From: an uncultured delta proteobacterium
GTDB taxonomy: Bacteria > Desulfobacterota > Desulfobaccia > Desulfobaccales > Desulfobaccaceae
Length of the DNA: 64,000 bases
NCBI GenBank assembly: GCA_963777875.1
Contig: CAVZSK010000022.1
Coordinates: 119,353-183,352 of the forward strand
Direction: 5' to 3'
Shown: piece after piece, positions 1 through 64,000 of the stretch
Position numbering within the stretch: position 1 is the first letter of the stretch
How the letters are laid out: each line of letters starts with the position of its first letter
Translations under genes and position numbers: made by a program
The notes under the pieces: model-generated
Told to the model about the DNA's origin: nothing
The model's input: the letters and a program-made list of their open reading frames with translations, nothing else
Database searches by the model: none

Positions 1-992
1 GCGATTCGGAGCCGGGAATATAGGGATAGGCCACCACCAGAAAGAAAAGAATGAGGAGAATCTTGAAGATTCGATAGGTTATAGGGGCGGTTTCAGCGTC
101 TAAGCCGGCCACTTTTACTTTACCCATAGTTACCTGATCAAAGAAAAAGTGCAGGGTCTTCAAAACATAGCGGGCGAGAAAAAAGAGCACGACCAGGAAA
201 GTCAGAGCGGGCGTTTGATCCCAGATGGCCTCGCCTATAACGCCAAAGGTCCCGAAGACGCTGCCGTAGAGTTTCAGGGCAAATTTTTCGGTGGCGGGAA
301 AGAAGCTCAAACCCAGTTGCAGGTAGAGGTAGAAGAGGAACAGGATGATCAGAAAGCGTAATACTTTGACGACGCTCATGATCACGGTTTTGATACGGTT
401 GGCGGTAAAGAATTCAAACTCGCCCAGTTTGACGGATCGTATTTTCGTATTTGCCTGTATGGTCCGGTTCAGACGGCGCATACCCCGGTTGACCAGAATG
501 ATCAGCGCCACCAGAGCCAGGAAGGCTAAGATGGTCTTGGCGATGCCGATGAGGTAGTTGGTCAGGCTATGCTCCGCCTGATATGCGATTATAGCCTGCC
601 GCATTTTTTCGGCATAATCCCGGGCCAGTTCCTCCACCGGCCGCCCTTCCACTTTGGCGTCAAAGGCCCAGACCGGGACAAGGACTTTATCACCGGCCAT
701 AATATCCGAGCTCAAGCCAAAATCCTTGACGGTGAGGATATTCGGATTAAAAGTGGGATCCTTGGCCAGTTTCAAAATTTCTTCGCTGAATTTTTCGAGC
801 GCGTTGCTGGGCGGTAAACTGTTTGGCATTGACGCGCACCCGAAAGAGCGTTTTGCCTTCCAATTCCACGGGAGTGCCCTGTTCTGCCACCGTAAAGCCG
901 GGAGGCAGCTCGGAGGGTTCCCAGGACAAGGCCGGAGAGCTCCAGACAGTAACGATCAGGGACAATAAAAGAAGGAATCTGCATGAGTACAT
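1..992 (-). CDS. MscS-family mechanosensitive channel with periplasmic N-terminal extension (frameshift near 780; runs off the left edge)
   Basis: Signal peptide MYSCRFLLLLSLIVTVW. Manual minus-strand translation of 1-560 gives TM helices ending in RIFKILLILFFLVVAYPYIPGSES, typical of large MscS proteins. Confidence 0.75.
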
Positions 993-1005
993 ACATTGAT
1001 CCTCA

Positions 1006-2661
1006 TCAAAAGCGGTATGAAAGCGTCGCCAAAGCGCTGCGCACCTGGTAGGAGGCCGAACCCTGGGTCAGGGCATTGGAGTAGAAGCCCACGACCCGGG
1101 CCGACACATGGTAGGTGAGCAGGTAATCAAATTCCACCAGGGAGTTGAATCCAGGAGTGTTGCTGCGTTGATTATAGTTGAGGTTGCTTTCTAAAGCCAA
1201 CTTGAACCGGCGGCTCCAGTTTTTTTCCAGGACGACCCCCCAGGAATGATACTTCAGGTTCTGAAAAGCGAAATAAGGAGCAGCGGCGCCGGGGGGAGCC
1301 AGTTCATTGGCGGGATAGAGATAATCGCCGTAACTAAACGTGTATTTGAGTTTGAACAGCGGCTCCGGCAACAACCGATACTGTAACGTGGCGCTCCAGA
1401 TCTGACGGAAATTGCCGTCCGAGTAAAAGCTCAGGTCACCCATGCCCACCAGGGTAAGCTTTTCCCCGAGGGCCTGATACATCCAAGGGATGACATCGTG
1501 GGTGTGGATCTTACGGGTCACGGCCAGGGTGTTGGAGGCGCTGGCGCCGAAGAAACTTTGGGACCAGAGACCGATGGGGTTAACGATGCCGTAGCGGTAG
1601 CGGTTATACCCGGCAAAATCATCAAAGAACAGGCCCCAGGGTCCCCGAAAAGGACCGAAGAACTCGATGACATCGTAATAGCTGTAGGCCAGGGAGAGGC
1701 CGGTGGCGCGAGTCGCCTGCCAGTAGGCGGCCACTCGAGCTGTGCCTGACTGCCCCCAACGGCCATAGTCGTTAAAGGCGCCTCCCGCCTCCAGGTAAAC
1801 CCGGGTGGCCGGGCGGAACTGAAGAACGACGGGCACAACATGGCGATGCAGGTTCTGGCCCTCGTTATTGCGGCGGAAGGGACCGAAGCCGCTGTGATAG
1901 TTCAGATAGCCGTAGCCGCTGCCAAGACGCACCCTGGGGTGGAGATATTGCCAGAATCCGTTCCACAGAGAAGCACGCCGATAGCCTTCAGCGTCTTCAA
2001 AAACGTTGACCAGGGTTTGAATTTGGGAAGTTATCAAGGAGCTGGCCTGGCGCCAGCCCTCCAGGGCTTCCCGGCTTTCCGGCCGGCTGGCCCGGGCCCG
2101 GTCAAAATGCCGGGCCGACATGGTATAGAAGACCGCGGCCAGATAGATGCGGCCCAGGCCCAGGTTGGCCTGGTAGTTGTAAGGATCGAGGGCCAGGACC
2201 TCCTGAAACAAGGCTTCAGCCTTAAAGGGTTGGCGCAGAGCCAGCAGGGTATTGGCCAGCTTGACTTTTAGTTCCAGATCAGCGGGGTGCGCGGCCAGCA
2301 GCCGCTGGTAGAGTTCCAGGGCCTGTTCCCGAAAAGCCGGCTGGGCGGCCAGGATATCGGCCCGGCGCTCAAGTAATTTGGGGTCGTCGGGGTGGCGGAC
2401 CAGCCCCTGGGCTACCGCGGCCAGGGCGGCGGCGGCCTCACCCTCTGCCACCTCCCGCGCAGCCGTCTCAAGGAAGGGCTCAACCTGGGACGTTATGACA
2501 ATATCCGGGGCGCCGACATCAGGTTCGGCGCTGGCCCAGACGCGGCCGGCCCCCCAGTTCAGCATCAGGACTGAGAAAACCAGCCAGGCCTTTAGGGTAA
2601 TTAGATAGCAGCTGCCTTGGAGAATTTTCTGGCTCATCAGTTTTCCGCCTTCACATAACAA
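1006..2661 (-). CDS. TPR-repeat plus outer-membrane beta-barrel protein
   Basis: Signal-like N-terminus, TPR repeats (e.g. AEALFQEVLALDPYNYQANLGLGRIY), aromatic-rich alternating C-terminal half, terminal Phe (LSYRF). Confidence 0.7.
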   Translation of the reverse strand: MLCEGGKLMSQKILQGSCYLITLKAWLVFSVLMLNWGAGRVWASAEPDVGAPDIVITSQVEPFLETAAREVAEGEAAAALAAVAQGLVRHPDDPKLLERRADILAAQPAFREQALELYQRLLAAHPADLELKVKLANTLLALRQPFKAEALFQEVLALDPYNYQANLGLGRIYLAAVFYTMSARHFDRARASRPESREALEGWRQASSLITSQIQTLVNVFEDAEGYRRASLWNGFWQYLHPRVRLGSGYGYLNYHSGFGPFRRNNEGQNLHRHVVPVVLQFRPATRVYLEAGGAFNDYGRWGQSGTARVAAYWQATRATGLSLAYSYYDVIEFFGPFRGPWGLFFDDFAGYNRYRYGIVNPIGLWSQSFFGASASNTLAVTRKIHTHDVIPWMYQALGEKLTLVGMGDLSFYSDGNFRQIWSATLQYRLLPEPLFKLKYTFSYGDYLYPANELAPPGAAAPYFAFQNLKYHSWGVVLEKNWSRRFKLALESNLNYNQRSNTPGFNSLVEFDYLLTYHVSARVVGFYSNALTQGSASYQVRSALATLSYRF

Positions 2662-3076
2662 TCATCGCCTGGTATGGCAAAACCATGACAATGCCGGGGC
2701 TTCAGGTCCACAAAGCGGCCGCTAACCAGTTCTTCGGGCTTTCAGACGAAGCCACCGCCGTTAAACTCAAATCGAACCAATAATACTCTAAAACAGCACT
2801 AAATTCCAGGACTGATGTAGGAGATAATAAATATTTTTCGGTCGTGTTTTCTGCCGATTTTCTCAAAAAAGCCACCTGACCCCATTTGCTCCGGCAGCGT
2901 ATTTCTGGTAAGTTAATCTGGTAGCAGTTTACAGGTTTTTGCCTTTACCCCGAACATACCTCAAGACGAAGATACCTCAGGTAACGAAACTGGGGGGTTC
3001 TTGCCCTTGAGGCCGACTATTTCTTTGCTGAGTGCGGCAAACTGAAAGCCTATTTCTCTAACAAGGAGATACCATC

Positions 3077-3705
3077 ATGCCCCGGCCGATCTCTATCTAC
3101 AACGGTTGCAGTGGCTGCCCTATCTTACCCAGGAGGAGTGCCGGGCTGCCGGAGCTGAAAACTGCGAAGATTTTTTGGGACGCCTACAAAACCGGAGTCT
3201 GGAACTCAAAGATGCTCCCGGTTTATCTCCCCACAAGCGGTATGCCTTGCAATTGGCTTTGCAGGGGGTGGAATTGGTACCGCCGGTGGAGGCCATGGCA
3301 TTGCCCCAGCCCACCCAACCGGGGTTACATGAGATCAATGCCCCGGGCCTGCAGGCGCCGGTATTGGTGAGCGGCAATAGTGAGATTACCCTGACGGTGC
3401 TGAGTGCGGTGTTGGCCACGACGGTGAGCCCATTCTATCTTCTGTTGGTGGATACCTTGGGGGACACCCTGGACATGGCCCTGATTTACGAAAGATTCAC
3501 GCCGGCCAAGGTGACGGCCGCGGTGCACGAAGCACACCTGGCGGATAAGGTCCAGCATCGCACCCTGATTATCCCGGGGCTGGCCGCGGCGCTGGAGCAG
3601 CCCTTGGCCACCGCAGCGGGTTGGGAAATCCGGGTGGGGCCGATCTGCGCCTTGGAACTGCCGCTGTATTTTGGGGAGTACTGGCAGCCGCCCCTGGGCA
3701 GCTAG
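3077..3705 (+). CDS. Small AcsC/CdhE/HgcA-like corrinoid-binding-domain protein (frameshift just after the ATG)
   Basis: SD AAGGAG precedes ATG 3077; one added base gives MPRADLYLQRLQWLP. Motifs PGLHEIN..APVLVSGN, YLLLVDTLG, KVQHRTLIIPGLAA and GWEIRVGP match the PF03599-type corrinoid domain. Confidence 0.8.
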
Positions 3706-3896
3706 CCGAAAGCTCATCTTTTCATCATCGCCTTTTGCTTGTAACCGCGCGGTGCAGATCATATAATAAAGTATTATAGTAATTGCCAAAAGTTATTTCC
3801 TGTTCACCCCCTGCCCTGACCTTTCCCCTGAGGGGAGAGGAAAAAATAACGAGGGGAGCTTTGGGCTAACAGGTTACCTTTCCAGGGAGATAAGGC

Positions 3897-4247
3897 ATGA
3901 AAAGAATATTGGTGGTAGATGATGAGGACCCTATCCGCAACTATCTCCACGAAGAGTTGACGGAGGCGGGTTACGAAGTACTGGAGGCTGCCAGCGCCCC
4001 GGAGGCCTTAAAAATCATTGAGAAAGAAGACCTCGACCTGGTAATCCTGGATATTCGCATGCCAGGCATGACCGGCGTGGAGGCGCTGCCCCGAATCCTG
4101 GGATTGAAAGAAAACCTGCCGGTAATTTTGAATACCGCCTATTCCCAGTATCAGCAGGACTTTATGGCCTGGGCGGCCAACGCTTACGTCATCAAGTCAT
4201 TTGACCTGACCGAATTAAAGGAAAAGATTGAGGAACTGCTAAAATGA
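3897..4247 (+). CDS. Single-domain response regulator (CheY-like receiver)
   Basis: ILVVDDE, LVILDIRMPGMTG, VILNTA, YVIKS motifs. Confidence 0.9.
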   Translation: MKRILVVDDEDPIRNYLHEELTEAGYEVLEAASAPEALKIIEKEDLDLVILDIRMPGMTGVEALPRILGLKENLPVILNTAYSQYQQDFMAWAANAYVIKSFDLTELKEKIEELLK

Positions 4248-4384
4248 GTTCCGAGTTTTGAGTTTCGAGTTAAAAGATAGCAGTAATGATTTCGAAAGAA
4301 AAGTTTTCGACTGGGCAATCCTGCACTTTTCTACTGGCTATAGTCGGGTGAAAGCTGACATTTAAGGAAGGGATCTCGGAGACC

Positions 4385-5623
4385 ATGGATAAACCACACA
4401 AGCTGACCACACTGATCATGGCCGGGGGGCGGGGAGAGCGGCTCTTTCCTCTGACCCGGGATAAGGCGAAGCCGGCGGTAACCTTCGGCGGCATTTACAA
4501 GATTATCGATTTTACGCTGTCCAACTGCATTAACTCCGGGATCCGCCAGATTTACGTACTCACCCAATACGGCAGCTTTTCCCTGGATCATCACCTGCGT
4601 ATGGCCTGGGAGGTGGTGAACCCGGAGATGGGGGAATACATTTACAGCAGACCGCCCCAGCAGGTGACGGTCAACCGGTGGTACCGGGGCACAGCCGACT
4701 CCATCTATCAGAATATCAGCATCTTACAGAACGAAAGACCGGATTATGTCCTGATCCTTTCCGGGGACCATGTCTACAAGATGGACTATATGGAGATGTT
4801 AAATTATCATATAGCCAAAAAGGCGGATCTGACTGCGGCCTGCGTGGAGTTTCCCCGGCTTGAGTCCACGGGTTTCGGCATCTTGCATGTGGATGAAGAC
4901 CTTAAAATCATCAACTTTTTGGAGAAGCCCAAAGACCCACCCGGCATCCCGGGGAATCCGGAATTTTCCCTGGCCAACATGGGCATCTATATCTTTAATA
5001 CGGAAGTGCTGGTCCAGGAGGTGATTCGAGACACCCGGCAGGCCGACAGCGACCACGACTTCGGTAAAAATATCATTCCTTCCATGGTGCAGCGGGGCAT
5101 GCAGGTCTACTCCTACAGTTTTCGGGATGAAAACAAAAAGGAAGTGCATTACTGGCGGGACATCGGCCGCATTGATGCCTACTTCGAAGCCAACATGGAT
5201 CTGGTGGCCATCGACCCGGTTTTTAATCTGTACGATCCCAAGTGGCCGATCCGGACCTATCAGCGCCAGTGTCCACCGGCTAAGACTATTTTCGGCGGGG
5301 ACCCCGGCCATATCCGGTCAGCGGAGGTGGAAGATTCCCTTATGGCCAACGGTTGCATCATCAGCGGGGCTACGGTCCGGCGCTGTATCCTGTCACCCAA
5401 CGTCCGGGTGGATTATTATGCCGAAGTAACTGATTCGATTATCTTTGATGATGTTTACATCGGCGCTCGGGCCAGGGTGCGCCGGGCTATTATCGAGGAA
5501 GGGGTCAAGGTGCCGCCCGGATTCACCATCGGTTATGACCGGGAAACTGACTCCCGGCGCTTTCCGGTCAGCGAGGGGGGCGTTGTGATTGTCCCCAATA
5601 ACGTCGATTTGCGGCAAGACTGA
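4385..5623 (+). CDS. glgC: Glucose-1-phosphate adenylyltransferase
   Basis: MAGGRGERLFPLT..AKPAV.FGG.Y.IIDF.LSN, WYRGTADS, LSGDHVYKMDY, YWRDIG. Confidence 0.97.
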   Translation: MDKPHKLTTLIMAGGRGERLFPLTRDKAKPAVTFGGIYKIIDFTLSNCINSGIRQIYVLTQYGSFSLDHHLRMAWEVVNPEMGEYIYSRPPQQVTVNRWYRGTADSIYQNISILQNERPDYVLILSGDHVYKMDYMEMLNYHIAKKADLTAACVEFPRLESTGFGILHVDEDLKIINFLEKPKDPPGIPGNPEFSLANMGIYIFNTEVLVQEVIRDTRQADSDHDFGKNIIPSMVQRGMQVYSYSFRDENKKEVHYWRDIGRIDAYFEANMDLVAIDPVFNLYDPKWPIRTYQRQCPPAKTIFGGDPGHIRSAEVEDSLMANGCIISGATVRRCILSPNVRVDYYAEVTDSIIFDDVYIGARARVRRAIIEEGVKVPPGFTIGYDRETDSRRFPVSEGGVVIVPNNVDLRQD

Positions 5624-6318
5624 TGCGGCTTCGAGCTTTGGCTGCCCAGGGACTGCTCACCGCCACCCGTCTGTATCTGGTCCGGCATGGCCAGGTCGCG
5701 GACGGCCACACCGACATTTACAACGGCCATAATGACGTTGATTTAAGTCCCACCGGGGTCAGCCAGTGTCAGGCCCTGGCGGCGCATCTCAAAGATGTCA
5801 AGCTGGCCGGGATTTATGCCTCAGACCTGACCCGCACCCGGCGGGGGGCGGAAATTATCAGCCAGGGGCGCGGGCTTGCGGTGGGGACGGTCCCGGAGTT
5901 TCGGGAAATCAACTTCGGGGTTTGGGAGGGTTTGAGTTTTCAGGAAATTATGACCCGCTACCCCGAGGAACTGCAGCAGCGTTTCACTGATCTGGCCAAT
6001 TTCCGGATTCCGGGGGGCGAGAGTCTCAAGGATCTGCAAGCCCGGGTGGCGCCCAGGCTGGCAGAACTTCTCCAACATCATGCCGGTGAGGCCTTCCTGG
6101 TGGTGGCCCACGCCGGTATCAACCGGGTGATCCTGAGCCAGGCCATGGGCTTGGATTTGCAGCATATTTTCCATCTGGATCAGGCTTACGCCGGATTGAA
6201 TATCATTGACTATTATCCTGATCTGGCCGTGGTGCGTTTACTGAACGGCATTTTTTATCCTGCGACTAGTAGAAGTTTCAACATATGGCGACAGCTTTTT
6301 AAAACCCGCTTCACCTAA
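5623..6318 (+). CDS. cobC: Histidine phosphatase family, probable alpha-ribazole phosphatase
   Basis: LYLVRHG, SDL.R, REINFG.WEG, PGGES, VAHAG.NR; start overlaps the glgC stop. Confidence 0.75.
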   Translation: MRLRALAAQGLLTATRLYLVRHGQVADGHTDIYNGHNDVDLSPTGVSQCQALAAHLKDVKLAGIYASDLTRTRRGAEIISQGRGLAVGTVPEFREINFGVWEGLSFQEIMTRYPEELQQRFTDLANFRIPGGESLKDLQARVAPRLAELLQHHAGEAFLVVAHAGINRVILSQAMGLDLQHIFHLDQAYAGLNIIDYYPDLAVVRLLNGIFYPATSRSFNIWRQLFKTRFT

Positions 6319-6348
6319 GGCCGGATGCGCTGCGCTTGCTCGTCCTAC
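6318..6348 (-). repeat. REP-like palindrome (GTAG family, degenerate)
   Basis: Reverse complement GTAGGACGAGCAAGCGCAGCGCATCCGGCCT resembles the copies at 20321, 27967, 41729 and 60605. Confidence 0.55.
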
Positions 6349-6573
6349 AAGGTCAGGTTGCGAGCTACAAATGAGAGATATCTCAGATAAACTTGGCAAT
6401 TAGGATAATTTCTGAGTATCCCCACCTTGACCTTATCGGCACCAACCCTTCGGCACGACTACCACATTACTCAGGCAAAAAAACCAAATATACCAAGAAA
6501 ACTGCTTGATTACTCGTTAACAATAATTAGTTTTAGACAAGAATATTTTTTTATAACAATAGGGAGGAATTAT

Positions 6574-7377
6574 ATGGATAGCACCTTGTTAGCAGACCTG
6601 ATGTCGAAAGGTTTGGACATCGGCCTCAAAGTGATGGGAGCCGTCATCGTCTGGATCGTTGGTTCGTGGCTGATTGGTATGGTCAGAAGAATGATGACCA
6701 GTGCCATGACTGCCAAAGAGGTGGATGTAACTCTCATAAAATACATCACTTCAGCCGTCGGCATTCTGTTGAAGGTCATCCTGATTGTGGCCATTTTCAG
6801 TTACTTCGGCGTCGAGACCACCACTATCGCCGGCTTGCTGGCCGGTCTTGGTTTGGCCATCGGCACCATGTGGGGCGGGATGTTGTCGAATCTCGCGGCC
6901 GGCGCCTTTATGGTCTTTTTAAAGCCTTTTAAGGTGGGTGATTTTGTCAGTGCCGGCGACGTCGTGGGCACGGTGCATGAAATCGGCATGTTTGCCACCA
7001 CCATCGACACCCCGGACAACATCCGCACCTTCGTCGGCAACAACAAGATCTTTTCCAATAATATCCAGAATTTTACCGCTAATCCCTACCGCCGGGTGGA
7101 CCTCAAGGCCCAATTGAATCACAGTGTGGACCATGCCCAGGCCATCAAGCTTTTGAAGGAGCGTCTGGCCAAGATTCCCAACGTTCTCACCGACCCGGCT
7201 CCGGATGTGGAAATCCTGGAGTTCAACCTGGCCGGCCCGGTCCTGGCGGTGCGGCCCTATGTCCATAATGACAATTACTGGCAGGTCTATTTTGACACCA
7301 ACCGGATCATCCGGGAAAGCTTTGGCGAAGCAGGATTCCCGGTGCCCGAACAGCACATGGTGATGCGAAGCTCCTGA
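6574..7377 (+). CDS. mscS: Small-conductance mechanosensitive channel
   Basis: SD GGAGG precedes ATG 6574; GLAIG...LSNLAAG..KPFKVGDFV...G.V.EIG.F.T motif. Confidence 0.93.
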   Translation: MDSTLLADLMSKGLDIGLKVMGAVIVWIVGSWLIGMVRRMMTSAMTAKEVDVTLIKYITSAVGILLKVILIVAIFSYFGVETTTIAGLLAGLGLAIGTMWGGMLSNLAAGAFMVFLKPFKVGDFVSAGDVVGTVHEIGMFATTIDTPDNIRTFVGNNKIFSNNIQNFTANPYRRVDLKAQLNHSVDHAQAIKLLKERLAKIPNVLTDPAPDVEILEFNLAGPVLAVRPYVHNDNYWQVYFDTNRIIRESFGEAGFPVPEQHMVMRSS

Positions 7378-7431
7378 GGCAGCGAAAAGCAACCAAGCGC
7401 TGATGAAGGGATAAGGAGGATACTTACCCGT

Positions 7432-7851
7432 ATGAAATGGTTGACTTTAAGCGTTATGGGCATACTGATGGCATTGCTCTGCACTTTAGGGGGTCCTGCC
7501 CAGGCGGACTGTGGGCTGGTTGGGACTTACTGGCGGGCCGTGGCAATTGACGGCAACCCCGTTACCGTGGAATCCGACAAACGGGAACCCCATCTCGTGC
7601 TCAGCTGCTGAGGGCCGGGTGAGCGGTTCCACCGGCTGCAATCGGCTGACGGGTTCTTATGAGCAGGACGGCAACAGCCTTCGCTTCAAGCAGATGGCGA
7701 CAACCAAAATGGCCTGCCCGCCGCCGGTGGACGCGATGGAAAGGGCTTTCCTCCAGGTCCTGGGAGCCACCACGGGGTGCAACTCTCCGGGAATACTCTG
7801 GAACTGAAAGACGCCGCCGGCAAGGTCCGCATGCGCCTGGAAGCCCGTTAG
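7432..7851 (+). CDS. META domain (HslJ-like) secreted protein, two frameshifts
   Basis: SD AGGAGG; signal peptide MKWLTLSVMG; GRVSGSTGCNRLTGSY and ATTKMACPP; reconstructed end LELKDAAGKVRMRLEAR*. Confidence 0.85.
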
Positions 7852-8047
7852 AGGTCACAGATGTAAGGGCGCGGGGCCTCGTGCCCTTACACCACTTTTT
7901 CAAACTGCGTCCAAGTTTCAGACTACCCCCACAGTGGTTATGGATGCCGGGATCGCCACGGCGGCAAATCTGGTTGCAGTCCAGGAAGCCGGTTTTCACT
8001 ACATCGCCGTGAGAAGGAAGATTGGCTAGCACTTCGAGAACAATCTT

Positions 8048-8509
8048 TTAATCTATGGTAACCCGCTCCAGATGGTGCACCAGGAGGTAGAGCTTGCTGC
8101 CACCCATGGGAACCAGCTCGCCATAGATGATGAGAGGGTCCAGGCGTTTAGGATTAAATTCCAGACGCTGGGCGTGGGACATGACTCCCCGATCGAAATA
8201 GCCCGTCATATCACTATCTTTATAGAGAGCAAACCATTCCAGGCTCCCCCAACTTAAGGGGTAGCGCATTTGATTAAAATAGTAATATTGGGGGGCCGGA
8301 TCATAGGTAAGAAATTGCCAGAAATTGCCCTGAAAGCGAACCAGTTGCCCGGTGTTCAGGCTGGAGGAATCACGCTGCAACAGTTCAAAATCAACTGGGG
8401 TATAGTCAGCTGGATTGAATTGGGCCGGGACGGGTTTCATGCTGCCGCAGGCAGTCAGAGACAGTATGCCAAACATGAGCACAAGCAGGAAGCGGCTGCA
8501 GCCGGCCAT
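8048..8509 (-). CDS. Hypothetical lipoprotein
   Basis: Hydrophobic signal followed by lipobox LTAC. Confidence 0.7.
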   Translation of the reverse strand: MAGCSRFLLVLMFGILSLTACGSMKPVPAQFNPADYTPVDFELLQRDSSSLNTGQLVRFQGNFWQFLTYDPAPQYYYFNQMRYPLSWGSLEWFALYKDSDMTGYFDRGVMSHAQRLEFNPKRLDPLIIYGELVPMGGSKLYLLVHHLERVTID

Positions 8510-8822
8510 CAGCAAACCCTCGGAGATTAACACCGCCTCCATATTCTGGTTGACAGAAAAGAAGGCACGGTGCAATTTATCTCATTCTTTGTATAAGAAA
8601 TCCAGCCCAAAGAAAAGGATAAAGTTCATTTTTCCTTCCCATTTGACCGTTCGGCGGCTGCTTGCCTTCTCTGGCATTGGCGGAGAGGCAGGATTTTTTA
8701 GATCATCATAGGACTGTTCCTCCTGATCATCTCCAGTAAAAATAATTTCCCTCTAATTTAGGTGAGATAGTAATGAAAAGGTGAAAAAGGGTCTCCTCCG
8801 GTTAAACGACCGGCGCTGGGAG

Positions 8823-9206
8823 TTAGTCCGGATCTTTTGAGGTTGGGGTTTTAGAGGGGTTGCGGCGCTGGCTGGCGGTTTCCGGGGTGGGGTCCCAAAG
8901 ATGGGAGAAGAGGAGTTGCCTCTGGAAGGCGGTCAGGAGTTCCGGGGGGGTGAGGTCGGGGGAAGCAAGGGGGTAGGGAAACTTCCCGGAGGACGATGAG
9001 GCTTGAAATTTGGGAGGGGACAGGAGCTGTTCCAGGCGGTGGGGGAGTGATGTGAGGAACGTATACGCTTCGTCAACCTGGCGGAATTTCTCGGGATGAA
9101 ATTCCGGGGGGTAGCGGCGCACCAGGCGCAGATAGGCTTGTTCAATCTCCTGGGGGGAGGCCGTTTCCGGCAGATTCAAGATGGTCAGGGCTTCGGAACG
9201 GATCAT
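8823..9206 (-). CDS. J-domain-like co-chaperone (YPPE in place of HPD)
   Basis: ALTILNL...ASPQEIEQAYLRLVRRYPPE...F.QV.EAY..L; last gene of the Hsp70 operon. Confidence 0.85.
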   Translation of the reverse strand: MIRSEALTILNLPETASPQEIEQAYLRLVRRYPPEFHPEKFRQVDEAYTFLTSLPHRLEQLLSPPKFQASSSSGKFPYPLASPDLTPPELLTAFQRQLLFSHLWDPTPETASQRRNPSKTPTSKDPD

Positions 9207-11212
9207 TTGCGGGACCTCCTCTTTCTGGGGCGGCCGGTCTGGCGCATGTCGATGAGCGTGGACATGATGCGATCATAGAGGGCTTCGGCGGCGGTCTCCC
9301 CGGCCTGGAGGCGCCGTTGTAAGAGATTGGCCAGATGTAGGAAAAAGTTGGCTATTTTCTGGTCTGGACGCTCGAAATAGCAGAATTTGTCGATCAACTG
9401 GTGGATGGTTTCCAGGGAGGCGGTTTCGAAATCGGCCAAATGGTTGATCATAAATTGCAGCAGTAAGGTTTCATAATCCTCAAGGAACTGGGAGGCAAAA
9501 AAGTAGACGAAAGGGGATTCGAGGAGATCCGGTAATCTGGAGAACGGGACATACTCATCGAGCTGGCTCAGGAGTTGGTCAAGACTGCGGGTCCGCTCAT
9601 ACAACCGTTGCAGGAGACGTTGGTAGCCGGCGTGAGTGAGGTAGCCCTCGGGAAAGCACAGGGCCAATTCCTGCAGAGGCTTCACCTCGGCATACTCCTG
9701 CAACTCGGCCAGGCTGCGGGTCAGGGTCTGCATGCCGCCTTGACAGTTGCGCTCTTTGGTTTGCCTGACCTTCTTGCCTGTTTCAAACTTGAGACTGATG
9801 GCGCTGCTTACCAGGAGCAGACCGAGGTTGCGGCTGACCTGGCTGATAAAAAGCTGCCGGAGCGAAGCCTCGTTGGGATAGAGTTGGAACAGGGGCTTTA
9901 TGCGGTGCAGATCAGGGAAAGGCAGGATATCCGGATCCAGGAGGAGTTCCTGGATCTGCTGATCACCGGGGTACGGGAGCTGCCGGAGAATTTCTTTGGC
10001 CTGCTTCCTGAGGCTGGGGTGGATGTCAAGATCCCTGGCAAGCAGAGTTAGGATGGACAGCTTGACCCCGGCAACCCCGGCAGCAAAGACCAGGGGAAGG
10101 AAATCCTCCCAAAACGTATCGTCATCGTCCAGCCAGTCTCGATCTTCGAAGAGAATGGGGTCCATAACCCGCATCAGGTCGATTTTTTCCCGGGGCTTTA
10201 ATTCGGCCTGCAACCGGCCGATCTCATTGATAAGGCGGAGATAGGCAGTGCGCAGCTTGGCCAGGAAGCGGGAAGAGGGCTCGAAGGTGTTTGATTTCAG
10301 CAGTTTTCTGATCTTCCCCAGGGCCAGGGCTTGACTGTCCAGGCCCTGGGTCCAGCTCTGTTCCAGGGCAGTCAGGTACTCGGCCTCGGAGACGAAGCCT
10401 TCAGCCTGCTGGCGGCTGTAATCCTGGAGTTTGGCCGCGTCCGGCCCAAAGGTCTGGGAAGAGAGAAAAGGCAGAAAGGTGAGGAGATATAACAGGGTGT
10501 CAAAGTCTTCGGTCTCCCACAAGCGTTGGCAACACTGCCAGAGCTGGTAACAGAAGGGATGGAGCAGGGCAGTGCGGACGGCGGGCTCCCAGGTTTGGGC
10601 TACCTGAGCCAGCAGCGTATCGGCATGTTTGAGTTGATTGGCCCCAAAGCCGATGAGATGGGGGCTGATGCCGCCTTTGCGGTTTAACTTACGGAGCTGG
10701 TTGATAGTTTCCCCAAGAGAGATAAGAGCCGTAGCCAAGGGGTTGGGTTGGACCAGGGCGGCCAGGTCGTTGTAGGTTTTGCCGGTGACCTTGTCCGGCT
10801 GTTGGATGAGCAGGTTGAGAAGGCGGCTGAGTTTCCGTTCCGAAACGGCAGCGGGGGGCTGGTTGAGCAGTTTTTCCCGGAGCATCTGGGCCGGGGGGCT
10901 CAGGCCGGTGAGAGCGGCCATCTGGGAGCGGACGTCGCGGCCGGCGAAGAAATCTTTTAAGCAGCGGATAAAGACCAGGTCCGGTAGCTCGGGGGCCTGG
11001 GGCTGTGCTTCCAGGCGGTGCCAGAATTCCTGTAACTGGCGGGGCAGACGCAAGGCCTGGCGGCAGAGGTAGCGCCAGGCTTCCTGCCACTGGGCGGGGT
11101 AGTGCTGAAGCTGATCACTTTGGGTGACGAGCTGGACCCAGTCCCAGTATTTGCCGGTACGCCAGAATTTTTCCAGATCTTTGGCAAGGCGTTTTTTCTT
11201 TACTTTAGCCAC
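9203..11212 (-). CDS. Hypothetical 669-aa helical protein in the Hsp70 operon
   Basis: Intact ORF overlapping both neighbours; Leu/Gln-rich; no motif recognised. Confidence 0.8.
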   Translation of the reverse strand: MAKVKKKRLAKDLEKFWRTGKYWDWVQLVTQSDQLQHYPAQWQEAWRYLCRQALRLPRQLQEFWHRLEAQPQAPELPDLVFIRCLKDFFAGRDVRSQMAALTGLSPPAQMLREKLLNQPPAAVSERKLSRLLNLLIQQPDKVTGKTYNDLAALVQPNPLATALISLGETINQLRKLNRKGGISPHLIGFGANQLKHADTLLAQVAQTWEPAVRTALLHPFCYQLWQCCQRLWETEDFDTLLYLLTFLPFLSSQTFGPDAAKLQDYSRQQAEGFVSEAEYLTALEQSWTQGLDSQALALGKIRKLLKSNTFEPSSRFLAKLRTAYLRLINEIGRLQAELKPREKIDLMRVMDPILFEDRDWLDDDDTFWEDFLPLVFAAGVAGVKLSILTLLARDLDIHPSLRKQAKEILRQLPYPGDQQIQELLLDPDILPFPDLHRIKPLFQLYPNEASLRQLFISQVSRNLGLLLVSSAISLKFETGKKVRQTKERNCQGGMQTLTRSLAELQEYAEVKPLQELALCFPEGYLTHAGYQRLLQRLYERTRSLDQLLSQLDEYVPFSRLPDLLESPFVYFFASQFLEDYETLLLQFMINHLADFETASLETIHQLIDKFCYFERPDQKIANFFLHLANLLQRRLQAGETAAEALYDRIMSTLIDMRQTGRPRKRRSRK

Positions 11213-12921
11213 GTTCCAGCAGCCCCTCTGCCGCCGCCTCGATGAGCGCTAATAATTCGTCTTCCAGATTATCGAGCTGTTCGCCGGCCGTTTCTATTTG
11301 GAGGGCTTGCTCGTAGTCGGCCACCAAGCGGTGCAGATTTTCCTGGACGCTGCCGGGCAGTTGGGGATTGGCCAGGAGATTGCGGGCTTTCTCGATGATG
11401 TAGTTGACTACGTGCGGGCCCGGAGTTTCACTAGCTTCGTCGAGGACTTTTTTCCGGCGGATATCGAGGGTCACTTCTTTGCGGTTGTTGGAGCCCTTTT
11501 GTTCGGCGGTGATACGGACCAGACCTTCCCGGTCATAAGCGAATTCGATGACAACCGGGGAACGGGCGGGCGCGGATTTCAGGGGAAAGTTAAAACTACC
11601 CACCATGACATTCTCGAGACAGGAAGGCTCTTCCCCTTGATAGACATCGACATTGACACCTGGCTGATCGGGATATACGGTGTAGTACACTTCGGCCTTG
11701 CGGGCGGGAATCTTGGTATTGCGCCGGATAATAATGGAAAAAAAATCGGGCTCCCCGGTTTCCGGGTCGATCTGATCGACGGTCCGGACACCGAGGGAAT
11801 GGGCGGTGACATCCAGAAGGATATGGCCCAGGGGCTCACCGCTGATCAAGCCGCCCTGAACGGCGGCGCCCAGGGCCACACAGAGGTCGGGATCAATGGA
11901 GTGATAGATGGGCTGCTGGAACATTTCCTGGAGCATGGCTTGGACCATGGGTGTCCGGGTGGCGCCGCCGACGAGGAGAACCTTGCTGATCTCATGGGGT
12001 TGGAGATTGGCTTCCTGGAGGGCGTCCTGGACCTTGGCGGCGGTTCTGGCCACTAAGTCTCCAGTGAGCTCTTCGAATTTGCTCCGGCTGATCTCCAGGC
12101 GCAGGTTCAAGGGCTTGCCGTTAACCAGGCAAATGGCGGGTTCGGAAATCTGACAGTAGGGTTGATCGGAGAGGGTAATTTTGGTTTTTTCGGCAATATC
12201 CCGCAATCGTATCTGGGCGGCGAGGTCCCAGTCCACTGTATCTCCCGCCTTAGCGGCCAGTTCTTCCTGGAAAAATTGCTGGAGCCGGTCATCGAAATCA
12301 TCGCCGCCGAGGGCGGTGTCGCCACTCGAGGCCAACACTTCCTTGATTTCGCCTTTGACTTCTAAAATGGAGACATCAAAGGTACCGCCGCCCAAGTCAT
12401 AGACCATGATATAGGGACTGTCGCTCATCTGCAGGGAGGAGGCATAATCATACATCAGGGCGGCGGCGGTGGGTTCGTTGATGATCCGGACGACTTCCAA
12501 GCCGGCCAATTCACCGGCCTGGATGGTGGCCCGGCGCTGGGCATCATTGAAATAGGCGGGGACGGTGATGACCACCTTTTTGATTTTCTCCCCGGTCACC
12601 TGGGAGGCCTGAAAGACCAGATGGTTCAGGATAAAGGAAGAAATTTCTTCGGGAGAAAATGTTTGGGTGCCGAGACTCACCCTGAGTGTTTTGCCCCATC
12701 AAGCGTTTGATGGACCGTACGGTGTGCTGCGGAAAGGCTGCCAGGCGGTGGCGGGCCTGGCGGCCAACGATGATGGCCTGGGCGGCCTCGTCGAAGCTGA
12801 CGATGGAGGGCACCAGGGGCTGTCCGGCTTCAACGGGAAGGGCCACTGCCTTGCCGTCTTGAATCCGGGCGATGGTGGAATTGGTGGTGCCTAAATCAAT
12901 ACCGTAAATTATGTCGCGCAT
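11205..12921 (-). CDS. Hsp70 family chaperone (specialised DnaK paralogue; frameshift near 12680)
   Basis: GIDLGTTNS, VITVPAYFNDAQR, INEPTAAAL, YDLGGGTFDVS, LLVGGATRTP. Confidence 0.93.
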
Positions 12922-12922
12922 A

Positions 12923-13438
12923 TTACCCCGTGGGAAGCGGCTGGCGGTCACCGACCACAACTTTGGCGGCTGTACTGACCACGTTATTGAAGAGATAGCC
13001 GGGCTGCACTACCTGGAGGACGACCAGATGGCTGGCGCCCGGGGCCTGATTGGCGATGGCGTCGTGGAGGTTGGCATCAAAATTTTCCCCCGCCTGGCGG
13101 ATCATCTCTACGCCGACCGAGGAGAGCAGGCTATCCACCTTTTCCCAGATCATGTCAAGGGTCTCGAGCTGTTCCGGGGCGGTGGCGGCCAGGGCCTGGG
13201 CGTGATAAAAAAAGGCGTCGGCCAGGGCGAAGTAGGGTTCCAATTCAGGCCGGCGCTGGTCCAGGATGGCTTTGGTGAGGTGGCTTTTCAAGGCGTCCAG
13301 AAACAGATTCTGACGTCGGGCCTGTTTTTTCAGATCGTGGAGTTCAGCCAGCACCGGGGCCAGGGGGTCTGGCGGTTCCGGGGCCGGGGGGCGCTTCTGG
13401 AAGATTTTGAAGAATTTGGGAAACATGTGATGGTTCAT
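12923..13438 (-). CDS. grpE: GrpE-like nucleotide exchange factor
   Basis: GENFDANLHDAI and VVQPGY...AKVVV C-terminal GrpE motifs; directly upstream of the Hsp70 gene. Confidence 0.85.
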   Translation of the reverse strand: MNHHMFPKFFKIFQKRPPAPEPPDPLAPVLAELHDLKKQARRQNLFLDALKSHLTKAILDQRRPELEPYFALADAFFYHAQALAATAPEQLETLDMIWEKVDSLLSSVGVEMIRQAGENFDANLHDAIANQAPGASHLVVLQVVQPGYLFNNVVSTAAKVVVGDRQPLPTG

Positions 13439-13569
13439 TGGCCTTGGATTTTTTAGAAGATAGCACAGAATCAGGTTTAGGGCAAGGACAGGGAAGGCAC
13501 TGGCGGGCAGTTTTTAGGGGCGGACACATAAATCCGCCCCTAGTATGGTGTCACGGTTTAGGGGCCGGG

Positions 13570-16506
13570 TCAGGCGGAGCGGAGGAACTCCTTGACCAGG
13601 CGGTCCCAGCCCAATTCGGGGCATTGGGCGAAGACGTCGTCGATGAGGGAACCACCGGCCTGGAGGGTGGCGCCCACCGAGGGTTCCAGCATGGCCAGGA
13701 GGCGCGCGGTCTCTTCTTCTATCCAGGCGGTGCTGCCCTCGCCGGAGACAAGATTTTCCAGGTCCGGCCTGAGGTTGGTGGGGGCGACGACCATCATCCA
13801 GCCTTCGCCGTAGGGGTCGTCGTGGGTCAGCCCGGGCCGTTTCAGGACCTTGTGGTTCACCTCTTCGATGATTCCGACTACCGGCGCCAGCACCCCAGCA
13901 CCGGCTCCCTGGCGGGCGAGCGCCATCCCCACCTTGTCGCGACGAATCTCCTGGCCGATGATCGGCAGCCTGATGTCATCGCTGGCGCCCAGGACCTTCT
14001 GGGAAAAGTCATCCATGCCGATACGCACCCGACCGCCGGACTCCAGGGCTACCCAGGTATGCCCCCGGTGGAGGTAGCGGGAAGTGGCCACCTTAATCCC
14101 AAAGACCTCCTCGAGGCGCTCCAGCATCTTTGCCAGATTGACGGCCAGCCCTTCCGAGGACGAAATGACGCCAGCAGGTTCTGTCCCGCCAAGGAGCAGG
14201 TTGAGTGCGTCTTTCAAGAAGTGCCGGGGCAGGAAAGCCGTTCCCGGGCCGACCCGCTTGGTTACCAGGGCCGTGGCGGTAACGATGCCGTCCCGGCTGG
14301 TGGTTCTGATCTGTTCTCCGGAGCGGAGGCCCAGATCCCGGGCGTCGGCGGCATTGATTTCGATAATCACCTCGGGCTTTTCCTGGGACTCAAAGGCCGC
14401 AGTATAGGTCCGGGGGACGGTACGGTGCTCCCTGTAGGTCATTCCGGTGGTCAGCCAGACGGGGTAGGCGTCGTCGGTGGCGGCGTTCAGGCGGCGGAGG
14501 TTGGCCATTAAGGCATCCACGGCGTCGATGAAGTCTCCGGGGGCGTTGGCGGCCAGGGAGTGAAAGAGGAGGCGGCCGGGGTCAAGACCGGCTTCCGCCA
14601 AAAGTTCCTGGGTTTGCTCCACGTCCCACTGGGCGCACTGGTTGCCGTGGGTTGATTTGCAGTTGTCCTGGGGGCAGGACATCACCAGGACCCCGTCGGC
14701 CCCGGAGTTGAAGGCCTGGAGGAGATAATCGGGGTCAACCTTGCCGGCGCAGGGCACTTTGATGGGAGTGAAGCCCAACGGCAGGGAGGCGGCATGGAGC
14801 TTCACGGCGCTTTGATAGGCCTCCCAGGCGGAGTTGCGGCACATAAAGGCCACAATCCGGGGGCTGAGGTTTGGGTCGAAGGCCGCCATTTGGGCTGACA
14901 TCTGGTCGTCGGTGAAATTGCGGACCTGGATGGCGTCGTTGGGACACTGGCTGGCGCAGATACCGCAGCCCTGGCAGGCCAGCTCATTGATAACGGCCCG
15001 GTTATCCCAGGTGATGGCGCCATGGGGACAGAAGCGGTAGCAGGTCAGGCAGAAGACGCACTTGCCCCGGTCCACCACGGCCCGTCCCTGGGGGGCGACG
15101 GCCTGGCCCTGGGCCAGGAGGTCCTGGATCTCATTGACGACGGCGTTGGCATCGGTAATGGTCTCTTCGTGATCCATGATCCCCCGTCCCGGTCCCACGA
15201 CATAGATGCCTCGCCGGGGGGTGGCCACCGGGGCATGATGGACATTGCCGGACTGGAGAAAGCCCTCGGCGCTCAGGGGCAGGCGGAGGAGTTCGGCCAG
15301 AGCGGCGTTTTCCCTGGCCGCCTGGTATGGTTCATCGCAGACCACCAGGTTCGCCTTCAGGGTCAGATTCTCCCGGATGCTGGGCTCGAGGAATTCTACC
15401 CGGAGACCCTCGTCCGCAACGCTGATGCTTGGGCAGTCATGCAGTTTGATGAGCACCAGGCCCTCGTCCTGGCTCTCTTGCATGGTCCGTTGGAGATCCG
15501 GGCCCGCCACCTTGGTGCTGCCTACCAGGAGATACACCCGGCTGCCGGCCGCCAGCAGGCGGGATGAGGCCTTTAAGGCCCGCTCCAGGGCGAGAGGATG
15601 ACTCTCTCCGGCCAGGCCCAACAGGATGACGACGGTTGCCGGAATATCGGTCTCTAAGGCGAAGGGCGGCAACGCTTCCAGGCCGGTCAACGAGATTACC
15701 CCGGGATGGCTGGGGACAGCATAGGGTTGGGGATCTTGTTGGAGTTGGAGTTCAGGGGCCAGGACCACGGCTCCCACCCTCTCGGTGAGGCGGTATGACG
15801 GGGTATCCAGGCGCACGGTAAAATTACCGGCGACGCCGTCGACATTATTGATCCGGGCGGCAGACACAGTCTTGATGAGTTGATGTTCCTGGACCTGCTG
15901 GATGAGCCGGGCGGGAGAGTCAGAGACACCTTCCTCCCCGGAGTACTCCCAGGTCAGGGGATTGAGTTCCGGGTTGGGGCTGGCCAGAATGACCGGGTAG
16001 CCCGACTCGGCCAGATCCAAGGCGGCTTTGAGAGCGGCGCAGGAATCGCCCCAGATCAGGATGTGCCGGCTGACGGGGATCTTCTGGGTGAGAATGGGGT
16101 TGGCCAGACTGGCCTGGGAGACGGCCTGGCGGATCATTTCCAGCCCTTTGGCGGTCCGGCTGCCCGGCTCCCGGTTTGCCAAGGCGGCGGTGAGGTCCAC
16201 GGGCAGGAGATATTCCGGGTTCAACTTAAGCTCATCCCTCAACAGGCGGGTCACCCCGGCCCCCCGATATTCCGGGTCTTTAGCTACCAGGAGCACCGGC
16301 TGGAGCTCCTGGTCCTGGCCAAGGAAGGTACGGAGCTGCTCCTCCTGGGCGGCCGTGGGTTGGGTTGTATCCATGGACAAGACCCGGCAATTCGGCAGGC
16401 TGGCCACTGCCTGGGAAAAATCTTGGGGATCAATTCCGGCCCCGGCCAGCTCCGGGCCGGACATGAGCAGGACATTGAGCGGTCTTAACGAATCGGCTTG
16501 AATCAT
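13570..16506 (-). CDS. Multidomain fusion: degenerate HdrA/QmoB-like FAD domain + 2x[4Fe-4S] + MvhD + molybdopterin dinucleotide-binding domain + GcvH-like domain
   Basis: CVFCLTCYRFCP and CQGCGICASQCP; MvhD motifs AFMCRNS, VPCAGKVD, GADGVLVMSC..DNC; YPVWLTTG..EINAADA..LGL..G...TSRDG; YLHRGHTWV..VRIGMDDF..DPYGEGW. Confidence 0.88.
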   Translation of the reverse strand: MIQADSLRPLNVLLMSGPELAGAGIDPQDFSQAVASLPNCRVLSMDTTQPTAAQEEQLRTFLGQDQELQPVLLVAKDPEYRGAGVTRLLRDELKLNPEYLLPVDLTAALANREPGSRTAKGLEMIRQAVSQASLANPILTQKIPVSRHILIWGDSCAALKAALDLAESGYPVILASPNPELNPLTWEYSGEEGVSDSPARLIQQVQEHQLIKTVSAARINNVDGVAGNFTVRLDTPSYRLTERVGAVVLAPELQLQQDPQPYAVPSHPGVISLTGLEALPPFALETDIPATVVILLGLAGESHPLALERALKASSRLLAAGSRVYLLVGSTKVAGPDLQRTMQESQDEGLVLIKLHDCPSISVADEGLRVEFLEPSIRENLTLKANLVVCDEPYQAARENAALAELLRLPLSAEGFLQSGNVHHAPVATPRRGIYVVGPGRGIMDHEETITDANAVVNEIQDLLAQGQAVAPQGRAVVDRGKCVFCLTCYRFCPHGAITWDNRAVINELACQGCGICASQCPNDAIQVRNFTDDQMSAQMAAFDPNLSPRIVAFMCRNSAWEAYQSAVKLHAASLPLGFTPIKVPCAGKVDPDYLLQAFNSGADGVLVMSCPQDNCKSTHGNQCAQWDVEQTQELLAEAGLDPGRLLFHSLAANAPGDFIDAVDALMANLRRLNAATDDAYPVWLTTGMTYREHRTVPRTYTAAFESQEKPEVIIEINAADARDLGLRSGEQIRTTSRDGIVTATALVTKRVGPGTAFLPRHFLKDALNLLLGGTEPAGVISSSEGLAVNLAKMLERLEEVFGIKVATSRYLHRGHTWVALESGGRVRIGMDDFSQKVLGASDDIRLPIIGQEIRRDKVGMALARQGAGAGVLAPVVGIIEEVNHKVLKRPGLTHDDPYGEGWMMVVAPTNLRPDLENLVSGEGSTAWIEEETARLLAMLEPSVGATLQAGGSLIDDVFAQCPELGWDRLVKEFLRSA

Positions 16507-16669
16507 CTTTTCCCTCCAGAATCGGTACGGTTCAGCAAAGCAAACCCAAATTTATAGCGATTGCCACACGTAATGTCCCTTTTTATCCCTGACCCTGACC
16601 CCCAAGGGGGGAGAAGGGGATATCAAGGACCGAACTTTTGGCAAGCGATATAATTGCTTACCTTACTCA

Positions 16670-16685
16670 AGCAAAAATGATGCCA
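16670..16685 (-). promoter_or_regulatory. Sigma-54 -24/-12 promoter of the fusion gene
   Basis: Minus strand TGGCATCATTTTTGCT (GG-N10-GC), about 165 nt upstream of ATG 16506, with an AT-rich region further upstream. Confidence 0.7.
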
Positions 16686-16875
16686 TAATTAATTCAGCTT
16701 GATGTTAGCAGGTTTTCTCTCATTGGTGCAAAAACCTGATGGCCCGATTTGTCGGGAAATGCAACAGTAATTTCGTATATTTTTTAACATACTTGATATC
16801 ATTGACAATATTAATGCATAACAATTCAACAGTAATTTCCCTTAGGTGACTAATTTTACTTTAGGGAACAAGACG

Positions 16876-18141
16876 TCAGGTCAGACGATTTCCGGTTTTG
16901 GCCTCCAGGTATTGGCGCACCTGCTGGACTGACTGGGTGGCCTGGGCGATGCACTCCAGGATACTTTGGGGACCGGCGGCGGTCCCGGCCAGGAACACGC
17001 CGGGGGCTTCGGTCTGGCGCGCCCTCCTGACCGTCTTTTAAGAAGCCGTCGGGATCCAGTTTTAGGTGGAGCATTTCCGCCAGTTTGGGATTGTCCGGGC
17101 CGGGGGCGATCCCTACGGCCAGGACCAGGAGATCAACCACCCGGTAGAGCCCCTGGCCGCTGGCTTCGTCTAAAAATTTCAGCCTTAAGCTGCCGTCGGC
17201 CGTGGCGCTCAGATCTCCCGGGAGGGCCCGGATCAATTCAATTTCCTGCCTGACAGTCGCCTCGAACTCCTTAGGATCAGGCCCGACGTTTTGTAGATCC
17301 ATGTAAAAGGTGGTCACCTGGCACTCCGGCCAGCGATGGCGGATGAGCCGGGCCAGGCGCAACCCATAGGCACAGCAGACCCGGGAGCAGTAGGTATGCT
17401 CCAGATCCCGGCTGCCCACGCATTGGATGAAGGCCAGATGGCGCACCGGCCGGCCGTCGCTGGGTCGGACCAGACAGCCCGCCCTGCTTAATCATTTCCT
17501 CCAACTCCCACCCGGTGATGATGTTGGGTAAGATAATAATTGGTATAATCCCCCCGGGCAGGAGGGGGCGCGGGTTTATAGCCGGTGGCGACGATGAGGC
17601 TGTCGGCCTCCAGGTCTGAAACCGTCTCGGGCCGGGACAGGTCGATGGCCTGGGTGGGGCAGATTTCCTGGCAGCGGCGGCAGGAGCCGTCTTGAAAATA
17701 GAGGCAGGCGGCCGGATGCACCGCAAAGCGGGGATGATTTTCGGCGGAGGCCGCAGTGATAATGGCTCCCGGGGCGGGGCACTCCTCCAGGCAGAGGCCG
17801 CAGTTGGTGCAGCGCTGGGGATCGATGACCCGGGGCTGGGACTTCAGGGTCAGGTGCAGCTGGTCGTTTTCAGAGCGGCTTTCCACCAGCTCCGTGTGGG
17901 CATACAAGGTGAGGTCCGGGGGCGGCCAAGAGGTCCCGCAAACCCTGTTCGACCCGGCAGGCGCCGCATTTCTGGCAGACGTCGGTGGCCTTGCAGCCGA
18001 AGCTGGCGGCCAGGCCGCCGAAGAAGGGGCTTTTTTCCACCAGGACCGCCGGGAGCCCGGCCCGGCTCAACTCCAGGGCCGCGGTAATCCCGGCAATGCC
18101 ACCGCCCAGGACCACCACCGGCTTAATTGTATCGTTTTCAT
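16876..18141 (-). CDS. hdrA: Short HdrA-like / QmoA-like flavoprotein (several frameshifts)
   Basis: VVVLGGGIAGITAA, CKATDVCQKCGAC, CTNCGLCLEECP, FIQCVGSRD..YCSRVCC; reconstructed end GVFLAGTAAGPQSILECIAQA...*. Confidence 0.8.
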
Positions 18142-18279
18142 GGGAGTTTCCTTCCCAAATAAAGTTCTGAGTTCTGAGTGCTGAATTCTGCGTAAAAGAA
18201 AATACAATCCTCATACAATACTCCACCCCAAGGTGATAGGGAAAAATACAAGAGAAAACCTTTTGCATTCGGCATATTC

Positions 18280-19168
18280 TTAGACACCGGCTTTTTCCAG
18301 GATCAGGGCCATCAGGTCGCCGCGGCCCCGGGCCTTGACGTAGACGCCGTCGGCCAGTTTTTGCTCTTTGATCTCTTTGATCAGACGTCCGGCCAAGGCG
18401 GCGCCCTTCTTTAAGACTGTCTTCAGGGTCGGGGTCGCTTAGTTCCTGGACGAGGTCCGCCGGCAGGGAATAGACCTTGCGGAGCTGGCCCTGGCTGGCC
18501 TGTTCCACTTCCGAGGCCTTGGGGACCTTGACGCAGGCCAGGACCTTGACGTTCTGGTCGACCCAGTTGCTGCCGGAAGTGGCTGAGCTTCTTGAGATCG
18601 AAGATAGGGGCGGTGATGAAAAAATCGAGCCCCGGCTGCCAGCTTTTTTCTCACCTTGAGGAGCTGGGGACCGAGCGGGTCGGCCTCGGGTATGAGGACG
18701 GCGCCCAGACAGAATTGAGGATTTCCTTGTAACGGCTGGTCGGCGCTGTCATGGCCGGCCATCAGGCCCCGGGCGATTTGCAGGAACTGCACCGAGTCGG
18801 CGTCATAGACCGGCTTGGCGTCGGGATGATCCCCCAGGCTGACAAAATCGCCGCTGATGACCAGGATATTTTCCAGGCCCAGGGCGCCGGCGCCCAGCAG
18901 ATCACTTTCCAGGGCCAGACGGTTGCGATCCCGGCAGGTCATGATGCAGCAGAGGTTCGGCCCCGGCCTCTTTTACCATCCGGGCCGCGGCCAGGGCCGA
19001 CAGCCTCATCTTGGCATGCTCATTGTCCGGAATCCCAAAGGCGGTTACCTTGCCGTTCACCGCTTTGAGGGGCGCCAGCATACCCTCCAGGTCGATGCCC
19101 TTGGGAGGTTTAATTTCCATGACGATGGGGAACCGACCGCCTTCCAATGCTTCTTTGAGTTTACTCAT
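18280..19168 (-). CDS. metF: Methylenetetrahydrofolate reductase MetF, divergent (several frameshifts)
   Basis: EIKPPKG, PDN...MRLS, TCRDRNRLAL.SDLLGA, SGD...GDHP.AKPVYD.DSVQ; reconstructed end LILEKAGV*. Confidence 0.85.
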
Positions 19169-19842
19169 GGGCGAAGTATCTCCTCTTGTATGCCGGGTGG
19201 ATCACGGTGCCGGGGGTGGTGCTCCGTCCGTGAGGATGCAGCGGCAGGATGGGCTCGATCTGCTCCAGCCGGCCCTGCTGTTCCAGCCTGGCATAAATCT
19301 CACACCAGGCGCAGTCCCGCTCCGGATTGACCTCGCACTTGCCCTGGATGTTGCCGCCGCAGGGGCCGTTGAGCAAGCCCTTTGGGGCACATGGTCTGGG
19401 GGCAGATCCCCCCGGTAATCCCCAGGTAGCATTGATGGCAGGACCGGCAGCGCTCGGTATACAATCCCGCCTCTTCATTGACGCCGATAAAGGTGGTGTT
19501 GAGGGCCGGAATGACCGGTTTCATGCCGGGCAGGGCTGCCAGAAACTGCACGCCGGCGCCGCAGGCCATGGAGATGACTGCGTCATAATCCGCCGCGACG
19601 TCGCTCAGGGTCTGCATAAATTCCCGGTCGCATTGGCGTTCCACCGTCATCTCGCCGATGTCCGGGTGCTTGCCTTCCTGTCCCCAGGCGAGCTTCAGTT
19701 GCGAGGCCAGCAGCCCCACTTCTTTTTCCCCGCCCACCAGGCAGACCGCCACACAGGTGCCGCACCCGGCAATCAGGACCTTTTCAAAGGGGGCCACGGC
19801 CGCCTTGATTTCTGCAAATGGTTTCCGTTCCGCGATAATCAT
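19161..19842 (-). CDS. metV: MetV (MTHFR Fe-S/Zn small subunit), frameshift near 19385
   Basis: MIIAERKP, GCGTCVAVC..GG, RQCD, ACGAGVQ, ERC..C..C, CPKGLLNGPCGG...GKCEV...DCAW. Confidence 0.9.
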
Positions 19843-20301
19843 TGTTGCACCACCAGTTGTTGTTCTTCCGGGACCACTGTCTCCGGATGGACATTTCGGG
19901 TTCAAGGGATTGGGTCCCAGCGCTTTTATTTTTTCCGTCATTTCTTTCACTGCGGCCACCCATTTGGGGGCGTCGGAGGCCGCGATCTCATACATGGCCA
20001 GGCGTTCGGCGCCCAGGCCGCATTCATCCAGTAAGTGCTGGGCATATTCCACACGTTCGTGAGCTCTCAGATTTCCTTCCAGGAAATGACAGGTCCCGGA
20101 TTCTCAGCCGCCCACGAAGATGCCATCGGCACCGGCCTCAAAGCCCTTTAAGATGTGGATAATGTCAATACGTCCGGTGCACAGGTACTTGACGATCCGC
20201 ACGTTGTCCGGATACTGCATGCGGGCCGAGCCGGCCATATCCGCGGCCGTGTAGGTGCAGTAGGTGCACAACAGGGCCAGTATCTTGGGGGAAAATTCCA
20301 T
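19839..20301 (-). CDS. mvhD: MvhD/FlpD hydrogenase delta subunit, selenocysteine-containing (UGA at 20104-20106)
   Basis: LLCTYCTYTAAD, LCTGRID, then GADGIFVGG-UGA-ESGTCHFLEGN in frame with the downstream ORF; UGA occupies the conserved Cys of GADGV.v.GC...CH; SECIS-like hairpin follows. The 3' end is inferred from a likely indel. Confidence 0.9.
20071..20087 (-). promoter_or_regulatory. Bacterial SECIS-like hairpin of mvhD
   Basis: mRNA AUUUCCU-GGA-AGGAAAU: 7-bp stem, loop starts with G at nt 24 after the UGA. Confidence 0.7.
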
Positions 20302-20320
20302 TATTGCTCCTCAGCCTACA

Positions 20321-20351
20321 AGGCGGGATGCGCTTCGCTTTCCCGCCCTAC
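20321..20351 (-). repeat. REP-like palindrome (GTAG family)
   Basis: Reverse complement GTAGGGCGGGAAAGCGAAGCGCATCCCGCCT, between hdrL and mvhD. Confidence 0.75.
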
Positions 20352-20364
20352 GGAATTTAGTTAA

Positions 20365-23300
20365 TTAATGGAGGCCTGCTTCGGGCCAGGGTTCGCCGAT
20401 GGCGGTTATTTTGGCAATGAATTGCTCATCCAGGTTGTGGTTTACCGAAATAGCCTTGCGGGGGCAGGCGCTGGCGCAGTTGCCGCATCCCTGGCAGGCT
20501 GCGGGGTCGATGACCACCACGCCTTCGCTTTCGTCCATCCGGGGAACGCCGTAAGGACAGGTGCGCAGGCAGGTCAGGCAGGCGACGCACTGTAACGGGT
20601 TCACCTGGGCCACCGACCCGGCCACATACATTTCTTTCTGAGACAGGATCCCCAGGGCTCGGCCGGCCGCCCCCTGGGCCTGGGCCAGGCTCTCTTCCAG
20701 GAACTTGGGACTATGGGCCAGACCGCAGAGGAAGACGCCGCTGGAGGCGAAATCCAGGGGCCGCAGTTTCAGATGGGCCTCCATGAAAAAGCCGTCCGCG
20801 TCAAAGGGCAGCTTGAAGACCTTGGCGATTTCCCGGCTCATGGGATGGGACCTGATGGCGGTGGACAGGACCAGATAATCGGCTGTCAGGGCCAGATCAG
20901 CCTGGAGCGACTGGTCAAAGACCGATATCCTGAGGCCCTGGTCGGTGGACTCCACCTCCGGTTTGCGCTCCAGAGCGAAGCGGACGAACTGCACCCCCAG
21001 GTCCCGGGCTTTTTTGTAGTAAATTTCCTTGAGACCGTAGGTCCGGATATCCCGGTAAAGGATAAAGACCTGGGCGGCCGGATTACTTTCTTTGATGGTT
21101 ATGGCATTTTTGATGGCCTCGCCGCAGCAGGTGCGGCTGCAATACTGGTACCCGGTTCCCGGGAGCCGACGCATTGGATCATGACAACCTTGGGCGTGGC
21201 GCCCAGGGACTCGGGTTGTTCGGCCAGCAGGTTCTCCATGTCCGTTTGGGTGAGGACCCGGGGACTCTGGCCATAGAGGTATTCCTGGGGTTGGTATTCC
21301 ATGCCGCCGGTGGCAACCACTACGGCCCCGTAATCCACCTCCCGGCGGCCATCGGGTGAATCCAGGGTGCTGTGGAATTTGCCGATATGGCCGGAGACAT
21401 TCAGGACCCGGGTGTTGGGCCACCAGTCGATCTCGGGGTGGGTTTCCACCCGGCGGACGAGTTCGGCAAGATACGCTTGAATGTCATGGCCTTCCAGGGT
21501 GCGGCGCATCTGCCGGGCCAGGCTGCCGGCCAGACGGTCCTGGGCTTCGGTGAGGTAGACATGGAAACCGCTGTCGGCGATGGTCAGGGCGGCACGTCAG
21601 GCCGGCCAGGCCGCCGCCCACGACCAGGGCTTTTTGACTTACCGGGAAGAGCTGGTCGTCCAGGGATTTGAGAATCGCGGCCCGGGCCACGGACATCTGC
21701 ACCAGTTCCTTGGCCTTTTCGGTGGCCATGGCCGGCGACCCCTGGTGGACCCAGGAGTCCTGGTCCCGGATATTGGCCATTTCAAACAAGTACTTGTTCA
21801 ACCCGGCCTTGCGCAGATTTTCCTGGAACAGGGGCTCGTGGGTCCGGGGGCTACAGGAGGCCACCACGACCCGGTTCAGGTTTTCCCTCTCAATTACCTC
21901 CCGCATGTTGTCCAGAGAATCTGTGGCGCAGGTGAAGGTATAGTGATCGGCGTAGACCACATGAGGGAGGGTGCGGACATAATCGGTCACTGCCGGGCAC
22001 ATCCACTATGGCGCCAATGTTGATGCCGCAGTGGCAGACAAAGACGCCGATGCGGGGCTCCTGGCCACTGACCTCCTGTTCCGGGGGATATTCCTGTTTG
22101 GTAAGCAGGGTGCCCCGGGCTTCGGCGAGCAAGGCCGAGGCGGCCCCGGCGGCGCCGGAGGCCTGGCCGACGGTCTCCGGGATATCTTTGGGAGACTGGA
22201 AGACCCCGCAGGTGAACATTCCCGGCCGGGAGGTGGACACCTGTTCCAGGGGCGGGCTGACGACAAAGCCCCAGCGGTCTGTGTCAATGCCGCAGTTGGC
22301 CGCCAGTTCCTTGGTGGCCGGATGGGGGTTCAGGCCGACAGAGAGCACCACCAGATCAAAGATTTCGGTTTGCACCTGGCCGGATTCGTCGACGTAACTG
22401 AGTTCCAAATTTTTGGTAAGGGGGTCTTGGGCTACCCGGGAAACCATGCCCCGGACATAGCGAATCCCGTGGTCGGTCTTGGCCCGCTCGCAGTAGCGGT
22501 CGAAACCCTTGCCCTGGGCCCGCAGGTCGATGTAGAAGATAGTGGACTCGATATTGTGGTCATGCTCCTGGGCGATGATGGCCTGTTTGCTGGCATACAT
22601 GCAGCAGACATAGGAGCAATATTCCCGGCCGCAGGAGGCGTCCCGGGAGCCGACGCACTGGATCCAGGCCACCCGGCGGGGCGGCGTGCCGTCGCCGGGC
22701 CGGAGCACGTGGCCGTCATACGGACCGGTGGCAGACAGGAAGCGTTCGAACTGTAATGAGGTGACGACGTTGGGGTAGCGGCCCCAGCCATATTCAGGCT
22801 TCTGCCCGGCGTCGAAGGGCCGGAAGCCCGGAGCCAGGATCATGGCCCCCACCTCGAGCTGCCGGGTGCCGGGCTGCATGGTGTGGTCAATGGCCCCGGC
22901 CTGGCAGGCGATGACGCACTGCATGCATTCGGAGCAGCCGCCGCAATTGAGGCAGCGGTCTGCTTCGGCCATGGCCGCGGCTTCGGGATAGCCCTGATTG
23001 ATTTCGTCAAATCCCTTGATCCATTGGGCCTTGGGCAACTCGGGCATTACGGCCCGGGGCTTGAGGGCGGCGTTTTTGGGCACCGGCGTCCAGTTGCCTG
23101 TTTCCAGGGGAACGGGACGCAAGGGGAGCTCCCGGTCGGCTTGCAAATCCTGGCCATTGACATAACGGTCGATGGAGATTGCGGCCTCCCGGCCGGCGGC
23201 CACTGCGGCGATGGCGATATAGGGACCGGAGACGACATCGCCGCCGGCAAACACGCCTTCCCGGCTGGTGGCCAGGGTTACCGGGTCCGTCTCGATGAGG

Positions 23301-24837
23301 CCCCGGGGGGTGAGGTTGATGCCGTCAGCTTCGGTGATAAAGGAGAGGTTGGTCTTCTGACCGATAGCCATGATCACGACATCGGTATCAAGGGTTTGGG
23401 TTTTATTTTCCAGGTAGGTGGGAGCGAAACGGCCCTGGTCATCAAAGACCCGTTCCACGGCCCTGAGTTCCAGGCCGCTGACCTGACCGTCCCTGGCCAC
23501 AATCTGCTTGACGCCCCAGCGATGGATGATCTGACACCTTCGGCCTCGGCTTCAGCCACTTCCCAGGACGAAGCCGGCATCTCTTCCCGGGTTTCCAGGG
23601 CGATCAGGGTTACCTGGCCCCCCTGGCGCCGGGCAGTCCGGGCCACGTCCATGGCCACGTTGCCGCCGCCGATGACAGTTACTTTTTTGCCCTTAAAATC
23701 GAAGGTCTGGCCGGACGCCGATTCTTTTAGGTACTCGACGCCCCAGAGGACACCCTGGGCCTCGGCTCCTGGCACTGGCAGGCGGATGGAATCCTGGGCT
23801 CCGACGCCCAGGAAAACGGCCTGGAAGCCTCCCTTGGTGAGCAGATCGTGAATGCTGCCGCGATCGCCGCCGAGGGGAGTATTATAGCGAATCTCCACCC
23901 CCAGGCGCTGGATATAATCCACTTCCCGTTGCAGGACTTCCCGGGGCAGGCGGTAGGCGGGAATGCCGTAGCGCAGCCAACCGCCGGCTTCGGCTGCGGC
24001 TTCGAAGATCACCGCTTTATAGCCCTTGAGGGCCAGATGATAGGCGCAGCTTAAACCGGAAGGCCCGGCCCCGATGATGGCCACGGTCTCGGGCCGCTTA
24101 GGCACCTCGGGCACCGGTAGTGCCGTCCAGTCCACGGCATCGGCCACAAACCGTTTCAGGTTGCAGATGGCTATGGGCTCGTCCACTTCCTGGCGCCGGC
24201 AATCGGTTTCGCAGGGATGGGGACAGATGCGGCCGATGGTGCCGGGGAGGGGCAGCCGGTCCATAATGAGGGAGAGGGCCTCGGGAAATTTTCCCGCCTT
24301 GATGAGCTGGACGTAGCCCTGGACACTGAGATTGGCAGGGCAGCCCCGCACACAGGGGGCCCGGTCCAGCTTCTTAATGGCATAATAGGCCGGAATCGCC
24401 TGGGGGAAGTGCCGGAAGGCGGCATGGCGCGCGCCCAGACCTTCATCGAAGGTGGACGGCAGCAACACGGGGCAGGCTTCGGAACAGGCCCCGCAGGCGT
24501 TGCATTTGGCCATATCAATATAGCGGGGCTCCTGGCGGAGGGAGATGGTGAAATGACCCGCCTCACCCTCCACCTGGGCAACCTCTGACTGGGTGACGAT
24601 CTCGATGTCCGGGTGCCGGGCCACCTCGATGAGTTTAGGGGAGATCAAACAGGTGGAGCAGTCGTTGGTGGGAAAGGTCTTGTCCAACTGGGCCATCACC
24701 CCGCCGATGGAGATGTCTTTCTCCACCAGGTAGACCTTGAAACCCGCATTCGCTGCGTCCAGGGAGGCCTGCATACCGGCGATGCCGCCCCCCACCACCA
24801 TAATCGCGCCGATTTTTGTCTTATCGCTGGTCATCAT
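20365..24837 (-). CDS. hdrA: HdrL-type large HdrA: HdrA FAD/FeS domains with an inserted GltD-like NAD(P)H-binding module, about 1490 aa (at least 4 frameshifts)
   Basis: VVGGGIAG..LDKTFPTNDC; APC..GCPA, GRICPHPCE..CRR, IIGAGPSG, VIGGGNVAMD; IQCVGSRD..CSYVCCMYA; VFVCHCG.NI; CSPRTHEPLF; YCSRTCC; C-terminal ferredoxin. Confidence 0.9.
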
Positions 24838-25026
24838 ATCTTTTCGTCTTTAGTTGGCGTTGTTAAAGTTTCGTGTTTCAATAAAAAAATTAACTTAATC
24901 TTCGTCTTTCTGACATTCCTTGAAATTAATTCCTTTTCTTTCAATCTCGAAACGACAAACTGGAAACTCGAAACTATGTTTGGCCTTGGTATCCGGTCGG
25001 GGAATCGATACCCGACTTCCCCATCA

Positions 25027-25871
25027 TCACAGCAGGCCTTTGGTGCGGAGCAAAGGCCTTGGGTCCACTAAATGCCGGGCCAGCCAGCCACGCCGCCTCC
25101 GGATGTCCCAGGGCCAGGCCGATCAGCTCGGTGAAATAGAACACCGGCAGGTAATAAGTCTTGCCGGACTTCTTGGCGATGCGCCCCTGGGAGAGGTCCA
25201 GGTTCGCCTGGCACATCTGACAGGCGACCACAAAACACTCCGCCCCGCGCCGCCAGGGCCCGGTCGTAAAGGCGGCCTACCAGGGTGTCGATGAGATCCG
25301 GCCGGGACATGGCCAGACCGGCGCCGCAGCAGTCCGTTTTATAGGACCAGTCCAGGGGTTCGGCCTGTAGGACCTGGAGCAGGTGCTCCAGATCTTCAGG
25401 GTTTTCATAATCCGCCTTATCCGTGACGTCCGGGGGCCGGGAGGCCAGGCAGCCGTAATAGCCCACCGCCTTCAGCCCAAAAAGAGGCCGCACGGTTTTC
25501 TTCCGCACAACGTCCAGAAATGACTTCTGGGTGAGAAATTCCAGCAGATCCCAGACCTTGCCCCCGTTTGCAGGAGCGGCTGCCTGGACCGGGCGCGGCT
25601 CGGCTTTTTCCGCGGCCTTGAGCCGGTTAAAGCACAGAGCGCAGGGGACCACCAGGTCCAGTCCGGTTTTCCGGGCCAGGGCCAGGTTCCGGGCCGGCAG
25701 CTCCAAAGATAGTTGATGATTAATGCTGTGAGCCGCACTGGCGCCACAGCAGTTCCAATCCTCCAGTTCCGCCAGCTCCACGTCCATAAGAGGGGTAATG
25801 GCGGCAATGGAGGCGGCGTAATCAGCGGCCGTGCCTTCCAGGGAACAGCCCGGGTAATAGGATACCTTCAT
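25027..25871 (-). CDS. hdrB: Heterodisulfide reductase subunit B (frameshifts near 25245 and 25090)
   Basis: YYPGCSL, DWNCCGA, PCALC, YYGCL, DCCGA, VACQMCQANLD CCG motifs. Confidence 0.92.
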
Positions 25872-25880
25872 ATGAATGCC

Positions 25881-26510
25881 TTAAGCCCCCGTACGTTTAT
25901 AGATTAGATCAATCTCGTCCCGCCCTTTGAGGGCCGGAGGGCCAACCGGGCGCAAGCGGCCTCGTTTGAAGAGGGCCCAGCCCAACTTGGCATTTTCCCA
26001 GAGTTCCTTGATATCCGGTTGCCGCCGCAGTTTAAAAAGCGTAAAGCGGCGCATCAAGGCCACTTCCGGCAAGCGGCCGCCGGCCCGGCGGAGACTGTCC
26101 AGGAAGATACGCTGGAAGGCCGCCACCTCCGGCTGGTCAATGGCTTTGCCCTGCCGGATGGCCTCTTCTTTGAGCCAGTCCATAACCCCGGCAATATCAA
26201 TGTCGTTGGGACAGCGGGTGGTACAGGTGACGCACGAGGCGCAGACCCAGATGGTTCGGCAGCCCAGAAGCGCTTCCGTCTGACCCAGGCCGGCCAGGCG
26301 GATGACGCGGTCCGGGAGCAGGTCCATGGCAAAGGTCAAGGGACAACCCGCGGAACACTTTTTACATTGGTAACAGGCGGAAACTGAAATGGCGGCTTCT
26401 TTGGCCAGACGCTCCGGCAAGGAAAATGTCGGAACAAGAGGTTGGTTAAGAGTGCTTTCCATAAAGACCGGCTCCTGATGATCAATTGGCTGGTTTTTTA
26501 CATCACCCAT
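25881..26510 (-). CDS. hdrC: Heterodisulfide reductase subunit C
   Basis: CYQCKKCSAGCP and IWVCASCVTCTTRCP; the start may be ATG 26462. Confidence 0.92.
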   Translation of the reverse strand: MGDVKNQPIDHQEPVFMESTLNQPLVPTFSLPERLAKEAAISVSACYQCKKCSAGCPLTFAMDLLPDRVIRLAGLGQTEALLGCRTIWVCASCVTCTTRCPNDIDIAGVMDWLKEEAIRQGKAIDQPEVAAFQRIFLDSLRRAGGRLPEVALMRRFTLFKLRRQPDIKELWENAKLGWALFKRGRLRPVGPPALKGRDEIDLIYKRTGA

Positions 26511-26673
26511 GCCATAGCTTAAACAATCCTGATATTTGGCAACCTATATAACATTGGTTCATAAATCAAGGGAAATCTAATAACTGCCGGGAAATACCAC
26601 AAGCATTATTTAAATTTATATAACACATTAATATTATTTTTTATTTATGTTGTAATACAGATGCCTGACCTCT

Positions 26674-27118
26674 CTATATCGAGACAGGCTGCACCTTGAC
26701 TTCCGAGACCAGCTTGGCGCTGGCGATCAAAGCTTTATTGATGGCCGCCTTGATCTCATCATCGGTAAAGGGTTTTTCCAGATAGTCGCAGGCCCCCAAC
26801 TTCATGGCTTCCACCGCCGAGGCCACCGTGGAATAACCGGTAATGACGATGACCCCGATTTCGGGGGCGCTGCTGTCTCACCTCTTTGATGACTTCCAGG
26901 CCGTCAATATCCGGAAGAAGCAGGTCGGCCAGCATCAGGTCATAAGATTTCCGGCGGCACAACTCCAGGGCCCGCTTACCGGTTTCGGCCCAATCCACTT
27001 CATAGCCTGCTTCGCTGAGCACCAGCTTCAAACCTTTGGCCACATTGACCTCATCTTCCATTAACAATATCTGGGGCAGCTGATTCCCCTGCTGCTGGGG
27101 CGTTGTTGACAAGCACAC
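26674..27118 (-). CDS. Response regulator receiver protein (frameshift near 26865)
   Basis: ILLMEDE, DLMLADLLLPDIDG; after the shift IVITGYSTVASAVEAMKLGACDYLEKPF...*. Confidence 0.85.
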
Positions 27119-27162
27119 ATCGCCTTACCTCCTGTAAGGAATGAACTTAACTTTCCGTTACT

Positions 27163-27178
27163 TGCAAGCCCCATGCCT
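27163..27178 (-). promoter_or_regulatory. Sigma-54 promoter of the receiver gene (possibly also of the hdr cluster)
   Basis: Minus strand AGGCATGGGGCTTGCA (GG-N10-GC), about 45 nt upstream of the start, downstream of an AT-rich region. Confidence 0.65.
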
Positions 27179-27966
27179 GGCCTAAAATTCACCTAGGAGA
27201 TATTAATTCAAGTTAAATACAAATGGTTAAAAAAAGACCGGTTCCCAAAATCGTATATTTATTTATACTAAAATATTGGTCCCATAAAAAATTTAATAAT
27301 TATATTTAAAAGTTATGAGTGTATAATAAAATATCTATCAATACGGTGTCTTCGATCATCTGCTCCGGCAACCATCCTGTCTGTCCGGGGACCCTTCGTA
27401 GCTTACGAACCAGGGGGCTGCGTCGCTTAGGCCAGGATATCGTGGCATTTTACAGAGAACCCCAAGGCCTTCAATGACCCCATGGAACTCTACCTCGGTA
27501 AGAAGAAGACATTTCGTTTGGAAGCGGCTATAATTGAGATCTCTGCGAAAAGTAAAAATCTGGCCTCTGCGGTCGTTTGGGTCCCTCAAAATGACAGTTT
27601 CCCTTACTTTTTCAGAGTTCTTACAGGCAAAGTTGGATGAATCATTATTTTCTGGAGCACTAAGGAGTGGCACAACTATGGCTTGCGCGGTGATTGTACA
27701 GGCGGCATAACGGCGTTCAGTCCTATCTTAGTCTTGGACGACAACCCCCGGGAGATGCTGCGGCACGTGGGCTTTATTAAGGAGTTTTCGGTAAGGACGT
27801 GGGGAGGATCAGTGGAAGCTGACGAGGCCCGGGAGGAATGGGCCGAAATGTTGGGGGAAGATCCCTTTGACGGGACCTACGGGATTATCGATTCGGACAA
27901 TTGGGAATTTACCTCCGATGCCCCCCTGTGGGCCGCGTGTATTCAGGACCAGGGTTAGGATAGCCC

Positions 27967-27996
27967 GTAAGGCGGGAAAGCAAAGCGCCTCCGCCT
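27967..27996 (+). repeat. REP-like palindrome
   Basis: GTAAGGCGGGAAAGCAAAGCGCCTCCGCCT. Confidence 0.6.
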
Positions 27997-28035
27997 TCCG
28001 GCCTTTTGGCAGTAGATGGCAGAAGAACACCTGGG

Positions 28036-29263
28036 CTACTCGGCATTAAGAAAAACATGGGCAAACACCTGGCAGTCGCCGATAAGGTGATTGATATTGA
28101 CGTATTCGTTGGGCTGGTGCGCCGTGAATTCATCGGTCATCCAGACCGCCGCGGGCAGGCCCAGGCGCCGGAAAAAGGCCGCCACGGTGCCGCCGCCGAT
28201 GCCCCGGGGTTCGGCCCGGCGCTGATACACTGCCTGGACGGCCTGGGTTAGAGCCCGGACCACGGGGGCGTCTGCGGGCGTGGCGGGCGGGCTCTGGGCC
28301 TCCTGTACCGAGGTCACGAGAATGGTCACCCCAAATCGTCTTTCTATCTCCCCTGCGATCTCTTTGACCTTGGCGATGACCAGCCCCAGGTCGTATTCGG
28401 GCAGCACCCGGCAATCCAGGTAAAAGACCCCCAGTCCGGGAATGGTATTGATATTTTGGACATTGGCCTCTTTTTTGGTGGGCTCGAAGGTGCTGTGGGG
28501 CGGGTCAAAAAATGGGTCCACGGCCGAAAATTCCTGGGCCAGGGCCTCCAGGGCCACGATGAAATGGGCGGTGGCCGTCAGGGTGTTAACGCCTAGACCC
28601 TGGTTTGCTGGCGTGGCATTGCTTGCCCTGAATTTCCAGGCGCAGCCACAGCATGCTTTTTTCGGCGATTTCGATGAGGGTGCCCTCGGCGTTGCCCGCG
28701 TCAGGCACGATGATCAGGTCCTCGGGGCGAGAACAACTCCCGGTGGTGGGCCAGGAGATACGCCAATCCTTTCTGGCTGCCGGTTTCCTCGTCGGCGACC
28801 AGGGCCAGGGCAATGGTGCGCGCCGGCGTGATCCCGGCCTCCATGAAAGCCCGGACTGCAAACAACGACGCCACGATGCCGTGGTGGTCGTCCTCCACCC
28901 CCCGTCCGTATAACAGATCCCCGTCCACGTGCAGGAGAAAGGGATCGGTGTTCCAGAGGTTCAACTCCCCCACCGGCACCACGTCCAGGTGACTCAAGAC
29001 CCAGACCTTCTCCGGCCTCTGGCCCGGCAGCAGGGCCACCAGATTGGGCCGCTGCCCCCCGGCCACCCGGTCATCCGGCGCCGGATAATCCGTGACCGTA
29101 AGTCCCAATTTTTCCAGCTCTGCCGCGAGAAAGTCGGCTTTTTCAGCCTCCCCCGGACCGTGATTGTCCGGCCCCACGCCACCCGGCGGACCAGTTCCCG
29201 TTGCAGGTCGATCATGTCTTGCCGGTAGCCGGCGATGAGCTGTTGCAGTGCGGGAAAATACAA
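28036..29263 (-). CDS. M20 family metallohydrolase (DapE/ArgE-like; about 3 frameshifts)
   Basis: [43 protein letters not shown]. Confidence 0.9.
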
Positions 29264-29486
29264 TTTCCTAAGTGTATTGCCTTTTCCTTCATTAAAATCG
29301 CATTCCTCATTAGACTTTTACAAAACCATATCTTCCCTCGGCGTCCTCTGCGTCTCAGGCGGTGAATGCTCTTAATGCCAAGACGAAAAAAGCACCTGAC
29401 GATCAGATACATAATTTCCCCGAAAAGCTTGCCTGGCCCGAAATCCATTCACATAGTATAGTATAAAAAAGAAATTTTGTGAGTAG

Positions 29487-30215
<729 letters not shown>

Positions 30216-30219
<4 letters not shown>

Positions 30220-32775
30220 ACCTCTGGCTGCTCCGCCTGCCCTTCCGCCATCTGCACGAGCACCCCGGCCGCAGTCTCCTGGGGATTCTCAGTATTGCCC
30301 TGGGCACCGCGGTCTATCTCAGCATTGCCCTGGCCTCCACCAGCGCCCTCAAAAGCTTCCAGGCCGGTGTCGCCGCCGTGGCCGGCCAGGCCCAACTGCG
30401 GCTGCAAAGTCCCGGCGCCGCCCTGAACGAGGACCTCTTCCCCGCCGTCCGCCGGCTGCCGGTGGTGAAATACGCCGCCCCCGTGGTGGAAACCATGGTG
30501 GATATCAAGGGGCCGGAATCCCACACCGCCCTGCTCCTGGGCATCGACCCCTTTTCCGAGGCTCCCCTGCGGGATTACCGTTTCTTGTCCGGTTCCGGCC
30601 TGGACCGGGAAGACTTTCTCAAGTTCCTGACCCGGCCGGGGTGGGTCATGCTCAGCGCCCCGCTGGCAACCCGGCTGCACCTCAAGCCCGGCGATACCTT
30701 CACCGCCGCGGTGGGCGCCAAAATCCAGCAGTTACACGTGGCCGGAATTTTCCGCACCCCCGGCGAGCTTTATCCCCTGGACGGGGCTGTCCTGCTCATG
30801 GATGTCGGTCAGGCCCAGGAACTTCTGGACCGGGTCGGGCAAACTGGATTCCATCGACCTCATCGTCCACGGGGATCTGACCGCCGCAGCCGAGCAGGTG
30901 CGCCAGGCCCTGCCGCCGGGAGTGGAAGTCGCCACGCCCGGGGCCCAGGCCCAGTACATGGCCGGCCTGGTGGGGGCCTATCGTCTCAACCTGTCGGTGC
31001 TCAGCGCCATTGCCCTGTTTGTGGGGATGTTCCTCATCTACCAGTCCGTGACCCTCTCCGTGGTCCGCCGGCGCCGGGAGATCGGTCTCCTCCGGACCCT
31101 GGGCATGACCAGGGGCCAGGTCATGCTCCTCTTTCTCCTGGAAGGGGCCTTGAGCGGCGCCCTCGGGGGGCTTTTAGGGCTGGTGCTGGGCGCGGCCCTG
31201 GCCCAGGCGGCCCTCAGTATGGTGGCCCAAAACCTGACCTCTCTGTATCAGCCGGTGCCGGCCGGGGAGATCTGGTTGGGGGGCCGGGTATTTCTCCAGG
31301 CCTGGGGTCTGGCCGTGGCCGCCACCCTCCTGGCCTCCTGGATCCCGGCCCGGGAGGCCTCCCGGACCAGGGTCAGGGCCGTCTGGTATAAAGAGGAGCT
31401 GGAAGAGAAACTGGAAAAGTGGGCCGCCTCCAGTTTTTATCTCGGCCTGGTGGTTCTGGGGCTGGCCGCGGCCGGGGCCTTCGTGAAAGTGGGCCACGGT
31501 ATCCCCTGGCCGGCCTTTGTCTCCGCCTTCCTCATCCTCCTGGGCTTTGCCCTGTTCACGCCCCTGGCCGCCTGGTGGCTGGGCCGCCAGTTTTCCCCCC
31601 TCTTCCGACGCTATTTCGGCTTTGCCGGCGATATGGGCTGCCGCTACCTCTCCGGTTCCCTGAGCCGTCAGCGCCGTCAGCATTGCCGCCCTGTCCACGG
31701 CCCTGGGGCTGGTGATTGCCGTGGTGGCCATGATCGGCTCCTTCCGCCAGACCGTGGACCAATGGGTGCACAAATCCATCAGCGGCGATATCTTTTTCGG
31801 CCCCGCGGTCTTTTCCACCTCCAGCTACGATCAATACCTGCCCCCGGAAATACTCCGGGAGTTGCAGCAGGACCCCCGGATTGCCGACCTCTACCATTAT
31901 CGCTGTGTCCGCCTGCCGTATCGCGACCGGTATATCCTGGTCATCGGCGGCAGTTTCGACGTCCTGGCCCGTCACCGCGGCCTCTGGTTTCGCCAGGGGG
32001 ACTCCCGGGAAACCGTGGCCCGGGCCGGAACTACCGGTCAGGTCCTGGTCACCGAGCCCTTTGCCGAAACCTTCGGGGTCAAAGAAGGGGCGGAGCTCAC
32101 CCTGCCCACTCCCTCCGGGCCTCAAAACCTCCGCATTGCCGGGGTTTTCTATGATTACCGCACCGACGGCACCGCGGTCTGGATGGATATCAACCTGTTC
32201 CGGAAATTCTGGCAGGACGACCACATCAACGCCGTCCGGATCTTCCTCAAAGACCCGAGCCAGCTCCAGGAGGTCCAGGCCCACCTGCGGCAGACTATCA
32301 GGACCGCTATCGCCTGGTGGCCCTCTCCCACCAGGATCTCAAAGACGGCATTTTGCGGATTTTCGACGAGACCTTCGCCCTGACCTACGCCCTGGAGGGG
32401 GTAGCAGTGCTGGTGGCGGTCTTCGGCATTATCACTACATTCCTGGTGCTGGTCATGGAGCGGGAACGGGAACTGGCCCTGCTCCAGGCCCTGGGAGCTT
32501 CCCGGGGCCAGATTATGGGTATGGTGCTGGTGGAATCCGGCCTGGCCAGCCTGCTCAGTTATATCTTAGGCGCCCTGTCCGGCTCGGTCCTGGCCCTGCT
32601 GCTGATTCTGGTGATCAACAAACAGGCCTTTGGCTGGACCATTCACCTGTTCCTGGCCCCGGCCGTGTACTGGCAAACCCTGCTCCTGGTGCTGGTCTTG
32701 GGGTTGGCGGCCGGGGCCTATCCGGCCTGGCGGGCCATGCAGCCCCACGTGGCCGCGATTTTAAAAGAGGAATGA
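30216..32775 (+). CDS. FtsX/MacB-like ABC permease with duplicated domains (about 3 frameshifts)
   Basis: RSLLGILSIALG, VVRRRREIGLLRTLG and ERERELALLQALGASRGQI FtsX motifs. Confidence 0.9.
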
Positions 32776-32982
32776 TATTAAAAAAGGAATCCTCTAAATA
32801 ATTGCCATGCCAACAGGAGTACAATACAATATAAACGCTCCGGTGTCACCGGGACCAGAAAGACTGAAAAAGTCTTCATGATTAAAATCAAAACGAAGCA
32901 TAATAACTGAAACGCTCATATAATCTATAGCTCTAGCCTCTAACCTCTGGCCTCTCGTCTTTTTTCAAGGGAGAACGTCATA

Positions 32983-35639
32983 ATGCAGCGCTTTAAACGG
33001 TGGCTTTATACTCTGCTCGTCGGCGGCTTCGTCTTCGTGGTGTCCTATGTCTTATTTGCCGTACTTTATACTGATTTTGTCGTGGAAATGTGGTGGCACC
33101 GCAGTTTAGGGTTCGAAAACTTTTTCTGGCTCCGCCTCGGCTACCGCTATCTGGTCTTTGCAGCGTTCACTCTGCTGTTTTTCTTCATTTTTTTTCTCAA
33201 TTTCTGGATCGGCTCCCGCTATTTAGGCACCGTGGCGCCACCCCCGGAAACTGAGCAGACCACCTCCCGCTCCCGGGAATTGGTCCGGCATTTTCGCACC
33301 GGCTCCATGCGGGTCTATGCGCCTTTCAGCCTGGCCCTGGCCGTGCTGGTGGCCTGGCCGCTGTATAAACAGTGGGAAGGGACCTTGCTCTATGTTTTTG
33401 GCCAGAGTAGCCGGTTTTCAGGACCCCTATTTCGGCCGGGATATCAGTTTTTATCTCTTTTCTCTGCCCTTATATGAGAATTTAGTGCGAGAAGTGCTCA
33501 TCGCCCTGGCCCTCCTCACCGGCGGCCTGCTGCTCCTTTACTGGCTGGAGCGCCGGGTGTTGACCAAAGTAGAGCAAAGTTTGCCCAAAGGCGCCAAAAT
33601 TCATCTGACCCTGCTCCTCATTCTCTTCTTTGGCGTCGGTATCTGGTGGGTGTTTCTCCAACGCTATGCGCTGCTCTATCTGAACACCCATGAACCGCTG
33701 TTTTACGGCCCCGGCTTCGTGGAGATGCGGGTACTGTTGCCCCTGCTCTATCTCACCATCGCCGGCTTGATCACTCTGGCCCTGGCCCTGTTGTATCTCC
33801 TGCATACCCGCCGCGGGGTCAAACTCCTGATCATCTCAGTGGTCATCCTGACCCTGGGCATCGGCTTGCGCTACACCCAGTTCCTCCCGGATACCGTCCA
33901 ACGCTACATCGTCCAACCCAATGAGATCAGCCGGGAACAGGCCTTTATGCAAAAGAATATCGACGCCACTGTCCGGGCCTACAATGTCCATCAGGTGGAA
34001 ACCCGGGAAGATCCTATTCATCCATGATGGCGAAATCAAGGTGGGTAAGATCGGCGCCAGCCTGCGTAATATCCCGGTGTGGGATAAGGAGGTGCTGGGC
34101 GAGGTCTTCGAGCAGCTTCAGGAATTGCGGACCTATTATGAATTTTCCGGCGTCAGCGTCGACCGCTACACCGTGAATAACGCCCTCCAGCAGGTCTTTC
34201 TGTCGGCCCGGGAGCTCAACCTGAAAGCCTTGCCCCCGGAAGCCCGCAACTGGATTAATGAGCGCTTGAAATACACCCATGGCTTCGGGGTGGTCATGAC
34301 CCCCGCGGCCCAGGGGGGAGACGAGCCGTTAAACTGGTTTATTCAGGGCATTCCCCCCACGTCGAACTATGGCTTTGAGATTACCAATCCCGCCATTTAC
34401 TATGGCCGGTCTGAGTTCGGCCCGGTCATCGCCCCCAACGACAGCGGCGAAATGGGCCATCCGGTGGGAGACACCATCACCGAATATAATTATCAGGGCA
34501 CGGGCGGCGTGCCCATCTCCAATATGTTTCGCAAATTGGTGTTCGCCCTCTACTTCGGCGAGAGGGATATTTTCTTCACCACCAAAACCAACCGGGACAG
34601 CCGCATGCTTTTCCGGCGCAATATCGTCGAAGCCATTAAAACCCTGACGCCTTTTTTTACCCTGGATAAAGACCCTTATATTGTGACTACCTCCAAAGGC
34701 CTGTATTGGATCCAGGACGCCTATACCATGTCCGACCGCTATCCCGGTTCCCAGCCCCACGACCTGGGCTTTAACTATATCCGCAATTCCGTCAAGATCA
34801 TCGTCGATGCCTACAATGGCAGCATGGATTATTACGTGGCCGACCCGGAAGACCCCATCGTCCAGGCCTACCGGCGGATTTATCCCGGCCTGTTGAAACC
34901 TCTGGACGCCATGCCCGAGGAACTCAAGGCCCATGTCCGCTATCCCAGGGACCTCTTCGACATCCAACTGTCCGTCTATCGGAAATATCATCAATCCGTG
35001 GAGGAATTTTACAAGCAGGAGGATTTATGGGAATTCCCCATGATGGAACGCAACAAAAAACTGGAGAAAATGACCCCGTATTATCTCACCCTCAACTTAT
35101 TGATCCCGACCGCCCTGATTTTCTCCTGCTCTGCCCCATGACACCCAAGGGCCGAGCCAACCTCCGGGCCTTGTGTGTCGTCGGCTCGGATGCCCCCCAC
35201 TACGGCAAAATGATCGTCTACACCTTTCCCAAGGGGTCGCTCTTTTTGGGTCCTTCCCAGGTGGAGGCCATTATTAACCAGGATACCCGGGTGTCAGAGC
35301 AGTTAACCCTCTGGAACCAGATGGGTTCCCAGGTGGAAAGGGGTCGGATGATCGTCCTGCCGGTCATGGGCTCCCTCGTCTATATCCAGTCGGTGTACCT
35401 CAAAGCCGCCGCCCGCTTGAAGATTCCCCAGTTAAAACGGCTAATTATTGTGTAAAAATGACACCGTCGTCATGGAGCCCACCCTGGAAGAAGGCTTTGC
35501 CAAATTGGAAGAGCGTTTCCAGGCCCAGTCAGACCGGGCCCGCCGCCGCATGCAGGAAATCAACCCCGGGACCGGTGAGACCCCGACTCCCCCCATTGAA
35601 GAAAAGCAGCCCCAACCGGCACCCCAACCGACGCCATGA
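32983..35639 (+). CDS. UPF0182 family membrane protein (about 4 frameshifts)
   Basis: YTD..W..SLG, DP.FGRDISFYLF.LP, VDRY, YTHGFG, LYWIQDAYT.SDRYP.S, NYIRNSVK..VDAYNG. Confidence 0.9.
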
Positions 35640-35775
35640 GGTTGACCCTAAATATTTGAGACCAACCTGCCGCCAGGATGTGCCAACCCGGTTTCCTGGC
35701 TCCCCCTTGGCAACCCTGATTGATGGGCTCACGGACGGGAGTTTGATAGCATTCCAATAATTTAATTTATTTTTC

Positions 35776-35803
35776 TTGACAATTAGCAATTTTCTTGTAA
35801 AAT
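35776..35803 (+). promoter_or_regulatory. Sigma-70 promoter upstream of csp
   Basis: TTGACA-N16-TAAAAT. Confidence 0.6.
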
Positions 35804-35957
35804 ATTTTTAGTTTAGCATGTCAGACGTAATTCAGGGTCGCAAGTCCTGGACAAAAATCGGAGGGGGTGCGTTCTCCCGCCGATTTTTTTTTGCCTGACG
35901 GCTCTGCGCCCTGCTTTTTTGGCGGGATATCTTTGCAGTATGTGAAAGAGGTTTTAG

Positions 35958-36161
35958 ATGAAGGAAACTGGTACAGTAAAATGGTTTAATGATTCCAAGG
36001 GCTTTGGCTTTATTGCCCGAGAGAGTGGTCCTGATGTGTTTGTGCATCACAGCTCTATTACAGGCGACGGCTTTCGCTCCCTGTCTGAAGACCAGGCAGT
36101 GGAGTTTGAAGTTACCCAGGGTCCCAAAGGGGCTCAGGCCCAAAACGTCGTCAAACTCTAA
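35958..36161 (+). CDS. cspA: Cold-shock protein
   Basis: [31 protein letters not shown]. Confidence 0.95.
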
Positions 36162-36296
36162 GCTGAACCCAGGTAATTGGAACTCCGCACTCTCCGGGTC
36201 TAGGAGTTTCAGCCCTGTGACCCTTAGACAAGGAGCTTGGCCTGCCGACAAAAACTCCGGCAGGTCCAACGTGGCAATACTAATAAGGAGTAAGGT

Positions 36297-36590
36297 ATGA
36301 GTATGAAGTTATATGTGGGCAATTTGTCCTTCGATATGACCGAACCACAATTGAACACTCTTTTTTCCGAGGCCGGCTATGTGACCTCGGCTAAGATAAT
36401 CACCGACCGGCAGACCGGCCAACCCCGGGGCTTCGGTTTTGTAGAAATGGAAACCAAATCGGAAGGCCAGAAGGCCATCTCCATGCTCAACGGCCGGACT
36501 GTAGACGGACGCCCCCTGGCAGTCAATGAAGCCAAGCCTCAGGTAAAAGGTGGGTTTGGCGGCGGCGGCGGCCGGGGCGGTCGCCGTTAG
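36297..36590 (+). CDS. RRM (RNP-1) RNA-binding protein with Gly-rich tail
   Basis: KLYVGNLSF, RGFGFVEM, GRPLAVNEA, GGGGGRGGRR. Confidence 0.93.
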   Translation: MSMKLYVGNLSFDMTEPQLNTLFSEAGYVTSAKIITDRQTGQPRGFGFVEMETKSEGQKAISMLNGRTVDGRPLAVNEAKPQVKGGFGGGGGRGGRR

Positions 36591-36657
36591 AACCCGAGTT
36601 CAGGCGGTCGGAGACGGGCATTAGACCTGCCGGTCCTTGGACTTCCGGGTAATCACC

Positions 36658-36684
36658 AGGCGGCCTTCCGGCCGCCTTTCTTTT
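36658..36684 (+). terminator. Intrinsic terminator after csp and the RRM gene
   Basis: AGGCGGCC-TTCC-GGCCGCCT followed by TTCTTTT. Confidence 0.75.
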
Positions 36685-37074
36685 CAGAAACCGCACCCGA
36701 GGCCGGATCTCCCGACCTGAATGACGGAGTTAGGACCCAAAAAGCTTACCGGAGACAGCCTCTCCATCCCATGAAGCAACTCCATCCTGGTAAGGGGAGA
36801 AACTTGCTTGGGAAGCAGGCCCTGCAACGCCCTCCCAAAAGGGACCCCAAGCCCAAAATTAAGGAAAATTATTGGCGGCAACGTGCCCCGGAGATAGCCT
36901 GAATAGAGAAGTGAGAGGATCGCGGCCACTGGTTTACAGCGGTAAACCCCCTCTCGACTTTACCCTAATCTCTCATATCATCTGACAAAAACCACGAGGG
37001 AAAATTATGACTCTACCTGATGTCCTGTCCGGACCAAGAAAGTGACAGTCCACCTTCTCAATCAACCATAGGAA

Positions 37075-37440
37075 TTGACCCGAAAGATTTTTTCGATTAT
37101 GCTTCCTCCATGCGAAAAACGCTGGCAGGAACTTTTGGGACTCAATATCAGTCACTGTACCTTTGGCCTGGGGACCATAAGCAAAGTAGAAGGGGAATAT
37201 ATCTATGTTGACTTACCCGAGCGCCAGGGCAAAAAAAATCTTACTGAATTTGGGCTGGAATCTTTCCTGAGAGGTTTTTTCAGCAATTTGCAGATCGATA
37301 ATTCCTTGCATGAAAAAATCATCGCCGCGGCTGCAGCCACCAAAGAATTGCTATCTCAACCGGTAACCCCGGAGGGAAAAGCTCCCAAAAAGCCTGCGAA
37401 GAAGAGGAAACCCGCTAAAGCAACCAAGGAGAAAGGCTAA
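37075..37440 (+). CDS. Hypothetical protein with Lys-rich tail
   Basis: ORF with H..FG.GTI..VEG..I.V (SH3-like) segment and KKPAKKRK tail; start uncertain. Confidence 0.55.
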   Translation: MTRKIFSIMLPPCEKRWQELLGLNISHCTFGLGTISKVEGEYIYVDLPERQGKKNLTEFGLESFLRGFFSNLQIDNSLHEKIIAAAAATKELLSQPVTPEGKAPKKPAKKRKPAKATKEKG

Positions 37441-37529
37441 AAACCAGAATGCCTATTATGAAAATTTCAGGCAGGGTCTGTTCCCCCTGGGAACCATCGT
37501 AACCGGAAAAGGCTGCAGAGGAGACCTCA

Positions 37530-37871
37530 TTGAAACAAAAAGATTTTAGGGTGATATTTTCCGAATGTGACGGCTATTGCGAACCATTGGATAGAAACGG
37601 TTGTATCAGCTATCCGGTCACAATCACCTGGAGCTTGTTGGGGCACGTTGATGGCCGGCCCTTGGTGGTGATTCTTGGAGAGGCTCGGGAGCCCAGGGAA
37701 ATGCCCCCCGGTGAATTGCAGGTCCCGTCGGAGATTATCCACGAAGTGAGGCAGGCCGGTTATGAGGCGCAGCAACTCAGCGTCAAGGACATCAAGGATT
37801 ACTGGCGAGAGGCCGGGCGGTTGAACATAAAAAACCACTGGCACCCCCAGGCCCGCCTGGTACAATATTAA
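37530..37871 (+). CDS. Hypothetical protein
   Basis: SD GAGGAG precedes TTG; 113-aa ORF. Confidence 0.5.
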   Translation: MKQKDFRVIFSECDGYCEPLDRNGCISYPVTITWSLLGHVDGRPLVVILGEAREPREMPPGELQVPSEIIHEVRQAGYEAQQLSVKDIKDYWREAGRLNIKNHWHPQARLVQY

Positions 37872-38057
37872 AAGTAATTGCTGCCACCCTGATGATTACC
37901 GATGCCTGCTGCAGTAATGCCGATTATCAGATACTCCACGAAGGCGCTATCTCGTGCTTAAAGGTAATGGCCACTCCGGCCAGGGTTTCCACATGACATA
38001 CACGGCCGGCCGCTTTAGAGTTGTTTTTTTCACTCAGTCTCCAGTCTTCAATCAATC

Positions 38058-38544
38058 ATGAAGAAAATATCCCAAACCGGCCTGACCTCCTGGCTGGCAC
38101 TGGCCTTCTGGTTGGGCCTCTGTTTCACCGCCGCCTGGATCGGTTCCCGCTTCTCGCCCGGTGAATGGGTACGCGCGCCTGTCCCAGCCCGCCCTGACGC
38201 CCCCCAGTTGGGTCTTCGCCCCGGTTTGGACGCTCCTCTACCTTATGATGGGGACGGCCGCCTGGCTTCTCTGGCAGCGGCACGGCCTCGCCAAAGCCGC
38301 CTGGCCTTTGGGCTTGTTTGTTCTGCAACTAGGCTTGAACACCCTGTGGTCCTACCTCTTCTTCGGCCTTAAAAACCCGGGGCTGGCCCTGGTGGAGATC
38401 ATCGCCCTCTGGCTGGCCATCCTGGCCACCCTCATTGCCTTCTGGCAACATCACCGGCCCGCCGGTCTGCTGCTCCTCCCCTACCTCCTCTGGGTCAGCT
38501 TTGCCGTCTACCTGAACCTCCAGTTCTGGCGCCTGAATCCTTAA
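38058..38544 (+). CDS. tspO: TspO/MBR tryptophan-rich sensory protein (frameshift near 38168)
   Basis: WY..L..P..TPPSWVFAPVWTLLY, QLGLN.LWS.LFFG, LLLPYLLWVSFA.YLN. Confidence 0.92.
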
Positions 38545-38700
38545 ATCCCGTCGCGGTTTTATTATCATCCCGGTTCCCCTTAAACCGTTTAGACAACGAT
38601 GACCAAGCGCCCAAAGTTCCTTCCTGCCTTGACATCATGGCTGTTGCGTTACCCACAAATCTAACAACCTAATACTCACTCTCAACCCACCCTCCCCTGC

Positions 38701-39381
38701 TCAAGCCAGGCTTACCGCTTTCACGCCCTCAAGTTCCAACAGGTCCTGCAGGATTTCCCTCTGGGGCTGGATGGCCCGCACTTTGAGCTGATAGGTGGCT
38801 TCGAGTTCCTTTTTTTCCGCATCCCGTTTCAGGCCGAAAGTGATCACCTCGAAGCCATGCTGGACGATCAGGCCTGTCACCCGGGTGGTCTGGCCAGGCA
38901 GGTCCTGGGACAACACCTGTAAATTTTCAAACCAGTCCTTCTTCATCCGTCGCTCCCAGGCCTTCAGTCCGATGAGAGCCAGCAGGGTCAGAAGCGTGGC
39001 CGCCACTCCCACCACGTAGAAACCGGCCCCCACCGCCAGGCCCACCGAGCAGACCAGCCAGACGCAGGCCGCTGTGGTCAGCCCCCGGATAGAGTCTTTA
39101 TAGCGGATAATGACCCCGCCTCCCAGAAAGCCGATGCCGGTAATGGCCTGACCCGCGATTCGCCCGGGATCCCCTGGCAGGCCGAGAGTTGGATATCTTC
39201 CCTGATAGTACACCAGGAGGTACTCGGACAGCACCATGAGCAGCGCCGTCCCCATGGATAGGATGAGGTAGGTGCGGATCCCGGCCGGACGCCCGTGTAT
39301 TTCCCGTTCCAGACCCACGGCCCCTCCCAGCAGTGCCGCCAGCACCAGGCGGCCCAAAAATTCCGCGTAGGGCATGATCAT
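38701..39381 (-). CDS. mgtC: MgtC/SapB family protein
   Basis: GLERE..GRPAGIRT, DPGRIAGQAITGIGFLGGG, GLTTAACVW. Confidence 0.9.
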   Translation of the reverse strand: MIMPYAEFLGRLVLAALLGGAVGLEREIHGRPAGIRTYLILSMGTALLMVLSEYLLVYYQGRYPTLGLPGDPGRIAGQAITGIGFLGGGVIIRYKDSIRGLTTAACVWLVCSVGLAVGAGFYVVGVAATLLTLLALIGLKAWERRMKKDWFENLQVLSQDLPGQTTRVTGLIVQHGFEVITFGLKRDAEKKELEATYQLKVRAIQPQREILQDLLELEGVKAVSLA

Positions 39382-39677
39382 TCCCCCTTTCAAGCTAATG
39401 TTTGCACCAGACAGTGTCGCTTCCTATCATACCGAAAATTGCCGGAAAAATATATCCTTTGACTCCCTTCCCAAGCCTGTCCCGTGGTACCAAAAAAATA
39501 ATGACCCATCCATCTCATTCTGAGGCCCCGTGGGGGAGCCTCTGCTGATCAGGGATCATACCTGTAACTATTTAATATTTTATCTGATATCAAGTGTTAC
39601 CGTATTCCTTTACTTTCGGTCTGACCTGAGTGAAAATAACTCTATAACTAAACAACAGGTGCATCGGAGGGGTTCCC

Positions 39678-41624
39678 ATGTACGGCTGGCAAGGTACAAT
39701 TTTGGTGATTGATTTAACCAATGGCAAGATTACCAAAAACCCCCTGGATCCTCAGGTGGCCGAACAATTTCTCGGCGGCCGGGGCCTCAATTCCAAGACC
39801 CTTTTTGACCTGGTCAAACCCGGCATAGATCCATTAGGGCCCGAGAATGTTCTCTGCCTGGCCAACGGCCCCCTTGCCGCCACCCCTCTGGGATTGACCA
39901 GCCGCCTTGAAGTGAGCACCCTCTCCCCCTACAGCGGTATCCTGGGAGACGGCAACGCCGGCGGCGGTTTTGCTGCCGCCTTAAAACGCGCCGGCTATGA
40001 CCAGATCGTCATCCTGGGTCGGGCTCCGGAGCCGACCTATCTCTGGATTGATGACGACCAGGTGGAGCTTTTGAACGCTGCCCATCTGTGGGGCGGCTCC
40101 ACCTGGGAAACCACCGACCGCCTCCGGGAAACCCACGGTCAGGGTATCAGTGTGGCCGGCATCGGCCAGGCCGGAGAGAATCTGGTGCGGTTCGCCTCCA
40201 CCATCGTGGACAAGTATGCCTCCGCCGCCCGGGGCAGCGGCGCCGTCTTCGGCTCCAAGAACTTGAAGGCCATTGCCGTGCGGGGCACCGGCCGGGTCGC
40301 CCTGGCGGACCCCAAGACCTATGCGGCCCTGGCCGCCGAAGAGAGACACCTCCTCAGTAACGATCCCATCCAAAAAGAGATCTCCTCCGTCTACGGTTCC
40401 CTTATCGGCACGGTCCAGTGGCAACCGGGGGTGCGCCATTACGCCCGCTATCTGACGGCCACCGAAACCCCGGCCCAATTGCGGCCGGAGAACTGGAAAC
40501 GTTTCGAAATCAGACGCACCGGCTGCCAGAGCTGCTTCATCCGCTGTAAAAACGTCTTTGAGATTCCCACCGGAGAGCGCCGGGGTGAACGGGGCGAAGG
40601 CCTGGAATATGAGGCCATCTTCTGTATGGGTCTTAACTGTGGCATCGAAGACCCCATTGCCATCATGGAAATGGCCAATCTTGGCGATGCCTACGGTATG
40701 TGTGTCGTAGCCCTGGGCAACACCCTGGCCTTCCTCAAAGATTGTTTTAGCCGGGGGATTATCACTACCCAGGACACCGGCGGTTTGCAGTTGGACTGGG
40801 AGAACGCCGCCCACCAGATTGAACTGGTCCACCGCACGGCCTTGCGGGAAGGTTTCGGCAACGTCGTGGCCGAAGGTTTGTTCAATACCGCCCGCCTCCT
40901 CGGTCCTGAGGCTATGGCCTATTGCTATCACGTCAAAGGGCTGAGCCGGGGGCCGTATCCGGCGGGCTTTTACTCCCTGGCCCACGCCACCTCCACCCGG
41001 GGGGCGGATCACCTCCGGGGCCGAACCTGGTCTTTGTTTGAAAATGAACCTCAGATCCTGGAATACCTGGAGCAGGCCGGCGCCGTTCCCACCGGACTGC
41101 TCCAGAATCCGCCTCTGGCCCTCAAGATCGCTGAAACCGCCTGCACCCTGGCCGATGCCCTGGGACGCTGCAAGGGGGCGGTCAACTCCTGGAACTGCGC
41201 CGTGCCCTTGGTGAGTAAATACCCTTTGTGGGAGGGGTATGCGAAACTGCTCACCGCCGCCACCGGAGTGGAGTTCACCTCCGAAAAGCTGGCCGCCGCC
41301 GCTGACCGCATCTATGCCGTGGAGCGGGCCTTTAACGTGCAGCAAGGCATCACCCGCCGGGACGACGGCCTCCCCCAGAAGCCGGAAATCAAATCTACCC
41401 CGGAAGGTCAAAAGGAACGGGAATTACATGAAGAGTTATTAACGGCCTACTACCGGCTCCGGGACTATGATCTCCACACGGGCCTCCCCACCCGGGAAGG
41501 TCTGGAGCGCCTGGGTTTGGGATATGTGGCCGCGGCCTTGGAGGCCAATCCCCCCGTCCAGCCATGGCAGGGGCCGCCCCTCTGGCCCCTGGCTGACTAT
41601 CCCCACGGCGGCCGACGAGCTTAA
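39678..41624 (+). CDS. aor: Aldehyde:ferredoxin oxidoreductase family (W/Mo), copy 1
   Basis: FLGGRGLN, DPLGPEN, IGQAGENLVRFA, GSKNLKAIAV, C..C...C, EYE, TSTRGADH. Confidence 0.9.
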   Translation: MYGWQGTILVIDLTNGKITKNPLDPQVAEQFLGGRGLNSKTLFDLVKPGIDPLGPENVLCLANGPLAATPLGLTSRLEVSTLSPYSGILGDGNAGGGFAAALKRAGYDQIVILGRAPEPTYLWIDDDQVELLNAAHLWGGSTWETTDRLRETHGQGISVAGIGQAGENLVRFASTIVDKYASAARGSGAVFGSKNLKAIAVRGTGRVALADPKTYAALAAEERHLLSNDPIQKEISSVYGSLIGTVQWQPGVRHYARYLTATETPAQLRPENWKRFEIRRTGCQSCFIRCKNVFEIPTGERRGERGEGLEYEAIFCMGLNCGIEDPIAIMEMANLGDAYGMCVVALGNTLAFLKDCFSRGIITTQDTGGLQLDWENAAHQIELVHRTALREGFGNVVAEGLFNTARLLGPEAMAYCYHVKGLSRGPYPAGFYSLAHATSTRGADHLRGRTWSLFENEPQILEYLEQAGAVPTGLLQNPPLALKIAETACTLADALGRCKGAVNSWNCAVPLVSKYPLWEGYAKLLTAATGVEFTSEKLAAAADRIYAVERAFNVQQGITRRDDGLPQKPEIKSTPEGQKERELHEELLTAYYRLRDYDLHTGLPTREGLERLGLGYVAAALEANPPVQPWQGPPLWPLADYPHGGRRA

Positions 41625-41728
41625 GACGATATCGGGATTATCAGCTTTATTCCCATAAACTCAAGATCAGGAACTCGAAATTTCTACCGATTGCCAAAGA
41701 TTCTGTTCCAAAAAGTTTGCCCTGTTCT

Positions 41729-41759
41729 GTAGGGCGGGAAAGCGCCGCGCATCCCGCCT
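41729..41759 (+). repeat. REP-like palindrome (GTAG family)
   Basis: GTAGGGCGGGAAAGCGCCGCGCATCCCGCCT. Confidence 0.75.
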
Positions 41760-41949
41760 TGTATGAAAAGGACATTGCAATGAATTGCCGACCCTTCACG
41801 GTGAACCTTTTCATGCTTCGTTGTGATTTTTAAACATGAAAACTTTTGACAACCGCTATAATATCCATGGCTTCATTGGCGGATTGCCGACAAGTATGGC
41901 AAAATGGTCTGAGGCGCAGGGTTGGTAATAAACACGGGGATGGCGTAAA

Positions 41950-42799
41950 ATGCCGCTGAACGGGAAAGGAACATTTTTGGAGTCTATGGCCCGCCGGATT
42001 TACCGGGGCGGCCGGGAAACTCTGGTCGTGGCCGACCACGATTTGCTGGCCTGGGCCGCCTCCCGGGGATTTCCACTGCCCCAGGCTTTTGAGGCCGCCT
42101 TGGCCGCGGGCATCTTTCCCGAATCCCTGGAGCGGAACTTCCCTGCCCTGCATGCCCAGGAGCAGCTCCGGCTCTTCCGGAGCCGCGTCCTCGTCGTCGG
42201 CCTGGGGGGACTGGGAGGCTTCCAGGCCATGCTTCTGGCCCGCCTGGGCATTGGCCGCCTTCTCCTGGCGGACGGCGACGTCTTTGCCCTCTCCAACCTC
42301 AACCGCCAGATCTTCGCCACTGCCAGGCACCTGGGCTTGAACAAGGCCCTGGTCACGGCCCAACATCTTCAAGGACATCCACCCTGCCCTTATGGTGGAG
42401 CCTGTGGCCGAGTTTCTCACCCCGGAGAACCTGCCTCACTACCTGGCCCGGGTGCAGGTGGCCCTGGACGGCCTGGACAACCTGCCGGCCCGAAAAAACC
42501 TCTTTGCTGCCGCCCGGGCCGCCCGGGTCCCCCTGGTGCACGGCGCCGTGCACGGGCTTTTCGGCCAGGTGGCCACTATCCTGCCCCAGGACGCCGACAG
42601 TTTTCAAAAAATTTACCCAGGTGCCAGGCTCGGCGCCCCAGGCCCCCCGGAAGTGCTGGCCCCGGTGGTCAGCCTGGTCGCCAGCCTCCAGGTCCAGGAG
42701 GCGGTGCGCCTGCTCCTGAGGAAGCCTCCCGCTTACCACAACGTTCTCGCTTATTTCGACGGCGACACCGGCCGCCTGGACCTGCTGCCCTTGGGATGA
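41950..42799 (+). CDS. ThiF/MoeB family adenylyltransferase (frameshift near 42372)
   Basis: VLVVGLGGLGG, ADGDVF..SNLNRQ, LDGLDN..AR, PLVHGA. Confidence 0.88.
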
Positions 42800-42804
42800 A
42801 AGAC

Positions 42805-42835
42805 AGGTCGGAGCCGGTGCTCCCGGCCTTTTTTT
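42805..42835 (+). terminator. Terminator between convergent thiF and moaD
   Basis: AGGTCGGAGC-CGGT-GCTCCCGGCCT followed by a T run. Confidence 0.55.
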
Positions 42836-43073
42836 ATCCCCCGCCGATGGGAGGAAAGAGGCCCAGGCGCTCGTCGCCCTGCAAAGGGAAGTCCGATCCC
42901 TGGCGGACGCCGTTTACCATGATGAGCGTCACTTCTTCGGGTGGCAGGCCAAGCCGGGAGATGAGTTGGGAAACCGGGGTCCCGGGCTGAACAGCAATCG
43001 TCAAACCCAGATAGGGATTATAATCGGGAAAGAAACGCCTGAGCGAGGCAAAGAGGAGAACCTGGATGGGCAT
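42834..43073 (-). CDS. moaD: MoaD/ThiS sulfur carrier
   Basis: V.LFASLR, MVNG, C-terminal FPPIGGG. Confidence 0.9.
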   Translation of the reverse strand: MPIQVLLFASLRRFFPDYNPYLGLTIAVQPGTPVSQLISRLGLPPEEVTLIMVNGVRQGSDFPLQGDERLGLFPPIGGG

Positions 43074-43132
43074 GTTTGTGCTCAGATGGCTTCACGGGAG
43101 GGTTTGAACCCCCCCGCCAATTTTGCAGTTGT

Positions 43133-44871
43133 CTAAAACCCTTCTAATACCTGGTCCACTTCCTCGTCCGTGAAATCCCAGGTGACGTTGTGAGGCTTGA
43201 GATTCTCCTTGAAGAATTCTGGCAGGCGGTCGTGGACCTTGGTGAAGCCGGCCTCCCGGTTGAAGCTCCGCTCGTCGGTGAGCACCTGCTCGCCCAGGGC
43301 GGTGACATCGGCAGGAGTGAGGGTCAACCCATAGCGGGCATTAATCATATCCACAATGGCCGGCAGGGCCTCGGGGTCGTCAAGGATGGCGAAGGCAGTG
43401 AACAGGCACAACCCCGTGGCATCGATGGCCGCCGTGGCCACCTGGAGATTACGGGACAGCTCGATCTGGCCGGTCTTTGCTGAGCGGATCGCCGCCACCG
43501 CCGCTTTTGCAGATGTTCACGGCCACGGTATAGCCGGCGGTGTGGTCCGCACCCATGGGGCTGGTGGCGTACGTGAGGCCGATGCCTTTTTCGGCCCGAG
43601 GGTCATAGGCCGGGAAGGCCTGTCCTTTGACCACCGGCACCCGGGAGACTCCCAGGGCCTGGCCGGTAAAAGCCGCGCCGTTGCCCAGAATTCGCCCCCA
43701 GGGATCATCGCCGTAGACCTTTTTCAACAGGTCAATGGCGGCCGGGCCGTCCCCCCAGGGGATGACGCCGCCTTCCATAAAGACCCCCAGGGTGACGCCG
43801 GTTTCGATGGTGTCCAGACCCAGGTCGTCGCAGAGCCGGTCCATCTGGGCGATACGTCCAGATCCTTGATGGTGGTATGGGCGGCCAGGGCCCAGATGGT
43901 CTCGTATTCGAAGCCCGAGGTGAGATAGCTGCCCGTCAGGGCCGTGGATACATCTGGGAGCACTGGATGACGCAGCCGGGATGGCACCCCTCTTTGGTCT
44001 TGCCGCCCCGAGCCTTGATGAGCTCAGCAATGCGTTCGCCACTGATGTCTTCGGCGAACTTCAAAGCGGCCCCGCCGGAAGTTCTTGAGTGGGTAAGGCC
44101 CCGGCTTCATTGACGATATTGATTAAGACGGCGGTGCCGTAAGCCGGCAGGGCCTGGCCGCTGATCGGATTGCCGATGAGCATTTTGGCCCACTTTTGGG
44201 AGGCCGCCTTGAACTTCTCCGGGTCGGCCAGGGGCAGCTTCGCTTCCGAACCCTGGTCGTCCACGACGATGGCCTTGACGCTCTTGGAGCCCATGACCGC
44301 CCCCAAACCGCCCCGGCCCGCGGCCCGGGCCGGCCGCCCCGACGGATCGGCAAACTGGATGCTGGCGCCGGTGAGGCGTTTCTCGCCGGCTGGGCCGATG
44401 ACCATAACGCCGGTCTTGGCCCCGAACCGCTCCCATAGCCTGGCCGTGGTGTCATAGGTGCCTGATTTCAGATATTCGGCGGCCGGGAGAAATTCCACTT
44501 TTTCGGTGGATATTTTAACCGATAGCCCATTCTCCGGCGGCCGGCTGGCCTTCCAGCACCACCGCCTTGATCCCCAGGCGGGCCAGTTTTTGGGAGAGTA
44601 TTCCCCCGGAGTTGCTCTCCTTGATGCCGCCGGTGAGGGGCGATTTGCCGCCCACGGAGATGCGCCCGGTATTGGCGGCATTGGTGCCGGTGAGCAGCCC
44701 CGGCGCCACCACCAGCTTGTTCGCCGCGCCCAAGGGATGGCAGGTGGGTCGCACTTCCTCCCGGATAATCCGGGAGGTGAGGGCCCGGCCGCCCAAGCCG
44801 GCCCAGGCCGGCGGCACTTCCTGCCACGTAAAGCTCTTATCGGTCATATTCAGACGCAGAATCCTGGACAT
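43133..44871 (-). CDS. aor: Aldehyde:ferredoxin oxidoreductase, copy 2 (at least 4 frameshifts)
   Basis: LGGRALT, KSPLTGGIKESNSGG, RAAGRGGLGAVMGSK, EYET, DDLGLDTI, AYDPRA, TSPMGADHTAG, GLCLF, DRLPEFF. Confidence 0.9.
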
Positions 44872-45414
44872 GGGAGTCTCCTTCTGACGCAAGAAATTTC
44901 TGTTTCAGACCTCGCCGGCGCCTGGCCTGGCCAGGCCTCACTGGCAAGCGCTCTTTGAACGAAGATTATGCCGCAACCTTGGCCAAAGCAGTGAAAAAAC
45001 GGTTTGCTGGACCTCTCTCACCGGGGCTAACCCCGTCAAATTTCATTCTTTACCGCCGAACTGATTTCTCGATTGCGATGATAGCATAATTTTTCAATTA
45101 TAACAATTCCCGGAAGTTTAGACCGAATTAATGAGCTGCTAAATTTTTCAGGTTTTTTGCTAAACTCTTTTACTGTAAATAGTATGCTCTCATGAGGTTG
45201 TGGCCAGGCGACCGATATTCCCTGATTATGAAAAATGTTCCTCATTATGTGCAATTTTGCCAAAGCCTGAGTTGATAATCAGAAATCTCTCAACCAGGAA
45301 TTCATTCCGGTCACGAGATCATATTTGCAACTACTGGGATTTTTTCGGGAGTTTCGAATGTGGCAAGCTATTGTAACATGTTATAGTGATGTTCCAGAAA
45401 TAATTCCTCCATTG

Positions 45415-45443
45415 TTGACACTTGATACCTATCAGGTTACATT
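45415..45443 (+). promoter_or_regulatory. higBA promoter with operator palindrome; probably leaderless
   Basis: TTGACA-N17-TACATT; spacer contains TGATA-CC-TATCA; ATG lies 7 nt after the -10 box with no SD. Confidence 0.65.
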
Positions 45444-45449
45444 TTAACC

Positions 45450-45728
45450 ATGATTGCCAGCTTCAAACACAAAGGCCTGGAACGTTTTTTCCTTGAAGGC
45501 AGTTTGGCTGGCATTCAGCCAAAGCATGCCGGAAGACTACGTCTCATCCTGGGCCGTCTGCATGCTTCCTCCTGCCCGCATGATATGAACCTTCCAGGTT
45601 TGCATCTGCATGAACTGGTTGGTGATCGTCAAGGCACGTGGGCGGTAAAGGTAAGCGGCAACTGGAGGCTTACCTTTAGTTTTTCCGGGAAGGATGCCTA
45701 TAACGTCAATTATGAAGATTATCATTGA
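45450..45728 (+). CDS. higB: HigB toxin (RelE/ParE family)
   Basis: [44 protein letters not shown]. Confidence 0.93.
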
Positions 45729-45736
45729 GGTTTAAG

Positions 45737-46027
45737 ATGATTATGCACAACCCACCCCATCCCGGTGAAATCCTCAAGCAGCTTTGCCTGGAACCACTAG
45801 GATTAACCATCACCGAGGCTGCTAAAGCTTTGGGGATAAGCCGGAAGTCATTATCTGCCATTGTCAATGGCCGGGCCGGCATCAGCCCGGAAATGGCCAT
45901 CCGGTTATCGTTGGCTTTTGATACAACGGCTGAAAGCTGGCTGAACCAGCAGGTCATGTTCGATCTTTGGAAGGCAGAGCAACACCGGGGCAATCTCAAA
46001 GTTAAAAGCCTGATTGCCTCTTCTTGA
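45737..46027 (+). CDS. higA: HigA antitoxin (HTH)
   Basis: [46 protein letters not shown]. Confidence 0.93.
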
Positions 46028-46451
46028 CTCTCTGGGGCATGAAGATACCCAAATTTACGGGACTTATCAGAAAATCTCAAGGTTTAATAGACAAAATTAT
46101 TGCTTTGCGGCAGCATATAGAGAATGAGACATTGTTGTCATGCCTTTGCCCGGTGGCAGTATGTACATGTCGCCTAAACTTTTCCTCTGCTGCACCATTA
46201 CCGGCCGTGCTGGCCGGATCTCTCTATTCCTGGAATTTTTAGAAAAAGTGCTTACTTTTTTCCTACCTAGTGGAAAAAGGCTGCTTTGGAGAAGAGGGTC
46301 TTTTTAGGGTTTAGGCTCGGGGAGAAAGGTCCCCAAAACCATTTTGTGGCTGCGGCGGCTAATTCTGCCGCATAATCTCAGTTAAAACGTTACCAGATTT
46401 ATGAAATCATGTACTATGCAGGTATCTAAATATTCATTCGGAGGGATCACC

Positions 46452-46646
46452 ATGACTATGGAAAACTATATCCGCGCCATCGCCGGCAGCTTTGTCCTGC
46501 TGTCGCTGCTGTTGGGCTATCTCTACAGCCCTTACTGGCACCTCTTCACCGCCTTTGTCGGGGCCAACCTGCTCCAGTCAGCCTTCACCAAGTGGTGTTT
46601 GATGGAAGACATTTTACACAAATTGGGCGTGCCCAAGACCAGTTGA
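46452..46646 (+). CDS. DUF2892 (YgaP-like) small membrane protein
   Basis: IRAIAG.FVL.S, FVGANLLQSAFTKWCLME. Confidence 0.85.
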   Translation: MTMENYIRAIAGSFVLLSLLLGYLYSPYWHLFTAFVGANLLQSAFTKWCLMEDILHKLGVPKTS

Positions 46647-46752
46647 TCTTGGTGGCACAAGCGTCTCGCCTGTGCCGTCGTAGGGTAAAGCCTGCGGCTA
46701 AAAATTACCTTATTGATTTGGGTCGTTCTAATCCAAGACCTCTTTCATCCAC

Positions 46753-46895
46753 TCATCCAACGCCTTCAAGGCCCTTTCCGGCATAGGTCGCTCCCCGGAG
46801 TTTCTTGGGGATGCGGCCCGGAAGCGGGGGCAACAGCCCGAAGTTAATGTTCATGGGTTGGAAGTCTTCGGTGGCGGTGTTGGTGAGGTTGTAAG
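46753..46895 (-). pseudogene. trmFO: 3' remnant of trmFO (gid)
   Basis: Encodes FQPMNINFGLLPPL..RIPKKLR...YA, the TrmFO C-terminal motif; no N-terminal part upstream. Confidence 0.7.
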
Positions 46896-47339
46896 TGATG
46901 ATTAAGGATGGGACCCTTAAGTCTGCCGCGGAGCAGTTATTCATCGGTGGCAGAATGGAAATAAAAAGTGAGGGATTGAAAATTGCTGCTATGTGTGCAG
47001 GCCTGAAGATCATCGTCACTGGTTTCACTCTCCAAATCATATACGTATTCTCGGGAAAAAAGCTGGTGGTTCTTTCTCCAGCACCTCCAAAAAAGCCGCC
47101 GGAGTGATGACTTTTATTCGCCGGAAGCATGTGAGTTCCTGTAGGTGGTGATCAGCCCGGATAAATTCACCTCCGCCCTCAACGGCACCGGCCCCAATCA
47201 GGTCTTGGCCGGATCGTCGGGCCCCGCGGCTACGGTGCGCGCCCCGGGCCTAAGGAACCCCTCGCACTATCTTGAGAATTACCTTTCCTCTCGCCGGGGG
47301 CGAGGTCGTGCCTGCCACCAGAAGCCGTAACCGGCCGGA

Positions 47340-48254
47340 TCAGCTTTTTTGGTGCTTGATAAAAGTGCCGTTTCTGTACTCGGCAAAAGCGATCTCCAGT
47401 TCCTCCTCCGTATTCATCACAATCGGGCCATACCAGGCCACCGGTTCACCGATGGGCCGCCCCGAGATCAGCAGAAACCTGACCGCCTCGCCTTGCGTGG
47501 AAACCATGACCTCATCGCCATCCTCAAACAGGACGATGGTTTCATTACCCACGAACGGCTGCCGGTCCATATCAAAATAATTCACCCCTTCGATCTCATA
47601 GGAAAACGGGTTCTTCTCCTGGCAGAAATACCCCTTCCCGGCAATGACGTAGGCGAAAACCGTATAGCCGCGCTTGGTGGGATGGCTGAAGGCTGATTGC
47701 GCCGGCACGGTCACATCCAGATATTCCGGGTCAATGACGATTTCCCGCACCGGCCCTGAGTGGTCGCCCACCTGGCCGCAGATGATTTTGATTGTGGTGC
47801 CGTTTTCCAGCACCACCTCCGGGATCTGTCCGGCCCGCACGTCCCGATAGCGAGGCTCCATCATTTTGTCGGACCTGGGGAGATTGGCCCAGAGTTGGAA
47901 TCCATCCATGTGGCCATCCGCGTCCCCCCGGGGCATTTCCTGGTGGATGACCCCGCTCCCCGCCGTCATCCACTGGACGTCCCCGGAGGAGATAACGCCC
48001 TTGTTGCCCATACTGTCACCATGTTCCACATCTCCCCGGAGAACATAAGTGATCGTCTCAATGCCCCGATGCGGGTGCCAGGGAAAACCCTTCTTAAAGT
48101 GCTCCGGATTGTCGGCCCGGAAGTCGTCCAGCAGCAAAAAAGGGTCAAACCTCGGGACCTGGCTGAATCCAAACACCCGTTTGAGGTGAACCCCGGCACC
48201 CTCAATGGTGGGCTTGCTTTTCCAAACCTTACGGATCTTTCTGGTCTGATTCAT
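47340..48254 (-). CDS. Pirin family protein
   Basis: EGAGV, DPFLLLD, GFPWHPHRGIETITY, WMTAGSG..HQE, QLWANLP, GPIVMNT. Confidence 0.95.
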   Translation of the reverse strand: MNQTRKIRKVWKSKPTIEGAGVHLKRVFGFSQVPRFDPFLLLDDFRADNPEHFKKGFPWHPHRGIETITYVLRGDVEHGDSMGNKGVISSGDVQWMTAGSGVIHQEMPRGDADGHMDGFQLWANLPRSDKMMEPRYRDVRAGQIPEVVLENGTTIKIICGQVGDHSGPVREIVIDPEYLDVTVPAQSAFSHPTKRGYTVFAYVIAGKGYFCQEKNPFSYEIEGVNYFDMDRQPFVGNETIVLFEDGDEVMVSTQGEAVRFLLISGRPIGEPVAWYGPIVMNTEEELEIAFAEYRNGTFIKHQKS

Positions 48255-48742
48255 ACTGTCTCCTTCTGCTAATCCGAGTCCAACGCTTACTCGTGAATTT
48301 TCCACCTTCCCGCCCCAGATTTTGAGCTCTTATCCAAACGCTTTAGTCCGGTTTCCCTAAAAGTTTTCATTACTTGAAAAATCACCACGAAGCCTACTCC
48401 TACTTTTTCCTAGGCCTGTGATACCACCTTCGCCTCTCTCGAGATTGCCTCAGGTTGTCGCCGACGCCGGACTAAGGATATTTATTTACAGTATACCAAG
48501 TGCCAAACGTTTTTTCCTTTCTTTTCCCAGCCCCACCAGCAAATCCCCCGTTCCCCTTCATCCCGTCGCCCTTTCCTCCTCCCTTTCCACTTTCCACTTC
48601 TCACTTCTCCCTGCTTTTGTGACATCTGTCTCATCTGTTCTGTCCCTCTACCCCCGCCCTGTGATATAAGCTTACAAACCGATAACTTTTTACGCTTTTA
48701 ACCGAAAACCGAAAACTGGAAACCGAAAACCGGAGGTCCACC

Positions 48743-49432
48743 ATGTCTTGCACTATCTGTCAGCACCCCCAGCGCCGGGAAATCGACCAGGCCTTAATCG
48801 CCGGGTCTAGTACCCTGACCGCCCTCAGTCAAGAGTACGGCCTCAGCACTTCCGCCCTGCACCGCCACAAGGCGCATCTGCAGGCCAAAGTCACCCGGGC
48901 CCAAGACCAGCTTCAGGATAATCTGCGCCAGGGCTGCCTCTTCTGGCTCAGCCGGGCTCTGGAAATGTCCATGCAGACCGCCGAGGCCGCCCAGGCCGAA
49001 GGCAATTCCAAGGTAGTTCTCCAGGCCATCCAGCAAGGCACCCGCCTCATCGGCATCATCCTGAAACAGGATTTTCAACCGGACCTGGAGACGGTCTACC
49101 GGATCCTGGCCTCCCCCCAGTGGGCTGCCCAGGATAGTCTCCTGCCCAACGATCCCCAAATCCTTGCCGCCAAACGCCAGACCCTGACCGGGACACTTTT
49201 ATCCCCCTGTCCTGATACCCCGGCCGCACCCCAGTCCCCTGCTTCCCTGGAGGACCTGGACCTTTTTCAGGAAAATCTCTTGGCCCTGGCCCAGCCGGCT
49301 GCTCAACCGCAAACCGAAAACCGAAAACTGGCAACCGCCAATCGTCTTGCCAAGAAGTGGGAAAAAAGCGGGAAATCACCGGGAAAAACCTCCCTTACAA
49401 AAGATAATACTGAAGAATTATCAAAGAGATAG
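48743..49432 (+). CDS. Hypothetical protein with N-terminal CxxC..H/HTH module
   Basis: SD GGAGG; MSCTICQHPQR.EID..L....L...YGLS..ALHRHKAHL. Confidence 0.7.
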   Translation: MSCTICQHPQRREIDQALIAGSSTLTALSQEYGLSTSALHRHKAHLQAKVTRAQDQLQDNLRQGCLFWLSRALEMSMQTAEAAQAEGNSKVVLQAIQQGTRLIGIILKQDFQPDLETVYRILASPQWAAQDSLLPNDPQILAAKRQTLTGTLLSPCPDTPAAPQSPASLEDLDLFQENLLALAQPAAQPQTENRKLATANRLAKKWEKSGKSPGKTSLTKDNTEELSKR

Positions 49433-49923
49433 CCAGTATTTTCAAGAAACCGGAAAAAATTCCCCATCATGCCGCCCAGGGGTTGTGCCCGGGCAATCTC
49501 CAGCCGCCAACCCCAAAAGCGGCACCTGGCTCGATGGCTTAGCTGCTCGGCTCGATATCGCTTCCCTGCACGCCATCGGGGTCGGCCGGACGCCACCGGA
49601 AACCCTGACTTTTGCCAAGCCGACGATTGCTTCCTGACGACTGGCCGAAGCGAAAACCGGTCATGTAACCTCAAACTGACAACCGATAACCGTCTTTTAT
49701 CCGGCCCCTGGCCTGCTTATATGATAAACTCTAGGCTGATTTCCCAAAAGTTCTCAGGTTTAAGAAACCCAACGAAGCATGAAACCAGGAATGAGGGTCT
49801 GGCAGTATTTAAGATCGCTGATTTTTTCCTCTTGCCTCTTGCCTGTTTTCATATAATTTTATCTGAGCATGCCGTTCGTTGGCCGCTGCTGACTCGAACC
49901 CTTAACGTAAAGGTGAAAATATC

Positions 49924-50520
49924 ATGGTGACCTCTCCAGGCCAGCTTACCGGCAGGTTTTTTTACCACCTGCTGGCCGTCAACCGGCCTCGCCTGGATGG
50001 CTTCAAGCACTGGCTCTTCCATCCGGGTATGCTCTTTCAATCCCGGCAGCAATGGTGGGGCGACGAGAAACCCCGGTCTAGCCCCCATGAAGGCCTGGAC
50101 CTCTGCTGGTTCAAAGATGTCGGCGGCAACCGGCAATCTCTTGATCACACTACTGCCATACCAGTACCCTTCCCCGGCACCATCGTTAAGATCAGTCGAG
50201 ATTTCCTGGGCCAATCGATTTTTGTGGCCCATGATATCTTACCGGAACCAGACCGCCGGTTGTATACCGCCTTGGGCCACACCAGCCCCCGGCCAGGTTT
50301 GGCAGTGGGGCAAAAAGTGCTGGAGGGCGAAATCCTTGCCACCGTCTCGGCCCCTGCCAACCGCCAAACCACCGTCCCGCCCCACCTCCATATCACTCTG
50401 GCCCTGATTCCGGACTCCATACCGGCAACCCAACTTACCTGGAATAATCTCGGCGCTGAGCCAACCATAACCCTTTTGGACCCTCTGGCCGTTTTTCCCA
50501 CCACCTCTGCCATGCTGTAG
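49924..50520 (+). CDS. M23 peptidase-like protein
   Basis: HEGLD (HxxxD), Y...GH, HLH motifs; no signal peptide. Confidence 0.75.
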   Translation: MVTSPGQLTGRFFYHLLAVNRPRLDGFKHWLFHPGMLFQSRQQWWGDEKPRSSPHEGLDLCWFKDVGGNRQSLDHTTAIPVPFPGTIVKISRDFLGQSIFVAHDILPEPDRRLYTALGHTSPRPGLAVGQKVLEGEILATVSAPANRQTTVPPHLHITLALIPDSIPATQLTWNNLGAEPTITLLDPLAVFPTTSAML

Positions 50521-50802
50521 CCTTCTGGGATTGACGGCTCACTTCATGGCCAACCCGCAAACATATCTATTTATTCCAGGGGAAATTGTGGTATATTAGT
50601 GGACTAATAGGTAAATTGTCACTGGCCCCTTAATTGTCCTCTCCCCATGAAAGATCGGCTCTTATCCATGAGAACAATTTGTCAAGAAGTCTGGAAGGTT
50701 CTTTATCCATAGTCCTCTCGCCCCTTGCCGGAGAAGGTCAGGGTGAGGGGAGCGGACGAATCTGTTTTTACTGCGACTAGAATATCCTCAGGAGGAAAAT
50801 GT

Positions 50803-51973
50803 ATGAAACCAAAACTTACCATCTTGCTTGCCCTGGCCCTGCTGCTTGCCTGCGTCCCGGCCTGGAGCCAAACCCAGGAACCCATCAAAATCGGCGCCTT
50901 CTTCGCCCTCTCCGGCCCTGCCGCCGCCATCGGCACCCCCACGAAGCTGGTGGCGACCATGGCCGTAGACAAGATCAACAAGGAAGGCGGCATCAATGGC
51001 CGTCCCTTACAGTTGGTCATCGGCGACACCGAAAGTGATCCGGCTAAGGCTGCGGCCATCGCCAAAAAATTTATCCATGAAGACAAAGTCGCGGCCATCA
51101 TCGGCCCCACCCGCACCGATAGCGGTATGAATGTCAAAAAGATCGTCGAAGCAGCCGGGATACCCACCTTCATGACCGTGGGTGGCGATCCGGTCATTAT
51201 GGGCGGCGACAAATTCGGCTCCTTTACCTATGTCTTCAAATCCCCGCAGCGCTCCTCCGTGGCAGTTAAACGCCTCTACGCCTATTTGAAAGAAAAGCAA
51301 GCTCACCAATATTGCCCTGCTCACCGCCTCTGACAGCTTCGGCAAGGACGGCGAGGGCTGGCTGGAAAACCTGGCCACGGAATTCGGCCTCACCATCGTC
51401 GGCAAAGAGTCTTTTGGTCCCTCGGATACCGATATGACCGCCCAGCTTACCAAGCTGAAAAATGCTAACCCCCAGGCCATCGTCGTCTGGACCATCGGCC
51501 CTGCCGGTGCCATCGTCGCTAAAAACCTGGCCCAGATCGGCCTCAAACTGCCCCTCTTCCAGTGTCACGGCCTGCCTGATCCCAAATACATCGAACTGGC
51601 CGGCAAGGCCGCCGAAGGCAACCGCATGCCTGCCACCAAGCTCATGGCCGCGACTCAACTGGCGGATAATGACCCCCAAAAGCCGGTCATCAAGGATTTC
51701 ATTCATCTCTATAAAGACCAATATAAATTCGACCAGCAATTCCCCCTCAACACCCATTCCGGCTATGCCTGGGATGCCATTATGATCGTGGCCAACGCCA
51801 TGAAAAAGGCCGGCACCGACCCCAAAGCCCTGCAGCAGGCCATCGAACAGACTAAAGGCTACGTGGGCGTCTCCGGCATCTACAACCTGACCCCGGACGA
51901 CCATAACGGCCTGGGCGTTGACTCCATGATCATCGTCCAGGTGAAGGACGGGAAGTTCATCAAGGCGGATTAA
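50803..51973 (+). CDS. Branched-chain amino acid ABC substrate-binding protein, LivK-like (frameshift near 51298)
   Basis: SD AGGAGG; signal peptide; IKIGAFFALSGPAA, IN..GGINGRPL, GVSG.YN.TP.DH.G. Confidence 0.9.
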
Positions 51974-52071
51974 TACCAAGTTCGGTTGGTCCTGCAACCA
52001 ACATAATTAATAACTTTATATAGTTGCTGCATTTTTTACCGAAAACCGGAAACGTCTAAAGAGCCCCTGAC

Positions 52072-52106
52072 AAAAAAAGCCCCGGCAAAGATTACCGGGG
52101 CTTTTT
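52072..52106. terminator. Bidirectional intrinsic terminator
   Basis: AAAAAAAGCCCCGG-caaagatta-CCGGGGCTTTTT between convergent genes. Confidence 0.85.
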
Positions 52107-52127
52107 ATTGTTGGAGTTAACTACTTT

Positions 52128-54707
52128 TTACGCTTCGGGCTTTGTGCCCTCCCCTTCCTTTTCGACGTGTTCCTTATACCAGACCGAATGATGCTTCTTG
52201 GCCCAGTTGCGGCTGACCTTGCCGTCCACCAGGATCCGCCAGGTGCCGGGGTTGGCGATGGTGCCCAGATAGGCGTGGGCAATAATCGCGGCCACGAAAA
52301 CCACTGCAAAGAAGCCGTGGATAGTAGACATCAGGCAGCTCAGGGTCAGGGGCAGGCTGGTCTTGAAAATCAGCAGCACCCCGGTAACACCCATAATCAC
52401 GGTGAGGATGGTGGTGATCCAGAAGAAGATCTTCTGCCCGGCGTTCATGTGGCCGGCCGGCACTTCCACTTCCTTGCCGCCCAGGTAGCCGCCTTTTTTG
52501 GCCAGCCATTCTTTGTCATACGGCTCAAATTTGGCATACTTGCCCCAGATGCCCACACTAATGATGGAGGCAACCAGGAAGATGAGCCCCACCACCCAGT
52601 GAATGATCACCGCCATCTCAGGAGTGCCGAAGGACATCCGCAGCAGGGTGACATTGTTAAAGAAGAAGATGTAGCCGGTAAAGGCCAGCACCAGGAAGCT
52701 TCCCATCCGGAACAGATGGGTCCAGCGTTCGGTCAGCGGGAACCAGGTGATTTCCGCCGGGGCCCCGTAGAAGTCGGCCACCTTCGGCCCCTGGCCGGTG
52801 TAGTGCAGCACCAGCCCAAACACCAGGATCAGCATGATGATGCTGACATACGGGGTCAGGTAGAGCTGGTGAAACTGGTTCAGGTAAAAGGCCCAGGGCT
52901 GGCAGCCGAAGAGTTTCCCCGAACTGATGGTGAGGGGCTTGCCATCCGGAGGTCCAAACATATCAGTGACAATCTGCCCCTTGAACATGTGAGCCTCGGA
53001 GGAATGACAGTCGCCGCACCCGTTCGCCCCCAGCGCCAGACCGGCCGCAGCCACATTGTGGTTGATATTGAACCCTTCCACGTGGCCGGCATGGGTGTGG
53101 TCGTCCTCCGAAACCACCTCGCCCTTGTCATTGAGATGATAATGCTTGCCCCCTTTATGGTAATAAGGCTTGATCTCCTGGAACCGCTTGTTCCCCTTCA
53201 GAGTTTCGCTCAGGGAGGTGAGCATCAGCTTGATCTGCTCCGGAGTATGGAGCTCGGGTTTCATGGGGTTGGCCGGCTTCAACTGGTCCTTGATCTTCTC
53301 AAAGGCCTTCTTATTCTCCCGGCCAAAGAGGGGGTAGTGAATGCCGTCTTTGTCCAGGTTTGTATAGAATACCGCCAACAGCGCATTCACCGGCGCCAAC
53401 TGGCCCCGTTTGAGCCGTTGGTAGCGGGGATGCCAATCGAAATAGTCACCGATCTTTTTAGGCGACTTGGCTAGATCCTCCAGATTAAATTTTGGATAAT
53501 TCACCATGGCGCCGGTGGTGACATCGAACCCTTCCCCCCCGGCAATGTGCAGGGTGGGGATGTGACAGACTTCGCAGGCCAGCTTCTCCAGGTGATTCGG
53601 CCGGATGCTCAGGTGGGCCGGACGGGGCGCGCCCATATAACCCTGCTCATGACAGCCCTTGCAGGTCTTGATGGTGTTGTCCAGGTCGTCCCTGACGCTG
53701 GAGACGTTTTCATCCCCTTTGGCAAACTGATGCTGAATCTTTTCCACCTTCAGCTTCTTGTCTTCGATGGCCGGATGGCAGTCGGCACAGGACATGCCCC
53801 GGGAGTTGTGGATGTCGAAGTTCTTGCGGTCGTTCCAGGAGAAGCCCCGCTTCTTGGAGTCGGACATGCCGTGACAGAAATTGCAGTTTTCCGAAGGGGG
53901 CGGATAAGCCAGATCCAAAACAATCTTGCCGTCTTCGTTGAACAACCGTTTATTGTAAACTACCTTGGGCTCCTGACCTTCTTTGACAAATCCGGCCACC
54001 TGGCCTATGCCCGAGGCCGCGGTGGAGGCCCATTTGAAGTTCAACATTTTCAGCTGTGTGTTACGTTCGGGAAAACCATAGCCCGGTAAATGGCAGAGCA
54101 AACAATCAGCCTCCACCACCCCCGACTTATCCCACTTGCTCTTGTAATAATCGCCGTCCAGGGATTGGGCCAGGGAGGGATCTGCCTTCACCCGCTGATC
54201 ATAGCGCTTGCCGTCCCGGTCAAACTCCAGGCCGCCGCCACCGGGGTGGCAACCGCCGCAAAATGGCGTACCGATGTTTTTGGGATCGGTGGGACCGCCG
54301 CTGACCCATTCAAACATGGCAATGTCGATCTCATCAGGGGTGTTGTTCTTTTTCTTCGCCAACTGGCGAAAGGAAGGCGGTCAGAACTTGCCCAGCATGC
54401 CGTCGGAAAGCACCCACGGCTTCCCTTTTTTGGCGGCAAAATCGTCGCTGATTTTGTCCCAGCCCTGCTGGAAGTGATAACCTTTCGTAATCTCGTCGTA
54501 CTTGTGGCAGGCGCCGCAGGTCTGGCGCGGGCTGTAAGGCTGATCGGCGTTTTCGCCGGTGAGTGGATTGATGATCTTGCCGTCTTCGGTCTTGAGATGG
54601 AAGGGGACGCAGGCCCGCTCCCTGGCCGCCGCCACCGTGATGAGCAGCAGCAACCCCAGAACCGCCAACAACAATGCCGCCGGCAGCCGAATCTCTCTCC
54701 TGGCCAT
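52128..54707 (-). CDS. Selenocysteine-containing octaheme cytochrome c fused to an FdnI-type cytochrome b (about 859 aa; UGA at 54381-54383)
   Basis: SD GAGGAGG, signal peptide. ORFs 54381..54728 and 52128..54362 are in frame and joined by GMLGKF-UGA-PPSFRQL. Eight CxxCH motifs; C-terminal ERWTH, IIHW, NAGQK..FW, IHG..AHAY, WAKKHH. Confidence 0.85.
54355..54370 (-). promoter_or_regulatory. Bacterial SECIS-like hairpin of the octaheme gene
   Basis: mRNA UUCGCC-AGUU-GGCGAA; loop starts 17 nt after the UGA with G at loop position 2. Confidence 0.7.
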
Positions 54708-55179
54708 GGGCACTCTCCTCCTCGGCAAATGATATGATTGCTGTTAAAATGTATCTGTTTTCAACCTTAAGTTCAATTGTTTTTTATGGCTAATTTCTCC
54801 TTGAGAACTATTCCTGCCTTTTCCAGGTTGAGGACAACACCGGCAATCGAGGGTTGAGTCATAGAAGCTCCCGGTTCCAGAGTCTTCGGCAAGCGGAAGT
54901 ACGCGTGCCTCCGGAGCAAGCAGCCGGACCTCAACGCTGACAGCTTCCGGGGCCCCAACCCGGTATGTGCAGCGGTTATCTCCCGGTAAATGCTCCCGGC
55001 CTTTTGAATGGCACCATGGCATACCTCTGGTTATCAAAAAACCTCGTCAGGGCAGACTTTTTGATTCATAATAATTGCAACAAATGACAACCACTTCCGG
55101 CTTTACACGGTTTAACGAAATGCTTACTTACTAATATATCGATTGACAGGATGAATAATTACCACATCGAGGAGGATTT

Positions 55180-55644
55180 ATGCCGCAGCTCAAACCCGGC
55201 GATCAAGCTCCAAGCTTCGATCTAGTGGATCAGCAGGGCCAAGCCGTCAAACTGGCAGATTTTAAAGGTAAAAAAGTATTGCTGTTTTTTTATCCCAAGG
55301 CCTTAACCTCTGGGTGCACCAAGCAGGCCTGCAGTGTTCGGGATGCCCGGACCGAACTGGCGGATTTGGGGGTGGCGGCCCTGGGAATCAGTCCGGACCA
55401 GGTTGATTTACAAAAAAAATTCGATACCAAGCATTCCTTGGGGTTCCCGCTGCTCTCGGACCCGGATCATGCTGTGGCCGCAGCCTATGGGGTCTGGGGT
55501 GAGAAATCCATGTACGGGAAGAAATACGAGGGCATTATTCGGTCGGCTTTTCTCCTTGACGAAAACGGCATGATTATCCAGGCCTGGTATAAGGTCAGTC
55601 CGGAGCAGACGGTGCCCAAGGCCAGGGAGGCTTTGGGTAAATAA
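55180..55644 (+). CDS. bcp: Peroxiredoxin Bcp
   Basis: FYPKALTSGCTKQAC, GISPD, FPLLSDPD, YGVWGEK..YGK. Confidence 0.95.
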   Translation: MPQLKPGDQAPSFDLVDQQGQAVKLADFKGKKVLLFFYPKALTSGCTKQACSVRDARTELADLGVAALGISPDQVDLQKKFDTKHSLGFPLLSDPDHAVAAAYGVWGEKSMYGKKYEGIIRSAFLLDENGMIIQAWYKVSPEQTVPKAREALGK

Positions 55645-55675
55645 GGGAAAAGGGTGTAAGGGCTGTGGGTAGTGA

Positions 55676-55733
55676 GGCGAAGCCGGAGCTTCGCTATCAT
55701 GCCTGGGTTCCCAAGCGGGAGCTTGGGAACCAG
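55676..55733 (+). repeat. Double-hairpin intergenic repeat, copy 1
   Basis: GGCGAAGCCGGAGCTTCGC-N12-GTTCCCAAGCGGGAGCTTGGGAAC; near-identical copy at 63820. Confidence 0.75.
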
Positions 55734-55750
55734 GTTTTCAAGGCAGTTAT

Positions 55751-57139
55751 TTAGAGGGCAAAAGTCTTTTCGGCGCCTTCGTTCCAGCCTTCCCACAAAA
55801 AGCCGTCCAGGCGGTCCTCGGCCAGCACCCTAAAGGCGTATTTCACCTGCTCGACGTAGAATTCGCAGTATGGCGCCGGGGCGTGCATGGTGCCGCTGGT
55901 GGTATAGACTTCGGCGGGACAGGGAGAGCCGCAGAAGTGGCGGATGGCGCAGCTGCCGCAGGGTTCAAAATCCTCGACTTTTCTATCGGTGACCTGGTGA
56001 AAAGGCCGGGAGTCCAACACATCGGGCAGGTCATCGGTAAAAAGATTGCCACCCTTGAACTGAGGCAGGCCGATGAATTCGCTGCAGGGGAAGATATCGC
56101 CGGTGGCAGCCACGGCAAAGAAGCAGCGCCCGCCGCCGCAAGGAGAGATATCGCACATCAGTCGCCGGGCCGTGGGCGCGGCAATACCGATGAGGATATT
56201 GGCGAAGTTGGCAATCACCAGGCGGCGCCCGGTCTGGTGATACAGCTCCCAGGTGCGGTCCAGCGCCTCGATAAAATGCCTGGCCAGCACCTGGTCAGCC
56301 GGCTTGACCAGACGCCCGCCGGCTTGGGTACAGCGCACCGGGTTGAGCATGGCGACCCTGACCTCATGGTTATGGAAAAAATCGACGATGTCGGTAAGAT
56401 GCGCCACATTTGACTGGGTCACGGTGCAGATGACACTGTAGTTGGCATACCCGGCGAGTTTTTCTAAAACCTCACTCACCTGGCCAAAGACGCTTTTCTG
56501 GCCCCAGGTCTTCCGGGTCTGGTCGTTAATCTCGGCCAGATGTGCATCCAGGGAAATCCCCAGGCTGACTTCGTGGTCCCGGATGAATTGTAAGGCGGTA
56601 TCATCCAGGAGAGTGGCGTTGGTCTGAATGCCGAAGCGGAAGCGAGGGGAAAATTCTTCGATGACCGCAAAAACGGCCTCCCGCCGGAGCATGGGTTCGC
56701 TGCCATGGAAGATGATCTGGGGCGGCACCGAGCCGGCCGGCATACTGCCCTGAAAATAATCAGCCAGAATTTCCAAAGCCCGGGTCATATCAGACTGTGA
56801 CATATCGACGCCGGAGCGGCGCAGGCCCTCGGGGAGGTAACAGTATTGACAGTTGAGGTTGCAGCGTTCGGTGGGGTTGAAATAGACCGCCGATGGTTTC
56901 AAACCGAATCGCAGGGCCTGCATCTCCTGGTCAAAGCGTTCTTTTTTCTCGGCAAAGATCTGGGCCAGTTCTTCTCCCAGGAGAAATTCCACGGCCTGGG
57001 CCTTGGGAGTCAGGGTCCAGAAAGCGCTGTCAGCCTCCACCACCGCCACATACTCGGGATGGCCGATATCCAAAAGATCGAAACGGGGGCCCGCCCCCAC
57101 ATTGGCACAGGCCCCAAAAAGATCAAGAGCAGAATTCAA
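55751..57139 (-). CDS. cbpB: Peptide-modifying radical SAM/SPASM enzyme CbpB
   Basis: NPTERCNLNC.YCY, FHGSEP, LMCDISPCGGGRCFFAV, PCSEF, C..CAIRHFCGSPCPAE; lies downstream of the cbpA peptide gene. Confidence 0.88.
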   Translation of the reverse strand: MNSALDLFGACANVGAGPRFDLLDIGHPEYVAVVEADSAFWTLTPKAQAVEFLLGEELAQIFAEKKERFDQEMQALRFGLKPSAVYFNPTERCNLNCQYCYLPEGLRRSGVDMSQSDMTRALEILADYFQGSMPAGSVPPQIIFHGSEPMLRREAVFAVIEEFSPRFRFGIQTNATLLDDTALQFIRDHEVSLGISLDAHLAEINDQTRKTWGQKSVFGQVSEVLEKLAGYANYSVICTVTQSNVAHLTDIVDFFHNHEVRVAMLNPVRCTQAGGRLVKPADQVLARHFIEALDRTWELYHQTGRRLVIANFANILIGIAAPTARRLMCDISPCGGGRCFFAVAATGDIFPCSEFIGLPQFKGGNLFTDDLPDVLDSRPFHQVTDRKVEDFEPCGSCAIRHFCGSPCPAEVYTTSGTMHAPAPYCEFYVEQVKYAFRVLAEDRLDGFLWEGWNEGAEKTFAL

Positions 57140-57153
57140 CGATACTTCCTCGC

Positions 57154-57291
57154 TTAGTTTTTCTTGTCCAACAGAATGTAATGAGACAGTCCGGTGTTGC
57201 TGCCGTTCAGCCCGCAGCTATAGCGGAAGCCGATGGGTTTGGCATCTTTGACGGAGTTTTTTACTTCTTTGTTGGGGTTGATCTGTGGCAT
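57154..57291 (-). CDS. cbpA: RiPP precursor peptide CbpA (45 aa)
   Basis: SD AGGAG; MPQINPNKEVKNSVKDAKPIGFRYSCGLNGSNTGLSHYILLDKKN carries the R.SC...TGLSHYIL motif. Confidence 0.85.
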   Translation of the reverse strand: MPQINPNKEVKNSVKDAKPIGFRYSCGLNGSNTGLSHYILLDKKN

Positions 57292-57340
57292 GGTTTTTCT
57301 CCTGTAACGTTGGTGTGTTGGTGTTACGGAACCCCCCAAT

Positions 57341-57378
57341 AAAAAAAGGGAATTCCGTACGAGGACGGAACTCCCTTT
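57341..57378 (-). terminator. Riboswitch expression-platform terminator
   Basis: Minus strand AAAGGGAGTTCCGT-cctcgt-ACGGAATTCCCTTTTTTT, between the aptamer and cbpA. Confidence 0.8.
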
Positions 57379-57402
57379 GCCATCAGCAGTTCAAGTCTAT
57401 GT

Positions 57403-57561
57403 CAGCAAGCAGGTCTTCTGACTCTCGGCTCAACCGGGTTGATCAGCCTTCCCATGAAGGTTTGCCTTCACAGTGACCGGGGGTTTCCCCTCAATCAACC
57501 CGTCCCCGATTACAGCGGCGGGACCGCCACGGAATTGCACCGTGTTCCGGGATGCTTACTG
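57403..57561 (-). ncRNA. Cobalamin riboswitch
   Basis: GGAA-CACGGTGCAATTCCGTG-GCGGTCCCGCCGCTGTAA...CACTG...GGGAAGG...GAGTCAGAAGACCTGC; closing helix CAGTAAGCA/TGCTTGCTG. Confidence 0.92.
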
Positions 57562-57605
57562 GGTGTAGTTTTTAACGCAGTTTTTTAAAAAAAGCAAGGG
57601 CTAAT

Positions 57606-57851
57606 TCAGTTTTCGGTTTCTGGTTTCTGGTTTTCGGCTGACTCGGCCTGAACCAGACAGGGAGGCACCGAATTGGTCAGCTTATCCGGCCAGTTATAAG
57701 CACAGTAGTAGTAGAAGGGGTCGTCCACAAAGCAGACGGTGAACTCTTCATAAATTAAATAAACACAACGATTACAGCACTCCGGCAGTTCGTCCCCAGA
57801 GGCAAAAGGAATACCGTGCTGCCCGGTGCGAAATTCTTCGGGGGTGATCAT
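57606..57851 (-). CDS. Small Cys-rich hypothetical protein
   Basis: SD GAGGA; 81 aa with ECCNRC, C, YYYC, PPC. Confidence 0.6.
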   Translation of the reverse strand: MITPEEFRTGQHGIPFASGDELPECCNRCVYLIYEEFTVCFVDDPFYYYCAYNWPDKLTNSVPPCLVQAESAENQKPETEN

Positions 57852-58002
57852 GACAGTTTATCCTCAATGCTACGGCAACCGTTTCGATGCTGACAACTTT
57901 TCTCATTATCTTAAAACCCAGAGAGAATTTCACCCTTAGATTTCATGGATTTCAATGCAAAGATAGTGTCCGGGCTTTCAATATCATAATTACCGCGCTG
58001 AC

Positions 58003-59986
58003 TTATTTAAACTTGCTGAAAATGGCGGCCAGTCCGATGGGTATCAGAATCCAGCCGCAGATCTTATGAAAATGGTAATAGAGCAGTTTCTGGAACGATA
58101 TCCGGGAGATTTGCCATAACTTGGCCAGGCCCAGATCCACCCCGGGCAGAAACTCGTCGAGACTGAGGAAGAAGCGCACGGCGATTTCCCGGAATTTGGT
58201 CCCCTGGGAGAGCCATTGCCAGTTTTCCAGATAGCTGGATTCAAACATCTTGGGATCGAAGATGAAACATCCAATGATAACAATGGTCAAACTGATCCAG
58301 AAGGTCCGGCTGGGTTTGCGGCCGTAGCCGGTCAGAACGTCCCAAAAGATGAAGGTGGCCAGGTTGGCGGGCTGCCACCATTGTTCCAGGGTTTCCCGGC
58401 GATTAGCCTGAATGTAGATCTCATCGGCCCGGTCACCGTAGCCGCCGCGTTTATAGTAATCCTCCAGTTGATTGTAACTGCGGGTATCAAAGCGGCTGTG
58501 ATCCAGCCAGGCCAGGAGCTGACGCCAGGCTTCGGGCCCCTCGCCGGCGCTGATACTCTGATAGGTCAACCCTTCGATCCAGAGGGCGTCTTGCGGTTCC
58601 GGCCAGGTAACCCCGATAAATTTGAGGGCCGCAAAACTGCTGTCCCGGAGGTCCGCCCGGCCGGTGATCTGCAGGTTTTTAAAGATGGTGGGACCATTTA
58701 CCTTAAGACGGGTGGCCTGGAGCGCCTGGAGGCTGAGATCAGCCAATATCAGGGAGAAATCTACCTGGGCGCCGTCCAGATTGACCTCGCTGCAGGTGGC
58801 TGGCGCCTCGGGGCTGCCATGAAGCATGAGATGCTTTAGGTGCGCACCCACCAGGGAGAGGCCGCCCTGGAAGCTGGTATCGCTGAAAAAGGCATGCTGT
58901 TCCACCTTGAGGCCGGAAAAATTGGCTTTGGTTTCGGGATGCCCGAATTTCGCCTGGTTAAAGATCAAGATGCCGCCAATGGAGGCCATGGGTAAAGTCC
59001 ACCGGCCCCTGAAAAACGGTCCCATCAAAAGAGGCCCGTTGAGTTACTCGCATACTGTTGAAACTGGCCACCTGCTCCGGGTTGGCAAAGTTGGCGCCAT
59101 CGGCATAGAATTCGCCGCCGATCTCGGCCCCCCCTAAATCCACCGGCCCGGCAAAGACGGCGTTCAGGAACGAGGTGCCCTGGGAAACTTTGATGCCGTT
59201 AAAAATGGCCTTGCCGGCCGAGCTGGCAAACCTGGCCCGGGCGGCATTCAATTCGCCGCCGATGCGGGCGCCGGAGAAATCCACGGGACCGGCAAAGACA
59301 GTCTGCTTGAGAGCTAAACTTTGGCCGACGTTAAGGCCGTTAAAGTTAGCTTCCTGCTTGGCATCGGCAAACCTGGCCCCGGTCAGGGTGAAAGCACCGC
59401 CGATGTCGGCACCGCCAAAATTTACCGGACCTTGAAAAACGGCCTCCCCGAAAAAGGCATCCACTGCCACTTTCAGGCGATAGAAATTGACCGGGCCGGT
59501 GAACTGCGCCTGTTTCAGGCTTAGACTCTTTTTAAACGTGGCGCCGCTGAAGTTTGCCGGGGCCTCGAAACGGCAGGAAAACAGAAAGACGGCATGGGGC
59601 ACCTCGGCGAACTCCAGGCTGAGGGGACCTGCCACCACGGCATTGACGATATAGATGCCGCTGCGATGGATCTTGACGCCGGGCAGGGCATTGGTGAGCA
59701 AGGCCTCGAGAAAGGCGGCCCGCAGACGGCGGGGGCCGGCCTCCGGTCCAAAGGCTTCCTGCAAATCGGCTACCTGTCCGGCCGCGACTTTTTCCAGAAC
59801 GAATTTTTCGGCGGGGTTCAGTTGATTCGAGTAAGGGAGGGCGAGTGGTTGGGCCAGCGCGGCGGAGGCCAGCAGGACGAGAAAGGCAAAAACGATCTGA
59901 GCCTGGCGGGATAGGAAGGCGGAAATTTTGGCAAGAAGATCAGCCTTGGCCTGTTGGTTCAGAGTATAATAGCCGGTGCGAGGCAT
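58003..59986 (-). CDS. Pentapeptide-repeat protein with C-terminal membrane domain (frameshift near 59000)
   Basis: Repeated F.GPVDF.GA.IGG units; Y.QL...Y...G....A..I and GYG.KP.R followed by TM helices and SLD.FLP.VDL. Confidence 0.8.
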
Positions 59987-60604
59987 AGGGGCAACCCAGG
60001 GATGAAGTTTCGAGTTTCGAGTTTTTCTAAAAAGTCTTTATTTATCGTCATAGCACTAAGTTAAACCAGTTGTCAATTCAGGAAAAGTTTAAATCCAGTA
60101 ATCAGCCGGATTCGCCGGTTGGGGCGCCTGGCATTCTTTTTCCGGTTGTTTCGAGGAATTTATTTATTATTAGCTAATATATTTAATTTATTCATCTTCT
60201 ATGGCAATATAAAGTATTTTTCGCGCTCATTTGCGCGCTGGTTTCGCGCTTATTTTTTCTTCTACCTTTTTGACTGGGGCGAAAAATGTCTGATGGTATT
60301 TCAGAGGAACGCTCCCCGGCTGCCGGGCTGTGTCAGGTCAGGAGAGGTAAGCAGCTCAGCGGCAGTTGGCAACGTTATACTAAAGATTTGGAAAAAAGGA
60401 CAGAACGGTTGGAGCGAATGTCACAAAAAAGGAGACGTCAGGCATCGGGAGGAGGGAAAGAGGCCTGACAGGGACGTTGGGGCGGCAGCTGATGATATTC
60501 GGCGTTTAGAGATGGATACGGTTGGTTATGATAAGGATTGGGAGAGGGCGAGGCTGGGAGCAGGGGAGACAAGGGATATGTTCGTTTGAGACGGATGAGG
60601 CGAA

Positions 60605-60634
60605 AGGCGGAAGCGCGGCGCTTTCCCGCCCTAG
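60605..60634 (-). repeat. REP-like palindrome
   Basis: Reverse complement CTAGGGCGGGAAAGCGCCGCGCTTCCGCCT. Confidence 0.7.
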
Positions 60635-60694
60635 GTCGGCAACTCCATACAGGCCCAGGGGAAATTTCTTATCTACGGCTGTATGGTTGAACTA

Positions 60695-61624
60695 TTAGTG
60701 GCTTCTGCGCAACTCAGTGGCCGGAAGTAGACAGGATAAGATAAACATGAGTTGTTTCTGGGTAAACTCCCCGATGTGCTCGTTAAGCCAGGGTAAATCG
60801 CCCGAAAGGATAGCAGATTTGGCCTCCAGGGACAGATTGTAGGGCTCCAGGGCCTCAGTCTGCAGGTCGATCAAGGCCCGCCGGAACTCTTTGTCTTCGG
60901 CGGTGCGGCTCAGCACCTTGAGGACCTCCCGTTTTTGGATAGACAGGGTTTTTTGATCCGCCGCGGTTGTTACCCGGGACTCTGCAGACCTTTTCTCCCA
61001 GCCTCTGGTTAAGGTTGGCAGGAAAAAATCCTGGACCAGCGGTCGCCAGCCTAACTCGGGATAATGTCCGTAGACATCATCGATGATGCTGCCACCGTCC
61101 GGGAGGGTGACACCCGTCGTGGTTTCCATGAAACTCAGCAAGCGGTGGGATTCCTGGTCAATCCAGACGGCGTTGCTCTCTCCAGAGAACAGGTTTGCCA
61201 AATTGCGCTGGAGATTATTCGCCCTTACCAAAAACAGCCAGCCTTCCTGATACGGATCGTCGTGGATCAGGCCGGGTTGCTGAAGAACCTTAGGATTGAC
61301 GGTCTCGATAATACCATCCACCGGCGCCAGGAAAGGGGCTTTGTGTCCTTGCCGGACCAGGGACATACAAATGTGATCCTGATAATAGACTTTGCCGACG
61401 TCGGGTAACTTAAGCTTGTCAGCCGGTCCCATAATTTTCTGAGAAAAGTCATCCAACCCTACTCGCACCTGATTTTCGCTTTCGAGTAACACCCAGGTAT
61501 GGCCCAAGTGCAAATAATAGTCGGTGATGGGCACCTGGAAGCCAAAGACATCCGTCATCTGAGGCGACAATGTAGGAGTAATATCTTCCCGCTTACCTTG
61601 CCCCCTATTCTTTTCCTCTGACAT
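60695..61624 (-). CDS. GcvH-like protein (no Lys at the lipoyl position) with a C-terminal NHLP/LigA-like helical domain
   Basis: YYLHLGHTWV, VRVGLDDFSQK, LAPVDG, HDDPYQEGWL; C-terminal VLSRTAEDKEFRRAL...AL..YNLS.EAK.AILSGD. Confidence 0.85.
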   Translation of the reverse strand: MSEEKNRGQGKREDITPTLSPQMTDVFGFQVPITDYYLHLGHTWVLLESENQVRVGLDDFSQKIMGPADKLKLPDVGKVYYQDHICMSLVRQGHKAPFLAPVDGIIETVNPKVLQQPGLIHDDPYQEGWLFLVRANNLQRNLANLFSGESNAVWIDQESHRLLSFMETTTGVTLPDGGSIIDDVYGHYPELGWRPLVQDFFLPTLTRGWEKRSAESRVTTAADQKTLSIQKREVLKVLSRTAEDKEFRRALIDLQTEALEPYNLSLEAKSAILSGDLPWLNEHIGEFTQKQLMFILSCLLPATELRRSH

Positions 61625-61677
61625 AGCCGTCTCTCCTTTATACGTAGTCGGTTGAGAATTATTGTAATTTATTTCTA

Positions 61678-61693
61678 TGCAACAACTGTACCG
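61678..61693 (-). promoter_or_regulatory. Sigma-54 promoter of the GcvH-like gene
   Basis: Minus strand CGGTACAGTTGTTGCA (GG-N10-GC), about 55 nt upstream of the ATG. Confidence 0.6.
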
Positions 61694-61945
61694 TCACGCA
61701 AGTATTTATCTATATCATAGAAATAACTGTTAAATTGTCTGCCTTCCCTTGGCCTGGCAATATTTTATTAACCAGCGACATAATTTTTTGTACAATAATC
61801 ACAACATACACTGGATATATTTAGTTAACATATCAATATTTTTGCAGATTTTATTGTTTAATATTTCAACAAGACGTTTTGCCATTTCCAGCACTTCTAT
61901 CCGGATTGGATAGAGAAGTAGTTAATGGAAAAGATACTATCTTTG

Positions 61946-63253
61946 GGTTCATCCGGAATAAGCGTATTTTGACAAAAAAGTGGACATGTGTTTCCTTAAA
62001 GACGACCCGCCAAAGTCGTTCAGAAAGGAAAAGCGTCCATGTCCACAAGTATACTTTATCATGGATTTGGCATTCAGGGATACCAGCATGTTCACACCAA
62101 AATTCATGGTGGCGCCATTCATTTCCGGGTACGACAGGATGTCTTTAATCTCCGCTGCCCGGTCTGTGGTTCATATAAAGTCAAGCGCCGAGGCAACGGT
62201 AATGCGCCGGTTTCGTACTGTTCCCATAGGTTCAAAGCCAGTCTGGATTGAATTACCAGTGCCACGAGTCGTATGTCTCCTGTGCAATATTGTGCGCCAG
62301 GTCAGGGTCAGATTTGCCTTGCGGCGGCGGAGCTATACTCGGGCCTTTGAACGCTATGCCTTAGAACTGTCGCAACACATGACCATTAAAGATGTGGCCC
62401 GGCATCTGGGAGTCAGTTGGGACGTCATCAAAGATATTCAGAAACGAAACCTGATGAGACGTTTTGCTTTTCCCCAGTTCCATAAACTTAAGCAGATCGC
62501 CATCGATGAAATCACCATTGGCAAAGGCCATCGCTACCTGACCATCGTGCTTGACTTGAAAAGTGGTGCCGTGTTTATGTCGGCGAGGGCAAAGGTGCCG
62601 AAGCCCTGGAACGGTTCTGGAAAATCCTCAGGCGGCAAAAGGTGCACATCGAAGCCGTGGCCACCGATCTGTCCCCAGCCTATATCAGCGCCGTCAGTAC
62701 TAACCTTCCCAAGGCGGTGCATGTCTTTGACCATTTTCATCTCATCAAACTCTTTAACGATGGCCTCTCTGATCTCCGGCGCAAACTCTACCATGAAGCC
62801 GAACTTATGCAGCGACAAGTCCTGAAGGGGAGCCGCTGGTTACTCCTGAAAAACCCGGAAAATCTTGACCCCAAACACCGGGAACAGGAACGGCTGGCAG
62901 CCGCCTTGGAACTCAATCAACCCTTGGCACTGGCCTACTATATGAAGGAAGACCTGCGCCAGATTTGGATGCAACCCGATAAAACCACAGCCACCCAAGT
63001 CTTGCACGATTGGGTGCAGAGGGCCTTTGCTTCGGGTATCTCCACGCTCATCAAGTTCGCCAAGACTGTGGCCCTCTATCGTTCAGGAATCCTGGCTTAT
63101 TATGATTACCCTATATCTACCGGCCCACTTGAGGGCACCAACAATAAAATCAAAACGATGAAACGGCAGGCCTACGGTTTTCGAGATCTGGAATTTTTCA
63201 AACTCAAAATCTTGGCACTTCACAAAACAAAGTACGCTTTAGTCGGATGAACC
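61946..63253 (+). mobile_element. ISL3-family insertion sequence (1308 bp)
   Basis: Imperfect terminal inverted repeats GGTTCATCCGgaatAAGCGTAtTTTG and GGTTCATCCGactaAAGCGTAcTTTG (right end, reverse complement) flank the transposase; no target duplication seen. Confidence 0.9.
62039..63250 (+). CDS. ISL3 transposase (frameshifts near 62195 and 62577)
   Basis: MSTSILYHGFG, CPVCG, IAIDE, DLS.AY, FDHFH, EGTNNKIK.MKRQAYGFRD. Confidence 0.92.
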
Positions 63254-63349
63254 AGCCTGCTGACGTCAGCGAACAAATCGACTTCAGGAAGGCAAACTAC
63301 TGAACCTGGGGCAATACAGCAGATTCACGTCGGGCCGCTTGAAAGCTCT

Positions 63350-63788
63350 TCAAGGGTCTCGGGCCAACACACCAAAAAAGGCAGGGCCATGGTTGACCCT
63401 GCCTTGATTATTTGTTTGGGGAATGTAGGTTAACTTTTCCTGGACCTCCGCCAGGCCGGCCAGGCGCAGGGCCCGGGGGATGAAGCCGGGGGGCCAGGCA
63501 GGGGAGAGCCAGCGGTAGATGCAGGCGTGGCCGAGGCCGAAGAGGATCCAGGCCGATGATGATGGGGGTGGGGTTGGCAACGACGAGGGGGAGGGGTTCG
63601 AGCTTGGTCCAGACGGCGATGAGTTTGGGGCTTTGCATGGGGGAGGTGAGCAGGATGCCGCGACCGTGCCAGCCGAAGCCGAGAGCCCGGAAGGTGAGGA
63701 GCATGGCCAGGTTCAGCACCAGGCCGCCGGCCAGGCCGGCCAGGAGGGTGCGCAGGAAGGAACGAAAGTGGGGGACGTGCGTGGTCAT
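63350..63788 (-). CDS. Hypothetical membrane protein, frameshifted and probably truncated
   Basis: RTLLAGLAGGLVLNLAMLLTF, QSPKLIAVW..LEPLP; continues in another frame as ILFGLGHACIYRWL. Confidence 0.5.
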
Positions 63789-63819
63789 GATTTATAATCA
63801 TACCATAGGATGAAATTAT

Positions 63820-63874
63820 GGCGAAGCGGAGCTTCGCATTACAGGGCGTTCCCAAGCGGGAGCTTGGGAACGAG
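63820..63874 (+). repeat. Double-hairpin intergenic repeat, copy 2
   Basis: GGCGAAGCGGAGCTTCGC-N10-GTTCCCAAGCGGGAGCTTGGGAACGAG. Confidence 0.75.
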
Positions 63875-64000
63875 AAAGCATGCTTTCAGAGCAACAAAGC
63901 TTAACATCCCGGGCACATGGGACAAGAAAAAAATCAGGTCCGGATCACTTCATACAGGCCGGGATAATGAGGAAACACCTCCATATAGGGACCGACCAGG

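Follow-up and report, generated by a model that had tools for sequence, protein, structure and literature searches.

The gene at nt 13570-16506 of the minus strand, stop codon included, is a genuine five-module fusion that is conserved in Desulfobaccales. In a single uninterrupted frame it encodes a protein of 978 aa (P0001): an HdrA-like body is followed by a ferredoxin with two [4Fe-4S] sites, an MvhD domain, a molybdopterin-binding barrel and a GcvH-like domain that ends in a helical tail. We think it fairly probable that this protein is the 'B' half of a QmoA/QmoB-like heterodimer within a MetFV/Hdr system, without flavin and serving to wire electrons, and that its C-terminal domains are cofactor-free docking or regulatory elements.

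The start codon of the ORF, ATG, has GGAGG 7 nt 5′ of it. One unbroken frame with five modules is what an earlier note on this DNA had described, and Pfam, profile and homolog comparisons all agree with it; the two junctions that the note placed near nt 14470 and 14120 are found at about nt 14481 and 14121. One could suspect that poor assembly produced such a frame, with indels erasing the stops between separate genes. The same contig does show about 14 frame changes across the neighbouring hdrB, hdrL, metV, metF and qmoA-like genes, with one more in hsp70, and several of those inspected adjoin G/C homopolymers. However, a 970-aa homolog encoded on a 2.2-Mb contig aligns with the fusion end to end in one frame (residues 8-970). 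The five-module architecture was complete in ∼38 sequence clusters from independent JGI, ENA, NCBI and Logan assemblies, which agree in length and domain order (962-980 aa, 53-93% identity); since so many independent clusters carry the full architecture, the fusion is not an assembly artefact. Among 83 genomes of the order, 13 copies from six genera were intact, with no internal stops. The homolog alignment, the clusters and the 13 intact genomes together rule out an assembly origin, whose probability we consider negligible.

The first 470 residues gave no match in a Pfam search; we assigned them by profile and fold to an HdrA N-terminal-domain homolog without cluster cysteines (residues 1-140, nt 16087-16506, minus strand) and a degenerate thioredoxin-reductase-like domain of HdrA (residues 141-470, nt 15097-16086, minus strand). 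The family profile aligned residues 65-242 to HdrA positions 60-243 and residues 310-541 to positions 407-647; for HdrA residues from about 243 to 407, the inserted ferredoxin domain, the profile alignment gave no counterpart in the fusion. An AF2 model matched complete HdrA chains (8RVY/7BKD/5ODC chain A) with a Foldseek E-value of 4e-32, and the three-domain fold of HdrA (N-terminal, thioredoxin-reductase-like and C-terminal ferredoxin domains) is present. Scores against the NCBIfam models stayed below both cut-offs: 232.7 bits versus 1100 for HdrA2 and 132 versus 1400 for the other model of the HdrA/HdrA2 pair.

The key residues of HdrA are the GxGxxG FAD loop and a lysine at flavin N5, K409 of the reference enzyme (PMC12054007). 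The loop position in the fusion, residues 150-157, reads I-W-G-D-S-C-A-A (W152-G-D-S at nt 16042-16053); among 80 family members W152 and G153 never vary, and D154 and S155 hardly do. The flavin-lysine column varies across the family (K, Q, R, A, T, G, E or S). No cysteine N-terminal to C483 is invariant in the 80 members, which means that the CVGSR/CSxxCC cluster site is missing. The HdrA-like part keeps the fold, yet residues 1-482 have neither a flavin site nor a cluster site; both the degenerate loop (IWGDSCAA) and the missing IQCVGSR/CSxxCC cysteines had been pointed out in the earlier note. In comparison with HdrA of HdrABC-MvhAGD (PDB 5ODC), the fold is the same, whereas the fusion has W-G-D-S in place of GxGxxG and lacks the conserved flavin lysine, the inserted ferredoxin and the clusters of the N-terminal and thioredoxin-reductase domains. 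A C-terminal MvhD fusion is common to this protein and to MvhD-fused HdrA2 of 'type Ia' (PMC12054007).

The next two modules are in a different state. The C-terminal ferredoxin domain with two [4Fe-4S] sites (residues 471-545, nt 14872-15096, minus strand) contains two Pfam Fer4 matches at residues 476-527, and its ligands C483/486/489/493 and C511/514/517/521 are all invariant. The MvhD/FlpD domain (PF02662; residues 546-675, nt 14482-14871, minus strand) was matched at residues 551-673 with 99.2 bits against a cut-off of 22.3, over profile positions 1-122 of 123; C556, C586, C611 and C616, four cysteines that never vary, fall on cysteines of solved MvhD chains (5ODC_D) in the alignment. Judged by these ligands, the two [4Fe-4S] sites and the MvhD-type [2Fe-2S] site are intact, as the note had maintained. 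Mean identity falls from 80% in the ferredoxin, the best conserved module, through 74% in the helical tail, 66% in the GcvH domain and 58% in the HdrA-like core to 45% in the barrel.

The fusion is the final gene of a conserved methylene-tetrahydrofolate reductase/Hdr operon. The order at locus L001 is hdrC-hdrB-hdrL-mvhD-metV-metF-415-aa gene-fusion, the last two genes overlapping. The fusion has metFV/hdr genes as neighbours on one side; on the opposite side lie either grpE/hsp70 or unrelated genes. The operon part from hdrL to the QmoB-like gene is shared by two loci with a short form of the protein (L004 and L005). The upstream partner (nt 16856-18141, minus strand) is an HdrA/QmoA-like flavoprotein of the 415-aa type, with GGGIAG, an inserted ferredoxin and QCVGSR..CSRVCC. 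The cognate 415-aa protein and the fusion occur on one contig in at least 17 cases. In relatives the partner gene is intact, adjacent or overlapping; in this assembly it is split into four frames, and if the frameshifts in the operon partners are real the complex would not be functional in this organism. By its motifs, the partner possesses just what is missing from the fusion, namely the FAD loop, the inserted ferredoxin and the CVGSR/CSxxCC cluster.

Because of the gene order and this complementary loss of domains, we propose that the two proteins form a pseudo-dimer that would resemble the HdrA homodimer and hold a single flavin, with the fusion as its large, non-catalytic 'B' subunit. It could then act as the electron wire and scaffold that links the partner's flavin to two parts of the acetyl-CoA pathway, the MetFV module and the HdrL/HdrBC module. 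Sulfate reducers have a subunit that is built alike, QmoB of their QmoABC complex, with an HdrA-derived body, then a 2x[4Fe-4S] ferredoxin, then an MvhD-like domain; a neighbouring HdrA-like flavoprotein of roughly 415 aa (QmoA) is shared as well, and JGI names close homologs 'QmoB'. The comparison with QmoB had already been drawn in the note, and the adjacent QmoA-like gene agrees with it. Unlike QmoB, however, the fusion has neither FAD loop nor cluster in its HdrA body and carries 300 extra residues (barrel, GcvH-like domain and tail). Its operon is a different one, hdrCB-hdrL-mvhD-metVF, and qmoC and aprAB are missing from the neighbourhood.

The closest parallel to the operon is the MetFV-HdrABC-MvhD methylene-tetrahydrofolate reductase of Moorella thermoacetica (Mock et al. 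2014, reviewed in PMC6085437), where metF, metV, mvhD, hdrCB and HdrA-type flavoproteins likewise share one operon. In the present operon a protein of the 1492-aa HdrL type is encoded in place of HdrA, along with a further HdrA pair of the QmoAB-like kind. The matter bears on how the methylene-/methyl-tetrahydrofolate step is coupled to energy conservation in complete-oxidising and acetogenic anaerobes, and on what the second electron acceptor of the MetFV-Hdr complexes might be. With a second HdrA-derived pair that would have a single flavin, and with two cofactor-less domains in about a fifth of the order's genomes, the operon amounts to a natural experiment on the wiring and docking of bifurcating complexes.

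The last 300 residues seem to have no cofactor site. They begin with a molybdopterin-dinucleotide-binding barrel of the formate dehydrogenase domain IV type (residues 676-795, nt 14122-14481, minus strand; Pfam and fold), in which Molydop_binding (PF01568) matched residues 684-772 with 58.6 bits against a cut-off of 26.8. The fold matches included domain IV of Nap and Fdh as well as FwdD (PDB 5T61 among them), and the beta-barrel is shared with FwdD and FdhA domain IV (PF01568). In profile comparison FdhA domain IV (E 4e-17) was well ahead of FwdD (2e-4), and the top sequence matches were FdhA of Fdh-Hdr-Fmd complexes and FdhF of HDCR. The 'Fdh domain-IV/FwdD-like' barrel of the earlier note thus stands, with the resemblance to FdhA being the stronger one. 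In contrast to Fdh alpha subunits, the fusion chain lacks domains I-III and a Mo/W-bisPGD site.

FwdD caps the Mo/W site of FwdB, and in methanogens Hdr binds Fwd. One could imagine, accordingly, that the barrel completes a cap-less Mo/W enzyme of the FwdB/Fdh type and tethers it to the Hdr/MetFV complex, a link to a Mo/W enzyme that the note had proposed. Candidates for such an enzyme exist: a FwdB-like protein of 424-450 aa without domain IV is encoded in 59 of the 83 genomes, six of the eight other genomes of the source genus among them, next to an FwdA-like amidohydrolase and a two-domain HdrA. In one genome its gene lies directly downstream of the short form, and none of five genomes checked had a free FwdD or free domain IV. 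Yet the FwdB-like gene is equally present in genomes that have just the short form of the protein or lack the protein altogether, and most genomes that bear the gene are of this kind. It was not found in any of the five fusion-bearing genomes of genus g11 (G033, G035, G036, G040 and G045), in G062 or in the source genome, whose completeness is 74%. Each of the five molybdopterin enzymes in the source genome has a domain IV of its own, and the barrel is the least conserved module besides being far nearer to FdhA than to FwdD. As the distribution of cap-less proteins does not follow the fusion, no cap-less catalytic partner can be tied to its barrel, as FwdB can to FwdD, and we regard tethering of a Mo/W enzyme as very improbable. 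What remains of the scaffold or electron-routing role suggested in the note is the connection with Hdr/MetFV, which is reasonable given the operon; for the barrel we suggest a role as spacer or adaptor.

The GcvH-fold domain spans residues 796-930 (nt 13717-14121, minus strand; Pfam and fold). Its residues 811-930 matched GCV_H (PF01597) with 66.2 bits against a cut-off of 22.2, and it superimposes on solved H-proteins with a TM-score of 0.90 and an rmsd of 1.5-1.8 A; the GcvH equivalog model TIGR00527 gave 60 bits, below its cut-off of 115.85. Alignment to PDB 1ONL places Gly867 (nt 13906-13908) in the lipoyl-lysine column, so that the earlier note was right in describing the domain as devoid of this lysine. 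GcvH shares the H-protein fold but has no equivalent of the 48-residue helical tail that follows here (residues 931-978, nt 13573-13716, minus strand), which is conserved with the pattern G-G ... W ... F-L. Fusion orthologs have G, N, S, E, R or K in the lipoyl column, the lysine in 6 of 32 orthologs, all in one clade; across 101 stand-alone relatives and 144 distant family representatives G predominates there, and G, D, E and S together account for most of the wider family. Of the 144 distant representatives, 140 have the tail. On this comparison, the module belongs to a large, mostly lysine-less family that is defined by a tail of ∼45 residues (conserved G-G, W and F). For the C-terminal module, the ESM Atlas gave nothing but 'GcvH family' clusters.

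Stand-alone proteins of the order, ∼293 aa long, are 56-65% identical to the fusion's module. Stand-alone paralogs occur in the source genome too; their neighbours (histidine kinase-like, Usp, pentapeptide and radical SAM genes) gave no direct functional clue. Elsewhere the association with HdrA enzymes recurs: at locus L008 two stand-alone GcvH-like genes follow hdrA-hdrC-hdrB, and in another protein (P0392) an FAD-competent HdrA with ferredoxin is fused straight to the same module, by its architecture an independent fusion to another HdrA. The fusion's module may, then, derive from a stand-alone family that repeatedly accompanies HdrA enzymes.

LbpA has been proposed as a carrier in sHdr systems, which raises the possibility that the GcvH-like domain is a lipoylated or otherwise modified swinging arm that feeds a dithiol/disulfide to the CCG clusters of HdrB. 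In favour of such a carrier, the operon encodes HdrB and HdrC, one clade of six orthologs does have the lysine, and genes for Hdr-like sulfur oxidation are without exception linked to those of lipoate-binding proteins of the GcvH-like type (PMC6067878). LbpA and the fusion's module are alike in being GcvH-like and in their genetic association with Hdr-type enzymes. Gly867 and the variable column among orthologs and in the wider family speak against it, however; nor does the module contain a conserved Cys. The fusion differs from LbpA in lacking the lipoyl-lysine and in belonging to a separate, mostly lysine-less family, and we regard a carrier, too, as very improbable, although a modified one may exist in the lysine-bearing clade. 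A docking or regulatory module would be the likeliest function. When the module and tail of a homolog (P0020:792-970) were paired with its cognate 415-aa flavoprotein in a complex prediction from a 17-row alignment, the outcome was 'no answer' with a score of 0.00, which speaks neither for binding nor against it.

The extension could also be a scar without function, left by a deletion that fused mvhD with the 3′ end of a neighbouring fdhA and by the later capture of a nearby GcvH-like gene. Gene orders of the type hdrA-mvhD-fdhB-fdhA have been described in Desulfobacterium autotrophicum (PMC2702500), the barrel is weakly conserved and short forms are common: a 676-aa form without the C-terminal extension is present in about 20 of the 83 genomes searched, where it presumably performs the core job. 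Moreover, one sub-lineage has lost the GcvH module through rearrangement and kept the remaining modules, with an inverted GcvH remnant just past the stop codon (L003:3077-3125), which makes the extension dispensable in that lineage at least. A decayed appendage, on the other hand, would hardly be expected to have a GcvH domain and tail more conserved than the HdrA-like core in orthologs down to 53% identity, which indicates that both are under constraint; the extended clade has retained one open frame across its genera, and the same module was independently joined to another HdrA. We consider a functionless scar unlikely. In a tree of the core, one branch (99% support) divides the extended from the short forms, consistent with the extension having been gained or lost once. 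A stand-alone barrel-plus-GcvH protein was considered as its source; the one candidate was a partial fragment of 311 aa, probably a piece of a full fusion.

Returning to the proposed 'B' subunit with docking or regulatory C-terminal domains, one could speculate on what these domains do. A putative sigma-54-type promoter motif, TGGCAT-N5-TTGCT (nt 16670-16685, minus strand), is located 179 nt upstream of the ATG in a 350-bp AT-rich spacer; it is the sole match in the window (the whole 64-kb stretch analysed), where 0.17 were expected. The same strict motif precedes stand-alone GcvH-like operons at L006 and L009, and two other genomes lack it ahead of their fusion gene. Tentatively, the lysine-less domain with its tail might be a dedicated accessory or regulatory module of the flavin-based bifurcating enzymes of the HdrA type: it would dock cofactor-free, in many cases be controlled by sigma-54, and be tied here by fusion to the MetFV/Hdr complex. 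If true, Hdr enzymes would have a partner of a new class, through which the cell gates or redirects electron flow in the acetyl-CoA pathway.

In the literature searched, GcvH/HdrA/MvhD fusions and lysine-less GcvH-like proteins led only to sHdr-LbpA and Gram-positive GcvH-L, and no description of the five-module fusion was found; the earlier note, too, had not recognised the architecture as described. Public databases already list it under the generic names 'hydrogenase iron-sulfur subunit' and 'QmoB', which mislead metabolic reconstructions of Desulfobaccales MAGs. The GcvH-like module similarly points to a large protein family, mislabelled 'glycine cleavage protein H', that would be incapable of carrying lipoate and recurs with Hdr enzymes. 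Among the homologs of the fusion, the relative with 93% identity is the only close one.

The fusion gene is a single open frame of 978 codons at 13570-16506 on the minus strand in the translation of the window, with GGAGG 7 bases ahead of the ATG. Pfam matches above the curated cut-offs were two 4Fe-4S motifs (residues 476-527), a full-length FlpD/MvhD domain (residues 551-673, 99 bits), a molybdopterin-dinucleotide-binding domain (residues 684-772, 58.6 bits; the 'barrel') and a GCV_H domain (residues 811-930, 66 bits). Residues 1-470 had no Pfam match; NCBIfam HdrA models covered residues 341-675 only, with scores far under their cut-offs.

The five-module fusion proposed in the earlier note is real. 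In a search of 5.8 billion proteins, ∼38 clusters (962-980 residues, 53-93% identity) showed the identical Pfam set; they came from JGI, ENA, NCBI and Logan assemblies, and several were labelled Desulfobaccales, Desulfobacca sp. or Syntrophobacterales. The same search gave a variant of ∼790 residues without the GCV_H domain, as well as a variant of ∼676 residues without both the barrel and GCV_H (the short form), far commoner than the ∼790-residue or full forms. Of 83 species genomes from the order to which the window belongs, 13 had the full form in one frame, with no stops, 3 more had it in pieces and ∼20 had the short form; a phylum-wide sample of 401 genomes showed family members of either length in this order only. 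The window copy and a copy on a 2.2-Mb contig aligned in a single frame from residue 8 to residue 970. The modules are thus neither parted by stops nor always encoded as separate genes in relatives. A literature search found no paper on the five-module architecture.

The source genome is a MAG (56 contigs, 74% complete). We saw ∼14 frame changes in genes adjoining the fusion gene, i.e. hdrB, hdrL, metV, metF and the upstream HdrA-like gene (window positions 16856-26510), and one in hsp70 (11205-12960). G or C homopolymers adjoin several of the inspected shift sites. Relatives, among them a 93%-identical contig, have the neighbour genes intact, and the frame changes are probably indels of long-read assembly rather than signs of pseudogenes.

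In the alignment of the family profile to HdrA of several solved complexes, residues 65-242 matched HdrA 60-243 and residues 310-541 matched HdrA 407-647, with no counterpart in the fusion of HdrA residues ∼243-407 (the inserted ferredoxin domain). The AF2 model of the fusion (mean pLDDT 80) gave matches to complete HdrA chains (E 4e-32) and to the Hyphomicrobium HdrA-like subunit (TM 0.71). The FAD loop V-I-G-A-G-I-A-G of HdrA is replaced in the family by L-V-W-G-D-S-x-A; in 80 family sequences W152 and G153 were invariant, D154 and S155 nearly so, and no cysteine ahead of C483 was invariant. An HdrA lysine contacts flavin N5 (PMC12054007); its column is freely variable in the family. On these grounds, taken together with the fold match, the body of the fusion is a pseudo-HdrA that has lost its cofactors and retained its fold. 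Further along the chain, the C-terminal ferredoxin domain has eight cysteines and the MvhD domain four (C556, C586, C611 and C616), and all of them are invariant; the four in the MvhD domain line up with Cys residues in solved MvhD structures.

The 415-aa HdrA/QmoA-like protein encoded directly upstream carries GGGIAG, an additional C-x5-C-x2-C-x2-C motif, the inserted 2x[4Fe-4S] domain and QCVGSRD...YCSRVCC, all invariant in 17 cognates; two domains retained by the fusion, the N-terminal one and the C-terminal ferredoxin domain, are missing from it. At a related locus (L001) the gene order is hdrC, hdrB, a 1492-aa hdrL, mvhD, metV (PF12225), metF, the 415-aa FAD-dependent HdrA-like gene and the fusion gene, with the last two overlapping, stop on start; this order is kept from hdrL onward at two short-form loci (L004 and L005). 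The contig of the 93% homologue has the arrangement of the window (metF, 418-aa FAD gene, fusion, grpE, hsp70), and at least 17 pairs of the fusion and its cognate 415-aa protein lie on one contig. As domain loss is complementary, the genes are tightly coupled and HdrA is homodimeric, the two proteins may form a QmoA/QmoB-like heterodimer with one flavin. On our best description, the acetyl-CoA pathway's MetFV/HdrL/HdrBC system has a QmoAB-like pair attached to it, and the fusion is the member of that pair with iron-sulfur clusters but no flavin. The MetFV-HdrABC-MvhD complex, HdrL, MvhD-fused HdrA types and degenerate molybdopterin proteins in hdr clusters have already been described (PMC6085437, PMC2702500, PMC12054007).

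The earlier note also saw the protein as a link from the Hdr/MetFV complex to a Mo/W enzyme, which the barrel would cap. Among solved structures, the best sequence relatives of the barrel are the C-terminal domain IV of F420-dependent FdhA from Fdh-Hdr-Fmd complexes (profile E 4e-17) and FdhF of hydrogen-dependent CO2 reductase; the profile match to FwdD was only E 2e-4, and a fold search agreed with this ranking. In one relative an FwdB-like 424-aa protein without domain IV is encoded directly downstream of the short-form gene, followed by an FwdA-like amidohydrolase. The degenerate FwdB-like gene was present in 59 of the 83 genomes of the order, mainly those in which the protein was short or missing altogether; it was not seen in any of the five fusion-carrying genomes of one genus (g11), nor in another genome (G062). 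Within the genome of the window, each of the five PF00384 proteins is accompanied by its own PF01568 domain, the sixth PF01568 match being the fusion itself, and free FwdD was absent from all five genomes checked (fused and short-form). The distributions of the FwdB-like gene and the fusion do not track each other, and we keep capping of a Mo/W enzyme at low odds. The barrel is the least conserved module (45% mean pairwise identity in 32 full-length orthologs). In 59 of the 83 genomes the FwdB-like gene lies in a conserved cluster (L010:7830-14767, L005:10254-18034). The cluster also encodes the FwdA-like amidohydrolase, a 1032-aa HdrA carrying two flavin domains, an RnfB-like FeS protein and an HdrC-like protein, and is similar to the type II HdrA/inactive-molybdopterin clusters described from archaea in PMC12054007.

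The absence of the lipoyl lysine from the GcvH-like domain was borne out: Gly867 occupies the column of the Thermus H-protein lysine. The fold match is close (TM 0.90, rmsd 1.5-1.8 Å; model pLDDT >90 in the region). In 32 orthologs this column holds G (most), N, S, E or R, and K in six sequences forming one clade. The 48 residues past the domain are helical, and their conservation (74%) exceeds that of the domain (66%) and of the HdrA-like core (58%). The C-terminal extension is without a cofactor site. Selection acts on it in most of the clade, yet one lineage can do without it and the sister clade lacks it; a docking or regulatory role can be assigned with moderate confidence only.

In the maximum-likelihood tree of core residues 1-672 (80 sequences, root unplaced) a branch with 99% support parted all extended from all short forms; thus, the extension was gained or lost once. 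Five 790-residue forms nest within the extended clade beside a full-length sequence. A 789-aa variant has, after its stop codon (L003:3045-3125), a short in-frame remnant of the start of the GcvH-like module and, also 3′ of the stop, an inverted 14-residue remnant of its middle, which shows that the 790-residue form lost the module secondarily through rearrangement.

Many stand-alone proteins of ∼293 residues from the same order, often in tandem, are 56-65% identical to the domain-plus-tail of the fusion. Their first ∼110 residues (e.g. in P0172 and P0217) are conserved and Cys-rich (C-x12-C-x5-C-x2-C followed by more Cys), and this region matches nothing in Pfam. This genome has three such paralogs; the one inside the window (60695-61624, minus strand, 309 aa) has the GcvH-like module and tail, Gly at the lipoyl column and a different C-terminal helical extension, and is adjoined by pentapeptide-repeat and ISL3-type genes. 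An exhaustive search gave 1428 cluster representatives at E <1e-10; of the best 144, 140 have the tail, in which G-G, W and F are conserved, and only 7 have Lys at the lipoyl column. Members bear names from Anaerolineae, Myxococcota and Handelsmanbacteria. A literature search found no paper on this lysine-less tailed family; lipoylated LbpA has been tied to Hdr-like enzymes (PMC6067878). The module is tied to HdrA enzymes independently of the fusion: in a metagenomic protein of 940 aa (P0392) FAD-competent HdrA with a ferredoxin domain is fused straight to it, and at one locus (L008) hdrA-hdrC-hdrB is followed by two stand-alone GcvH-like genes. Another, related metagenomic protein (P0373, 1391 aa, named Anaerolineae) has the lysine-less module three times, as GCV_H domains fused to an FAD-linked oxidase and to a CCG module of HdrD type. 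In this genome the 'canonical' GcvH with the highest score (117 bits; G000:C3:15368-15730, minus strand) has its hairpin lysine two residues nearer the A-P motif than its E. coli and Thermus counterparts do, and a long acidic C-terminal tail; this protein, too, may differ from an ordinary H-protein.

In the window's genus ∼350 bp of AT-rich DNA separate the fusion gene from the upstream gene. Inside this spacer, 179 nt upstream of the fusion ATG, lies a sigma-54-type motif, TGGCAY-N5-TTGCW (16670-16685, minus strand), on the strand that fits the gene; it is the sole occurrence in the 64-kb window, with 0.17 expected in the whole window. Two other genomes lack the motif ahead of the fusion; the link of the gene to sigma-54 is suggestive and lineage-specific. 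The identical strict motif stands ahead of the first gene of stand-alone GcvH-like arrays at L006 (∼4884, this genome) and L009 (∼5618), and alongside such arrays we saw genes for a sigma-54 activator, a PAS kinase and an M54 metallopeptidase.

Follow-up and report, generated by a model that had tools for sequence, protein, structure and literature searches.

A widespread family of octahaem cytochrome c–cytochrome b selenoproteins cut in two by database annotation

Two annotated genes that are one

Within the window (the whole stretch of 64,000 nucleotides of DNA that was analysed), two open reading frames on the minus strand lie in the same frame and are parted only by a TGA codon. Translation of 52128–54707 with TGA read as U gives 859 residues with exactly one in-frame TGA (nucleotides 54381–54383, residue U109), in the context SDGMLGKF-U-PPSFRQLAKK, just as the original prediction had described. 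The two annotated "genes" are a single gene that encodes one membrane protein. The start is taken as the ATG at 54707, although an upstream TTG at 54728 is a possible alternative. The features of the locus, all on the minus strand, are as follows.

52128–54707 (minus): whole gene, 859 codons plus a TAA stop (translation with TGA as U; read-through in orthologues)
54624–54707 (minus): signal peptide, about residues 1–28 (sequence; hydrophobic helix 10–27 in the AF2 model)
54609–54611 (minus): Cys33, close to the mature N-terminus (Cys in most Sec-type proteins, His in Tyr- and Cys-type fused homologues)
54381–54383 (minus): in-frame TGA, predicted to be read as selenocysteine U109 (TGA column in orthologues; Cys or Tyr in homologues without TGA)
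54354–54371 (minus): SECIS-like hairpin UUUCGCC-AGUU-GGCGAAG, codons F113–K118 (fold; frozen synonymous sites; invariant loop)
52908–54623 (minus): periplasmic OTR-like octahaem cytochrome c domain, residues 29–600 (AF2, Foldseek, hhalign)
54504–54518, 54246–54260, 54090–54104, 53871–53885, 53775–53789, 53649–53663, 53562–53576 and 53004–53018 (minus): CxxCH motifs 1–8
52794–52898 (minus): linking transmembrane helix, residues 604–638 (AF2 helix)
52161–52751 (minus): FdnI-type dihaem cytochrome b, residues 653–849 (TIGR01583, PF01292, 1kqf_C, Foldseek)
52072–52101 (minus): intrinsic terminator GCCCCGG, 9-nt loop, CCGGGGC, T7 (folding)

The gene stands alone, as had been proposed. Both flanking genes in the window are on the opposite strand, and 26 nt past the stop codon there is a strong terminator with a G+C stem of 7 bp and then T7. 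A consensus terminator scan missed this element, which folding revealed, because its loop is 9 nt. When the neighbouring ORFs of 110 loci were clustered, no partner gene was found to be conserved and each neighbour was kept in at most 20 of the 110. The claim that a Mo/W catalytic partner is absent likewise held: to judge from the opposite-strand neighbours in the window and the lack of a conserved neighbour across the 110 loci, the gene is not encoded together with the Mo/W catalytic and Fe-S subunits of a formate dehydrogenase or hydrogenase.

Selenocysteine at the in-frame UGA

The codon is strongly conserved. A single TGA occupies the same column in 30/30 full-length orthologues of the order (13 genera; the lowest identity is 71%), and each of the 52 distinct orthologue sequences that the searches yielded has the same codon. 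These 52 span about seven phyla and include members of the Thermodesulfobacteriota, Myxococcota, Spirochaetota, Eisenbacteria, Delongbacteria and Bacillota. A DNA contig from a wetland is identical across the TGA site, with zero differences. Chance and sequencing error are excluded because the TGA column is shared by the 30 orthologues and the 52 sequences and the wetland contig agrees. In RNA libraries, one contig from a relative, with 12 differences, runs across the TGA, and parts of the gene are covered by several other RNA contigs; these comparisons used assembled contigs from four runs and indicate presence in the RNA libraries only, such that gaps in coverage carry no meaning.

Databases cut the protein at this codon. 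The nearest 79 database clusters all start just past the TGA, whereas the part upstream is matched by 221 clusters of "hypothetical proteins" of about 106 residues, which end exactly at the TGA codon in 120/120 examined. Hundreds of clusters are thus split, the first part being called a short hypothetical protein and the second, which lacks a leader, a "formate dehydrogenase subunit gamma". Owing to this split, metabolic reconstructions that start from genomes miss the selenoenzyme in sulfate reducers, in syntrophs and in communities of wetlands or wastewater. We found no description of a Sec octahaem–cytochrome b family in the literature searched, nor is it listed in the May 2026 selenoprotein catalogue.

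The original prediction had taken non-Cys residues in homologues as a sign against selenocysteine, and on this point the outcome is mixed. In distant full-length homologues without TGA, column 109 holds mostly Tyr and sometimes Cys, with Cys found in Ignavibacteriota-type fused forms and in a split paralogue. Hence most distant homologues are indeed non-Cys, whereas the close orthologues all have TGA and the split paralogue has Cys. As most distant homologues have Tyr, the Sec position is not a universally required catalytic residue.

A second line of evidence lies just downstream of the codon. A hairpin with a 6–8 bp stem begins 9 nt after the UGA and places a loop G 18 nt after it, and here the sequence and the fold agree with what had been noted earlier. 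Its AGUU loop is invariant in TGA genes. Codons +4 to +8 (TTT CGC CAG TTG GCG) are frozen at their synonymous sites only in TGA-bearing genes (TTT in 48/48, CGC in 51/52, and CAG, TTG and GCG each in 52/52), whereas the same FRQLA peptide is encoded by mixed codons in 22 Tyr/Cys homologues. On either side of this stretch the synonymous sites of the TGA genes are free to vary, and one compensatory stem change, U-A to C-G, was seen in Bacillota. By energy alone the fold does not stand out from shuffled sequence (dG −9.4 kcal/mol, z −0.95; 30 of 200 shuffles were as stable), and thus the significance of the hairpin lies in its conservation rather than its thermodynamics.

The genome was also searched for the Sec machinery. 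Genes for SelA (614 bits) and SelB (340 bits) are present, and four MvhD genes carry TGA. One of these is the mvhD with an in-frame TGA at 19915–20283 of the window, so the UGA previously noted in mvhD is real and points to Sec decoding. Although selD and tRNA-Sec were not found in the 74%-complete assembly (using ARAGORN, Rfam RF01852 and TIGR00476), both are present in 5/5 relatives checked, four of them of the same genus, and we attribute their absence to the incompleteness of the assembly. The suggested check of selA, selB, selC and selD therefore came out only in part for this assembly, but selA, selB and the TGA-bearing MvhD genes argue that the genome decodes Sec.

Could the TGA be a real stop, separating two genes or marking a pseudogene, or be translated as Cys or Trp with no selenium involved? 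Gene callers cut at the TGA everywhere, and the missing selD and tRNA-Sec would fit such a reading. However, the downstream piece lacks a signal peptide yet carries seven c-haem motifs that need export, the frame and codon are kept throughout the 52 distinct sequences, and the hairpin is under purifying selection only where TGA is present. Taken with selA, selB and the other TGA-bearing selenoprotein genes in the genome, these observations make a stop or a selenium-free read-through very improbable. The conserved TGA and the synonymous-site freeze downstream thus uphold the claim of a hidden selenoprotein: UGA109 is predicted from these sequence patterns to be decoded as Sec, aided by the small SECIS hairpin 9–26 nt downstream.

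Domain architecture and relation to known cytochromes

From N- to C-terminus, the exported product consists of a periplasmic octahaem cytochrome c domain, a single transmembrane helix as linker and a dihaem cytochrome b of the FdnI type with four helices. The C-terminal 200 residues resemble the cytochrome b556 protein FdnI (chain C of PDB 1KQF), which is the gamma subunit of formate dehydrogenase-N in E. coli. TIGR01583 scores 119.9 bits (NCBIfam cut-off 115.85) and PF01292 scores 65.7 bits (cut-off 30.1), the match to 1kqf_C has an E value of 2.2e-30, and Foldseek gives a TM of 0.84 against FdnI. The four haem ligands of the E. coli protein have their aligned counterparts in His664, His703, His797 and His811, in accord with the proposal that one chain joins an octahaem cytochrome c to an FdnI-like cytochrome b with four His ligands. 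Unlike formate dehydrogenase-N, the protein has no FdnG or FdnH partners, and whereas in that enzyme the extra membrane helix comes from FdnH, here the helix is in the same chain as the haem c domain. Its name in databases, "formate dehydrogenase subunit gamma", is a misnomer.

The eight CxxCH motifs, at residues 64, 150, 202, 275, 307, 349, 378 and 564, agree exactly with those listed earlier (CGACH, CGGCH, CLLCH, CNFCH, CADCH, CKGCH, CEVCH and CGDCH). Profile alignment (hhalign) with the TIGR04315 family gave 99.7% and an E value of 1.6e-26 over 377 columns, and the motifs aligned in order from haem 1 to haem 8. Structural modeling gave a consistent picture. An AF2 model of the whole protein (38 sequences) had pLDDT values below 50 at residues 100–167 and was too poor around Sec109, but a second model of residues 25–600 (111 sequences) reached a pLDDT of 92.3. 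The sole significant Foldseek match of the octahaem-domain model was 1sp3 (E 3.3e-7, TM 0.36/0.46), the octahaem tetrathionate reductase OTR of Shewanella oneidensis (SO4144). The direct TIGR04315 score was 28 bits over residues 200–386 only, against a curated cut-off of 375. The periplasmic part is a remote OTR homologue within the OTR superfamily, and the OTR likeness noted at the outset is borne out. In PDB sequence searches the only matches were FdnI and a short module of two haems that resembles NrfA, and neither covers the Sec109 segment.

Like OTR, the domain has eight CxxCH motifs in the same order, but it is larger (about 570 residues versus about 440 in OTR) owing to large insertions and is covalently fused to cytochrome b, whereas OTR is soluble. 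Sec109 sits between haem motifs 1 and 2. The counterpart segment of OTR holds a Lys ligand of the active-site haem 2 (Lys56; PMC3769277) and a family-invariant Cys. The 2026 selenoprotein catalogue lists Sec-containing OTR members. In OTR-family selenoproteins (L137, L139, L142 and L143) Sec takes that Cys position, in the same inter-motif loop. Assignment of an exact register for Sec109 within the OTR loop was rejected, as profile alignments gave two incompatible answers: the OTR G-K pairs with G106-K107 in one (Sec being K107+2) and with the family-invariant K119 in the other. Only the shared inter-motif segment is retained. The OTR motif N-x-F-C/U was not found in the Sec-octahaem loop before haem motif 2.

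Residue 33, close to the mature N-terminus, divides the family. In a multiple alignment, which we trust over the pairwise states placed on the tree (noisy for Tyr-type rows), 45/52 Sec-type loci and 118/120 clusters of N-terminal fragments have Cys at this position, whereas the Tyr/Cys-type fused forms have His without exception (22/22). His, Ala or Val replaces Cys33 in six Sec-type sequences, and His is present in four Sec-type sequences. In these alignments Sec goes together with a His to Cys switch at residue 33, an association that is new here. Exchange of Cys and His is the pattern expected of an axial haem ligand. A role for Cys33 as a lipoprotein cysteine was considered and rejected; the preceding R-E-R-A is no lipobox.

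Sulfur respiration by a multihaem cytochrome selenoprotein was only recently shown, for MccSep in 2026 (PMC13510729). MccSep (ExtKL, GSU2937-2936) of Geobacter sulfurreducens is a pentahaem selenoprotein polysulfide reductase in which Sec325 works with the haem-ligating Cys239, and it provides a precedent for a Cys-ligated haem acting with Sec (PMC13510729). The likenesses are several. Both are periplasmic multihaem cytochromes c with an annotation split at an in-frame UGA, both occur mainly in sulfur-cycling Desulfobacterota, and as MccSep has Sec beside a haem with a distal Cys ligand, so the Sec-type octahaem proteins carry the lineage-specific Cys33 where relatives have His. In contrast, MccSep has five haems and bears its Sec in a D-G-U-P loop of a C-terminal Ig-like domain rather than between haem motifs 1 and 2, and it is a soluble tetramer rather than membrane-fused. 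The MccSep family NF040886 was not among the NCBIfam matches at E ≤ 0.1, and the PDB sequence searches returned no MccSep match. The resemblance to MccSep is functional and convergent, not one of family membership.

In overall layout the protein resembles CbcL (GSU0274) of G. sulfurreducens, in which a periplasmic multihaem c domain and an FdnI/HydC-type dihaem b domain form one quinone-linked polypeptide (PMC9129911). Compared by description, CbcL packs nine bis-His haems into about 250 residues and has six membrane helices (PMC9129911), whereas the present protein spreads eight haems over about 570 residues with an OTR-like fold and has 1+4 membrane helices. Sec has not been reported in CbcL.

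A possible quinol-linked selenoenzyme

The original prediction of a single-subunit quinol oxidoreductase is a reasonable reading of the domain content. We put the overall explanation (one Sec gene with octahaem c and cytochrome b domains) at a probability of about 0.85. Its enzymatic part, a self-contained respiratory enzyme with Sec109 acting on a chalcogen substrate, is put at slightly less than even odds. In the proposed mechanism menaquinol would be oxidised at cytochrome b, and the electrons would cross the membrane via the two b haems and then follow the c haems to a haem at the active site, where Sec109 would make the nucleophilic attack on a chalcogen compound (for instance polysulfide, tetrathionate or selenite). 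By analogy with the Cys239/Sec325 pair of MccSep, Cys33 would probably take part as a haem ligand, and the Tyr109/His33 homologues of bacteria outside the sulfur specialists would be derived forms that conduct electrons without catalysis.

A fuller version of this scheme is more tentative and we regard it as doubtful in its entirety. It holds that the protein is a one-polypeptide terminal oxidoreductase coupling menaquinol oxidation to reduction of polysulfide, tetrathionate or selenite by a Sec109/Cys33-haem dyad in an OTR-type site, that this site arose independently of MccSep, that Sec/Cys is ancestral for the fused family, and that the Tyr109/His33 forms of Acidobacteriota, Zixibacteria and others became conduits after Sec loss. 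If an enzyme of this type, the family would be a second, independent multihaem selenoprotein solution to sulfur respiration. Its built-in quinol-oxidising module would make it an unusually simple system in which to study the coupling of quinol oxidation to Sec/haem chemistry.

The protein may instead be a genuine selenoprotein that is no enzyme, a conduit like CbcL that hands electrons from menaquinol on to soluble carriers in the periplasm, with Sec (and Cys33) only ligating or tuning a haem. Its architecture agrees with that of Geobacter CbcL (PMC9129911), the Tyr/His-type homologues that are widespread in non-sulfur bacteria resemble plain conduits, and no substrate-specific accessory gene is conserved nearby across the 110 loci. 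However, Sec is costly and known proteins place it at catalytic redox sites, and both other multihaem selenoproteins compared, MccSep (PMC13510729) and the OTR family, have Sec beside the active-site haem. Moreover, the haem domain is homologous to the enzyme OTR rather than to the compact 250-residue nonahaem domain of CbcL. We therefore consider a purely conducting role unlikely.

The direction of electron flow is fixed by nothing in the sequence. The quinone site of FdnI faces the cytoplasm, and the cytochrome b domain of formate dehydrogenase-N reduces menaquinone with periplasmic electrons (1KQF). Given a cytoplasm-facing site, electron flow into the quinone pool fits as well as flow out of the pool. 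The b domain matches FdnI above the family cut-off with all four His aligned, and an enzyme run in reverse would oxidise a periplasmic sulfide- or polysulfide-like compound at the Sec/haem site and reduce menaquinone on the cytoplasmic side, conserving energy as does formate dehydrogenase-N. The His/Cys haem enzymes TsdA and SoxAX do work oxidatively (cited in PMC13510729), but the nearest functional analogues, OTR and MccSep, are reductases, and among the hosts reducers of sulfate or sulfur prevail over sulfur oxidisers. For these reasons oxidation at the Sec site seems unlikely, and we favor reduction of a chalcogen substrate with electrons from menaquinol.

Most of the Sec-type hosts that could be named reduce sulfate or sulfur, and culturable carriers of the gene include Desulfoluna limicola, Desulfoprunum benzoelyticum, Fundidesulfovibrio and Ammonifex thiophilus. 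Nature has provided Cys/Sec, Cys/Cys, His/Cys, His/Tyr and His/Sec pairs at residues 33 and 109, variants that permit direct tests of the contributions of Sec and of a Cys haem ligand.

One gene read through an in-frame TGA

The original prediction placed an octahaem cytochrome c and a cytochrome b in a single chain encoded across a TGA, and its description of the locus was borne out in each detail checked (frame, TGA, motifs, helix, cytochrome b, neighbours and terminator).

Features of the fused cytochrome gene
52128-54707 (-): octahaem c plus cytochrome b gene; 859 codons, one open frame broken only by TGA
54381-54383 (-): the in-frame TGA, sole interruption of the frame
Residues 604-638 (gene on -): membrane helix between the c-haem part and the four-helix domain

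The product has an N-terminal signal peptide and eight CxxCH motifs (residues 64, 150, 202, 275, 307, 349, 378 and 564). Its four-helix C-terminal domain scores 119.9 bits against TIGR01583 (FdnI; NCBIfam curated cut-off 115.85), also matches Pfam Ni_hydr_CYTB and gives a Foldseek TM of 0.84 with 1kqf_C. His664, 703, 797 and 811 line up with all four haem-binding residues of FdnI from E. coli, in agreement with the FdnI-like cytochrome b having four His ligands that had been proposed. The gene stands alone, as had also been claimed: both flanking genes run on the other strand, the stop codon is followed at 26 nt by a strong intrinsic terminator and no conserved partner gene was found across 110 loci. 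Nearby, at 50725-51973 (+), a periplasmic branched-chain-amino-acid-type binding protein is spread over two successive ORFs that are not in the same frame (50725-51333 and 51434-51973), which suggests a frameshift, pseudogene or assembly error.

When whole genomes were read through stops, exactly one TGA, at the identical column, was present in each full-length orthologue from the same order (30/30, spanning two families and 13 genera with identities down to 71%). When the scan was widened to one genome per species, 52 distinct sequences with the TGA were recovered. Their hosts belong to Desulfobaccales, Syntrophobacterales, Desulfobacterales, Desulfobulbales, Desulfovibrionales, Leptospirales, Eisenbacteria and Delongbacteria, and also include a Myxococcota MAG and the cultured Bacillota Ammonifex thiophilus and Desulfothermobacter acidiphilus. 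The nearest 79 protein-database clusters, each of about 700-760 residues, all start just past the TGA codon. The part of the gene before that codon matches another 221 clusters, "hypothetical proteins" of ~106 residues, whose end falls exactly at ...GK[F/M] in 120 of the 120 examined. Hence, gene callers split this gene everywhere, and none of the nearest 79 clusters carries the read-through annotation. A wetland DNA contig had no differences across the TGA region and, as weak evidence, an RNA-library contig from a relative spans the TGA. Judged by this conservation, the locus is one read-through gene rather than two, as predicted, and its TGA is a selenocysteine codon.

The orthologue on a contig binned as Acidobacteriota (L078) is near-identical to that of Fundidesulfovibrio agrisoli (L077; terminal branches 0.024 and 0.029), and the contig is probably mis-binned. 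In the Sec-type loci L031, L038, L074, L077, L082, L084, L098 and L108, from Desulfovibrionales, Leptospirales and two Desulfobaccales, haem motif 1 is CxxxxCH instead of CxxCH (for example, CGAQGCH and CGTSNCH).

The SECIS-like hairpin and Sec machinery

By itself, the short hairpin UUUCGCC-AGUU-GGCGAAG (dG -9.4 kcal/mol, z -0.95) is not superior to shuffled sequence; the support for this putative SECIS element is evolutionary. The peptide it encodes, F-R-Q-L-A-K, is kept in all homologues, with or without TGA. Among the 52 TGA genes its first five codons are nearly fixed: TTT in 48/48 Phe, CAG, TTG and GCG in 52/52 each and CGC in 51/52, the sole exception being CGT, which retains pairing. 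In contrast, the 22 homologues with Tyr or Cys in place of Sec encode the same amino acids by mixed codons (Leu TTG 4/21, Ala GCG 5/20, Phe TTT 4/13). Just outside the hairpin the TGA genes vary freely at synonymous sites (Gly GGG 27, GGC 20; Pro CCC 26, CCT 22; Ser TCT 28, TCC 17, TCG 6). The AGUU loop is invariant, and both Bacillota sequences have a compensatory U-A to C-G stem change. The SECIS-like hairpin originally proposed 3' of the UGA is upheld by this pattern.

The expected Sec genes were recovered in part: selA (614 bits) and selB (340 bits), each above cut-off, are in the assembly, and selD and tRNA-Sec were not found in this 74%-complete assembly, yet a TGA-containing selD and tRNA-Sec (72-80 bits) are present in all five relatives checked (four of the same genus and one with a 97%-identical orthologue). 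The UGA noted in mvhD was confirmed, as one of four such genes in the assembly:

19915-20283 (-): MvhD/FlpD-type gene with one in-frame TGA; three more TGA copies on other contigs

Haem domain, Sec109 and residue 33

An AlphaFold2 model of residues 25-600 built from a 111-sequence alignment had a mean pLDDT of 92.3 and a pTM of 0.91. Its sole significant solved match (Foldseek) was the Shewanella octahaem tetrathionate reductase (OTR) 1sp3 (E 3.3e-7, probability 1.00), and profile-profile comparison with true TIGR04315 members drawn from related genomes aligned the two over 377 columns, starting at haem motif 1 and reaching motif 8 (99.7% probability, E 1.6e-26). Therefore, the domain, predicted to be OTR-like, is a remote OTR superfamily member. 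Placement in the OTR family proper was rejected, as the domain scores 28 bits against TIGR04315 (cut-off 375).

Haem motifs 1 and 2 of OTR are separated by a segment that provides Lys56, ligand of active-site haem 2 (PMC3769277), and contains a family-invariant Cys in the motif G-K...N-x-F-C. Sec109, the residue at the TGA, falls in the same segment, in uncertain register: in one alignment the OTR G-K falls on G106-K107, putting Sec two residues past Lys, whereas in another the OTR Lys falls on the family-invariant K119. The OTR family is entered with a Sec form in a May 2026 prokaryotic selenoprotein catalogue (PMC13188914). Many genuine TIGR04315 genes with one in-frame TGA were found in Thermodesulfobacteriota; in four of them (L137, L139, L142 and L143) Sec stands exactly at the invariant active-site-loop Cys (N-S-F-U, against N-N-F-C in the Cys form).

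Residue 33, a few residues past the predicted signal-peptide cleavage site, is His in 22/22 fused homologues whose residue 109 is Tyr or Cys, and Cys in 45/52 Sec-type loci and 118/120 N-terminal fragment clusters; the Sec-type exceptions are His in four sequences and Ala or Val in the two Bacillota. Alternation of this kind would fit an axial haem ligand but not a disulfide partner. A related ~1100-residue subfamily (P0258, P0261, P0263, P0265-P0267 and P0270) keeps Cys33 (CPPF), yet its Sec column holds various residues other than Cys (YGKW-x-LLYQRELAP), and thus Cys33 has a role that does not depend on residue 109.

Homologues had been expected to have Cys or TGA at column 109; TGA (52 distinct sequences) and Cys were found, the latter in a split paralogue and in some of the 22 fused non-TGA homologues, but Tyr also occurs among these. 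The split paralogue, from L123, a genome that is closed and belongs to the same genus, has Cys at both columns, in GVCPPF and NWCSPAPLYRQLA:

L123 2316-4502 (-): multihaem cytochrome, 728 residues, one C-terminal membrane helix
L123 1607-2458 (-): separate cytochrome b gene, 283 residues, following the multihaem gene

This query detected no orthologue with the TGA in L123, and the Cys/Cys pattern recurs in fourteen further 50%-identity clusters. With the split paralogues as root, a quick maximum-likelihood tree, unsafe in its rooting and in several long branches, has Sec forms basal on both sides of the fused family and the His/Tyr forms in one derived clade.

A proposed quinol module fused to an OTR-like haem domain

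One chain combines a quinone-reactive dihaem b domain, eight c haems and Sec in the OTR active-site segment. We give a chance of about 45% to a mechanism in which menaquinol would be oxidised at the b domain, electrons would traverse the membrane and pass along the c haems to an active-site haem, and Sec would attack a chalcogen substrate there, with Cys33 as haem ligand. The opposite direction is a live alternative, in that the FdnI module of Fdn-N takes up electrons from the periplasm and passes them to menaquinone at the cytoplasmic face. Also live is a non-catalytic conduit resembling Geobacter CbcL, which has the same general architecture; CbcL is an analogue rather than a relative because its nine bis-His haems are packed into 250 residues and it spans the membrane with six helices (PMC9129911). 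The chalcogen chemistry put forward for Sec and Cys33 is that demonstrated in the unrelated MccSep, the Geobacter pentahaem selenoprotein polysulfide reductase, in which haem 2 has Cys239 as a ligand and neither polysulfide nor selenite is reduced without Sec325 (PMC13510729).

Full-text searches on selenoproteins among multihaem or octahaem cytochromes yielded MccSep/ExtKL and the GSU2204 and OTR families and no others, none fused to cytochrome b. We rate the fused cytochrome as a multihaem selenoprotein of the OTR superfamily that carries its own quinol module; new points are the test of the SECIS at codon level, with Tyr/Cys homologues as the contrast, the switch between His33 and Cys33 and the comparison with genuine Sec-containing OTRs. 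Where hosts of the Sec form are named, most of them reduce sulfate, sulfur or thiosulfate.
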